This document shows positions 1 through 64,000 of a stretch of 64,000 nucleotides of DNA, one piece after another; position 1 is the first letter of the stretch, and the number at the start of each line of letters is the position of its first letter. The stretch is from the NCBI GenBank assembly GCA_001643675.2, contig LSRY02000011.1, positions 558,001 to 622,000 of the forward strand. Direction: 5' to 3'. A program made the position numbers and the translations under genes. The notes under the pieces were generated by a model. The model was not told the origin of the DNA and did not search any database. It worked only from the letters and a program-made list of their open reading frames with translations. The DNA is from Monocercomonoides exilis PA203. Taxonomy: Eukaryota; Protista; Preaxostyla.

Positions 1-2007
1 AATAACAGCAATAGCAATAGCAATAGTAATCATAACAATGGCACTGAAGACAACACAAGAACCCGCTTGATGCGAGCGGAAGACATCGAGAGGGCGAGGA
101 GAGAGGCGCATGTGCACCCGCTTCTTTGGGAGCGGAGGATAGAAGAGCAAGAGAAGAAGAGAATAGCGAGGATCAAAGCAGAGTGGATGAGAGTGCACCC
201 GTCGTTGCTGTTTATGAGCAAGAACGAGAAAATGCTGTCTGAACAGATTGAGGCGAATGAGAAGAAGAGAAGAGAAGAAGACAGGATGTCGTTTGTGACG
301 AGGAATATGATGCGCCCGGAGAAGAGGGAGTGCAAGGGATGGAGTGAGAAAGAGGATGGAGATGAAGATGAAGATGAAGATGAAGATGATGGTGAGAGTG
401 AAGGCGAAAGGGAAGATGACAAAGAGAGCAGAAGGATTGAAGATGGAGAAGGGGAGGAAAAGGAAGAAAAGGAAGGATATGAGGACATTGAGGAAAAGGA
501 TGAGGTGAAACGAGATGATGTTGTTGAAGATGAAGATGATGAAGAAGACAACGAAGAATCAGGTGGTGAAAGAGAACAGAAAACACAGGAGCCAAGTGAT
601 TATTCATTAGAAAGGCGAACACACAAAAAGAAGGTGACAAAGAAAGTTGTGGGAAGTTGGTCATCATCATCCTTCTCAACATCTTCTTCTTCCTCCTCCT
701 CCTCCTCATCCTCTTCCTTCTCGTACTCCTCAAGCAGCTATCGCAATGAAGAGAACAAAAGAATACAGTCTGAACGGAGAAAGGTGCATCAGAGAAGATG
801 TTTGGATTCCATTCCAAAGTCAGTTGTTTCTGACCTGTCACAAATTGTGGATGATGTCGAGAACAGTTATAATCCTGATCATTCATCAATGATGTTATCT
901 TCATCCTCTTCCTCCTCTTCTTCTTCTTCTTCCTCTTCTTCCTCTACTTCATTGTATTCTTCTTCCACTTCCTCTTTACCTCCCATGTGTCCCAACACTC
1001 ACTCACTGCCTGCACTGCTTGAAAGCAGAAGTCATTCCTCTACAAGTTCTCTTGTAGCATCTGCTCCTTCATTAATCTTGACTTCTTCTTCCTCCTCCTC
1101 CTGTTCTTCTTCTTCTCCTTCTCCTTCTTCTCCCTCTTCTGCCCAGCCAGCCTGCCCTCAAAGTGCCTCATCATTAGCTCCACACTCTTTCTCCTTCACT
1201 CCTCAGTCTCAATGTTCCTTGTCTTTATCCCTTTCTCCTTCCTCTCTGCCAATCTCTTCTCCTTCTTCCAACTATGCTGCCCTCGATGCTGCCCAATCCT
1301 CTCCTTCTCTCTTTCTGCCTGTCCCACAGCGCACAAAGGAAGAAATTGAAGAAGACAACGCACGCCAAAGAAACATCATTGCGAAGAAGGAGATTGAGTC
1401 AACCGTTGGAACTGCTATTCAACATTCATTGCCTTCTTCTTTTTCCTCTTCATCATCATCTTCTTCTTCTTCCTCCTCCTCCTCTTCATCCTCTTCTTCT
1501 TCTCGTCCTCCTCTCCTTTTGAGTGCGGCCACATCCTCAGCTTCCGCCTCCACCACCACCACCACTGCCCCAGCATCCAGTATTATTTCCAACAATCATC
1601 AGATTCCAGCATCTCTTGTGCTTCCACCCGATGTTGGGCAAGGCGTGAACTTAACCTCTTTGTTTCCGTCGGTCTCTTCTATTGTTCCAAGCACTTCTCT
1701 TGTCCCTGGCTTCACAAACACCCTCACATCCCTCGTGAGCAACCCGCAAATCAACATCACCCCCGACGAAGAGACAGCAAGGGCACTCTTTATGGCTGTG
1801 GCGCTGGTGCAGAGAGTGAGACCCCACTGGATATCAGAAGCAGTGTGGGAGAAGGAGCAGAGGAAGATGCTGTACAACTTCAGAGCGGTGAGGCAGCAGG
1901 ACAGGGCGATGAGCAGGGCGATGCTGAGGAGGCTGGAGAGGCATTTGCTGAGAGAGCGGAGGATTAAGGAGAAGATGGCGAGGAATAAGAAGAAGAACGA
2001 GAAGTGA
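1..2007 (+). CDS. Low-complexity Glu/Asp- and Ser-rich hypothetical protein, 5'-truncated by the window edge
   Basis: Frame 1 is open from base 1 through the 67..2007 ORF to TGA. It has coding-like GC, acidic and poly-Ser tracts and a charged helical C-terminus. No recognisable domain. Confidence 0.75.
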   Translation, partial: NNSNSNSNSNHNNGTEDNTRTRLMRAEDIERARREAHVHPLLWERRIEEQEKKRIARIKAEWMRVHPSLLFMSKNEKMLSEQIEANEKKRREEDRMSFVTRNMMRPEKRECKGWSEKEDGDEDEDEDEDDGESEGEREDDKESRRIEDGEGEEKEEKEGYEDIEEKDEVKRDDVVEDEDDEEDNEESGGEREQKTQEPSDYSLERRTHKKKVTKKVVGSWSSSSFSTSSSSSSSSSSSSFSYSSSSYRNEENKRIQSERRKVHQRRCLDSIPKSVVSDLSQIVDDVENSYNPDHSSMMLSSSSSSSSSSSSSSSSTSLYSSSTSSLPPMCPNTHSLPALLESRSHSSTSSLVASAPSLILTSSSSSSCSSSSPSPSSPSSAQPACPQSASSLAPHSFSFTPQSQCSLSLSLSPSSLPISSPSSNYAALDAAQSSPSLFLPVPQRTKEEIEEDNARQRNIIAKKEIESTVGTAIQHSLPSSFSSSSSSSSSSSSSSSSSSSSRPPLLLSAATSSASASTTTTTAPASSIISNNHQIPASLVLPPDVGQGVNLTSLFPSVSSIVPSTSLVPGFTNTLTSLVSNPQINITPDEETARALFMAVALVQRVRPHWISEAVWEKEQRKMLYNFRAVRQQDRAMSRAMLRRLERHLLRERRIKEKMARNKKKNEK

Positions 2008-3383
2008 AAGGAAGATAAAGGATGATGGGGGAAAGGAGGGAGGGGGTTGTTTTATTGTTTTCTTAAATAGCTTTTGCTTGTGATGTATCACATTAGGAAT
2101 TTCATAGATACATGTTTTTGTTCATTTATAATTGGATGGCATAATTGAACTGATTTGCATTGTTGATGGACAAGTGTCTATATCCACAACGAATTATCGA
2201 TTGAATCGGAAAGCACTTTGAATAAGTGTCATTGTTTGATTGTGTGTTTGCTTTGATTGCGTGTTATCTTAATCACTCCAGTTAGAAAGACTTTTTTATT
2301 ATTATTATTATCACTGTGAAATTTTTTTTGAATCTATTTTAATTTGGTTGTTAATGATCTCTTTCTTTTTATTTTTATTTTTTTATTTTTTTTTTTTTCC
2401 TCAAAGTTGTTGTCTTCTTATAGTTGTTATCGATCTTTTATTTATTATTTGTTTTTTTGACTGTTCTCATCCGTTTTTAACTTTCCGAAAGATTATTATG
2501 AGTTTATGAGTTATTTTGATAGCCTTAAATTTTATATTTGCTTTTTTTTCCCTATTTATCTTTCTTTCTCTCTCCTTTTTTCCACAAAAACCAATCATGT
2601 ATAATTTTTTTTGAAACTTGTTTCGTTCTTTAGTTTTTTCACTAATAAAGATATTCATATGCACTTATTTATTTATATTCTCATTTTGAAAGTTTGTTTT
2701 TTCTTTATTTTTAATTTTATTTTTATGTATTTCGTTTTTAATCCAAATTTCATTCCATTACCAGCTCAAAAAAAAAAAAATGTTTTAAAATTTTTACACA
2801 ATCACGTAATATCACTCCATCAGTCGTTTCTTCATTTCGTATAGTTCTTTTGTTTTCTGTATCGTAATCGAAATAATTTTTGGTGAAGTTATTTTATAAT
2901 TATCCCTTTTTTTTTTAACTTTTTATTGTCCAGCTCTTGTTATACTTCGTCTCTATATGCAGCTCACTTATCACTGATCCATCATACGCATCAAACATCC
3001 ATTGTTATTTTTTCAACTTCTTGAATTTCAATTATTAGTCCTTTTTTTAGCATTTTAAAGATTTTTTATTTGCAGAAAAATATTAACAATTTTCATTTTT
3101 TTTAGATATTGTTTTTAATTTTGAAAAATCTAATGTCTTTTTATGGAATAAAATAAATATTCTTTCTTTGGATTGAAATATTTTTTGTTTCTTTTTCCAA
3201 TTGAATAAAATTCACAAATTGCAATTTAAATGCAATCAACCACTTTAAAACAATAATTGGATTAATAATTTGTCATGCATAAGAAATGTCAAGTTCTTCA
3301 ATGTAATATTTGAAATCGATTTCGAAGTTTTTCTTTAATCAATCATGTTCTTTTCAAATTTAAATAGTGGGTCATGTTAAAAG

Positions 3384-6300
3384 ATGAGTTTGGGTGATGG
3401 CGAGAAGAGAATCGAAATAGAACAACAAGATAGTTCACTAAAGCAACATCATATGAATTCTGAATCAGGTTCTGTTTTGTATTGACCTTCGTGAAGCAAA
3501 TTTTCATTTCGAATAACTTTTCGTTTTTTTGTTGTTACACTTGTTTTAAAATTGTATCTCATGATTAACTTTATTAAGAAAATATAAAAAGTTTGAGGTC
3601 ATCACAACGCGCAAAAATTGAACATTCTGTTGAACGCACAAAGCAAGAATTTAATCAAGATTTACAAATATATTCCGCAGGCGAACAAAAAAGTTTAGAG
3701 AGCAATGATAGCGGAGAAAAATTGCGTGAGAAATTTATGAAAGACAATAGAAATAATGTAAATTCCGGTAACTTAAAAAAAGAAGAAAATCGAAAATGTG
3801 ATGATGATAGTGAAGATGAGGATGAAGACGAAAGTGGTGGGGAAGAAGAAGGAGATAGTAGTGACAGCAGTGAAGAAGATGATGATGACGATGACGACGA
3901 CGATGACGATGAAGATGACGATGATGAAGAAGAAGATGATGATGACGACGACGATGATGACGACGACGATGATGACGATGATGAAGATGACGACGGCGAA
4001 GACGAAGATGACGGTGACGATGACAACAACAACAATAATGAGGACAAAGATGAGAATGAGGAGGAGGATGACGAAAAAGACAAAGATAAAATAAGGTTAA
4101 AAGAGATGAAAGACAAAAGAGAAAATGATGGATCTGTTCAAGAAAAAGAAAAGCGAGAAATTCAAAGTGATACAGAAGTTGAAATTAAGTTGAGAAGATC
4201 AGATGAAGAAACAAAAGAAAAACCAGAAAATGAAAATGGGAAAGAAATGTCGCTCCACCAAAAACAGCTAATTGACGATGATCCTTCTGAAAGAAGCGAT
4301 GGATCCGAGCAAAGTCAAGAAAGAGAGCTTCAAAGAAAAATAGAAATGATGACTTCTGTTATTGAAGAGTTCAACAGGATGAAAAGGAAAAGTGAAGAAA
4401 AGAAAATGAGAGGAAATGAAGATAGGGCCAAAATTAGCACAAGTGGAAAAGATGAACCAAACATAAGCAGAAATGACGAATATGACGATGAAATGAGTGA
4501 GATGAAAAAGAAGATCGATCAGATGCAAGAAATTGTGAATTCATTCAAAAATAGCAGAGGTCATTTTGTTACTGATAGCAGTCAATCTGCAGAAAAGATG
4601 AACAAAAAAGAAATAAATGAGGCAAATGAAGAAAATCACAATGTAGATAGATCAATGCAAATGATACAAAAAGAACAAAATCCCGGCAACAGAATAGAAC
4701 AAGAGGAAGACATTAGATCAAATACAACAGATGAAGAAAAGAGTGAAAGAGACGAACAGAAGGCGGAAGGAGAAGCTTGTTTCAGTGAAGGTGATGAAGA
4801 GTCTCTTCTTGATGTTGGCTTTGATGAAGATGACATTGATCGCCTGTTAGTCATTGAGAAGCCAATGAGCAATTTCTTCGAGACATATCAGCTGCAGCAC
4901 GTATGTCATCAACAGAAGCAAAGAAATCCTCATTTTTCTCAGCAAAACAGCTCAATTCATCAGTCAAATGAAAGCGAAATGAATCAAACAAAAGCAGAAG
5001 AGAGCGAAGTGTCGTTAATGTTTTCTCCGTTTTACAAGCCATTTTTTGATCTCCCGCAGTGTTTGTCAGACACGCAATGTAATTCTGCAGATTCTCTTTT
5101 CTTTTCGTGCTTTTTGAATGGGGAAATCAGACAATGTGAAGAAGATATGGAGAAAGAGAGAGAGAATGTGTGGAAAGCAATGGACGACAAGTGGGCGAAG
5201 GAGAAAGAAGAGCGAAAAAAGAAGCAGAAGGAGATTGAAGAGGAGATGGAGCAGATGAAGCGCAGGCTGCGTGAGATGGAAGAGGAGGAGAGGAAAAGGA
5301 AAGAGGAGGAGAAGAAGAGGAAGGAGGAAGAGAGAAAGAGGAAAGAAGAGGAAGAAAAGAGGATTGAGATTCAAAAGAAGAATGAAGGCGCAAAGCTTAT
5401 AGGAGAGCATTGGTTGATGTATCAATTGCAAATGATTGGAATAAGCAGAATGAAAGAGTTGCAGAAGAAAGAAGAGGAAGAACAGAAAAGGAGGAAAGAT
5501 GCAGTGGGAGTGATTGAAAGGGGATGGAAAGAGGTGCTTCAAGTGAGAGACGCAAAGAGGGAAAGAGCTGAGCTGAAGAGGCAGAAAGAAGAGAAAGAGG
5601 AGAGGGCGAAGAGAAAAGCAAAAGCAGAGAAGAAGAAGGAGATGAACGAGCAGCGGCTGAAGAAGCTGAGGAAAAGAGAGGAAGAAATGGCAGCGATTCT
5701 GATGGCGATGGATGAGAAGATGGAGCAGCATTTGATGGCTATTGAAGAGACAGAGCAGAGAAAGAGGATGGAAAGAGAGGTGTTGAAAGGAGATGGACAG
5801 AAAGGGAAGGAAGATGAAGAAGTTTGTAAGGAGGAAGAAGGGATAAACGAAGCAAGATTATCTTCTTCTATCAAAATAGATGAAAATAATACAGAAAGCA
5901 CATCAAAAGACATTAACAGCATCCAAATGACTGTATCTGATCGATCGCTTCTAAAGACACAGAACAGCAGCCGTCCGCTTGCTGAAGTAAAAGACAGGAA
6001 AATAAGAACTGCTTATTCCACAACACGAATCGGCAATAAAACAACAGGAGAAATTTCGGAGAAATCGGAGAAATTTTCTCATAAAATGAATTTGAAAACA
6101 ATGAAAAAACAAACACAAAAGACAAAATCTGAAAGAAGAGCGGGTTTTAATGCAGAAAATGAAGCATTTTCTTCCAGTCATAAGATTGTTCCAGTGAAGA
6201 ATTCAGCTGAAAGACAGAAGGAATTTCATAACAGCACCGAAAGAGCAAAAGAAAACAAGAGAAAGAAAGTGAATGAAATGAAAGCAAAAACCTCCAAATC

Positions 6301-9199
6301 AGAAGCTAAAAACGAGAATAAAAAAATTGATGAAGGAAAAATCGAAATAAACAGAAATTCAATGAAAACGGAGAAAGAGACAGAACATTCGGAAGCAGAA
6401 GAAAAAAGGGTTTATGAAAAACTGACGCTAATTTTAGATCAGAAAAGTGTGTCAAATGCGTCTTCGTTGCCTCGGCTTTCATATGCACCAAGTGAAACAT
6501 CTGATAATAAACATGATAATAATAATAATACTTATGATTCAATAACTGTTGCATCATCATCTTCTTCTTGTTCTTCTTCTTCTTCTTCTTCCAATCAGCT
6601 TTATTCTTCTATGCGACCAGCACCTTCTGCTAATCAATCTCTTCCACAACATTCATTTTCACAAGAAAATACGCTAAGTTCAACTCTTCCTTTTGATAAA
6701 AACGAATCAATTGCAGAGAAAGTGAATAAATCCGAAATGTGGAGTTTAGAAGAAGAAGAAGAAGAAGACGGAAGAAACGAGACAAAAAGAGGGAAACGAA
6801 AAAGAGAGCCATCAGCTGACAGGTTGAGGCTGAGAAAACTGGTAGAAATGGCACAGAAACTGATGGAAGATGAGGAAGATGTTGATGATGATGCTAAAGA
6901 TGAAGTTGTTGATGATGATGATGATGAAAACAAAGGGAAAGGAGAAGAAGATGAAAGAGGAGAAAGAGAAAGAGAAAGGGTGGAAGAGAAGAAAGAAAAT
7001 ATTAATTCAGATAAAAAGAAAACAACCATAACAACAACAAAAACAAGTGGAAGAAGAATAAGAAAGAGAGCAAACACATTTGGAGATGTTGCCGAGAAGG
7101 AAATAAAAAGTAATGATCGTCTTCTGTTCACTCCATCACACACAAAAAGGAAGACAAAAGACAGAAATGCAGATACTGTCACATCAAATCATTCTGCTTT
7201 CTCTTCTTCGTTTTCTTCCACTTTTCCTTCTTCTTCCTCCTCTTCTTCTTCTTCTTCCTTTCACTCTTCCTCTTTCTCCTCATCCTCCTCTTTCTCCTCT
7301 CCAAATTCTCCATCCAACCGAAGTCGTCCTCGCCCCAATCGCACTGAAGATTCTTCTCTTTCTTCTTCTTTTGATTCGCCTTCTCATTTCCACTCCAGCC
7401 ACACCCGCTCTGCCTCATACAACTCCTCAACAATATCCCATCTTCCTCCTCTTCGCCTCTTTCCCTCTGATCCTGTCCCTTTCTCTGCTCCTCCTCTTCT
7501 TCCCTTTCAGACACAACAGCAGCAGCAACAACAACAGAATAATCTTCAGAATCAAAATAATCATCAACAGCAACAACCTTCATCATACGCCCAACCTTAT
7601 TCACGCAACATTACCACTGCCCCTCTTTCTCTCCCTGCTCTGAAAAGCGAAAGAATATCTTATACTTCCACTGAGCCAATCCAATCAGTGAAATCCTCAC
7701 AATCACCACAATCTCAATCATTGCAATCATTACAGCCAATTGTCAATCCATCTGCAACTCCTCAATCTTCAAAGACAATTAATTCATCAGTTGGCTTTCT
7801 GCCTTCGCCAACATACACACAAACATCTGGTTTTTCCTCTAATTCAAGCTTTCCTCCTCTGCTTTCGTCGCCTTCTTCCTCTTCCTCTTCCTCTTCTTTC
7901 TCGTCTTATTCTCCGTTGCCTTCACCTTCACCCCTTCCTTCATCTTCACCTTCTCTTTCTTCCTCTTCTTTTCCTTCTTCATCTCCTTCCTCTTCCTCTT
8001 CCTCTTCCACCTCAATCAAACCTTCTGTTCTTGAATCCCGCATCCCTCCTGTGGTGTCCACAGTCTATCCAAATGCCCTCATCCGACGCTTAGCTGAGCA
8101 AAAAACAGCATCAACAGCTGAGCTTCTATCAAACATTCTGTCATATTCCAGCGGAGCCAAAGACGAACAAGTTCAAAAGCAGATTAAAATCGCACTGCAA
8201 AGTGGATGCACGTGTGGAAGATGCAAAAGAGACGAGGTGTTGTTGAAGAGCACAGGTGAACTGGCAATGCAGCAAACAATGAAGCAGCAAGCACTGTCTG
8301 CCAATATGAGTGTTATTTGTGGATCAGGTGATGGCATCAACCTCTGTCCAGCCACTCTCTCCAATATTGTCATTCCTCCGCATTCATCTGCCTTCAACCT
8401 TCTTTCCTGTGAGATCGAAAAATCGCTGAAAAAACTGAGTGCTGTTCTTGTTGTGCTGCGCTTTCCAGCAGAAGAAAGGGAGAAAGTGGTGAAGATGGTC
8501 CTGCGCGAACAGCCGTCTCAGTCTGCCCTCTCAACCAGGAATTCATCAGCTGATGTGAACAATGGCATTGCTCTGAAGACTCTCTCGTTTGACGGCAATG
8601 ACATCGCACGCATTTCATCTGCTAATCGCACTTCTCTTTCTCCTGCTCTGTCATTTGTATCTTTTCAGTCAGATTCTCCTTTTCAGCCATCTTCATCATC
8701 ATCATCAAATGAACACACTCACAGAAAGCACAAGGAAAACACATCTGACACGCAAACAGACCGCCTTGTTGAGCATTCCCTGGTGGAACATGCTGCTTTG
8801 CGCTCTTTTTCGTCTTCTGAGTCGTTTGCCTCTCGCTCTTCATCGCCAGCCAAGCAGTCGTCATTCATCCGGTCTGCCTCATCGACTGATCCTTACCCGC
8901 ATCTTCCTCTGCTTTCTCCAACTTCTTCGAATTCCTCTTCTAATTCTTCTTCTTCTGCAAATGCTTCGAGTCCTATTGCTTGTTCTCCTTCTCAGTCAGC
9001 CAATCAATCTTCCCCTTGTTCATCGTCTTCGGAGGGCATCTCATCATCTCCTTCTTCTCCTTCATCGTCTTTGTCTTCTTCTTCTTCTTCTTCTACATTA
9101 CTTCCACTTCAGCTTCCTTCTGTGAATGAATCCGCAACCACTTCATCATCATCGTCTTCTTCTTCCATTTCCTCCTCCTCCTCCTGCTCTCCTTCTTCC

Positions 9200-9230
<31 letters not shown>

Positions 9231-9949
9231 CTTCTTCTTCTTCTTCTTCTTCTTCTTCTTCTTCTTCTTCTCCCTTCCTTCTCCCCATCACATGTCTCGT
9301 CCACTTCCGCATCCACCGTGTCCTCTCTGCCCTCCTGCCTGTCCTGCACTCCCGCATCAAGCTCTGCCGCCTGCTGTCTGTGCGGAGCGTGCTGCTCGAC
9401 TCCTTCTTCGCCTTTGCCGACGTCGGAATGGCCTTCTCAGACATTTCGCTCCTCTCTTCCCGCATCTCTGCTTTGACACACGCAGTCAGAGAGGGCTTGG
9501 GGAAGTGGATGGGGCTGCTGCCATGGAACAACTCGTTTGTCGTGTCGCGCAGCAGAAACGAGGCTGTGCAGCTCGAAAAGGAAGAGGAGGCGTTCCTCAG
9601 GCAGGTCGATATCCTGAAGGAAGGAGACAACGCAAGGGAGAAAGAGAAGACGAAAGAAATGAAAAAACAGTTGGACAAATGCAATGATATACACAACGCA
9701 GATAGAGGCGAGGCAAGGCAGAGAGGGAAGGCGGTTGATCCACGAGCACATTGTCAGTCTGATAATCTCAGTGGCTCATCCTTCTCGCCCAGGCCCCGCC
9801 CTCGCCGCATCTCATCCACACAGGCATTCCGCACTTTCCAGATGGATGCTTCTCTTTCTTCTGCTCTTTCTTCTTCGTCTGCTGCTCCTGCCTCTTCTCC
9901 CATTTCTTCCGCTGTTGTTGTTGCTAATGTTCTGTCTCGCCCTTTTTGA
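3384..9949 (+). CDS. Large (~2150 aa) acidic/coiled-coil/Ser-rich hypothetical protein; exon 1 3384-3468, intron 3469-3578, exon 2 3579-9949
   Basis: 2118-aa ORF. An upstream ATG exon joins in frame through a GT...AG phase-1 intron (G|AA AAT ATA AAA AGT TTG). Contains a poly-Asp tract, an E/K/R coiled coil and two weak IQ-like segments (AKLIGEHW, AVGVIERGWK). Confidence 0.75.
3878..4024 (+). repeat. GAY/GAA trinucleotide tract encoding poly-Asp/Glu
   Basis: Visible (GAT/GAC)n run. Confidence 0.85.
9203..9271 (+). repeat. (TCT)n microsatellite encoding poly-Ser
   Basis: About 23 uninterrupted TCT/TTC units. Confidence 0.9.
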
Positions 9950-11750
9950 TAAATGTTCTGTTCTTCGCTGATGCTTAACGAACATTTTCAAACGATATGT
10001 GCTTATCGATAATTTTAATCGTTGACAATTGTTTTCGGAACTATTCATTTCATCTTATAGATCAGAGTATATTTATTTTTCTTTTTTGTAATTTGTTTGT
10101 GTTAGTAGTTTTTATGTAGTTGATAAGTCTATGATAGTACACTTTAATTTTTTCGTTTCTACAAAGAGGTATATATTGTTTCATTTTTCTTATTTTATTT
10201 GAATTTTTAAAATGATAACCAGTTATTAATATTATATTCCTTTTATTTTTCTTAATTTTCTAAAAATGAATAAAAATGTTACAAAAAAGAACAATTGAAT
10301 GTAATGTCTTTCTTTCTTATTCCAAAAATTCTTCAAAATCTGTTAAATAAAATGCTATTAAATGAAACAGAAAAATTAGAAATAGAAATATATGTTAAAA
10401 TAGAAGAAAAATAAATACTCATATTACATCTTTAAAAACAAATAAATAAAAATAAAAAAACAAATGGCTGTGAAGCTCAAAAATAATAATATCAGAAAGG
10501 ACTTTTACATAATCATGAATGAAGAAGAAATGAATCCTCTTCAATCAATCAGAAAGCCATGCATTTAGAGTCTATCATCATTTTCATAAATTGCTCATTT
10601 TTTTTTTTGCATACCATTTCAATCTAATAATTAAATGTTTGTATGGCTTTAACTATTTCAAAAAACTTAGAATCAGATGAAAATAATCAATTTCGAAAAT
10701 AATAAAAATCTTTCTCGAAAAAGAGAGAAAAAAAAATTCAGAAAAAATTGTATCATCAATTGTGTTAAAAGCATTTTTAAAAAATACTCTTAGCATTACA
10801 GGTAATACATGCATAAATAAGATCATCATAAAAAACAAATTGAAATAAACGCATTTCACCCAAAAGCATACATTTATTTTCTGCTTAGTTTTGTGGCTTT
10901 AACGAATACTTTTTAAAGATACGTTTTGATCAAACAAAAACTGTTAAAATATGCATTTTGCAAAAAATAACAGCAATTTGATGAAAAACGGTCAATTTCA
11001 AAAGATCCGCAAAATATATTTCATGAAATAATTGTTCATATATCACATAAATTAGTCTCTTTAATCACAAATATTATTTCAACAATTTATCCTTGAAATT
11101 TCACATTCTATAAGATGATCAATTCCATAGAATATATTTTCTTCAAAGTCAATTGCGGATTATTAAAATGTATATTTTGATGAAAACTTCAAAAAAGAAA
11201 GAAATCTGTTTTAATGCAATTTTTGATTGTTTTTAAAAGAAGAATATAATAGAACTTTTTGAAATAAATTCGAAATTTTTATTTCAATACACTCTTTTGG
11301 CAAGGGATCTTGTATTTTTATAAAGTATGTTGGAGTTGGTGAACTATTTGAAGTGTGATTGAATGGTTGTGAATTTATTACAATTATTGTTGGGTTAAAG
11401 ATGACAATGCGATTTTTCGCTTCCCTGATATTCATGAGGGTTGAAATTAACCATCTTTTCGGGTCTGAATTCCAACAATTTTTAGCATTTTTGTATTTTG
11501 TCAATTATTTTATTTTGTATATATATTTGCTAATTAATCTCTCTTTGACAATTATCATTTATAGGTTGCTCTTGTTAAATTGGTTTTATCGTTGTTTTCC
11601 TTTTTAAAAGTTTAGATAAAAAATCTTTTTTTTTATTATTTAATCACTTCAAATTACAAATAGAAAAAACTTATTTCGTCAAAATAATATTTCAAATTTA
11701 ATAAATAAAAATTTAAAAAAACTACAAAAATTGATTCCATTTTGATATTA

Positions 11751-13571
11751 TCATGCTCCGCTTTTCCTTTCTTGAAGTTCTTCTTCATGGAAAGCTGTTG
11801 ATGTTTCTTTTGTTATTTTATCGTTAACTATTTGATGTGTTTGTGCCATCTCTTTCGCTTCGTCAGCTCTCCTCTTGACTATTTGAACTCTTCTTTCAAC
11901 TGGTAGCATTGACAGGATATTTCTATTTAACTCTGATAGCAAATTTGCCATCCATGAAACTGATATTGAAGGGATACCTACAAAAGAACCAGATGAATTT
12001 GAATCACTAGATGATGTTGGTAGAGGTATTGCATCCTTTGTGGTATATCTTTGTGTTACATCATAAATCCCTTCAATTGATACTCCAATTACTCTTGTCA
12101 CTTGCTTTCCCCATCCCGTCTCATAAAGCAATGGCCTGTTAGTTAATCCTTCACAACTGTCAAAGCAAATGTAGCGTGGTTTATTTGAAAAAGGTGAAGT
12201 GTTATTTTTTTCATTTGAAGAAGAAGAGGAAGATGGTTGGGTAGATGAAGAAGCAGCTTCATCGCTGTCTTCTTGATATTCTCCGTGTTCGTCGTAGACC
12301 TCTGTCCACACATGATCCCCTTTTTCTGGTGAAACGTCAACCACAATTCGCGTATGAAATCCCAACGATCTGCATAGAAGAGTAAACACATTCGCAAACT
12401 CTCCACATCTCCCTTTGCGTGTTTCTAGCAGTTTTATTGGATTGTTGTAGCGAAAGAAAAGAGTGCTGTGCGTGCAAACTGGGCAGTAAAATGTCTCGAC
12501 TTTTGAACACATATCTTGTGGATCTGTTTCTGTTCCATCAGTTGACCGATAACCCTTGCTTATTGCAGATGATCCGCATCGCTCGCATTCAATGGAATTA
12601 AATTTAACAAATGTAAAGAAATTTTTAAAAGCAGAGCAAAGCTTGGGTAACACATTAAATGGTGGAGGTTTTGATGGAGGAACCATTGAATCTATTCCAA
12701 GAGAAGTAAGTTCAGGGAGTATTTCTATGGCAAGCGCCCGAGCAGAAGATTGTGCCTCAGGAAATTCATGAAGTTGCACTAACTGATACAAATGTTGAAT
12801 TTCGGATGAAGTTGAGCTTACGTATTGTTTATTTGTAAAAATTGGAGAAAGTTGTGCTGATGGTTGAGCATGTGATGCTGATGAATCCATTTGGGGCATT
12901 TGTTGAGAATTCGATGGATTTGATGGCTGCTGTGTAATGTTTGTTGTTGAAGAAGAGTTCGCTGCTGGGGAACGGGTAACTGGGGCTCGTTCTTGATTTT
13001 TTGATGATTCTTTGTTTGAATAGTCCAATGCCCAATTTAAATGCGCATTTGCCACCGGAGGAGCAGCTGGCATTTCTGACTTTTCAGCGGCTGGTGTTTT
13101 TTTTATTGAGTTCAATTTAATTCCATTTGGATATTGTTCAGATATCCGTTTTTTGTTCTGTTCATCAAGCCGTTTTTGGGTCTCTCTTGCGAAACGTTTT
13201 TGTCTTTCGATACTTTTTTCTATTTCAGATTTAGTTTTAACTGGTTTTTTACTTGATTGGGAAGGAGATGGCGTTGAGTTATATTTTGGTGTAACATTTT
13301 GGTATTTTGACCTCAAAATATCTGTTATTGGATTCGGTTCACCTTTGATATCTTCATTTTTAGAGGATGATTCAGATTTAGCAATACTACTTTTTTTAGT
13401 TACTGAAGACGAGCTTGCTTTTTGCTCCTTTGAATTTGTTTGAACATCTTCAATCCGCTTTTTGACTGCATGAGACTTATATCTTCGCCTTTGCATAAAT
13501 TTTCGAATAACCCGATTAAATGTGTAATATGAAATTAAGCTAATAAATAGTAAAGCCCACAGTGGGTGCAT
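11751..13571 (-). CDS. PNG1: Peptide:N-glycanase (PNG1/NGLY1 family, transglutaminase-like fold)
   Basis: Zn-binding CERC and CPVC; RYNNPIKLLETRKGRCGEFAN (catalytic Cys), DHVWTEVY (His), FDSCEG (Asp), PLLYETGWGK and C-terminal ELQERKSG all match PNGase signature motifs. Confidence 0.93.
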   Translation of the reverse strand: MHPLWALLFISLISYYTFNRVIRKFMQRRRYKSHAVKKRIEDVQTNSKEQKASSSSVTKKSSIAKSESSSKNEDIKGEPNPITDILRSKYQNVTPKYNSTPSPSQSSKKPVKTKSEIEKSIERQKRFARETQKRLDEQNKKRISEQYPNGIKLNSIKKTPAAEKSEMPAAPPVANAHLNWALDYSNKESSKNQERAPVTRSPAANSSSTTNITQQPSNPSNSQQMPQMDSSASHAQPSAQLSPIFTNKQYVSSTSSEIQHLYQLVQLHEFPEAQSSARALAIEILPELTSLGIDSMVPPSKPPPFNVLPKLCSAFKNFFTFVKFNSIECERCGSSAISKGYRSTDGTETDPQDMCSKVETFYCPVCTHSTLFFRYNNPIKLLETRKGRCGEFANVFTLLCRSLGFHTRIVVDVSPEKGDHVWTEVYDEHGEYQEDSDEAASSSTQPSSSSSSNEKNNTSPFSNKPRYICFDSCEGLTNRPLLYETGWGKQVTRVIGVSIEGIYDVTQRYTTKDAIPLPTSSSDSNSSGSFVGIPSISVSWMANLLSELNRNILSMLPVERRVQIVKRRADEAKEMAQTHQIVNDKITKETSTAFHEEELQERKSGA

Positions 13572-14029
13572 TGATTGAGAAATTCTTCTAAAAAAATAAT
13601 TATAAGCATGATCAATAAAATATCAGATTAAAAAAAAATTCAATTATTTTATATTATGATATGATTGTTTTTCAAAACACATTTTCTTGAGATGAAACTT
13701 AAAAAATAAAAAACTTTATTGATATTACAAATATATAAGTTTGTATTTCTTTCATGAAAAAAAAATTACAAATTACAATGCATTTTGAATTTAATAATGA
13801 TATTCCTAAATGAAAAAGAACGTACAACTTATTCAAAATCAAAAATCAATCATTGATGAAGTGAACTTTTGGAAAAAGAAAAAAATTTTTATTGTTCTCA
13901 AAACACAATAACGAAGGAATAATGTCAATAATTTATCGGTGCCCATAAAATTTATCGGGACCTAAAATTTCTGGCTCTTCAGAGCACTTTTAGAAAAAAA
14001 TGAAAAAACAGGAAATTTTAAATATATTA

Positions 14030-14074
14030 TAGATTGCGCACAAAATACCGGACATCGCACAAAATACCGGACAA
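14030..14074 (+). repeat. Left TIR of the pogo-like element, with two tandem CGCACAAAATACCGGACA units
   Basis: Exact reverse complement of 20112-20156. Confidence 0.95.
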
Positions 14075-15149
14075 CATTAACTATAAAGGGAGAATTGAAA
14101 TTTTGTTATAACGTCAAATAAACAACATCTTTTCTTATTATGCAATTAAATTTTGGAAGTTTTTTCCGATTATTTCAATAACTTTCTTAATAATAACCCA
14201 TTAAATTATTGATGATTTGTAGTTATTTCTATTCAATCACATTTTTGTTTTAATTGTTATTTGAATAAAACGTTCAAAGGTGAAAAATTCACTGATTCAC
14301 AAACAAACAAACATATGAACATATGAACAGATATATTTATTTCCTATTAAAAGAATGAAGTGATTAATAAAATTACACATTCACACGCAAATAAAAATAT
14401 AACACAAATTTCCTCAAATATAAATGAATTTCGATATTTTTCTTTTTCATTAAATCAACAATAATCACAAAATAACACAAAAAATTCATTAACAAGTTAT
14501 GAATGTGAATATTTTAAAAAATTAAAAGGATTTCTAAAAAAAACAACGAAATCAAGAAATCGAGCAAAACAACTGTTTGTTAAAATCAAAAAACGTTGTG
14601 ATCTCATGAAAATTGATAAAGATCGGCGGTTAAAAACAGCTATTATAAAAGAAAAAAACAAGTGAAATAATTAGGAAACATTTTTGTGTGAATGAAGTTA
14701 ACAAAAAAAAAAAAAATGATTCAATACCAAGTTTTACAATAAGCAGAAGCAATCCCCTCAAGAAAATGACTGTGAAAAGATAATAGCAACAATATTGTTA
14801 ATAAGAAATGGATTTAAAGCAAAGAAATCAATATAACAAACCTTTTATTTGATCGTTTGATTTTTCTTGATCATTGTTGCGTCTATTAAGAAATGAAAGA
14901 AAGAAATGATCTTCGTGATATATTTTGATCAATACCATTATTTGAGATACAAAATGTATAATAAATATTTTGAAAAATGCTTGTTAAAAAAGTCTTTTTC
15001 TGATAGATTGACAAATTAACTTGTGAAAGAATTGATCGTTTGTGTTTTTATGTTGTGAAGAAAAGATTTTTGATGTTTTTAGCCATCATAAACGGATAGT
15101 CTTCGCAAAACTTATGAAATCATCATCATCCAACCAATCAATCCACAAT

Positions 15150-15990
15150 CATTTTTTTTGTTGACATATCGCTTGATTCTTCATTACACTTCATTTCATC
15201 CTTCATTCACACTTCTAGATAAAAGATAATATGAAAACATCAGACAGTTGATTTCTTATCAAAAATTGTTCCAAACTCCAGTTCAACCAATATTACTATC
15301 GATTTGATCAAAAGAAAAAAAAAGCATTTGTGCTTTTCATTCCACCATCAACATATATCTCACACTTCATCATGAACGGCTTGTGATTTTTCATGATTGA
15401 TTCTTAAACCGATGCGATTGTTATGTTAAAACTCGATGAAATAACAATCCCAATGAACTTCTTTTCTGCAATCGATGTTGATTTCATAGCACATTCTTCT
15501 TCAGTGCCACTCACTTCCCTTTGGCATTCAATCTGCACAATTGTCTCAGTTTTTGCCTTTATACACATTCCGCCAACGTCCACGCATCCAGAAATATTCG
15601 ATTTTTCACACAGAATTATTTCATCTTTAACATTCAGCGTTTTCTTCAAATGACCCATTCCGTTGTTCACATTCTTACAAGGTGCCTTTTCTAATCCACA
15701 ATATTCATTATCCACTCCAGATATTCCATCCACAAACACTGAGTCAGCAAAGTTTCCATCGAGAAATATGAATAAATCGAAATCCCAATCACCGAATGCT
15801 TCTGTTCTATCATGTCCAACAACCGAGTTGTCTTTCTGAGTGATGTTTCCCATGAAGGCGAACAAGGGTTCCTTCACAAAACCGACAAATGATTCACACA
15901 CTAAATACATATCTCTTCCGACGCTTGCATTGTCGGCTGAGAACTTCACAAAAGTGAGATAAAAGATGCGGCTGAAGCTCCTGATGCTTT
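15150..15990 (-). pseudogene. Fragment of the GGAI/Cys-module surface-protein family carried inside the transposon
   Basis: FSADNASVGRDMYLVC and VFVDGISGVDNEYCGLEKAPCKNVNNG parallel FFENIAFSGKDVFIYC and IYVKKGGAEDSMCGTFAMPCGSLDVG in the 38163-44468 protein. No start or signal peptide; degenerates after 15404. Boundaries approximate. Confidence 0.7.
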
Positions 15991-16020
15991 ATAGTTCTTG
16001 ATTGAAATTTTTTCTATTTT

Positions 16021-16057
<37 letters not shown>

Positions 16058-16999
16058 GTTTTGAAAAAAAAAACCGTACATTCTTTTATTTTTTCTTGTT
16101 TACCAGATATTTTCTAACATCTCAGACAAAAGAAATAGCGAATTATTTCATGTGTGACGTTCAATTTTAAAATACGACAATTCAAAGGTTAAAATTGTAA
16201 CAAAATTGTAAGTCCGTCAATTGTTTTCAAAAAATGAGGTTTTTTTCTCCTTTTTTTCTTTTCAAAGACAATTGGTTAATAGAATTGAATCAATGATCAT
16301 TATTTGAAAATAATGAGAGGATGAAGATTATTTGAAAAGAAATTGCACTTTTGAAGATAAAAGCATTAATATTGATATTGCAAATATGGAAAAAAATATT
16401 AGAAAAAGAAAAGGAAAAATCTTAAAGCTCAAAAAGTGGCTTTGCTTGTTTTGAATGTGTGGTGTGGAAGATAAAATTCATCAACAATTTCAATACAGAT
16501 ACAAATAGTCCTCATTTGTAAAATAGTTACAAAAAATATATTCTCAAATGAAGTTATTAGTAGATATCACCTTGTTCAATTAATACAAATGAATAAATTA
16601 ATACACAGAAAGATTCTCTGTTTCATTTATTTAATCATCTGCAAGTTTCTGATAACTGCTACGACAGAATGACATGTTAATACTGATAGAGATGGATGTT
16701 TATTGCGAAATAAAATCATTAATCGTTGACTCTGCTTATGTTTCATCATCAGCAATTGTTTGAGAGAGTGTATTTTCTATAATGCTGATCGTTTCTTCAT
16801 ATTTGTTTGCTTTTCTTCATTTTTTCACTTTGTTAATAAAATATTAACATAAATGTTCTTCCATATTGTTTAACCTTTTCAGAAGCCATGTTTTTCAATT
16901 ATTTTCCTTGTTTGCAAATTCCATTTCATATCTCCAATTCGATGTTTCGTTTGAAATAAGATTTCATTTAATGAAGAATATGAAATGAATTACGTACCC

Positions 17000-17560
17000 C
17001 TCGCCCAAATGAAATAATACTAACAGCAAATATATTTGCCTCTTTATTAAGCTGTTGAACTTGTCATTATGTTATCGATGAACAGGCAATCATCAATCAA
17101 AATGAGATTTGGCTTTTCTTGAGGAGGCAAATTGAATGAAATAACATCAGCAGAATTTCCACCAGTATTTTCGATGCACCTGCATTTGGAAAACAGGAAT
17201 TGACCATTTGTTGAAATAGTTTGAAGCGCAAAATACCAACCAGTTCCACACCAGTTTGTTATTGAACAACTTTCCACTCTGTTTTCAGAAAATGAATAAA
17301 CAGCAGATGATTGTCTTCCATCAATACAAATTGCTCCTCCATGAGGAGCAGAACAGTTTGTGAAATTGGATTTTGAAATATTCTCATTTTGCAAACAGTA
17401 ACTGTATAACGCTCCACCAGCATAATCGCCTGTGATCGAACAATTGTTGAATGAACAGAAATTAATAGATAGATGAGCATTTGTACAAGAAGCATAAAGC
17501 GCTCCTCCATGGCTAGTTCCACCATTTGAATTTTCACATTCGCCTCATGGAAGTGAAGAC
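17000..17560 (-). pseudogene. N-terminal GGA-repeat fragment of the same surface-protein family, inside the transposon
   Basis: Extending ORF 17047..17394 upstream gives ECENSNGGTSHGGALYASC...CSFNNCSITGDYAGGALYSYC...SNFTNCSAPHGGAICI, paralleling WDGCSSTKGGGIFC...SSFVSCKATSSRGGGIYA in the 38163 protein. Bounded by in-frame stops. Confidence 0.72.
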
Positions 17561-17989
17561 TGTTTGCAACAAATAAAACCAGTCTTCGAGGAGTTATTCT
17601 AATTGTTTCACTTCCGATATATGCGATAGGATTAATGATAAACAGATTGTGTGGAGGTGCAAAAGTGGTATTAACTTTAAAGTATATGATATCGACTGTT
17701 TTAAAAAGGAGTATTGATCAAAAAATGTTGACGAATAATGATTAAAGAAACAAATGATTGTTAGAATGATCATATCAAAAAAAAAAAAAAAAAGAAAGAA
17801 AGAACATATTTTAAACATTGTCTTATCAGATAAAGAGTGAAAATATTTATTATCAGATATCTTATTCGTCAAACTCGTAATAATGAAATGAGCGTGTTAA
17901 AAATTGTGAAAAAATGATTGAGATATTAATTTGATCAATTTAACATTTAATACTTTCATCATTGTGAAGATAATATCCAATTGGAAAGT

Positions 17990-19933
17990 TTATTTTTCAA
18001 AAGAAGAAGATGAATACTCTATCGAAGAATCTTCGCTATTCTCTGTGGTTGTGCTATCATGAAATGTGCTTGCCTCTGTGAATGAATCTTCATATAAATA
18101 CATGTCAATTCTTTTTTGAGTTTTGACAGATCTTGTTCGTCGAAATTGATTTATTTCTTTTGCACTCTCAGAATCACTTCCTGACTTCTTGCAACGTTTG
18201 GCTTTCAATCGTTTTGTTTTTCTATCAGTGGGATCACCTACCTTTTTTCTCTTCACACGAAAATAACATTCATCTTCATCGTCTTCCTGTGATGTATCTT
18301 TATCTTTTTCTTTTTTTGATGAATGTTTTCTTTTTTTAGTTTTCGCTAAATCTTCCTCGCGTTTTTTTATCTTGTCTCTCTTTTTCATCAACATTTCGAC
18401 AACATACGATGGATGATCATTTATCCATTCCTTCCAATATTTCATTTCTTCATCCTTTTCTTCATCCTTTTCTTCTTCCTTTTCTTCTTCCTTTTCTTCT
18501 TCCTTTTCTTCTTCTTTCTTTTCTTCTTTTTCATCTCCTTTTTCATCTTCCTTATTATCTTCCTTTTCTTTATCCTGTTTCTTGATCTCTTCTTTTTCAT
18601 CTTTTTGATCATTAATTGACTGAGATGGATTTTCATCCTTTGACATTATTTCTATATGTTGAGCCATTCGAAACTGATCCACTATAACTTTTTGCTTTCC
18701 ATCTTCATTTTTCAATATGATGCCTGCTCTGCGAAATGCAGATCTGTTTGTGAATGGAATTGTACATAATTGATAGCTTTTAACAATACCGGCAAGGACA
18801 TGTGCCTGCTGCCTTGATGGGAATAATGATCGTAACTTTTTTAAATTATTTTTCAGATTTGAGAATGTGACCAAATCCAACGGTGAAAATAAATGTGAAG
18901 AATGTGGCGGAATAAAAATAATACATATCTTGTTTAATTCCATTACACGAAGAGCTTCGTCGCTTGAATGTGCTTTAAAGCCGTCTGCAATAAGAACCGT
19001 TTTTTTGTTTGCTTCATCCTTCATCCTATTAATATGTGGAATAAAACAAATATTAAGCCACTCCAAAAAGATCTGTGAAGTACAATAACCCTTGGATGAG
19101 TTTTTGATGACTACATCCACTCCATCAAGCAAATCTCCAAATATAATAGATTGAACAGTAGCAGTTTTAATTATTAGCATGGGAACAACTGAAGGACCAA
19201 TAAGAGGAATACACCCAATCAAAGAAACAAGTTTTCCATCTCTAACAACTGTATATGAAACATTCTTATCATCCACTTCTTTTGGGCAAATGACTTTCAT
19301 TTTTTTTGCGTCTACGTATTCTTGAATGCCAGTTTCATCAACGCAAAAAACAAATTGTGGTTCCACATTTTCTAAAATTTTTTCTAATTTATTAACATAC
19401 TCTCGACCAAACGATTGCTTCACTTCTTTTCTTTTTATTTCCATTGGCTTTGCAAGCCTTTTTTTTATTTTGTCATTGTAATTCAACAGAAACTTACGAA
19501 CGAAAGAGTAGGAAATGCTTAAATTGTAAGTTGAATTGATATAGGTTTGTAATGAGGAAATAGTGAATGGACATCCTTTGTAATATTTTTCAATACAAAG
19601 CTTTACCAATTCCTCCTCCTTTTCTTTTGATATTGCACTTGGCCTTCCTCTTTCTTTTAGCTCTTTGTTTGCCATTTTTATTAATTCATCTATTCTTGAT
19701 TTTTTGAAATTAACAAACAACTGCAATCCTCTCGATGATGAGTATTTCGGATAATAACGAGTGAGTAGCTCTTGTAAATATTTCAACATGATAGGTACAT
19801 TTTCTGGATTAAGAGATTCCAATTCATTGAATATAATTATTGCAGTATCGTAATCGATATTTTCAGTCAGTTTTTCCAAAAGCTTTGATTTTTGCAACAA
19901 TGAACTTCCATTTTCAAACGTGTCTTCCTCCAT
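17990..19933 (-). CDS. pogo-family DDE transposase (CENP-B-type HTH plus DDE_1 domain, DD35D)
   Basis: RGRPSAISKEKEEELV...SYSFVRKFL (HTH); VFCVDETG (D1), VLIADGFKAH (D2), IPPHSSHLFSPLD (D3) with 35 residues between D2 and D3. Uninterrupted ORF from ATG 19933. Confidence 0.92.
   Translation of the reverse strand: MEEDTFENGSSLLQKSKLLEKLTENIDYDTAIIIFNELESLNPENVPIMLKYLQELLTRYYPKYSSSRGLQLFVNFKKSRIDELIKMANKELKERGRPSAISKEKEEELVKLCIEKYYKGCPFTISSLQTYINSTYNLSISYSFVRKFLLNYNDKIKKRLAKPMEIKRKEVKQSFGREYVNKLEKILENVEPQFVFCVDETGIQEYVDAKKMKVICPKEVDDKNVSYTVVRDGKLVSLIGCIPLIGPSVVPMLIIKTATVQSIIFGDLLDGVDVVIKNSSKGYCTSQIFLEWLNICFIPHINRMKDEANKKTVLIADGFKAHSSDEALRVMELNKICIIFIPPHSSHLFSPLDLVTFSNLKNNLKKLRSLFPSRQQAHVLAGIVKSYQLCTIPFTNRSAFRRAGIILKNEDGKQKVIVDQFRMAQHIEIMSKDENPSQSINDQKDEKEEIKKQDKEKEDNKEDEKGDEKEEKKEEEKEEEKEEEKEEEKDEEKDEEMKYWKEWINDHPSYVVEMLMKKRDKIKKREEDLAKTKKRKHSSKKEKDKDTSQEDDEDECYFRVKRKKVGDPTDRKTKRLKAKRCKKSGSDSESAKEINQFRRTRSVKTQKRIDMYLYEDSFTEASTFHDSTTTENSEDSSIEYSSSSFEK
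18452..18512 (-). repeat. 12-bp tandem repeat encoding (EEEK/DEEK)n in the transposase tail
   Basis: Repeated TTCTTCCTTTTC/TTCATCCTTTTC units on the + strand. Confidence 0.8.
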
Positions 19934-20111
19934 TGACAATTTTTTGTAAGTTTTTTTGATCTAATGGGATAAATATACACAAATTATATATTTTTTGATA
20001 TATAAGAAAGAGTCAAATTTTGAATTCAATGTTATTTATTTTATCTTTTTATCAAATAAATATTTCAGTTCTATTAAAACCAAAAAATAGAACAACCCAT
20101 TAATTTATATT

Positions 20112-20156
20112 TTGTCCGGTATTTTGTGCGATGTCCGGTATTTTGTGCGCAATCTA
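20112..20156 (-). repeat. Right TIR of the pogo-like element
   Basis: Exact reverse complement of 14030-14074. Confidence 0.95.
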
Positions 20157-21141
20157 TATTATATGCTATTCCTGTAAATATTTTTTTGTTTTTTTTTTTT
20201 TTTTTTTGATTTTCGTGAAAAGATCTGGTGTTTTTTGTTTTATTTTTAAGATCAAAGACTTGCTTATATTTTCACGAGCTTTTTGTTTTGATATTTTTAA
20301 GTGTTGTTATTGTTATTGAACATAACTTCTTTATAATTTTGGTTATTTTTCATTGTTTAACACTTTATTTTCTTTTTTCTTTTTCCATTTCACTAAATTT
20401 CACTCAATTTCGACATATTGAAAAATTCATTTGAAGAATGAAGACTTATCGTTTATCAAAAGGGTGAATGTATAAATTTTCAACAAATAAAGATATGCTA
20501 AAGGAATAAAATCTGTATATTTTTATGATCGTGATTACAATACTAAAACACTTGTTTTTGCGTTTTTTCACTTCAATTGCTTTAAATCATATTGTTTTAT
20601 TTCAAAATTTTCGTGATGATCATTTCAATCCTTTTTGCAACTATTTTTGAATATTAAAAAACAAAGCAACTCAAAAATCACAACAAAATCTTCCATTTGT
20701 CGAAATTTAGTGAAATGGAAAAAGAAAAAAGAAAATAAAGTGTTAAACAATGAAAAATAACCAAAATTATAAAGAAGTTATGTTCAATAACAATAACAAC
20801 ACTTAAAAATATCAAAACAAAAAGCTCGTGAAAATATAAGCAAGTCTTTGATCTTAAAAATAAAACAAAAAACACCAGATCTTTTCACGAAAATCAAAAA
20901 AAAAAAAAAAAAAAAAAAAAAATATTTACAGGAATAGCATATAATAACATATTTAAAATTTCCTGTTTTTTCATTTTTTTCTAAAAGTGCTCTGAAGAGC
21001 CAGATAATTTAGGGACCGATTAAAAAAAGTGGACATGACAAATAACTCAACCTAATTATGTTTTCAAGATAATCAGTTTAATAAACTTTATTAACATATT
21101 GAACTGACTTGAAATGTGTTTATTTCTCACATAAAAAACAT

Positions 21142-21420
21142 ATGGGGGAAAATACGGACTTTCAAGCTTTTTTTGCACAAAGCATGAAAAAATTGCTTCA
21201 CTTAGACCATTTTTTGACTAAACCAGACTTCAAAAACAATTTGATTTTCATATTTGCAAGCAAATATCATTGATGAAATAAAAAGATGTTTTGTGACATC
21301 ACATGTATTTCAAAAAATAAACCCATTTTTTTCTAATTTTTTTTGATCACAAAAAATCAATGAAAAGTGCATAATTTTTCAATGAAAATGACTGAAGTCA
21401 AATATTTTGTCCCATTTCAA
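21142..21420 (+). repeat. Dispersed repeat copy 1 (starts ATGGGGGAAAATACGGACTTTCAAGC)
   Basis: Aligns by eye with 60966-61235, with several shared 15-30-nt blocks. Confidence 0.8.
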
Positions 21421-21558
21421 AAATAAAAGACTTTTCTTCGAAGAAAAACAAAACGAAGTCAAAATAATCACGAGAATGATATTCATTGGTTTTGATTAAT
21501 AATGACAAACAAGAAATACATAAAAAATATATCAACAATTTATATGAATTGGGAAATA

Positions 21559-21936
21559 CAGATATCGAATAAAAGAATGGACATCGCACAAAATACTGGA
21601 CAGAATCGATTTCACAATAACTGCAAGAGGAATAATTCTGACAATTTTCCTCAAAATATATCTCATCAATACAAACTCATCTGGCATACAAAACTTTCAA
21701 AATGGCTTCATTTGTGCTCAGAAAAAAAATGTTATTTAATTCTCGGTGAAACAGGATTTTGAGTTTCTCCGAAATTTTAAAAATAATTTTCTTTGAGAAC
21801 AAATGAAGCCATTTTGAAAGTTTTGTATGCCAGATGAGTTTGTATTGATGAGATATATTTTGAGGAAAATTATCAGAATTATTCCTCTTGCAGTTATTGT
21901 GAAATCGATCTTGTCCAGTATTTTGTGCGATATCTG
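21559..21936. mobile_element. 378-bp palindromic MITE related to the pogo-like element
   Basis: TA|CAGATATCG...CGATATCTG|TA termini, ~140-160-bp inverted arms, and ATCGCACAAAATACTGGACA, one mismatch from the pogo TIR unit. Confidence 0.85.
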
Positions 21937-22614
21937 TACTTCATTTTGCAAACTTTAAAAAAAAAGCATCTTGATGAAACATAAATAATTAATAACTGAA
22001 TGGAACGATGCATGCCATTTTCATCGCAAATAAAAATATTTTCTTTTCGAAATGAAAGTTTTATTTAAAAGAATAAAATTAATTTTTGTTGTTAAAAACC
22101 AAGAAAGAATTTATCTGAAAGTTGAATTGTGAAATAAAAAAGTTTTTCAAAATTATTTGCATATTTTGTAATTTCACATTCAAATTTCAAAATTTTTCTG
22201 AAATTTCACAATAACACATAAATTGTGCAATTCATCAATTGTGAGAGTTTTTGAAAACAAAAACATTATTCAAAATTTGATATAGACATAGTAGATAAAT
22301 GACAACAATCAAAATTAAAGATTAGAATGAAAAAATTTTTTTCGTAAAAGGAAAAAATTATATTTGGAGATCGTTATGTTTTCCTTATTTCGTGGCTTAA
22401 AAGGAGCAAAGAAAAAAGAAGGATGCTGTCCAAGAAGAAAGAAACAGATGACATAAATTCTTATATGACTAATAGTATGAAACTTTTTCTTTCTATTCAA
22501 AATTGATTTTTTTAAAAATAAATAATGTACATAATTAAAAATTACTAACACACGAACATCAACACAATTTGATACACTCATTTTGTTTATTAATTGGAAA
22601 AAACTGAAGATGGA

Positions 22615-25600
22615 ATGAGTATTGAAAATTTATTGAAGAATGAAAATGAATTTGTTAAAGGCTCTTCTGAGCTTATATTAAATGTTGAACGCAAATCAAA
22701 AATTTCAAAGTTAATTCCAGAAAGTTATTTGCATTCAATAGACGAGGCTATAAAATGGCTCAAGAGAATTTTAAAGAAAGAGGAAATATTGAGTGATTTG
22801 AGTTTTTCAGAACATATTCCGATAAGTCCACGCATGCTTTTTGTGAAAGCACTAGAATATGCTCTTGAAATTTGCTTTGATGAAAAAATAGAAATCAACA
22901 ATAATATCTTGAGAGACGAAACTTGCTCATATTCAGATTATTCTGATTTCCATCTTTTTCTGACTCCTTTATTGGATTCATCAACTTTTTTACTGTCTTC
23001 ATATTTAGTTGCATCTGTACCACGAGTTCAATGTTTGGTGCTGCTCCAACTTCTTTTATTGGACGAAGAAGCATTCACAAATATCTGTACCAATCCAATG
23101 AAGTGCACTCATATTCTGTCCACTCTCTTCGTTAATCCAAAGGAGCACTTGGATCCTTCATTTTCGTGGACTTCACAATCGCATGATTTTTTGGATACAT
23201 ATTCATTTGAAGAGACAAACAAAGATAAACACAACAAATGTTTAGGATCTTTTTGTTGCAACAACAGTAAACAAGTAGAAGATCATAAGCCTTTCTTCAT
23301 TTACAAGCTCAATACAATATCAAACTGCATTTTCTTTTTAAATTCACATTGGAATATAAGGCCACTAACTTCTCAACAAAGAAATTGCATAGGCGAACTG
23401 TTATTATTCCTTTCGGCATTAGTTGAGAAATTTCCTCAAAAAATTCTTCCTGCATTTATTCCTCAAAAAGCATCAAATACACAATCATCATCATCATCAT
23501 CAACAGCAACATCCTTTCCTTCTTCTCCGACTTCTTCTGAAACATTTGGATCTGTTCTATTTTTCCTCATAATTTTGGTTTGCTCTTGTCTTTCAGAATC
23601 TTCCGAGCCATTGCAATCAAGTTTTTTAAATAGAATTAATCCATTTTTATTAAATTTTGTGATGAGCATCTGGAAAGCGATAAACCAAATCAACAACGAG
23701 ACTCTTTCGAATGAGCCGAAGACTGAGGAATCATTGAACTTGGAACAACAACACGCACATTACAAAAGGGATTACAAATGCTCACAACATGATGTTTCAG
23801 CAATACAGCATTTTCCTTTGTTCACAGAGATAGTGGTGTCTCTTCTGGAGATATTTGGATCAATATTTTCTTGCCATTTTCACAAAGGATCACAACAAAA
23901 CACATTACTAAAATTATTTATTGAACAGTACACATCATGTCTTCAGCTCTCAATTTTTCTTCTTAATTCTGTTATTTTGAACCAAGAACGAACTAATTTT
24001 TGCAACGGTTGCAACAATCATTGTTCTAACTCCATTCAATGTTGTGATAAAGTACCAATGTGCTATCCTATTATCATTGACGAAGCGCGTCTGTCTCTTA
24101 TTTTGAGTGTCATATGTGAGTTCTTTGGGCTGATTGTGCAGGATGCTTCTTTACGTATTCAGTTGATCAAAAATAGAAGTTTACCACCCGCATTTGATTT
24201 GGATAGATTGATATGGACAGCAGATGAAACTCTTCTCAGTGAAAGCACAGGAAAATCTCATTCAAAGCGATCAGAGACATCTGAAATGGCTTTTAGCGAA
24301 AGAAATCAAAATGCAAATTCACAAATAGAAAGCGAAAATTCTCAGATTGAAGACAACGTTAACTACGCAAAGATTGAAGCTGAGCTCACTAATTCAAATT
24401 TAGATGAAGATGAAATGGAAGAAGCAGAAGATAAATTTAGAAATCTTTCACATTCACTTTTTCATTTTGCTCAATGTAAAGTTCCGTTTCCTCTTAATTT
24501 ACGATCTTTTCTGAGAGAATGGAGATATATCAGTGAAAAGAGAAAACGAAACATGGAATCCGAAGAAGAAAAATGCAGCGAGTTTCAAAAAGATTCAGAA
24601 GAATTTAACACTGAGCAGAATATTGAAGACAAAAGAGGAGGCTCAGAGGAGTTGACATACGAATGGGGAGAGAAATTGCTGATTGCAGTAACTTTACTTA
24701 GGCATTCGCTGAATCCACTGAATCCATTATCTGATGGAAGCAATATTTCAAGCGAAAAAATTGAAAAGATTGCGGAATCTGTGAAGGAGATTATTGGAGG
24801 CGTCAATAGACAGAAACAAATGCAACGACCAAACAGAAGAAAATGTTCAAAACAGACAAATATGAAAATGAATATGAAAACTGATAGAAAATTTAATGTT
24901 TCAAGAGAAGAAGAAGAAGGAGATGATGACAAAGAGGAAATTCACAAAGCAATGAAATTCGAGGAAAAAGAAATGAAATTAATTACTGAGAAGAATAATA
25001 CAGAAAACAGAAACGAAAATAAGCTGTACGGAGGGATGATGAGGATGCTGTTGGAGGTTGCGATTCCAGAAACCGATGAAAATGAAAGAAAGCCATTTTT
25101 AGAACTTTTAAAGGAATTATGCACAAATTGCAAGGTAAACTGTAACGAGCTCCATTCATTCGTAAGACAAACAGCCGAGAAAATTGACAAGCATTCACTC
25201 AAATTTACATCAACATTTCGAAGTTCTCATGAGATGCAGCACCAATCTCGGGATTTGCGTATGAAATGCTATTCGCTTCAAGACAGGAGTTCTACAGAAA
25301 CCACAACACAACAACAAACGCTAACAGAACAAATACCAAGTTTTTTGAAGCAACTTGCACCTGTTACATATGCAGGCATTACAAATCCTTCGTCACAGTG
25401 CTTTATGAATGCCTTTGTGGTACAGCTGTTTATGCATCCTCAGTTTAGGCGAACTGTTATTTCGTGGAGGCGCTGTGGAACTATTCAAAAATTAGATGAG
25501 AAAATTAAGGAACCAGAGGGTTTGAAGATTATAATCGAAAAATTCAAAAAAGAATATTAGACTTTGCTTTTTGCTTCTTTTTTTTTTTCTTTTTGATTTT

Positions 25601-28600
25601 TTTATTGTCCAACCTTCTCTAACTTTATAAAATATTTCTGTAATCTTTAGATTTCAAGCAATTTTCTGGAAAGTCACACCACTCACGATTCTATGCAGAT
25701 ATTGTTCAGAAGCAACATAATCGTATTCGGCAGTTTTCTTCCACAAAGTTAGAGACAGCATCAGCTGTGATGGACGCCTTGCAGATCGTGTTTGCTCAGT
25801 TGGAGATGAAAGCATATCCCTTCCTGTTCAACACTTCTGATGAAGAAACACCAGAACCACATACTGAAAAGGAGAAAAAGACGGAAACGGCAGCATCAAG
25901 TACATCAACACAGACACCTCAAACTTCAATGGGCATTTGCTCTTCTTCTGTTTCTCTGGATCCGCTGGTGTTAGCTTACCGCGATAAAGCAGATCAGCAA
26001 GTTGACATTCGAAAGCAGCACGATCTGCGGGAATTCGGACTTCGACTTCTGGAGTTGCTGGAAATAGAAGCCGAAGTAGAATGCGAAGAGGCGAGGAACT
26101 TTATTGAAGAATTGTTTCTTGGAGTCCGCGTGACAGAACAGATCTGCTGCAACTCTCACCGGATTTGCCATTCTGAGCCATTCTTTTTTGTGGATGTTGC
26201 TATTGGGGAGAGTACATCACTGCAAGAGGCACTTGAAAAGGAGCGAAGAGGGCAAAAGCTAAAGAGGCTGTTTTGCCCCATCTGCCAAAAGAACCAAGCT
26301 AAGAGACTTTGCATGGATAAGGCTGAAGGAGAGGTTAAAAGAGAAAAAGAGAACACAACAGAAAGAGAAGAAGAAGAAGGAGGAGGAGAAAAAGAAGAAA
26401 AGACCAATTCAAGAAATTTTATTAAAGAGAAAGGGGACGAGAGCAAACAGCCGAATGGAGTTGGAGAAGGGATTGTAAGATGCTATTTGGCAGATGTTCC
26501 AAACACTCTTTTCTTTTATCTGCAGCGATTTCAGTCTGATGGTATCAAAGCAGTTAAAATGGATGCTCATTTTGAGTTTCCGATATACGGGCTGACTATT
26601 TCCGACTACACGAAAGAAGAAGAAGAAGAAGAAGATGATGATGATGAAGGAATTGAAGAAAAACAACAAATTGATTTTGATAGCACAATGAACAACTCTG
26701 AACAATCTAGCTCATCTTCGCCATCTTCTTCATCTTGCAACTTAGATCATACAAATACTGAGACAAAAAATAAACCATTACTCAAAGAGATACAAAATAT
26801 TGGATCAGACAAGCAGAAAGCCAAGAGCTCTTCGAGAGACGAATCTTATTCTGTGTTTGATTTGGTTGGAGTGATATGCCACAAAGGGACTATAAACAAA
26901 GGACACTATTATTCATTTGCTAAGGAACGAGAAGCACCCTTTCGCTGGTTCAAGTTCAACGACCATCGAGTTACTGTTGTGGCAGAAGAAGCATTGAAGG
27001 AAGAGTGCTTCGGCTCAACAGCACATGCACAAAAAAAGCTTCGTGGCACAAACATCTCAGATTCTGCACATGATATGGAGGATCGAGCGGATGACAAGTC
27101 TTCCAATGCTGGAAACGATTCTGGCTTTGAGCGTTTAGCCAACAAAGGAAAGAAAAGAGATTTTGGAGCGATTTTGTTGATGTACCAGAGAAGGCATCCA
27201 ATAAATGAGTGGGAACAGCGAGAGACGGAACTTATTCAGAAGCAATTTAATAGAAGCTTTCCATCACATGAAACTTACACTTTTTTATCTCCTCTACTGG
27301 AATCTCTGCTTTTTCCCCTGAGAATAGTCAAATCGTCTGAAGATGCATTAAATCTTTTAAAAAACTTGAAACCACAACAGCAGCATTATCCAATTTTGTT
27401 CCATCTAACAAATCAAAGTTTGCCTGCTCCTCTGCAATTGGCTGTAATACCTAAGCTGGTGAGAGACGCATGTGGAATCAACTCTTTCGCAACAGTGAAG
27501 CGTTCCATTAATGAGATGGAAGAGGAAATTCAGGAGAACATGCCAAATGAACAATTTATTCAGGAAATAATATCAGACGATTTTGCAGAACTTTACAAGT
27601 GGATATGCGCAAAAGAGGAAGAACTAGCATATCTTCAACAAGTGAAGTCGCGGCATTCAGATTTATCGTATGAAGATTCAATTCAACAAACGTCTTCTCA
27701 AACATCTTTGGAAGGTTTGTCAACAAATATTGATACACTATCGTCTTGTTGTGCTCCTGTTTCACCGCATTGGATGCGTTATTTGATTTGTATTGGTACA
27801 TTTGCTTTTTCTGAAGATCGCTTCAAAGCAGAATGCGAGCACATTCAAAGCTCAATTATGAAGACTTCTTCTATTGTTCCATTGCTGTGTTGTTTCTGCG
27901 AATTGCTTTTTGTGGAACAGTCAAACATGAACAGTGCATTTTATCACATTTTTTTCAATGCAGAAAAGGCTAAAAGAGATGCATTTCTTAATATGATTCA
28001 CATGCTTATTACAAAAGCAGTGGATGAATGTGAAAAACAAAATTGCGAATTGATTGGAGGGAAAATGTGTGAGAATGAGGAATGTTTGTCGAAAGCTTAT
28101 GATTCAAGTGAGATGCGCTCCACGTTTGTTACAATTGCATTTTTGAATGGAATATTTGAGATGATTTCTACAGCCGTAAAACAAAATTATCGGTCCTCCT
28201 CAGTTCTTTTATCTCTTCTATCCGACTTTTTACCACCTAATCTACACCAATTTGTATCAGACATAGAATTGAAACAATCTCCAACACAAACATTGTCAAA
28301 TGTTGCAATTTCTCAAAATTGCACTTCGGAATTGAGTTTGGTGATTTCACCCTCGCCTACCTGCTCCAAACATCCAATTTGGATCCATTCTCTTCTTGCT
28401 GTATCGCATTTACCAGACATAATTCTTGAAATTCTTTTGCATTATCAAAAGATTATTAACGGCAATAATGGAGCTGATGAAGAAATAAAATGTCAGAAAG
28501 AGGTGAGAACAGTCATGATCGACAAGTCATTTTTTGAAAAACTGGCAAGCCTATTAACTGAATGTATTTTGCAGACAGATCAAGAAGTAATTAGAGATAT

Positions 28601-31600
28601 CTTTCAACAAATGAAGCATCTCGATATGGAATCGTTCTTCGAGGAATATCCATTTCTAGAAAGGAAATTTGATTTTTTTCCTTCAAAAACATTCACACCA
28701 CGTCTAACTTCAGAAATATTAGACTTATTTTTAGTAAATTTATCTCCAGAGCTTTTTATTGCAGCGAGTTGTTCAGTAATTGCATCTTGCAACGTTGAAA
28801 ATGGATACCTGGAAAAACAATTGCCAGACGAAAGCTTTTTATGCACCGCAGCTCAGCAAATGCAAACATCAATCTGTTCTGAATCAACGCACTTTTCAAC
28901 CGAATGTGATCAAAAAACTGATAAAGGAAAGGATAGAAACTCCGAATTGTTATGTTCCGCCTCTTTGCCGTCTTTCCTCAGTGACAAATCTTCCGCAACA
29001 ATCGAAACTTGCTTAAACTGGGTTTTAGAAAAAGTTGGTGAAGATTGTTCATTATTGCAAAAGAGCACAATGATTAACTTTTTCTTTATAGTTATATCAA
29101 CAGCTTTAACAGTCATGTCTCAACTTAACTTGCGAAAACGTGAAGAGGATAAATTTGATGAAAGAGATAAAGAAATAAGGCAAACAACGAGCGATCATTG
29201 CGACGATTTCTTCCAGACGATAACAAAATGTACCTCGGAAGATGATGCGGAGGATAAGAGAAATACAGAGCCTATGATAACAACCAACTTGACTCTTCTT
29301 TCTTCTAATTATACAGAAAATGCTTTTTATATAAATGAAATAGATGAATCACAAACAAGTCAAGAATCCAGTGATGGGTCATCAACTTATTCATTAAAAA
29401 CATATATGGATCTATTTTTTGAGAAGTGCCTTGTGCAGTCAGAGGAAAAATTTGAAAGAACAGGATCTATAATCATTGATCAGATAAAGATGTTTCTTGA
29501 AAACTGTACTAACTTTATACTATCTACACAAAATTTCTACAAACTTCTTCAGAGTGAAAAAGTAATTTCAATTCTTCTTATGCTTTTGAAGGGGAATTAT
29601 GCATTTGAAGTTAAAAGGTGTGCCATTGCTCTTCTATGCAGAACGCTAATGGCACAATCAATTGAGTTCAAAAAAGATTCAGAAATAGAATTACATGGAG
29701 TTGACGAGAAGCTTGATAGCAGTTTGAAACAAGAAAAAAATAAAAAGAGATACATCAGCAAAACATATGAATTGTGGAAGTCGATGACTAAAGCTATTCC
29801 TGCAACTACGGATCCAAAGGAAGATGAGAGATTTGATAAACATTTTGGAAAGAAGGCATCTTCTGATACGAAAATTCATAAATTTACAAATTTGTTGATC
29901 GAGAAGCAAATGAAAGAGCTACATATTCTCGAAATGGGTGTTGAAAATGCATCATATTTTTGCGATGCTGCAAATGAAGTCGAAGAAACGGAGGAATGGA
30001 ATGAAGGATACGTGTTTGATGAAGCAAAACAACTGACATACAAAGATGCTATTGGAGATGTGTTGAGATGGGTATTTTCTGAGCTGAGCAAATGGATGGG
30101 AAAGCTATACAGGATTCTTTATGCAGCTTGTACAAGTTTTCATAAATTTGATAATCCGCAATCAACTTTCCAAATAATTGAATCTTTGCCTTCTGAAATG
30201 ATTATTTGCGTTAGTATTGCTTCAATGTTTGATCCAAGGAGCAATTTGTTTAAAGAAATGTTGAAAGATTTTGCAACTGTTGGGCTATTTCTTTCGTGGA
30301 TGCCTGATTACAAGAGTTTTTATTCAACCAGAAATAACAGCCTAGGAAATGAAGGGAGAAATAAATTGAGGATATCCGAGAAATGTTTTATAAGAGAGGA
30401 ACAGGACAGAAGTGAGAGTAAGAGATGGATGGCTAATGTTACATTGGAACTTTTGAAGTTTAAAAAATCTAAGGAAGAGGAAGAGGAAGAGGAGGAAAAG
30501 AAGATCATTGATGCTTGCTGGATAGTAGTTTCAGCAATGAAACGCGCAGCTGGAGAACCGACAAGACTTCCTGATTTATGCTTAAGCACAAAGGAATTGG
30601 TTGATACGAAGAAATTTGAAGAGATTTCTGGCTTTAAAGAAAAAGATTACGAAAGAGATAGGAAAGATAATACAATGAAAACAACACATTTAACAAAAGA
30701 CAAGAATTACGAAACAAGAAGTACGTTAAAGGAGGAATTTAGAAAGAGAACAGAATTTATGAATGAAGTTGAGCAACATCTTGAATTACCAACATCAATT
30801 TTTGAGAGATTGACAACAGAAGCAAGAGTTTTTGGATCAAACGATGGAGTTGATTTGTGGAAGCGATTGCTGGATGAAGAAATCAACTCCAAGGAAAGCA
30901 AGGAAAAAAAGAAAGCGTTCACCACAAGAGAAGAAGATAGAAAGATGAGGCCACAGTTGAAAATTGAGACTGAATCCACAAAAGATATGATGAGTAGTTT
31001 ATTTGGGAAAAGAAAAGCTTTGATGGTGTTGAATTCTGAAGAAAAAAAAAATTCAGCGCTTTTTGGAAAGATGGAAAAAGACAAAGAGAAGAAAGAAGAG
31101 AAGTGGATGTGCTCAGATGAAGGCTGCAGAATGAATTGTCCTTCGTTACCTTCTAAGTGGGTGCTGAGGCAATTTGAAGGAACAGTGATGAAAGATGACT
31201 TGAAAAAGCAAAACTTTCAAAAGGAAACAGAAATGGATGATTCAAATAGAAAAGAAAAAATTAATGATATTTCTAGTCATGAATTTGAGGATAAAAAGTT
31301 ACAATTAATTTATGACAAATCACATGATACGATCGTTTCGTCAACAGAAAAATTCAAGTTGGCTATTGCAAGACATATTGAGTTGGCAAGAAATCAAACA
31401 CTACAGCCAGCTCTTGAAATACCAAAAATACCTGAGATTTCATCGATGAATTCAAAAACAAATCAGCTTTCATCGATTCAGAATTTCCATAAAGATGGTG
31501 GTTTTGTTGGATCAATGAAAACAGAAATTAAAATTGAGGGCAGCACGAATGAATGTGTGAATGGAAGCTGCATATTTAAACAATATGAACCGGAGTTAAT

Positions 31601-32039
31601 GGTAGAAAAGTCTTCATCTTTAAAAGAGAAAGCAACATTATTTGATGGTTTAGATTGTGAGAAGAAACTTGGAAGTACATTCTTTTTAGAAGGCGAAAAG
31701 AAAGCACACGAAGAAGAAAGAACTATGGCAACAAAAAGTTCGTCGAACGAGGCCCAGTTTCCAGTGTTGAATTCAAAAGAATTACAGTCCTTTACATTTA
31801 AACCGTTTGTACCCCCGACATTGACGATGCAAACTCCTCAATCAACTCAAAAGGCTTTAACAGTCAACTCAGAGAAAGTTAGCAGCAACTCGTTCATGCC
31901 AGTTTCTTTTGGGTCAAAGGGGGTTAAAAGCGGAGCATTCAGGGGAATGTCGAAAGAACCAAGATCAACTAGAGGAGGGATAGTTGCACCGAAAATACAA
32001 TTCAGAGAATTAACTGCAGAAGAGTTGAAAAAAAGTTGA
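22615..32039 (+). CDS. Large ubiquitin-specific protease (USP/peptidase C19), ~3100 aa; intron 25520-25650
   Basis: Cys box GITNPSSQCFMNAFVVQLF in ORF1; KQHDLREF, LQRF and His box LVGVICHKGTINKGHYYSF...WFKFND in ORF2. The phase-1 GT...AG intron joins them in frame (G|AT). Start uncertain. Confidence 0.9.
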
Positions 32040-33720
32040 GAATGAGTGTTATGTTTTTTTGGAAAATTATTTACTTATCGGTTGTCTGAAAGGAAAAAAT
32101 CATTTGTGATAATTAGAATTGAATTTACAGCATTGTCGTTGAACTAAATATCTCGAATTGCATGAAATGTTAATAAATAAATAATTTTTTTACTGCTAAA
32201 CATCGAACATAACATATTTCTAATGGAATTCACTGGAATAAAAATGCATGTACACAATTCAAAATAAATGTATTTCTCACTGATAGAGTTTAACAATCCT
32301 TTCTTTCTACAGTTGCTCGTGGAATGAAAGGATAAAACAACAAGATGATAACAAGCAGAAATTTCATATTCATGTAACTCCATCATTAACATTCGAAAAG
32401 AACATTGAAACACAATTGAGAAGCAAAGAGGCAAAAGTTTGCAACTCATGCAATGCTTGCTTCACAATGAAAAGTATTTCTTTTGTCATTTCAACATCAA
32501 GACTTTTATACAAAGAAATGAAATGAAGTGATGCATTTTTTTTTTAATTGTTTATTTCTACAATTTCAGTTACTCTCAATTATTTTGATGCTCTTCAACT
32601 ATTTAATCATACATAAATGATTTATTGTTCTTTAGACATTCTTCAAAAATAACATATTGTATTTTGAAACAATTTCAAATAAAAATGAAAAATAGGATCA
32701 ATAGCTTTCTCTGGTTTTATTCTGCATTAATTTTTGGTTGATGCAACAAAAAAAAAAAAAAAATAAAAAAATAAAAAAATAATTTTATGAAAATTAAAAA
32801 CAAAATAAGAGTACACTTTTTAGTTTTGATTTGCTATGTGAAATACAATTATTCAAACCATTGGAGATTAAACATATCAACGAGGAATAAAAGTTGCTTA
32901 TCACCAAATTCTAAAACAGAAACAGAAAAACCTAAAAAAAAAGTGTTGAAATCGATAAATATACAAATTATCTCCAACGAAATAGATGCTGTTAAAAACT
33001 AATTTTTCATAACAGAGAAAAATAAGGATCCTCATTTGAGGTTTAGGATAAATAAATCTGGAGAGAAAATTGTAAGGTAAAAATATTTTCAATTCACAAA
33101 AGCATAGAAAAATAAGGTAAGTCGCAATCAAATAATCCAAAAAGACTTTAGGAAATTCAATAAAACGAACAAGATAAAGCTAAAAAAATAAGTCGCATTG
33201 ATTATAAAAGTTAGACAAGACTAAATAAAAAACTTCATAAAATTACATTTTTCATTAGAAAGTGACAACAGTGAAAATTCATGTCAGGCGTTGGAAGAGT
33301 AACTCAAGAAATGCAACTACTCCACGAGGTGTTTGCAAAATTAAGATTGTTGATCAAATAGTTAAAAAAAGATTTGATAGCGACAATTCATTCGAATGAT
33401 AATAATTAAAAAATAAACACAATGTTTGAATAATAAAAATAAATAAGATATTTCCCAAAAAAATGTACCTCTATTATTTGCACAAGTCAAATGAAGTATA
33501 AAGAATATATGGAGAGATTGAACGCTGCATTTTATCACTGCGAAAAGCATAGATAAGAAGCTACTGAAGTACGGAATGTTTTAGAAAAAGAGAACGCCTT
33601 TGTGAAAATGTAGTCGATGAAGATAATTGAAATGAATAATTGCTGGTGATTCGTAACACTGTACAGGTTTAGCATAACTTTATTTTTTTACATAATTTTA
33701 ATTTGAACCAGAGTTGAAGC

Positions 33721-36500
33721 TTAAATCTCAATCTCTTTTTGCATTAATGCACATTTATCTTCTGCTGATAGGGCATCTGCTTTGATTGATATGCCTTCCA
33801 TGCTTTCAAATGGATGAAGAATTGCTTGCTGTTCTGAAATCGCTATTGCATTCAAAACAGAAGCAGATTCACCACATTCTCTTGCTGCATCATGCTCCTT
33901 CTCAGATTCTTGATTCATTTTGTCAAATAATTGTTTATTGTGTAATGATAGACTGGTCATTTGTTCTGTGAGCGGAATGACATCAGCTGAATTTACAGAT
34001 TTATGCTCAGCAACATCTTTGTTCAATGAAGAATGCATCTTTTTGCGCTCAGTCTCTTTTTGCGATTCCAAAAGAACATTCGATTGAGAAAAAGAAGAGG
34101 ACAAAGAGGTTAAAGTAGATAAAGAAGAAGACGGAGAAGAAGTTGAAATGGAAGCAGGTTCTTTCACTGCTGACAAGTTAGTTCCATTCGCTTTTGACTG
34201 TTCAATGCTGTGGCTTTGCAGAGGTGTATAAGAAACAGATGAAGCTGATACGCAGATATCGTCTTCTGAAGATAGATCAAGCGGAGAAAGAATATGAAAT
34301 GCATTCGGAGAAAAATCTCCGAACAAAGGAAGTGTGCGAAAATACGTAGAAGTTATAGAAGAAGAAGAAGATGATGATGAGGAGGAGGAAGAAGAAGAAG
34401 GCATAGTTGCAAGTGTTGATGCCAATTCAGCTCTTTGATCAGCAAGAGAATGAAATGTCTCATTGACTTTATCTTCTGAATGGATTAGCATAGAAGATGA
34501 CGATGACGATGAAGATAAAGTAGAATAAGAAGAAGAAGAGGAAGTTGATACCTTCCCAGGTGTTTGCTGCTGATCCATTGAAGATGAGCGCAATGCAGAA
34601 GCCAGCGGCACCTCTTGAATGGATGGTAGTACCGACTTCTCCATGAACTCAGGCTTAGCAGACAATTTATCGAATTCAGAGACATTAGAGGAAATAAATT
34701 GCATCGAAGAGAATGGAGGAGGAGAAAAGGAAGCAAAGGAATCTTTTGTAGGAGGTGGCGACTGAAGCGAAGACAGAGACGGAGACAGAACGCTTGAAGA
34801 CGCCCCAAACGCTGATGATGTGCTTGACGACGGCGAAAGGCACGCTGCTGTGTTGAACGAAGGCTGTCGAAGAGATGACACAGAAGGATTGTGCATAGAA
34901 GATACGAGCGAAGGTGAAAGCGCTGAACCAGACGACGAGTACGAAATAGAAGCAGACGGAAGAGATGACAGTGAAGAAGTTGGCGAAGACGGCGAGCCAT
35001 GAATTGCAAAATTTGGAGAGCCAGTAGAGGGATACCGCATCAGCAGTGAAACAGGCTTCTGCTCTGGAGACAGCACAGAGCGTGTGGCGATGAGGGACGG
35101 CCAGAGCTCCTCTCTGTCGCAAGGAGGCGTCTGCAGATCGCCCGTGCAGGAGCCGAAGCAAACAGGAGGCATGGCGCGCTCAGGCAGAGAGGGCGTTTGA
35201 AAAGCTGTGTTGGAGTCGTTTGCGTGCGCCACTGAGCATGCGCTGCTTGTGTTTGACAGCTGGAAGGAATTCGTAGCAGAAGAGTGGGGCTTGTTCTCGT
35301 CAGCTTCACAGTCTTTGGCTCCTTTCTCAGAAGCTGAATTCTTGATGTGCTTCCTCGGGTCGATGGTTGCCTCCCATATGCCGCCGTGCATGCTTTTCGT
35401 TATTTTTCGTTCTTTCATTCTCCTTTTCCCTTCTTCACGGTACAAAGGATCGTCCATTCTGACGTACCTCGCATTTTCAGAAAAAAAATCATTCTATTAA
35501 AAAGTCAATGTTAAAAAATAGTTGTTTTTTTAATGTTATTTATTTTATTATTATTTTATTTCCCCCAAATTTAATTATTTTATTTTTTGAGAGTTTAATG
35601 TTCAAGTAAAAAAATTCCATAGAAATAAAAAATAACAGCAAACTTTATCTTCTCTAAAATTCGTAAAAGCGTTTGAATATCCGTCTTCAAGGATGAAAAG
35701 ATGCGGATAAGCTAATTTTGGATAAATGTGATCATGACGATCCAAATATCTTAGCCTTTTATACAAATCTGGTGCTAAACAATAATTTGTCAGAATTATC
35801 AAAAAAAAAAAATGATTGAATTATGAAACAATGCCAGTCCTCCAACCTCTCTGCGAAGAAAACTCACAATGAAAAACTATTGCTAGGTGTTCTCCAAAAT
35901 GCGATGGATCTGCCATAAAGAATTCTTGAAGCACCTCTTCAGTTGAAATATTTATTGCATGGACAAAATGACCCGGTTTCTAAAATTTATTTCGAAAAAA
36001 AAATATGAAAATGCAAAATAAGTACGAGTGATAAGACAATCAAAAATTATACGCTTCAAAAAAAAAAAAAAAAAAAAAAATTTTTTTTATCTTTATTCTT
36101 TCGAAATGTTCATTTTTTATTCCAGAACAAATGTTTTATAAATAATTAAGCAAACATATTCATAGTCCCATCGGCAGTCAACTACAATTGGAACAAGTTG
36201 AGGATATTTCCCATCAAGCAAGTCAAAAAACTTAAATATTTAAATCAAAAATTTGAAAATTGTGATGTTTTTTTCCGAATTAATCAATTTTTCTTCTGAC
36301 AAACAGTTTGTGCATCAATGTAAAAGAGACTGTCCAATAGCTTTGCTGGTATTGGTGAAATATAATCTTCTTTGCATTCATTTTCATTCGTTGAAAGCAA
36401 CGATTCCGTTGAAATTTTGTAGCAAAGATTTGAAAGTTTGGAAAGAAGATGATCAAGCAAATCGTGGAAAGAGTGAATAGAAGTTGGATCAATAAAATCT
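33721..36500 (-). CDS. CDC25: Cdc25-family (rhodanese-fold) phosphatase, multi-exon, with long Ser-rich C-terminal exon; 5' end unresolved
   Basis: Exons translate to VVDCRWDYEY, GHFVHAINI, AIVFHCEFSSQR|APDLYKRLRYLDR...YPKLAYPHLFILEDGYS, and YVRMDDP. The HCX5R active site is intact; intron 35775-35846 follows it. Confidence 0.88.
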
Positions 36501-38053
36501 ACAGCCCCAGAAAATCAGTATGAAAGGAGCAATATACAAGAGAATTGTTCATGACATTTACGATAGAATTATAAATGTTATTGCTAGAGCATAATGAGAA
36601 AAGAAATACCAAGGGCTTTTCCTATTTTTGAGTGGACATCCACTTTTTCATTTTGTACAACAACTCCAGCCATGAAAAGGCCTATTTTGAGAGCTTTGAG
36701 TTTGATCAATATCCCACATATAGATAAATGAAGCTTAATTCAGATTCTTTATGTTGTGCTTTCATTTGTCATTTTTAATTGTGCTTAACTTTTTCAGTAA
36801 TTACGTTTTAAGAATAAATGGATAGTGTATTTCTTTTGAGAACATTATTCATTCACTTGTTTTTCTTTTGATGAATCTGTGTTTCAAAAATCATTTCTAT
36901 CAAACATTTTAAACGCAAAAATAGACGAGCATACATGTTAAACGACGATGAATAGAATGAATAATTTATTTTTATCATAAATCCGAAACAAACACAAAAC
37001 AATGAAGATGATTTTTCAAAAGTGAATTCCAACAAAGAAATTCCATTTTGCGGCTTATGCAAGTTGTGGAATGAAGAAGGAAAAGCATAAATCTCATGAC
37101 CGATAAAGATGCATTTGTCAGAAAAGGAGAATTGCAATTCATTTGACGGAAATACATTTTGATTTTTGGGGAAGTGACAAAGAATCCAGCGGCAATCAAA
37201 GGTTTGATGAAAGAAGGTGGTCAGTGGTTTTGAGTTCGAGGAAATGTGAGAACTGGAAAATGAAGAAAGCCAAGCGGATTTGCGCTCCCGTGCAACTTTT
37301 AGCTCTTTCGAACATTCACAAAAGAAACATGTAACAGAAACGAGAAAACACAAAGCGAAAGGAGGCAGAAAGAGAGCTATTCGACAATTTGAAAAAGAAG
37401 GACAGTTTTAAAGCACTATTAAATTTTCAATTATTTGAATTTCTTGTTCGCTTTCTCGAGGAGGCCTGAAACATTTTGACTGAAGGCTTTGTGTTTGTCA
37501 GAGAGGAATGCTCCGCTTGTAGTCATGCCTTCGAAATCATTATCAATTATGACAAACTGGACATTTGCTTTGCTCTCCACATGAAAATTTGTTTGAAAGA
37601 GAAGAGAATTAATGAACAAAATTCAACTTAACTTGCAAAATTGATATTGAATTCATATAATAATCTCTATAAGAAATTCATTTTTTAACCCTCATTCACT
37701 CACCGACTCACTTTCTTTCTTTCTTTCTATTTTATATATATATTTTTAAAAATTAGTAATTATTAAAAAGGAAATTAAAGAAAAAAATTTTCTAAAACTG
37801 ATTTAATTGAACATTTTCAAAAAAAATTTTTTGATTGAATATTCAAATTTTGATAAATCTAACAACAAGAACGTTATTCAAAAAATGGAGAGTTTTTTTT
37901 TTATTCTTTGTGAAAACGAATAAATGACCATAATTTAATGTTAACGATAGAAAAAGTGAAATCTTCAAAGTTCCTTTTCTATTTATGATCTCTCGTTTTA
38001 ATTTTTTAACATCATTTATCAACATAAGTTTTGGAAACTTGATTATAAAGGTA

Positions 38054-41000
38054 ATGCACCATTTCGTTTTCTTTTCTTATTGATAATCTGTTTTCAATGA
38101 TTTAAATGCTATTTAATGCTTTTCTACTGTCGCATTTTAAATAATTGATGCAAATACTTTAGTTCTTGATAATACTTTTCAATGGATTACTTTCTCAAAA
38201 TATTCATCTTCAATTTTATGAAGCTTCAAATATCGAATCAACTCTAACTATTTCCAATTCTTCAATCAATTTTATATCAACGCATCATCTTTTTGATAAA
38301 AGTTTAACAGCAATTTTTCTTGATTCTCGATCTACTTGCTATTTTCATGGATGCTCAATAATTTCTTTATCAAGTCAAAATCAGCCATTCTTGAAGGCAA
38401 AAGGAAGAATAAATCTGAATAATTTTACTGTGGTGGCCCCAAACATCAAAAACAAGCGTGCTTTTTTCCCGAGTTTGATCTCAACCTCGAGTACAACAGA
38501 AATTTTTATAACTTTTACGAACTTGGAAAATTATAATGTTATTGGTTCCGGAAGCGTTTTCAGAAAGGGAGAATGTTTTTCCGAAGTAATATTTCAATCA
38601 GAAATATCAAACATAAGCACTGGATCGGAAAAAGATAATCGTTCAAAACAGAACATGAACACTTTCACAAGTGAATTGAAGAACTGCCATATAAGAGATT
38701 CAATAAATGTTCTTGAGGGAATGATAACATGTGGCACTCGGAATTCTTATTCGTTCGAAGCCTTCAACTCTTCATTTATACAAAATTATAGAAAAGACAA
38801 TTTGTTGGAAGCAAAAGAACGCGTGGACACACCTAATTCTGCATCGTTTTCGTCATGCGAATGGGACGGCTGTAGCTCAACGAAAGGTGGAGGAATATTT
38901 TGCCACGATAACTTTCAAGCGGATCTGAAAGTGGAAAGTTCGTCTTTTGTGTCTTGCAAAGCTACTTCCTCTAGAGGAGGTGGAATATACGCTCTGAATA
39001 TTGGAAAGTGCTTGATATATCAAACAAACTTCTCGTTATGCACAGCATCTGGGATTTTTACGGATCACGGAGGTGGCGGAGTCCAGATTGAAGAGGTGAC
39101 AACACAGCATATCTTTGAGAACTGTATTTTTTCCAACAACGGCGCTTCTAACGATGGCGGTGGAGCATCTATTCTGAACAGCTATGCCACTATTCAAAGT
39201 GATTGTGTTCTGTTTTGTACTTTTGTCAACTGTCGCTGTAACAACACGCTTAATGGGAATGGAGGTGGGCTGGAGCTATGGGGAGCACAAACCCCAGCAG
39301 TTGTGAGAAGCTGCCTGTTCCATAAGTGCACCTCTGGAACTGGAGGCGGTGGTGTGACTGTGGAGATCTCCACTTACAACAGAGTCACTGTTCTCTTTTA
39401 TTGCTTCTTCCACTTGAACACAGCTTTGACTGCTGGCCTGGACGCGGTGCTGTTTGGCGGCGGAGATGTGAACAGGATCGATCCAAGTTGCCGAAGCACA
39501 TCCACAAGCAGCAATCGAGTCTCCAAGACGTATGCAGTGGACTATGGATTAGGGAGCTGGCTGCCTTGCCAAGGTGGAAGAACACGGTTTGTGGCGTCGC
39601 CTTCCTATCAGTCTGAAGCTGCCAATCGTGTTCAGTGCGGATTCGATCCACAGAAGCCATGCGCGTCAATCAACTTCTGTATTTCGCAGATGATCCCGTT
39701 TATTGTGAATGAGCTTGTTATTGACTCCAGCGTCTTTGTTCAAAATGAAGGTATAATCCTTGATTCCACTTTTTCCATTGAAGGGAAAAGCAAAGCTGGT
39801 ACGCTTCTTCAATGTGAGTTTTCTGAGGAAGGTACTCCGCTGATTACTGTGGATGAATGCACTTTTGCAGTGAAGCATATTTCTATTCGTCAGGATATAT
39901 CCATTACAAGTAATTGCAAATCTCCGTTGTTAGATGCCAAGAAAAACTGTGATGTGGAATTTAATGACATGGATATTTCATTTAAGATAGATGATCCTTC
40001 AGATGCGAGCGGAAGCAGCCTTCAGGCTCCGGTGTTTCGAATAGAGCACAGTGACTTATCACTGACGCAGGTGTCTGTTTCGCATCTACGATGCTTTTAT
40101 TCAGTCATTTCTCACACAGCAAGTGGAGAAGCTGCCAAGTTAACTTTTTCAAGTTGCGATTTCACTTCAATTGCTCGCAGCGAGAGCGGTGCTGCAATTG
40201 TTGATGAAAAGACAGAGCCTTTAACACTGGTTGTTGAAAACTGTGTTGTCACCAATTGTGGGTCAGATACTTCAAACGATGGAGGATCTATCAACGTTGT
40301 CGTTGGAACAGTGGGTTCTATTTCTGTCACTGGAGGACAGTTCGTTGGCTGTTATTCATCAGAAGAAACTGGAAAAGGAGGTGCAATTTGTCTGAAGCTT
40401 TCAGAAGCCGATGAGAAATTCTTGATTAATGTTGGTAAGTTTTCTGATAATATTGCTAAATATGGCTCTTCGCTATTCGTCCGTTCGCCAAATCTGGAAC
40501 TCACAGCTCTTTCTGGAAAAATCACAGGGCTGGAGTCGACCAGCACGGTGCTCACACACCAGGGCTATGACAACAACGATGAAACAGTGGCAATCCCATT
40601 GGTAAGCTTCATTATGCCGGCAACTGAGCATTTCATTTCGAGCACATCGGAGAATTTCAAGGGCTGTGGGTATGAAGTGTACCCGTGTCAGACGATGTCA
40701 TTTGTGCTTTCAGAGCAGAGGCAGTCAGTTAGCATTGTTTTAGCTGCAGACTTCGCTCTAAAGGAGGAAGTGTCAATCCAGTCGAGCAGTGTGAGTGTTC
40801 GTGGAGTGAATAACGCTGGCGATATGAGCAATCCGGAAGAAGAAGAAGAAGAAGCAACAGAGCAAATTCTGAGAGTAACCGAAAGCGGTTCAGAAAAGGA
40901 GGCAATTGTGACGGTCGAGGAAGGAGGATCTTTGGCAATGAATGGTTTTTCTTTTTTGATCCCCTTGGAGTTGCAAACACACTCATCGTTGTTTAAACAT

Positions 41001-44000
41001 GGGGGAATTGCACTGAGTTTGACAAGTATCTGTTTCAATTTTGAAACATCTGGAGGATTATTGAAATATCAAATTGCCGATGTTTTTGCTGGGAGATTAG
41101 ACATTTGCGATGCCACGTTGGATTCTCTCCAATTTTCAAAAGCGCCTTTCGTTATTTCATCAAGTTCTGAAGCGATTTTTGTGAATGGAAAGTTTTCTTC
41201 TCTAACTTCAACTGAAGAGATTGTTAAAGTTACTGAAACTATTGCTTCTGCTCGTAGCTTAACATTTAGCAGTCGACAATTTTCTTTGCAAACTGATAAT
41301 TTAACACCTGAAGTTGAATCTTCCTCTTCCTCTTCCTTTTCCTCAACAACAACAACAACAACAACTCTTCCTTTTCCTTTTGCTTCAAATCCCACTTCAC
41401 GTTTATCTTCTGCATCATCTTCGTTTCTCTTCAACAGCACAAACTTCACATCAATCACCAGATCGTCCAACGGGCCTGCTTGTTTCTCGTCAGACTCGTT
41501 TGCCGGCTGCTCCTTAGCAATTACAAACAGCGTTTTCACTGGATGCACTTGTACCCAATCTGCAAAAGGAGGCGCGCTTTATTTCTCTCTTTCTCCTCTT
41601 CTGGGAAAATTTACTGTTAATTCCTCAATAATCTCTCAGTCGGCTGCATCAGAATTGAGCGGTAAAGGCGGTGGTATATACCTCAATTGTGTCGAACCGT
41701 CACCTGAATCTTCATTTTCTACTTCGTCAACAACGCTGCCTTCGTCTTCTTCATTTTCGCGGCAAATGTTTTCTGCTTATTCTTCTCTTCCCTTTTCTCT
41801 GTGCTATTCCTACTTCTTTGAAAACATTGCCTTCTCTGGCAAAGATGTATTTATCTACTGCTCTGACATCAGCCAGCAAATCTCATCTTCGCAGTTCTTG
41901 TTGGACTACACGCAGGACTCATTCCAGCCGATTGACTCAGTCTATGGCAGAGACCTGCTGCTGGAAGAAAGTTCACCCGATGTGGATTTGACAGAGCAGG
42001 TGAAGTTTGTGCGGCACGGGCAGATATACGTCAAGAAAGGAGGCGCAGAAGACAGCATGTGCGGAACATTTGCAATGCCTTGTGGGTCACTGGATGTTGG
42101 CTTGGAGCATATCTCGACAGATATGGTTCCGATACTGATTGTCCAGGAGGAAATTGGATTTAATGACGAAATCGCACTGAGCGGAATAACTCTCAAGTCT
42201 AAAGAAGGTACTGGAACTATCTCAATGAACAGCAATTATGCAGCGTCTTCAGCCGATGCTTCGATTATCTCGACAAGCGCTGGCGTTCAATTTGACCACA
42301 TTAACGTGAAGTTTCAGATAACGTTTCAATCAGACCACTCTTCATTCCTTCAAAATAATGATGGAACTATCTCGCTGGTCTGGTGCATCTTTGATGCAGC
42401 GCAGGCTTCTCTGTCTTCAACTGCCAGCAATCCCTCAAATCAACTTTGTTCTGGCACTACAGCCATCTTTTCGTCAAATGCACAACCTTTCACCTTCTGC
42501 CTCATAAATCTCAAAGCAGGTGAGCTGGTTGTGGATAACACGAAATTCAACTCACTCCAGTTGAGCCATTCACTAATTGTGCAGTCAGCACAAACTGACG
42601 TTCATTTCTCGAATTCTGAAGTGTTCTCTTTGACGGCTCAAAGCTTTATTGAGTCTCAATCGTCTTCTGTTGCTTTGATGAATGCGACGATCAGTGAATC
42701 GCTTTTCGAAAAGGAAATAATCAACCTTGCAGATTCAGATTTCATCACATCGAAATTGAATATCAGCAAAATAACAAACGCAGTCTCTGTTCTGAGTGCG
42801 ATCAAGACACATTTGGATGTTGCAGATGTATCGCTTGATGATATCCATACAAAAAAGGATGTGTTTGTGATCAAGCCAACAAGTGCAATGAATGTTTCAA
42901 TTGAAAAAATGAAGACAAATGATGTGACTGTTGATGATGGCAGCTTCATTCTATTGGAGCAATCTGCTTCCACTTCGAGTGCTTCTATCTATTCTTCTTC
43001 TGCCTCCAATTCTGCTTTTCTGTCAAGGCGCCTTAGTCAAGGCGAGCAGAGCTTTATAGCCATTTCACTCTCAACATTTTCAGGCATCACTCTTTCAAAC
43101 TCGATTTACCCTCTTTTTGCTGCCACTCTAATCGAGCAAAGTTTTGTTGCGACAAATTGCTCGTTTGTTTCTTGTTCTTCAAGCCTCGTGAAAGGAAAGC
43201 ATTGCTTGTTCACAGAATGTTCTGATATACTTTTTGATTGTTGTGTATTTGACGGAGCAATCATGCATCTGAACGGAGCACGAAAAGGACAGACACATAA
43301 CAGCATTGCTAATAATTCAAGACAGATTTATTTTGATGATCGTATTCTGAATTCTTATCAAAGCATAAAAGGAAACAAAGACTCTGATGAAAGTGATCCA
43401 GTGAATATAAAGAAGAGTCAGCTCAATCATGATTTGTTCTTCACATCCTCAAATGAAGACGATGAAACTTTTGATTCAATCTGCAAATGGAACAGCTCTT
43501 TGGTTGATGTTCAGAACTGTAATGCTTTGATGAAAGGCACCACGTTTGCTCGTTCGTCTGTTGGAGCTCTGTCTGTTTCTGGTGGAAGAGTGGCAATTGA
43601 GAACTGCGAATTCACAGATAACAATCCGTCGTTGATGAACTACGAGTCTGCCAGAAGGAATCTTCTTTGCTCAAATTCTGGTACAATTACAATCTCCAGT
43701 CTGAAAGGGCAGGAGCATGCTGACTCCGACTCCTCTTTGTGGATTCTGAATGATGGCTGCACTTTGGATATTGCCATCAAAAAGAGACCATCGTATTATT
43801 TTATACCTGTTTTAGATCAAGTGGTTCACCAGCAAAGTGGTTCTGAGCTGCATCTCACCTTTCAAGGGCTTCTTTTTCTTCCTTGTAACATGTCTTTCCA
43901 GATTGTGCATAACACAAATGGAAACAATTCAACGAAAGAATACAATTTTGATAGCAGCACATCTTTTGTAAACGAGACTCGCATGACAGCTTCTGTCCCG

Positions 44001-44468
44001 TCTTCTGTGCTGGAGACAGCAGCTGATGAAACAGAAGTGTCTGTGTCGATCCTTTATGGCGATTCCACCCCAAAGGCATCAACGACTTATTGGAATCTGA
44101 AGAACAGAACTGTGCCTGATGTGGACCCTACACAGGGAGGAGATAACGGAAACAATGGACTTTCAAATAAGAACGCATCATGGGCTGTGACTGCGTTTGT
44201 GATTGTGCTTGTGGTTTTAATACTGACAGTGGTAGCTGTGTTGGTTGCGTTTGTGTGCAAAAGAAAGAAAAGAGTGTATGTGGACGAAACGGGACATCCC
44301 TATGGTCCTCTTCCAGAAAATGACAATTCCTTGTATTTCAGTTATATGCCAGGGATGATAGAAAATCAAGTCCCCCAGAAATACAAGGATATCGTTCGAA
44401 ATGGGAAAATAGCATATGGAGACGAGAAATTGCTGATCATTTCGAGCACAATTGATAGGGAACTTTAA
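38054..44468 (+). CDS. ~2100-aa type-I surface membrane protein with GGAI/FxxN beta-helix-like repeats and Cys modules
   Basis: Repeated GGGIY/GGAI/GGALY and FxxN/FxxC motifs, repeated CG..xxPC modules, and C-terminal TM (WAVTAFVIVLVVLILTVVAVLVAFVC) followed by KRKKR. A probable micro-exon 38054-38065 plus intron 38066-38162 gives a signal-like MHHFFLIILFNGLLS (tentative). Confidence 0.85.
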
Positions 44469-44754
44469 TATTCGCTTTGTTTATTAAAGGTTTTTGCAAG
44501 AAAATTTTAAAAAAAAATGGAATTTAATTAACACTTTACTTGATTATTCCAGATATTTTTAAACATCAATTCATTTCAAATTAATTAAGCATATTTTTTG
44601 TGGTAATTAATTATTTTTTAAGTTCAATTATAATGACGTTCTGTGTGATATTTTGAGTATTTGCATATTGCTGGTTTGATTTCCGTCTTAACCATCAAAA
44701 AGACTCTCGATGAGATTCTTTTGTTCTCTGATTTCGCTTTGAAGAAATAAATTT

Positions 44755-44900
44755 TTAATTTAATTTAATTTAATTTAATTTAATTTAATTAAATTTAATT
44801 TAATTTAATTTAATTTAATTTAATTTAATTTAATTTATTTTATTTTATTTTATTTTATTTTATTTTATTTTATTTTATTTTATTTTATTTTATTTTATTT
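44755..44900. repeat. Compound pentanucleotide microsatellite (AATTT)n then (ATTTT)n
   Basis: Directly visible. Confidence 0.95.
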
Positions 44901-45334
44901 TTATATTTTTTTCAACATTGTTTACAAATTGTTATTATTTCTGCATGTTCACTTTTTATAACCATTAAATATTTCTTAAATGCATAAGAAAAGATTGGCA
45001 AATGCTTCAAATTTTTCTTGTTTTTCGGATGAAACAACAATAAATGAAATATATTCGTTGAATACAAAATACAGAGAAACACCTCAATAATAAGGAATTA
45101 TGCGAGAACAGAAAATTTGCATTGATGCAACGAAATTTCAAAATAAAAACGCAAAGAAAAAGAATATGTTAACAGAAGTGCTAACTCAAATCAATATGTT
45201 CGCAAAAGGAAATTCAACAGTTTATAGAAAAACACAAATAAAATAATTGTTATAATGACATGTTATTTACAAAACTATCTGCAAAGATCGCAGAAGCATT
45301 TTCTTTATTAACAAATGGGGAAATTTTTTCAGCT

Positions 45335-47100
45335 TTACTGCTCTTCTGCAATATCTTCCTGAACTTCTTCTTTCTCCTTCTTTAGCTTCTTCTTCTTCTT
45401 CTTCAACTTCTTCTTTTTCTTCTTCTTCGAAGTCACAGAATTGGACATCTCCTGTGCAAAAGAAGGCGACAGAGCAACTTGGAGTTCAATATCGTCAGCA
45501 GCTGAGGAGTCGGGTGAATAGCGAGATGCCCCAGCAGAATACGAAGGAGAGTCAGCAGACTGGTCGTTGAAAGGCGAGGCAGAGTATTTCGGAGAAGGCG
45601 ACGGAGACGGGTACGGAGAAGGGGAGAACGACGAAAATGGCACAGCTGATTGCTGCTGGTCGAGTGAAGTGAATGCAGGCGAGCGGGAATTGGTTGGAAA
45701 TGGGGTGTATGAGAGCGATGTTGAAGGATGATGTAAGGCGCCTTGTGTGCTGGAAGACATAAGAGAGGAAGAAGAGTAGAATGAAGAAGAAGAAGAAGAT
45801 GATGATGATGATGATGGAGAAGGTGAATGTGTATGTGGTGTCTTCAGTGTGTCCATGGCTGTTGCTCTTCCTCCTTTGCTTTTGTATGAATTTGAAGGCA
45901 AAAGCTTTCTGAGAAAGAAAAATTACATTGAAAAGAATACCAAAAAAATCAAACAAGTTGAAAAAAGAAAGAAAGAAAAGAAAAAAGAAAAGGAAAACAT
46001 CAATTTTTTAAAATTATATGGATAAAAAGCTATAATTCACTAAGAGCAAACTTTTGTGTGCTTTTTCTCTTCTCTTCCAGCTCTACCATTCTGCTGCGAG
46101 AAGATTTCTTCTTCTTTTCGTGCATATCGATCACAGTGAAAGTCAACAAGTACACAAGAATCGGAGCCAGTGTGGTCAAAAATCTGAAGAGCGACTTTTT
46201 TGTTTCAATTTTCATGCTGTTTCAGATATGATGTTAAGATAAAAATCAAAAAATAAATTGTATTTTGAACATATAAAATGAAAATCAATATGTTTCATAA
46301 ACACAAAAAATATGAAAAAAAATAAAAATTCTAACCAGTTTCTCGAAACAGAACAGTTTCACACAGAAAAATATAGTGAAAATAAAGCAAATCATACCAT
46401 CCATGATTGTTTGGACGCACATCACCATTCAAACATTCATATTGATCTGAATCCGAAACAATAAAGCCCGGAACAAGAAAGAACATCAGCTGCAGGACAA
46501 GATTAATCAGAAACATCATATTTAATGTGATCATAAGCAACAGGAACAGTTTCAATCGCTTTCGAAATTGCCCATATGAAGTTCCTTTGCCCATTTTTGG
46601 AACTTTACGAAGAATTAAAAACAGTGCTACAATTATTGAAAGTGTTGTAACCCAGTAAAATGTTCCCATTAGCATATAGCGTACTATTGTCATCGAAAAA
46701 ATGCTTGTGCTTCCAAATGGCTCAACGAAAGCTCCAACAATCATAAAAATATTTAGACCAATGAATAAAATCCAGATTATGCAATTAAATAGCATTTTCA
46801 TGCACCTCGATTTTTTTGCAAGAGAAGGTGAAATGGTTGCATTCCATACTGACACAACCATCAATCCCCAAGCAATGTAGTAGCATGAATCAAATGAATA
46901 TCCACAAAGAATAAGGCCAGAAAATTCTCCGTATGGAAAAGGAATAAGCATATTTACCATTAAAAATAAAGCGCACATAAAATGGACGCAAAGTATTGCA
47001 ACTTTGAATGTGTTCATTGTTGAACGTTTCTTTTTGCATTCAAAAAAGATTAGGTAAAACGATAGGAGCAAGCAAATCAATGTTAGGAAACACAGAATAA
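45335..47100 (-). CDS. Multi-pass membrane protein with Ser-rich/Lys-rich cytosolic tail (exons about 46340-47030, 46075-46220, 45335-45907); 5' end unresolved
   Basis: Five or more hydrophobic helices in ORF 46331..47080, one more in 46030..46215, then the polar ORF 45335..45901, separated by AT-rich intron-like gaps. Confidence 0.65.
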
Positions 47101-47497
47101 ACGGTCCAGGATTTGCTGTTCCATGAATTGCTTTAGCAAAAGAATTAGTTTTAATATATGAATACTTTCATAAAAATATAGCTTCATACGAAGACAACGA
47201 TTGAGAAGTTCGAATTGAACCTCATGCTGAATTCCATCATTCTCAGAAACTTGCCTTGGTAATTTCATGCAGCGTAGCACCTCAATGTTTGAAAGAAATC
47301 AACACAATGTGAATATAAGTAGCAATGATTCTAATTATTTGTTTCAAAAAAATAGGAAATAATTTTAAGTAGAAATTCGTTTAAACAAGTTTCTACATAC
47401 AAATTGAAGAAATATATTCTGCTGCAAATTAATGTTGAAGTGTTAGTAATTTGAAAACTCCAGTTCTTTTTTTCTCTGATCAAAATAACCATCACCC

Positions 47498-50400
47498 ATG
47501 GACGATACAGTCTCTGTTAAAAGTCAAAAATCCATCAAAATCAGTACATTAGAAGATTTTGACGATCATGCCAGAAGGATTGTATTTTCTCCTCGTTCTA
47601 AAGAAGCTAGTACGTAGTTATTTCTGCTTTTTCAGTATCTTAAGAGAATAATAATTGTTTTTTGCTTTTTAATTTTTCGTTTATTAATAAACAAACAAAT
47701 CAAAACAAAATTAGTGGAGCGAGAAGGAATTGTCGCTGATGAATTGATATATAAACCAGTTGAAGCTTTTCAAGGTGCTAACATCAAAAAGGAATTTGCT
47801 CAAATGAAATTTGAGCATTACGAGTCTCAAAGGCAAGGTAAGTGGCTTTAGTTTTTTTATTTGGTAGAAAAGTTTCTTTTATATGGAATCTTTTTCAACT
47901 TTTCATGAAAAGGAAAAATTGACCTTTTAAGGCAGATTCGACAAGTTGTCATTCAAGAGCAAGAAGGTTCACAAGGATCTACTGTTGAAACGAAAGAGAA
48001 AACCGACAGGCAACTTGAGATTGAAAGTTTGTCCATAGTTAAGTTTCATTTATAATTTTTTCTCTCTCAAAATTTTGAACAAATTATTAAATATTCTTAG
48101 TGCAAAAATTGGAGAGGGCCAGACAACGAAGAGAACTTGAAATGCAAAAATTAATGGAGCAAAATCGAAAAATTGCTGAAGAAGAAAAAGAAGAGCAACG
48201 AAAAGCCGAAGAAGCAAAGAAAGAAGCCGAAAGACAAAGGATAATGGCAATAAAAGAAAGAAAGAAAGCAGCAGAAGAAGCCGTGTGAACAATCTTTTAA
48301 TTTTCGTTGATGCATTTTTCAAATTAATTTATATATTCAATATTTTCGTATTTTTGAATGAAAAATACTATCATTTGTGGTGATATAGAAAAGATTTGAA
48401 AAGGAAAGGCGAGAACGAGAAGCGGAAGAAAAACGGAAATTGAAAGAAGCCGAAGAGAAGAGAAAGAAAGAAGACGAGGAAAGAGCAAAGCGCGAAAAGG
48501 AAAGAGAAATGGAGCTGAAGCGCTACCGCGAAGAGCAAACACAAAAGCAACTTGCCAGATTTGTGTGTTATTAGCTATTTTATTGTTACTTAGAAGAGTT
48601 TTTATTTGATACTTTATTCTTATTGCCTGTTCTTTCTGTGAACGAATTATAATTTTTGACTGTTCTATTTATCAATTTTGCGTCTGATTGTTGAATGCCT
48701 TTCTGTTCAGTATCGAGGATTGCAGCGTGTGGAAGAAGGGCGCGAAAAGAGAGAGAGAGAATTGCAGGAGCAAATAAGGCAAAAGGAAGAGAAAGAGAGA
48801 GAGAGACAGCGCAAACTGAGAGAACAAGAAGAGGCATGCGAATTGAAAATATTCTCAATGAAATGATTTTTTTTTTTTTTATGATACTATTTTATTGATG
48901 ACTTATTTATTCTCTTTGATTAATTTTGACACTCACTTCAATGAAATGTGGTGAATGTTTCCAACTTACAGAGACGGCAGCGCCATTTGGAGGAGATGCG
49001 AGCGGAGGAAAGAGCGAAGATTGAGCGGGCGTATCAGCAGCAGGAGGAGCTGGCGCGGATGAAGCAGAAGCAGCAGATGGAGCAGATCCGCAAGGCTGAG
49101 CAGCAGATGGAGGAGCTGAGGAAGAAGAGGGAAAGAGACAGGATGGAGACGGAGAGGAAGGCGAGGGAGAAGCAGGAGGAGATTGAAAGGGCGTTTCAGA
49201 GGATGCAGGAGAAGGAGCAGGAGAAGAAGATGGAGGCGATGAGAAAGCAGAGGCAGGTTGAGGAGCACAAGAAGGAAATGATGAAGAAGCAGAGAGAGGA
49301 AGAGAAGAGAAAGAGGTGTGTGATAATTGATGGAAATACAGAAAATGTTGTTATTTGTGATGGAAATAGACTTATTTAATGTAATTATTATTGTTCTTGT
49401 ATTTATGAAAGAATGCACTTAATATTTTTAGCTTTTTGGATTGATTATTTTATTATCTGTTCTATTTTTAATTTTAATTTTTTTTTTCCAAACTTGACCG
49501 GATTCTTCAGAGAAGAAGAGATGAGAGCAGAAGAGCATCGTCAGATGATTCTGCGCAAGATGCAAGAGACCGAAGAAGAGAAAAGAGAACGAAGGAAAAG
49601 AGAACAAGAAGAGAAGGAAAAAAGGAGATTGCAGGCAGAAGAAGAAAGAGAACTGCAGCGGCAAAAGAAGTTGCTGAAAGAAAAGATGGACGAAGAAGAC
49701 AGACTTTATCAAATAAAGCGGTATGATACTGAAAATGGAATATAGTTATTTCTTTGAAAACTGTGATGTTGTTTTTTTTAATGTCTATTATTGACTTTTG
49801 TTTGAATGTTTATTATTTGATTGTTATTTTTCATTTGTTTCTGAACAATCAATTTATTTATTCAACATCTCATTTATTGTTTCACATATTTCTTTGAATA
49901 TCTCTCTTTTTCTTTTCTTTTTTTTTTCCATCATTCCCTTCTCTTTTTCTCTTTTTCTCTTTTTCTCTTTTTCTCTTTTTCTCTTTTTCTCTTTTTCTCT
50001 TTTTCTCTCTCTTTCTCTCTCTATAACTCCTTTTTAACAAGCACCCAACGTGTGCAAGAGTATCAGCGCCAGAAGAAGATCCAGAAGATGCTCGACGACG
50101 AGAGGCGCACAAAGGAATTTCTAGCGGAGCGCGAGCGGATGACAAAGCAGCGGGCCGCATTCAACAAGGAAAGCGCGCTGGAGAAAGAGCGGATGAACCA
50201 GCTGATCTACCAGATGAAGGTGACCAACAAGATCAACCCGACTCTTTTAGCTTCTTCCTCCACGCAGATGGAACGCACTCTGCGGTCGCGCTCTTCCACC
50301 CCTCTTTCTCCTTCTTCCCGGTCTGTGCATTCGTATAATTCGACGTCTGCGCAGAGGGGATATGGAGGCAGAAGGGCGTCCAGTGAAAGAGACAGAGGGA

Positions 50401-52322
50401 GGGCGCAGACGGCAATGGGGGTGAGGAGGAGAGACGGAAGAGGAGAGGACTATTCGCAGGAGAGGCTGAATGCAACAGCAGGCAATGGAGGGCTTTCAGA
50501 GAGGAGAGTGAGAAGTGAGATGGAGTATACAAGTGATGCTGCGGATGAGTTGGTTAAGAGGAGGAGAAAGGAAGAAAGAGATGAAGAAAGAGAAAAGGAA
50601 CAAGAAAATGAAAAAGAGAAAGAACAAGAGAAAGAGAAAGAGAAAGAAGTGGAAAGTGAAAGAGAGAAAATGAATGAAAATGAAGGGGTTGAGGCCAGTT
50701 CATCGGACAAATCAAATTCTGATGAACCGTCTGAGCCAGCTTCTTCTTCTTCCTCTTCTTCAGACGATGCAGCAGCAGAAGAGCAAGCAGAAGCAGAACG
50801 GCAGCATCAGCAAAAAGTTACTGAAGCAGCTGGAAAAATCGATTCTATTCTTTCAAAAAGGAAGCAGAAAAAGGAAAAATACAACGAAGAACTGAAGCGA
50901 TGCAGAGAGCAACGGAAAGCAAAGCAAGCCAGCAATATGGAAAGTGGTGAGTCAAAAAGAGAGGAAGAAACAAAATCAGACAATGAAGATGCAAATAAAC
51001 AAAACGAGGCTGGACAAAATGAAAATGAGGGAAATGTTGAAAATGTTCGCACCAGGCAATTTGGTGGAAGTGAAGTGAAAGATGAAAGAGAAGAGCAGCA
51101 AGAGCAATCAGATGAAGAGACTGGGAAAGTAATGGAGAGAGGATTTAAAAAGAGTGCAAGTGGAAAACTGGATGATGAAGGAAATGAACAACAGGAAGAT
51201 GAAAACAAAGAGGACAGAGGAAATGAAGAAAGTGGAGGAGTTGAAGAGCAAGAGAAAGAACAGGAGCAGGAACATAATCAAGAGCAAGATGGGGAAGTTA
51301 AGGAGAGAGAATTTCATTCACAAGAAGAGAATACCGCTGGAGAAATGACTCAGAGCGAAGAAGAGACTTCTCAAAATGGAAGAGAAACAGAAGAAGAGAG
51401 GGATGAAGGAAGAGAGGGAACTGAGGAAGTTGAAGAGCAGGAAGTGGAAAACAGCAACCAACAAGAATCAGAAGATGGAAAAGGAGAACAAGATAATGCA
51501 GCCGAAGCAGAAGCTGAAGGTGAATGTGAAGCCTATGAGCAAGAAAACGATGGGCAAAATGTAGAAGAAGGAATGGCTGAAGAGCAGCCCGCTGGCAATG
51601 CAGAAGCTGAAGGGAACACAGATGAGTGGGCACCTGAGGCAGGCGAAGACGAAGAAAGAGGAGAAAATGAAGAGGCGGAGGGAGCAAACCAAGAAATGGA
51701 GCAGGTTACAGAACAAGAAGTGGAAGGTGATCCAAATGCGGAAGCAGAACAAGAACAAGAACAAGAAGCTGGAGAAGAAGCAGAAGCCGCACAGCAAGAC
51801 GAGCAAGCGGAGCAGGAAGTTGTTGAAAGAGGATATGAAGCATATGATGGAGAGAATGACAACGCAGATGCTGAGGGCAATGAGGAAAATGGCGAAGTTG
51901 GTGAAGCTGGTGAAGTTGAACAGGAACCTGAAGCAGAAGAAGCAGCAGACAAGAATGGAGAATCGTGGGAGCTTGAGCAAGGAGATTACGAAGAAGGAGA
52001 AGGAGAAGGAGAAGGAGAAGAAGGAGCTGGACAAGAGGAAGTGCAAGAGCAAGAAGAGGAGCAAGCACAAGGAGAGGACCAGGAAATGGAACAGGAACAA
52101 GAACAAGAAGTCGAAAATGGAATAGAAAATGCAGAAGGTGAAGAGGGAAATCTGGATGAAAATGCTGAGATTGAAGTTCAGGAAGGAGGAGAAGTAGAAG
52201 GAGAAGCTGGAGAAGGAGAACAGATTTCTGGAGAAGTGTCAGCTGGATTTTACCAGGAAGAAGAGAACAACGTTGATGGATATGGCTATGAAAATGAATA
52301 TGAAGAGGAGCAAAACACTTAG
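47498..52322 (+). CDS. Multi-exon E/K/R/Q coiled-coil protein with a long Glu-rich C-terminus
   Basis: ATG 47498; purine-rich exons separated by AT-rich introns (e.g. 48834-48971, 49721-50041); N-terminal SPRSKEA..REGI..DEL.YKP...HYE motif; final 756-aa ORF. Confidence 0.8.
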
Positions 52323-52566
52323 TCAAAAAATTAAAACACTGACATTGAATTTACTGCTAATGAACAGTAAATGTTCTATTATTATCTTTGCAAAAAGAAA
52401 GATAATCTTGTTTTTTGATAAATCCTTATCATTCGGTAATTGTCAACTCTCCACCTCATCAAAGCTAACTTCACACACACACCACTTTGTAGATTTCATT
52501 CCAATCATTTGCATTCTGCTCATCAATTCACCACTCAATTTGTTTTTTTGTGTCTTTCTCGTGTAT

Positions 52567-52597
<31 letters not shown>

Positions 52598-53059
52598 TAT
52601 TCTTTCATTTCATTGGTTTTGAACTTAGTGATGTCTAATTCGTTCGATTTGCAGACTTATTGTTTGCCCGTTGAATTCGCTTTCTTGTGTGTACTACTTC
52701 TATTCTCTGTTCAATTCATAATTCCTTTCTCTAAGGTGTTTATTTGTTGAACATAATTTTATTTTGTTCTTTTTGTTTTCTTTTCTTTTCTTTTCTTTGC
52801 CAATTAAGCATGTATTTTAAGCGATTGTGCATTTCTTTGCACAATCAGTCTTAAAAAAAACATGGGGAATTGCCTATTTGAGAAAGTTATTTCTGTCTAA
52901 TTCCTTTTATTTGCTTGCAAAACAACAGCCGAGTAGAAAAAAACACTTATTAAAATTATAAATAAAAGATAAATTTAATCCATCCTAAACCAATTTTTTG
53001 TTCTCATTCTATTTATTCCCTCCCCCGCCCCTTTTGCCTCTTCGCATCGTCCATTCTCT

Positions 53060-54973
53060 CTACTTCTTAGCCTTTTCTTCCTTTCCTGAGCGAGCCTTTC
53101 CGGCTGATGTAATCATTCCTTCTCTCTTGAGTGTCTCATAGATACCATTGATGCCGTGGCACAGCTGAGCAATGTCTCTGTCCCATTCAGAAAGAGCAGC
53201 AGATTCTAACGTTAAATAGTCACATCAGCAAGATATCCACAAGAAATGTTAGAAAGACAGATAGAAGGAAGGAAAATAAAAAAATGAAAATGAAAATAAT
53301 TATAAATTTTCATATTTTTTTTTAAAAAGAGTTGAAGAAAATTATAAAAGATAGCATTGTATTTCCAATAGTTGTGAACTCCACCCAATTCTTTCATACC
53401 GTCCTTAAAGTGAATCATTCCGCCAATCTGTGAAATTGTACCCTTGATAACACCATCACATATCAACTTAGCTGTTTCCTTTTCTGCCTTCACAGCATCC
53501 ACCTTCAACAGAGCCCCAAGCTGGTCGATGGTGATGTTGTCATACAACAGCGACGAGGAAACGATGTTGTGCTGCAAAATGGCTCTCTCCAGGAAGGGCA
53601 TGTGGAACGGAGACATGGCTGTCTCCATCAGGTGCTTGTCTTCGTCTGATGTGACAAGACGGTTGAGGAAGCTGAAAATAGGATTTTTTTTTAAAAAATG
53701 TAAATAAAATGAAAAAAATTAGTTTCAAAAACAAGAAGAATGTGATAACAATGAAGAATAATTCCAAAATTCAGATAATTTGAAAAAACGGATATGAAGA
53801 TGCGGAAATTGATGAAATTTTGAAGTGAATTACACGTAGCACAACGAAAAAAAAGAAACCGTTTGCCATTCAGAAAAAGGACAAATAGTCAATGATATCA
53901 TTATCATACATTTTGTTGATAACGTGATACACAGGAAGCTTCTTCACACGCTCATCGTTGTTGAGAGAAGATATCAAACGGGCACGCTGTTCAGACGGGG
54001 GCGCAAGCAAAGTGCATGAAATCGCACTTAAAAGGGTGTCTCGGCCACAGATAGAAGGGATTGTCTGGAAAAGGTTTTATGTTCGATTGTAAGCAATATA
54101 AAATTGAGAACAGATCAAAGTGGTTAAAATTAACACGAAAAAAACTTGTGAACAATAATAATGGCATACAATTGAAAGAGGGTAGTACTTCTCTGCTGCA
54201 TTTTGAAATGTTTGAGAATATTCACTTATAAGTGCATCGCAGATCTTCAATTCAGTTAAAAGTTCTTTGTCACTAATTTTGCCTCTCAAAGGTGATGCTC
54301 TCTTAAATGCCTCTTGTGCAACTGTAAACATTTCTAATTTTAAGAGTTCGTCTTGAGAAATACTTTTCAGCGTTTGAAGTTCTTTTGTAAACAATGACAT
54401 TTTTGTCAATTTCACAAATAGTCTGACCTGATCCATTTCTTCTTGTTCGTGACTTGTTTTTAAATTTTCTTTTAATAAATCTGCTCCAAGTTCGTATTCT
54501 TCAGATTTCTCGTACTGTTCAGCTAAGCATTCTCTTATCTTGTAAAGGGGTGCATCAAATAAATTGGATTGTTTTTTATTTGTTTCGTCAATTACCAAAA
54601 TTCCTATTTGTTTCTGAATCTCATCAGGAAGAATTCTCATTGTGCCTGCAAGTGCATCAATTACATGCCATGCAACTTGAGGAGTTTCTTGTGTTATAAC
54701 TTTATTTTTATAAAGAAATTTTTTGTAAAAAAGTGCAGTTTCAAAAAATAAAGTTCAATTAAATTTTTATTAATCAAAATTTTCATAACTGTATCATACC
54801 AAAATTGAAGAATTCTCTTAGATCGTCCAATTTCGGCTTTTCGGTCATGTCTAAAAAAACTATCAAAAAGAGACAGCTAACAACAAATTTTCCAAACTAT
54901 GAAACTGTTGGGTATATTCTAATGGCTTTGCGGACATGTCAAGATCATGAAGGTTTTCCAGAATAGAATCCAT
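53060..54973 (-). CDS. CSN4: COP9 signalosome subunit 4 (PCI domain), multi-exon
   Basis: IRECLAEQYEKSEEY, CTLLAPPSEQRARLISSLNNDER, LERAILQHNIVSSSLLYDNITIDQLGALL...AEK...GVIKGTISQIGGMIHF and EWDRDIAQLC match CSN4 blocks. ATG 54973, TAG 53060. Confidence 0.88.
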
Positions 54974-56327
54974 TTTGAAACAAAATTCTTCGATCTAACC
55001 CCTTATGAATATCAATGGTTGCGATTTTCTGTTAGAGGTTTTGAATCAAATTTTTGAATAATTAAACAATTACTTAATCACATAAAAAATATTCGCCTTC
55101 AGATTTTTTTATTTTGAAATGCAGAAATGAAATATCAGAATTAGTAGAATAACATTTCTTTATTTTTTTTTGTCGAACATTTTTTTCGCAATACAATATT
55201 TCTTTCACTGTGAAAATGTTGCTTTAAAAAACCCACTTTTCACAAATATATGTGTATGTTATTATTTCCAAACAACAACAAATCTTTGCAGTAGTGTGGT
55301 TGAACAGACTCGAAAGAGTTTTCCAATGATTATTTTTTGAAAAGCACTATAAGAGAACTTTTTCTGATATATGTTGGAATTGTTGTTGTTGAACGAAGAA
55401 AACAAAAGTGTTGTATTTTTATTTGATTCAATTAGTGAATAATTCATCAGAAATGGCATATTACTGAACAGATAAACACATAACACAGAAGAAGACGATG
55501 AACAACTTCATAATCTCCTTGAAGCATCCCTATTTCTAAAACAGTACAAAATTTTACAGAGACAGTTATGTGAATGTTCACAATGAAAGCATACAGTTAT
55601 TCGAATTTGATGTATTATTAGTGATAAAATTTTGAGGATATTATGTATTCTTCTTCTTCAATCTTTACAATCATTAAAACTGTAACATTTCGGTTTCGTT
55701 TTTGAAAAGAGCTGTTTGATTTTTAAAACTCTTTCAATATTGAATGGAACTCTTTTCAAAGCTAAAAGAATAAAGGAAAAAAGTTCAGCAATAAAATAAC
55801 TTAACAGATTAGAAAAAGAACCTTTCAACGAAGAAATGCAAGCGATAATCGGAAATGGAATGTGAATGAAGCCGAAGAAATGTGATTAAAAAAAGAAGCA
55901 AAGCAATTGAAATAATTGATCTCATAAACAGAATTCTAATTTTAGAAAAAAAAAAATAAATTGAATTATTGAAAAATTACATATGTGATGAAAACTCGGC
56001 TGATATAACTCAGATACTTTTAAAAGAAATCATAGAGAGAAACAAAGAAATAAAAAAAAAACTTTAACAATAAACATGAAATAATAAAAAATTGATAATG
56101 AACGAATGAAAAACGCAAGAAGTGCAAAATAATTAAATGTTCATGAAAAGGAAAAAAATCGTTTGCAATTCTTTCATTCGTATGAAATATATGTTATGTT
56201 TCTTTAAATTATCTGATCCCAATGGTTCTCAAATTTCATCTTTCCCAGTTAAACTTGAGAATATTCTCATATGTTGCTTTTCTCTCGAGTAAATTTTGAA
56301 TATACATTATAAGATGTCTTGTACAGT

Positions 56328-57311
56328 TTACTTCTCAAAGTCTTTGTATCCATCTTTTGACTTCAAGCAAGGTGAAAGAAGGAACTTTACACCTCCTATT
56401 ACAAGTCCAGGAACCATACGCCAGAAATTCACGAAAGGAATAATTTCGATTCCAGTCTTTTTGAGCCCAAATTTCTGAAAATTTCAAGTTTATAAAATTT
56501 CAGCAAATTACATAAATAAGCATGCAAATGTTAAGAAATGCAATTGTAACAAATTTGCAATTCATACCCAAATTGGAATTCCAATTGCAAAATAAAGCAC
56601 AATCAAAGCAGCAATAATAATCAGCATAACAGAACCAAAACTAATTCCCTTCTTTTTGGGTGGTTTGTCGGTAGGATTGTCATCCTTCTTTTTCTTTTTG
56701 CTTTCGCTACATCCATGAGGATCATGCATCTCAATAACCACTTCAAGATCACTTTAAAAAAAAAATCACAAATAACAAGGTACATTTTGAAAGAAAAAAT
56801 AACTCAATTGAATCAAACTCCATGGATACTTTTTGAGACGTTTCATTATCGCACACAAGCTTCAACTTTAATCCTTCAAATTGAGTTTGGTCGTCGGTTG
56901 TATCTGTTTCAAATTTTCAAGAAATAGTAATTATGCAAAATATAGTAAAAATTCACACATGAAAATAAGATTCCATCTTTATTATCAAGCAATTTCATTT
57001 CCTGTGTGTTTTTCAAAGCAATTCCATAGCAATATCCATCTTGAACTCCAACAGCAACATATTCCATATATCTGCACTCTTCCAACCCTACAATTCCAAC
57101 GTTTTCCAAAATGTTCCAATAAATTTTCCAATCATTGTACGATTCATGGTATCTATCAGATCTGAAAAACAATGCATTTAAATGCTATTTCCTTTGATGA
57201 AATTACAAACCCTCTCTTTATCATAGGTTGCAGATCAAATTTTTCACCATCCACTATTGTTGGATCTTGTCGCGATGAAGCGAAAAGCAAAATTGAAAAC
57301 AAAAACAACAT
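56328..57311 (-). CDS. Cation-dependent M6P receptor/ATG27-like type-I membrane protein (single MRH-like domain), multi-exon
   Basis: Signal peptide MLFLFSILLFASS, FDLQPM, IYWNILENV, LKLVC, TM GSVMLIIIAALIVLYFAIGIPI, cytosolic GIEIIPFVNFWRMVPGLVIGG and terminal YKDF (YxxPhi). Confidence 0.75.
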
Positions 57312-57414
57312 ATCTATTTTGATCAAATGCGTAATTAATATATATGTGGAAAAAAGTGCAAATTTTTCGAATTTGAAAATAGGAATAGTCATATATAAAT
57401 ATTAATATATATGT

Positions 57415-60400
57415 TAGCCCTGGGTGACGTGAAGAAAAAAATTCGTCACGTCCGTCACCAATTTTCCACTTCAAAAAAAAAAAAAAAAAAAAAAACCATG
57501 AATAGAAATTATTTATTGAATACATTCTGTATTTATTTGAAATAAAAATTTTTCAACTTTGAAAACAGAAATAGAAATCATGAATACCATTATAAAAGAT
57601 ATATCGATTTTAAAACAATTTTTTTCCAATTAATGCATTGTTTTTAACCCCAAATAATGGATGAACTGTGTGAATGAAGAAAATTTGATAGTTATAGTAA
57701 GTGTTTGCCATGTGCGAATATTTTATTTCCCATCTTGTATTCATCGAAATTAAAATTTAAAAGTGGCATAGCTTCAAAGTATCATATCTTTTTGTAGTGC
57801 AGGAGAAGCTTGAATCTGAAAAAATTGCAGGTGTGCAATTGTTGAAATATATGAATTCTTGAAGAATTGGATTGTCACTTAATTCTAAATTCAGACATTA
57901 AAAATGAATTTGAAGAAAGTACTGTGAATATGCGGGAAAAGAAAAATGAAGAAGCGATTTGTATGACTTATTAAAAGCACGTTTGTAATTGATTTATTTT
58001 TCAGAATCGTATTTATCTGTCAAATAGAAAAAATATAAAAGAAAAGATAATATCAATTGATGATACATGTTTGCAGTTGATGCAGATTGAACAGCGAAAG
58101 CAATGAAACTTTTAATGATACATTTTGGAGTTGAAGTTGAACAGAAGAACAATAAAGATGATAATGAATGGAAATGAAAAGATAGAAGAAAAGGATTAAA
58201 GGCTACTGGCTGATCTTTGGGAATACTTTGTTTTGCTTTGTGATGATTTCAGTTCAACAAATTTACGATTTATCATCGTGACTTGCATTCTGAAAGCCTC
58301 ATTGATCAAAGAAGATAACAAGGAAGCTCAAAAAGAAGTGGAAATGGCTTCATTGTGTTCAAGTTGCATTGATAACGAAACTGTGTGAGTATTTCAAGTT
58401 CCTTTTTGATATTATTGGTTGTTTATCTCTTTTTTTTTGAAAGGAAAATGAACAAAAACCGTATCTGTATGAAATCAAAGGAATTATTAGATATCAAGTG
58501 ATGTACAACTTTACTCATCTTGCCTATCAGTCTGCCTTGAAGTTATTGACAAAATGGTGCAATAACGTTGAAAAGTTGAAAGAAACTGTCGTTTATTGGA
58601 AACATCCAGGGAGAGAAGCAGCCAGAAAACAGGAAGAGTCGATAAAATGTGTTCAATGGAAGAGAAAAAAGGAAGAAAAAGGAAGAATAGAAGTTTTAAT
58701 AATTAGGAGATGACTTGATGAAATTTTGAAGTTCTTTACTGTGTGCAAATTGAGAAATAAAGAATATATTGGACTCATAGTGAAAATTCTTCAGCTGTTT
58801 AAAAGCTGCAACAGAAAACAACGGGAGAATGAGCAAAAGATGTATTCGCATAACGAAAAACGGAGCTTCCAACGGGGGAAGCGAAAACTGAAGATTTGCA
58901 AACAGTCAGAGCGATAGATGTTGTTTTTTACTATTCATCAACTCATTTAAAATGATATATGGACACTCGAATTTTCACTGTTTTTTGTTGATTGAAAGAA
59001 CATAAGAACTGTTTATTCTGCGAAAAAGAAAGCGCAAAAAAATGATCATTTTTATGAAGAAAGAAGAAAAGGAAATGAAGATGTCCAAAAATTTTCTTGA
59101 AATATTGGATTTTCACAACACAAAGAATTTCCTGCACTTATCGTTGAGTTTATTTTTATTCTTTAGTGATATTTTGAGGAAATGAAATGTTTGAATTTTC
59201 CAACGATAATATTCTATTATTTTCTATTTTTCTTATTTCACAAATAGAAAACAATTGCTTTTGGCTTTGATAAAGTGATTATATTTATTTATTATTATTA
59301 TTATTTAAAATGAAGAGAAACTTCAACAAAAAAATCATAAATAAAAAATAGAAATGTCTTGCATTTATGACTTGACCTTTCTTCTTTTTCTTCACTCCTC
59401 CTCAAACTTCTTTCACACTTTTTTATTGGAGAGTAACAAATTCTGAGTTCCTTATTCTATTATTCATCTTCTTCGCTTTCATAATCTCCGTTCTTTTCCT
59501 CAGTTTTTTCTGGATTTTTCTCGGTTTTCTTTAATATTTTTATTTTCAAAAAACATAAGGATGAAACGAAACAGTGAAGAAAACCGGATTAAGCATAATA
59601 ATTACAACGGGATAAAGAAGATGCACTTCCATTTCAATCAGCCGACGCTCAGAATGCAGAAAAGAAAATATATTGATCTGATTTGTAGATAATTAATTCA
59701 CAATCACAGTTGAAATATAATAAATAATCATTCACAAAGCACACATTTACAAGACTTTTCAGTTCAAGCAATTATGAGAAATCAACATCACATGCAGAAA
59801 TAATGTGGATTTTAACTTGTCTACACTTTGCACGAGGGATTCCACTCCATTGGGGGAAAATGTTCATATTACCTCCAACTCAGTCTGTGCATTTTCCACA
59901 TATATATCTTATGCCAATATTTCTATTTTAATTGGGAATAGAATGGATGGTTTCATTCCTTTTTGTTTGTTGATTTTCATCAAAAGCAGAATTGGATGTC
60001 GAAAACGATTCATTTAATAGTTATAAAAAGACATGGCTTGATGTGAAACTTTCTTTCAATGATAATTGCTCACTTCAAATCGAATAAGATAGAAAAATGA
60101 AATAATCAAAAAAAATTGTTGAAAATAATGAAAAACTTGTTCCCAATTCAGTTTCATATTGAACATTATTTGAATAAAGTTATTGTTGATCCGGTGCTTC
60201 ATCTTTTGAGTTTTAAAGTGATACGTTTACGAGAAAATAGAGATTCAACTTTTTACAATTGATTTATAATGGGCAAAAGTCACTCTGAAAAGCTATGAAT
60301 CAGATTCCAGCTTCATTCATCCGATGTTGAAGTTTTGAAAGTTCTTTTGCATTTTCAAATAATCTGACTTCACCTGACGTCAGCGCCTTGAGACGTCAGT

Positions 60401-60642
60401 GACGAGTGAAAATTCCGATTGCCGCTATCACGTCAGTCAAAAATGTGTTATGGTTATTTTGATTTGAAGAATTAGATAATAATTTCTCACAAAAATTGAA
60501 AAATACAGTTTTTTCAAGAAAAATATAAAATATAATGTTGAAACTTTTATTTTTTTTTTTTTTTTTGTGACGTGGAAAAATCTGTCACGTCCGTCAAAAA
60601 TAGAAAATGTCACGTCAGAAGTCACTACGTCACCCAGGGCTA
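57415..60642. mobile_element. Non-autonomous hAT-type DNA transposon, 3228 bp, with host-gene cargo
   Basis: 16-bp TIR TAGCCCTGGGTGACGT (57415-57430 and 60627-60642), exact 8-bp TSD ATATATGT (57407-14 and 60643-50), and subterminal GTCACGTC/TGACGT repeats. No transposase ORF. Confidence 0.92.
58000..59150 (+). pseudogene. Decayed copy of a helical E/K-rich host protein family inside the hAT element
   Basis: EDNKEAQKEVEMA...[intron 58383-58443]...YLYEIKGIIRYQ..NFTHLAYQSA...REAARKQEE..KCVQWKRKKEE...LIIRR*L, with stops and frameshifts. It resembles, from recall, an expanded oxymonad hypothetical family. Boundaries approximate. Confidence 0.65.
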
Positions 60643-60965
60643 ATATATGTGCATTCAAATTTGAGTGTCAATAAATTAAGAAAATAATAAATTGTGTTTC
60701 ACTTTTCATTATTCTTCCGATAAAATTAATTTTTCTTTTGTCAAAAAAAAGATTGAACATAGCATTTCTTCATTTTTAAAAAGAAAGATAAAGACATTAT
60801 AAAAATTGCAGTTTCCATCAAATCAGTTTTTTGTATTCACATCAGCGATTATTTTTCAAATTATCATTTTTCAATCCAAAACTTCAGAACAAAGATTTGT
60901 TTTGGAAAAATAAATTTATTGGTGAACGTTGAAAACAAAAAATAACATTTGAAGATTATAAAGAA

Positions 60966-61235
60966 ATGGGGGAAAATACGGACTTTCAAGCTTTTTATGC
61001 ACAAAGCATGGAAAAATTGATTCACTCACAACTTTGTTTCTTTTTCTCAGATTTTAAAATAAATTTGATTATCGAAACTGTAAACAAACATCATTGATGT
61101 TATAACAAAATGTTCAGTGACCACAAACGAGTTTCAAAAAATAAACCCATTTTTTTCAATTTTTTGATCACAAAAAGATCATCATTGATGCATAATTTTT
61201 CTATGAAAATGCCTGAAGTCAAATATTTTGTTCCA
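60966..61235 (+). repeat. Dispersed repeat copy 2 (starts ATGGGGGAAAATACGGACTTTCAAGC)
   Basis: Aligns with 21142-21420. Confidence 0.8.
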
Positions 61236-61902
61236 AATGCTTTTCTTTCTAACGTAAACCAGTGAATAATAAAATGCATAAAGCGTTTTAATTAAAAATA
61301 ATTTTGAAAAAGACAAAAAATCATTTAAAAAAAAAACAAAAATGAAAAAATCGATGTTTACAAAATAATCACTCAATATATGGGTGATTATTTATGAAAT
61401 CAAATTTTCTTTATCAAAAATTTCGGTTCCAAAAATTCACTTGAATATTAACAAATGAATTCTGAAAAATGAAAAGGCTTATCAGAGACATCCACTGCCT
61501 TTTAAAAGCTTGACATTTGTTTTTGAAACAAACGTGTAGTGTTTTGCATCTAAATACAAAATATCTTCCCTTCGACAAACAAACTTTGAAAAACATACAC
61601 ACCGAAAATAATAAAATTTCAAAAATTATCACCTATATGGGTGATAATTTTTGATATCACATTTTTTCTTTCAAAATTTTCGAATAGAAAATTTTTATAG
61701 AATTCAAACATAAGAACACTGAAAAATGAATATACATATTAAAGATATCTTCATCTTTATTTCAGCGTGAAAATATATTTTTGAAAAAAGATATTTTGAA
61801 TTTTTCATATGAATTCAAAATCTCTTCTCAAAGACAAACAACCAAAGAAAAGTTAACACTCCGAAAAAAAGTTATGATTTCAAAAATAATAACCCATATA
61901 TT

Positions 61903-63000
61903 AAAATTAAAAATTATGAAAAAGAAATATGAACACCAAAAATATTTTGTGGGTTATTTTCCTTCTTTTATTATTTTTCACTATTGAAAATTAAGAAAAA
62001 TATAGCTGATGAATTTTTTTTCAATTGGGTTGACTCAAAAGAATTGATAATATTTCATAACAATTTTTGAAAAATTTCACAATCAAAGAAACATGTTTCG
62101 TTTGTATTTTTTTGTTTTCAAAAAAATATTTAATTCGAGGGGTTATTATTGAAATAGAATTTAAACTTTAAAATTTTCAAATTGAAAATTTGTTTTGAAT
62201 ATTTGCAAATGAACACTGTAAAGTGACAACACTAACAAAAGACATTTCTGTTTATCTTTCATACAAATATTCGGCTTCTGTGGTAGTTATGATGGAGATA
62301 ACATATGAAAAAAGAATATTTGACTTATATGAGTAATTTTTATTGAAAAGCCACTTATGTTTAATTTTCAAAATTAATATAAATATCATATTTAATTCAA
62401 ATTTCTTTTTAACGCTCATGAAAATTGCATGAAATAGTTATCAAAACATCATTATGCAGTAATTCCCATTTCATGCAATTTTCATGAGCGTTAAAAAGAA
62501 ATTTGAATTAAATATGATATTTATATTAATTTTGAAAATTAAACATAAGTGGCTTTTCAATAAAAATTACTCATATAAGTCAAATATTCTTTTTTCATAT
62601 GTTATCTCCATCATAACTACCACAGAAGCCGAATATTTGTATGAAAGATAAACAGAAATGTCTTTTGTTAGTGTTGTCACTTTACAGTGTTCATTTGCAA
62701 ATATTCAAAACAAATTTTCAATTTGAAAATTTTAAAGTTTAAATTCTATTTCAATAATAACCCCTCGAATTAAATATTTTTTTGAAAACAAAAAAATACA
62801 AACGAAACATGTTTCTTTGATTGTGAAATTTTTCAAAAATTGTTATGAAATATTATCAATTCTTTTGAGTCAACCCAATTGAAAAAAAATTCATCAGCTA
62901 TATTTTTCTTAATTTTCAATAGTGAAAAATAATAAAAGAAGGAAAATAACCCACAAAATATTTTTGGTGTTCATATTTCTTTTTCATTATTTTTAATTTT
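61903..63000. repeat. Near-perfect 1098-bp palindrome (533-bp arms, 32-bp spacer 62436-62467); possible foldback element
   Basis: 61903-62435 is the reverse complement of 62468-63000 with no net indel; one mismatch seen near the outer end. Confidence 0.93.
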
Positions 63001-63732
63001 TATTGATGTGCTTTCTATTTTAAACACAGCAATAAATGTTTTTTTTAATTTTCAAACAAAAAAAAAACTGTCAAAAAAAAAAAAAAATGAATATTTAAAA
63101 CAAAAATTATACCGAATGCCAAAACATGAAAAAATTTCTATTGCTTCTTTCTTTCATAAAAAGTTTTGTGATGAATTGAGATATTCAACTTGAAAACAAT
63201 ATTTCTGAAAATGATGTATTTGATATGTTTATAAAGAAATACATGATGAGAAAATTTGTAAAAGAAGTCACAAATTCAGACAATTATAATTTGTTGTTCA
63301 TTTATACCCGATGCAAAGTTAATCTTTGGTGTTAAAGTAATTAGTTATTTTCTGCAAAATGAAATTGAAGTTTCAACAGTGAAATATTTGATAAAGCCAT
63401 AAATAAAACTTTTGGCAAACTCTCATGTACAATGAAATGAAAGAAGAAAAAATATTTTAAAATTGGAGGATCGTTCAAGAAGAAGAAAGAAACACAACGA
63501 AAAAAGACAGGAATACGTAAACATCAGTAAATTACAGAATATTTGCTGAGCAAAGCATGCTGTTAAAAAAAATTCAATCAATTTTTCATTCTCTTTAAAA
63601 AATTTACCAAAAATATAATTATGTCACTCCATGCTTCGCATTTTGTAAATCCGTCCTTTTCTATCTCTTTCTCTTTTCCGTAAAACTGATATTAAAAATA
63701 AAAAAAATAAACTAAACTAAACTTCGTCCATG

Positions 63733-64000
63733 CTACACAGAACTTTTACTGTCAATATCTGAATATCCAGCCTTTGACTTAAAGCAAGGCGAGAAAATAA
63801 ACTTTATTCCATCGACAACCAATCCTGGAAGCATTTTCCAAAATCCAACAAATGGTATAATCTCAATTCCTTCTTTCTTAAGAGCGAATTTCTAAGAAAT
63901 AACAAACAAAACAATTATTAAAAAATGAAATATATATATGCCTTGAAATAAATTGATTATAAAACAAACCCATATTGGAATTCCAGCTGCAAAATAAAGG
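63733..64000 (-). CDS. 3' end of a second M6PR/ATG27-like paralog (continues beyond the window)
   Basis: YFAAGIPIW|KFALKKEGIEIIPFVGFWKMLPGLVVDGIKFIFSPCFKSKAGYSDIDSKSSV*, with the same intron position as the 56328-57311 gene. Confidence 0.8.

What the first reader, a model, noticed from the sequence alone, without database searches (positions are those of the whole stretch)
14030..20156. Transposase-encoding pogo (DD35D) element carrying ~3.9 kb of host-gene cargo ('Pack-pogo')
Seen: perfect 45-bp TIRs, a TA TSD, an intact CENP-B-HTH + DD35D transposase occupying only a third of the 6127 bp, and passenger DNA (14075-17989) containing pieces of a host surface-protein family. Established: pogo/Tc1 elements are usually 1-3 kb with little besides the transposase, and gene-fragment capture is best known from Pack-MULEs, CACTAs and Helitrons, mostly non-autonomous. 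Inference: this is a recently mobile, possibly autonomous gene-capturing pogo element in a protist.
Basis: partly seen in the sequence, partly recalled or inferred. Interest (0 to 1): 0.85.

Follow-up and report, generated by a model that had tools for sequence, protein, structure and literature searches.

The report
Pogo transposon carrying old kinase-gene fragments
This is a real, probably still mobile 6.1-kb pogo-type jumping gene of the protist Monocercomonoides exilis that carries two decayed pieces of a giant surface receptor-kinase gene, but its whole family inherited those pieces from an old capture, so this copy did not pick them up recently.

Summary
Window 14030-20156 is one discrete 6,127-bp insertion with perfect 45-bp TIRs and a TA duplication. 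It sits in a ~1-kb multicopy foldback repeat, and the uninterrupted copies of that repeat give a paralogous empty site. The minus-strand ORF has a Pfam DDE_1 domain and a DD35D triad, folds like Mos1 and Sleeping Beauty, and is under purifying selection (dN/dS 0.11-0.17). No CENP-B-type HTH was detected.

The passenger DNA holds two pseudogenised pieces of the ectodomain of a ~3,000-aa receptor-type protein kinase family with more than 150 copies. Together they are only about 1.36 kb of the 3.9 kb; the rest is element-specific non-coding DNA.

A twin differing by 0.6% lies on another contig with different flanks, so the whole unit moved recently. The capture itself is old: lineages whose transposases differ by dS 0.6-0.8 carry the same pieces with the same breakpoints, and cargo-only derivatives and hundreds of MITE ends exist. 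The lineages are mosaics and show a gene-conversion tract, which points to gap repair with template switching.

This is a new variant of known transduplication (Pack-type) biology. Other first-stage notes on this genome, on other DNA and unchecked, also report cargo-carrying pogo elements. No reads could be laid.

The parts
14028..14029 (.). TA target-site duplication, left copy
   Evidence: Paralogous uninterrupted sites carry a single TA.
14030..14074 (+). Left 45-bp terminal inverted repeat, made of two 19-nt direct subrepeats that are presumed transposase binding sites
   Evidence: The subrepeat motif has 532 genome hits against 0 for the reversed control.
14075..15187 (.). Element-specific non-coding 'left arm'
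   Evidence: No ORF above 54 aa. It matches only other copies of this family, at 9 loci. It is 89% identical to copy L002, but L002 and L003 are only 61% identical here, so the arm is recombinant.
15188..15973 (-). Host fragment B: pseudogenised piece of the receptor-kinase ectodomain (host aa ~917-1177)
   Evidence: tblastn gives 67-69% identity at E 1e-86. More than 150 host paralogs sit in 2,600-3,100-aa open frames. DNA similarity to host genes ends at about 15191-15203, whereas element copies stay similar beyond that point.
15974..16972 (.). AT-rich non-coding middle segment of unknown origin
   Evidence: No host similarity, although host paralogs are 69-87% identical over the corresponding stretch. 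It is found only in element copies. It has no bounding TIRs.
16973..17543 (-). Host fragment A: pseudogenised piece of the same ectodomain (host aa ~373-563)
   Evidence: tblastn gives 52% identity at E 1e-50. The 115-aa ORF inside it hits 150+ host loci at 56-68% identity. The A-to-B spacing of 1,451 bp is close to the 1,521-1,548 bp seen in host genes.
17544..17989 (-). Spacer / presumed 3' untranslated region of the transposase gene
   Evidence: 76-77% identical to L002 and L003. No ORF of interest.
17990..19939 (-). Transposase gene. The ORF is listed from TTG at 19939; the likely ATG is at 19933, giving 647 aa. DDE_1 domain, DD35D triad, acidic/basic low-complexity tail.
   Evidence: dN/dS is 0.11-0.17 between lineages.
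19940..20111 (-). 5' subterminal region, presumed promoter / 5' UTR
   Evidence: 85% identical to L002 and L003.
20112..20156 (-). Right 45-bp terminal inverted repeat
20157..20158 (.). TA target-site duplication, right copy
13902..14029 (.). Left part of the ~1-kb foldback repeat into which the element inserted
20159..21058 (.). Right part of the same foldback repeat (130 matches listed, 40 of 177 candidates scored)

Best explanation
Window 14030-20156 is a full-length, probably autonomous DNA transposon of the pogo superfamily (IS630-Tc1-mariner group) of Monocercomonoides exilis.

How it moves: the DD35D transposase presumably binds the paired 19-nt subrepeats in each 45-bp TIR. It cuts the element out and pastes it into a TA, carrying everything between the TIRs with it.

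What it carries: downstream of the transposase gene, on the same strand, lie two decayed pieces (A and B) of the ectodomain-coding part of a giant receptor-type protein kinase gene family. An ancestor of the whole element family incorporated them once, probably as one contiguous ~2.6-kb slice covering host aa ~312-1190. Since then they have travelled as passive passenger DNA and picked up stops, frameshifts, deletions and a replaced middle.

How the family evolves: the lineages keep exchanging segments by gene conversion. The likely route, for that exchange and for the original capture, is repair of the excision gap from ectopic templates with template switching.

Shown: the boundaries, the TSD and empty site, recent movement of the whole unit, the host origin of A and B, the shared architecture across old lineages, selection on the transposase, and the mosaicism.

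Inferred: binding to the subrepeats, autonomy, and the capture mechanism.
For: Discrete insertion:
- Perfect TIRs and a TA TSD.
- A paralogous empty site in a multicopy foldback repeat.

Recent mobility:
- Copy C91:994971-1001100 differs by 37 substitutions and 4 indels over 6.1 kb. It has unrelated flanks and its own TA TSD.

Transposase:
- Pfam DDE_1 at E 1e-19.
- The catalytic columns D199/E200/T201/G202 and D317 are invariant, and 'PLD' D353 gives DD35D.
- The model's best fold matches are Mos1, Sleeping Beauty and Metnase.
- Five intact ORFs occur in the genome.
- dN/dS is 0.11-0.17 at dS 0.57-0.80.

Host origin:
- Fragments A and B match 150+ open frames of 2,600-3,100 aa.
- Those proteins have a signal-peptide-like N-terminus, one TM segment at aa ~2560 and a C-terminal kinase domain.
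- This matches the large protein tyrosine kinase family described for M. exilis, which overlaps its 'unclassified repeats' (PMC8767320).

Old, shared capture:
- L002 and L003 carry B (aa 916-1183) plus a ~200-bp remnant of A.
- L004 and L006 carry A (aa 312-464) ~320 bp past the transposase stop.
- The 3.3-kb cargo-only copy L012 carries aa 856-1162.
- C12 and C58 show the same spacing between left arm and B.
- The B/left-arm breakpoint is shared.
- dS of B between WIN and L002 (0.68) equals that of the transposase (0.70).
- The AU test does not reject one clade of the element-borne fragments (p = 0.28).

Neutral decay:
- There are 1-4 stops per copy.
- L002-L003 differences are flat over codon positions.

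Mosaicism:
- Segment identities conflict between lineages.
- A 46-bp tract of 7 synonymous differences has L001 carrying the L002 alleles and the window copy carrying the L004 alleles.
Against: - Expression and present activity are therefore untested.
- Single capture is not proven. In the tree the element-borne fragments fall into three separate long-branch groups inside a star-like host family.
- The window's fragment B is closer at synonymous sites to some host genes (dS 0.375) than to other element copies (0.68).
- Differences between the three element lineages show a third-codon-position excess. This fits some later input from host paralogs.
- The 1-kb middle segment between A and B is unexplained.
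- Pfam did not recognise the N-terminal DNA-binding domain as a pogo-type HTH.
Confidence: 0.8

Rival explanations
1. The cargo was captured once but later overwritten, or it was captured more than once. Under this reading, element-borne fragments in different lineages were refreshed by gene conversion from different host kinase paralogs. Hundreds of homologous templates exist in the genome.
For: - The window's fragment B is nearer to host genes at synonymous sites (dS 0.375-0.43 to L026 and L014) than to the fragments in L002, L003 and L012 (0.68-0.73).
- The element fragments form three separate groups in the tree.
- There is a third-position excess among element lineages (0.35-0.40 against 0.22-0.29), but none within the young L002-L003 pair.
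- Gene conversion between copies is directly visible in the transposase.
Against: - The outer breakpoints and spacing are the same in all lineages.
- dS of B equals dS of the transposase for WIN-L002.
- The AU test does not reject a single clade (p = 0.28).
- The nearest host was picked from about 40 paralogs, which biases the minimum distance downward.
- AT-biased decay of GC-richer third positions could mimic the codon-position signal.
Confidence: 0.2
2. The cargo is kept because it does something for the element or the host. For example, a read-through transcript or a small RNA might act on the kinase family, or a secreted ectodomain piece might act as a decoy.
For: - The fragments are retained in every transposase-bearing lineage over dS ~0.7.
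- They have the same orientation as the transposase.
- NG86 pN/pS is 0.47-0.61 in the host frame against 0.75-0.99 out of frame.
Against: - Stops and frameshifts differ between copies.
- L004 lacks B, L012 lacks A, and L002/L003 keep only ~200 bp of A.
- The youngest pair evolves without codon-position bias.
- No long ORF or Pfam domain is present in the cargo.
Confidence: 0.06
3. This individual copy captured the host DNA recently.
For: The fragments are 67-78% identical in protein to host genes.
Against: - The best host match is only ~80% identical in DNA.
- The same fragments occur in lineages that are ~20% divergent in transposase protein.
Confidence: 0.02
4. The structure is an assembly artefact, or the cargo is a separate transposon nested in a small pogo element.
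For: None was found.
Against: - An independently assembled twin has the same structure.
- Diverged copies share the architecture.
- A clean empty site exists.
- There is no internal TIR motif, and no inverted repeats bound the middle.
- The non-host cargo occurs nowhere outside this family.
Confidence: 0.02

Closest known systems
pogo superfamily of IS630-Tc1-mariner transposons, Fot-like / DD35D type (Gao et al. 2020, PMC7386202)
   Same: DDE_1 catalytic domain, DD35D spacing, TA TSD, and 40-60-bp TIRs (their 'type 2', typical of Fot and Fot-like elements). The superfamily has been reported from Excavata. The element has a single transposase ORF within the reported 300-977 aa range.
   Different: At 6.1 kb it exceeds the 1.2-5.2 kb range given there. 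Two-thirds of it is non-transposase DNA. The CENP-B_N / HTH_Tnp_Tc5 motifs were not detected. No phylogeny against named pogo families was run here.
Pack-TYPE transposons, including Pack-Mariner of rice (PMC8903248; Pack-CACTA, PMC6379663)
   Same: TIR elements that hold fragments of host coding genes and move them around (transduplication). The cargo-only derivatives here (for example the 3.3-kb copy on contig C1) fit that definition.
   Different: [quoted passage not shown] Here the transposase-encoding master copies carry the fragment. The host is a metamonad protist, and one old capture is shared by the whole family rather than many diverse captures.
Host-gene incorporation into transposable-element sequences outside plants: Turmoil-1 of C. 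elegans (PMC2572040) and the Repbase survey, which includes MARINER2_DM (PMC3597677)
   Same: Host coding sequence has become a stable part of a transposon family's sequence.
   Different: In Turmoil-1 the captured sequences lie in the inverted terminal repeats. Here they lie internally, 3' of the transposase gene, and come from a hugely expanded receptor-kinase family.

Membership tests
pogo superfamily (ITm group) | DDE_1-type RNase H-like catalytic domain | tested here: met
   Pfam PF03184 scores E 1.2e-19 and 71 bits against a cut-off of 22. The best fold matches are Mos1, Sleeping Beauty and Metnase.
pogo superfamily (ITm group) | DDxD catalytic triad, with x = 29-56 reported | tested here: met
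   D199, D317 and D353 have 35 residues between the second and third D. The first two catalytic columns are invariant in an alignment with relatives of 21-41% identity.
pogo superfamily (ITm group) | TIRs and a TA target-site duplication | tested here: met
   Perfect 45-bp TIRs. TA lies at 11 of 12 ends of six copies. A single TA is present at paralogous empty sites.
pogo superfamily (ITm group) | N-terminal CENP-B_N / HTH_Tnp_Tc5 (or psq) DNA-binding motifs | tested here: inconclusive
   Pfam gives only sub-threshold HTH_32 (E 1e-4 to 1e-2) in three lineages. The model shows a confident all-helical N-terminal region, aa 15-156. Distant relatives P0003 and P0005 carry PF03221 and PF05225.
pogo superfamily (ITm group) | Phylogenetic placement among named pogo families (Fot, Passer, Tigger and others) | not tested
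   No reference sequences were available through the tools.
Pack-TYPE transposon | Host coding-gene fragment between the TIRs | tested here: met
   Fragments A and B match the host kinase family at E 1e-50 and 1e-86.
Pack-TYPE transposon | Non-autonomous (no transposase) | tested here: not met
   The window copy encodes an intact transposase. Only derivatives such as L012 lack it.
Autonomous transposon | The encoded transposase mobilises its own ends | not testable with these tools
   This is inferred from the intact ORF, the purifying selection, the near-identical twin and the MITE family that shares the TIR motif.

The most novel reading that the evidence does not exclude
The pogo family and the giant receptor-kinase gene family exchange sequence in both directions. 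In this reading, element-borne ectodomain pieces are repeatedly refreshed from host paralogs by gap-repair gene conversion. They could also serve as dispersed donors that reshuffle ectodomain segments among kinase genes. That would make a mobile element part of the machinery that diversifies the surface-receptor repertoire of this protist. It could also contribute to the kinase-related 'unclassified repeats' that fill a third of its genome.
Probability: 0.1. Interest if true: 0.75.

Novelty: new variant of a known kind. Interest (0 to 1): 0.5.

Why it matters
Tc1/mariner/pogo elements are usually minimal, and gene-fragment capture is known mainly from non-autonomous plant elements. Here a transposase-encoding pogo element of a mitochondrion-less protist has carried host receptor-kinase fragments through a long diversification, and it still moves at 6.1 kb. 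This shows that pogo elements tolerate large cargo in nature. It gives a clean system for studying how cut-and-paste elements acquire and exchange DNA during gap repair: an empty site, a near-identical twin, diverged lineages, cargo-only derivatives and MITEs are all present in one genome. It also bears on the annotation of M. exilis, where kinase-like 'unclassified repeats' make up about 35% of the assembly.

Tried and rejected
No read-level check of the assembly, of excision or of expression was therefore possible.
- The look-up of sequencing runs found only four DNA runs of one sample and no RNA run.
- Two whole-protein transposase searches of the genome failed with a machine error. The N-terminal 413 aa worked.
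Copies on C6, C12, C58 and C69, and the 43%-identical sister family on C16, C17 and C19, could not be read. Their structure is inferred from hit coordinates only.
- The look-up of encoding contigs for P0002 found nothing.
- The idea that the cargo comes from the big ORF at window 38163-44465 was rejected. tblastn against the cargo gives only E 0.006. That ORF is 25-30% identical to the kinase-family ectodomain and has no kinase domain.
- A composite-transposon origin (an internal remnant TIR) found no support: there is no internal TIR motif.
- The middle segment as a nested element found no support: it has no bounding inverted repeats and no copies elsewhere.
- The PDB sequence search gave nothing useful.
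Full report
**Organism and place.** The window is G000:C5:558001-622000 of an 82.3-Mb, 101-contig genome. The nearest database proteins to the transposase are named as Monocercomonoides exilis. The size and contig number fit the ONT assembly described in PMC8767320.

**1.
- Positions 14030-14074 and 20112-20156 are perfect 45-bp inverted copies.
- Each TIR holds two 19-nt direct subrepeats. Their 12-nt core occurs six times in the window against 0.15 expected. Four of the six are in these TIRs and two are in a small related element at 21560-21937.
- TA lies directly outside both ends. The same is true at 11 of 12 ends of six copies read in full, and all six have unrelated flanks.
- One lineage (L004) starts CAGTTTG instead of TAGATTG with TA still outside it, so the TA outside the TIR is the duplication.
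- The ORF at 17990-19939 (-) is 649 aa as listed from a TTG. The first ATG is codon 3 (19933), and sister lineages start with ATG at codon 1.
- The ORF takes up 32% of the element.

**2. It is one discrete insertion**
- The 79 bp left of the element are an inverted copy (92%) of window 20945-21023.
- Together with 20157-21058, these 79 bp belong to a ~1-kb foldback repeat (130 matches listed, with 40 of 177 candidates scored).
- Left flank + one TA + right flank aligns across the junction, without a gap, to ten arms of that repeat in five other loci.
- This paralogous empty site shows that all 6,127 bp, cargo included, entered as one unit with a TA duplication.
- A second copy lies at C91:994971-1001100 in different flanks with its own TA. 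It differs by 37 substitutions (0.6%) and four indels in homopolymer or low-complexity runs.
- Misassembly and nested-insertion readings are therefore very unlikely. The non-host cargo occurs nowhere outside this family, and neither an internal TIR motif nor bounding inverted repeats are present.

**3. The transposase**
- Pfam gives DDE_1 (E 1.2e-19) plus a sub-threshold HTH_32 match at aa 95-151. No CENP-B_N or HTH_Tnp_Tc5 match appears in any of three lineages.
- In an alignment with relatives down to 21% identity, the catalytic columns D199-E-T-G and D317 are invariant. 'PLD' D353 follows with 35 residues in between, which gives DD35D.
- An AlphaFold model of aa 1-411 (mean pLDDT 66) has a confident helical N-terminal region and an RNase H-like core. 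Its best PDB matches are Mos1, Sleeping Beauty and Metnase/SETMAR.
- The genome holds five intact ORFs of this family and at least four degraded ones. The next family is 41-43% identical.
- Between lineages the first 467 codons have dS 0.57-0.80 and dN/dS 0.11-0.17. The transposase has been kept functional for a long time.
- The 19-nt TIR subrepeat, allowing one mismatch, occurs 532 times in the genome against 0 for the reversed control. Most occurrences are pairs 330-365 bp apart, which marks a MITE family of hundreds of ends.

**4. The cargo**
- Two stretches derive from a host gene, on the same strand as the transposase and in N-to-C order.
  - Fragment A is 16973-17543, matching host aa ~373-563 at 52% identity.
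  - Fragment B is 15188-15973, matching host aa ~917-1177 at 67-69% identity.
- Each fragment hits 150 or more loci, many inside uninterrupted 2,600-3,100-aa frames.
- A representative host protein (L014, 3,035 aa) has a signal-peptide-like start, one strong TM segment near aa 2560 and a C-terminal kinase domain. It is a receptor-type kinase with a ~2,500-aa ectodomain. This fits the large protein tyrosine kinase family that PMC8767320 reports as overlapping the 'unclassified repeats' of this genome.
- The A-to-B spacing in the element (1,451 bp) is close to that in host genes (1,521-1,548 bp).
- The 1 kb between A and B has no host similarity, although host paralogs are 69-87% identical over that stretch. 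Its origin is unexplained.
- The 1.1-kb left arm and the 0.45-kb spacer are also non-coding and specific to the element.
- Host-derived DNA is therefore ~1.36 kb of the 3.9 kb of passenger DNA.

**5. The capture is old and shared**
- L002 and L003 (transposase ~80% identical in protein) carry B (aa 916-1183) and a ~200-bp remnant of A.
- L004 and L006 carry A (aa 312-464) ~320 bp past the transposase stop.
- L012 is a 3.3-kb copy with both TIRs and no transposase. It carries aa 856-1162, which is more of the A-B interval than the window copy keeps. That fits an originally contiguous slice.
- Copies on C12 and C58 show the same spacing between left arm and B.
- Host DNA similarity stops at window ~15191-15203 in about 40 paralogs, while element copies continue. 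The distal breakpoint is therefore shared.
- dS of B between the window copy and L002 (0.68) equals that of their transposases (0.70).
- All copies of B carry 1-4 stops.
- The young pair L002-L003 differs evenly over codon positions (0.208 / 0.168 / 0.208), which indicates neutral decay.

**6. What does not fit a simple single capture**
- In a maximum-likelihood tree with 39 host paralogs, the element fragments form three long-branch groups in a star-like family.
- The AU test does not reject one clade (p = 0.28).
- The window's B is closer at synonymous sites to some host genes (0.375) than to other element copies.
- Differences between the three element lineages show a third-position excess.
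- Later conversion from host paralogs therefore remains possible. I give it about 0.2.

**7. Mosaic lineages**
- The left arm is 89% identical between the window copy and L002, but only 61% between L002 and L003. Those two are 83-95% identical elsewhere.
- Window 18537-19100 is 94% identical to L004, against 76-80% in the neighbouring segments.
- All seven transposase differences between the window copy and its twin lie in 46 bp (18845-18890). All seven are synonymous. The twin has the L002 alleles and the window copy has the L004 alleles.
- Gene conversion between copies is thus visible directly. Repair of the excision gap from ectopic templates, with template switching, is the established route to chimeric and internally deleted cut-and-paste elements. 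It has also been proposed for Pack-type capture (PMC6379663). I infer it here for both the mosaicism and the original capture, but it is not shown.

**8. Comparison with what is known**
- By Pfam domain, triad spacing, TSD and TIR length, the element fits the pogo superfamily. PMC7386202 reports that superfamily from Excavata, with total lengths of 1.2-5.2 kb and 40-60-bp TIRs typical of Fot and Fot-like elements. This element is longer than that range.
- Gene-fragment capture by Tc1/mariner-type elements is documented for non-autonomous Pack-Mariner in rice (PMC8903248).
- Host sequence in transposon families outside plants is documented for Turmoil-1 (PMC2572040) and in a Repbase survey (PMC3597677).
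- What is new here is the combination: a transposase-encoding pogo, in a metamonad, with one old capture retained across all lineages, plus cargo-only derivatives.

**9. Earlier notes of the scan**
- Note s1-465350 says the cargo matches the family of the ORF at 38054-44468, in the same N-to-C order.
  - The order is right.
  - That ORF is only a distant relative: E 0.006 against the cargo, 25-30% identity to the kinase ectodomain, and no kinase domain.
- Other notes on this genome report further cargo-carrying pogo elements on other DNA. I did not check them.

**10. Limits**
- No reads could be laid, and no RNA run holds the stretch.
- Places 18467-18536 were kept out of every later search.

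Noticed in passing
window 21560-21937: A ~378-bp, almost fully palindromic MITE flanked by TA. Its ends (CAGATATCG...) and its single 19-nt subrepeat (TCGCACAAAATACTGGACA) are related to the pogo TIR. The genome holds hundreds of such ends.
   Followed up: partly
window 13902-14029 + 20159-21058: A ~1-kb foldback repeat with long internal inverted arms (130 matches listed, 40 of 177 candidates scored), into which the pogo element inserted. Its type is unknown.
   Followed up: partly
window 18845-18890: Seven synonymous differences to the 99% twin are clustered in 46 bp. The twin carries the alleles of lineage L002, so this is a gene-conversion tract between transposon copies.
   Followed up: yes
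window 21138-21414: A ~270-bp repeat lies 120-985 bp beyond the transposase-side end of the window, L001 and L004 copies, in different orientations, and also matches locus L005. This may be chance in a repeat-rich genome or a shared insertion neighbourhood.
   Followed up: no
window 38163-44465: A 2,101-aa open frame with no Pfam domain. It is 25-30% identical to the ectodomain of the giant kinase family but lacks the kinase, so it is a distant surface-protein relative and not the source of the cargo.
   Followed up: partly
window 11751-13571 (-) and 25644-32036 (+): Neighbouring genes: a 606-aa transglutaminase-like protein (Pfam Transglut_core) about 460 bp from the element, and a 2,131-aa protein with a ubiquitin C-terminal hydrolase domain.
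   Followed up: no
L012 4855-8136 (G000:C1:293855-297136): A 3.3-kb copy with both TIRs that carries kinase fragment aa 856-1162 and no transposase. It is a true Pack-like non-autonomous derivative of the family.
   Followed up: partly
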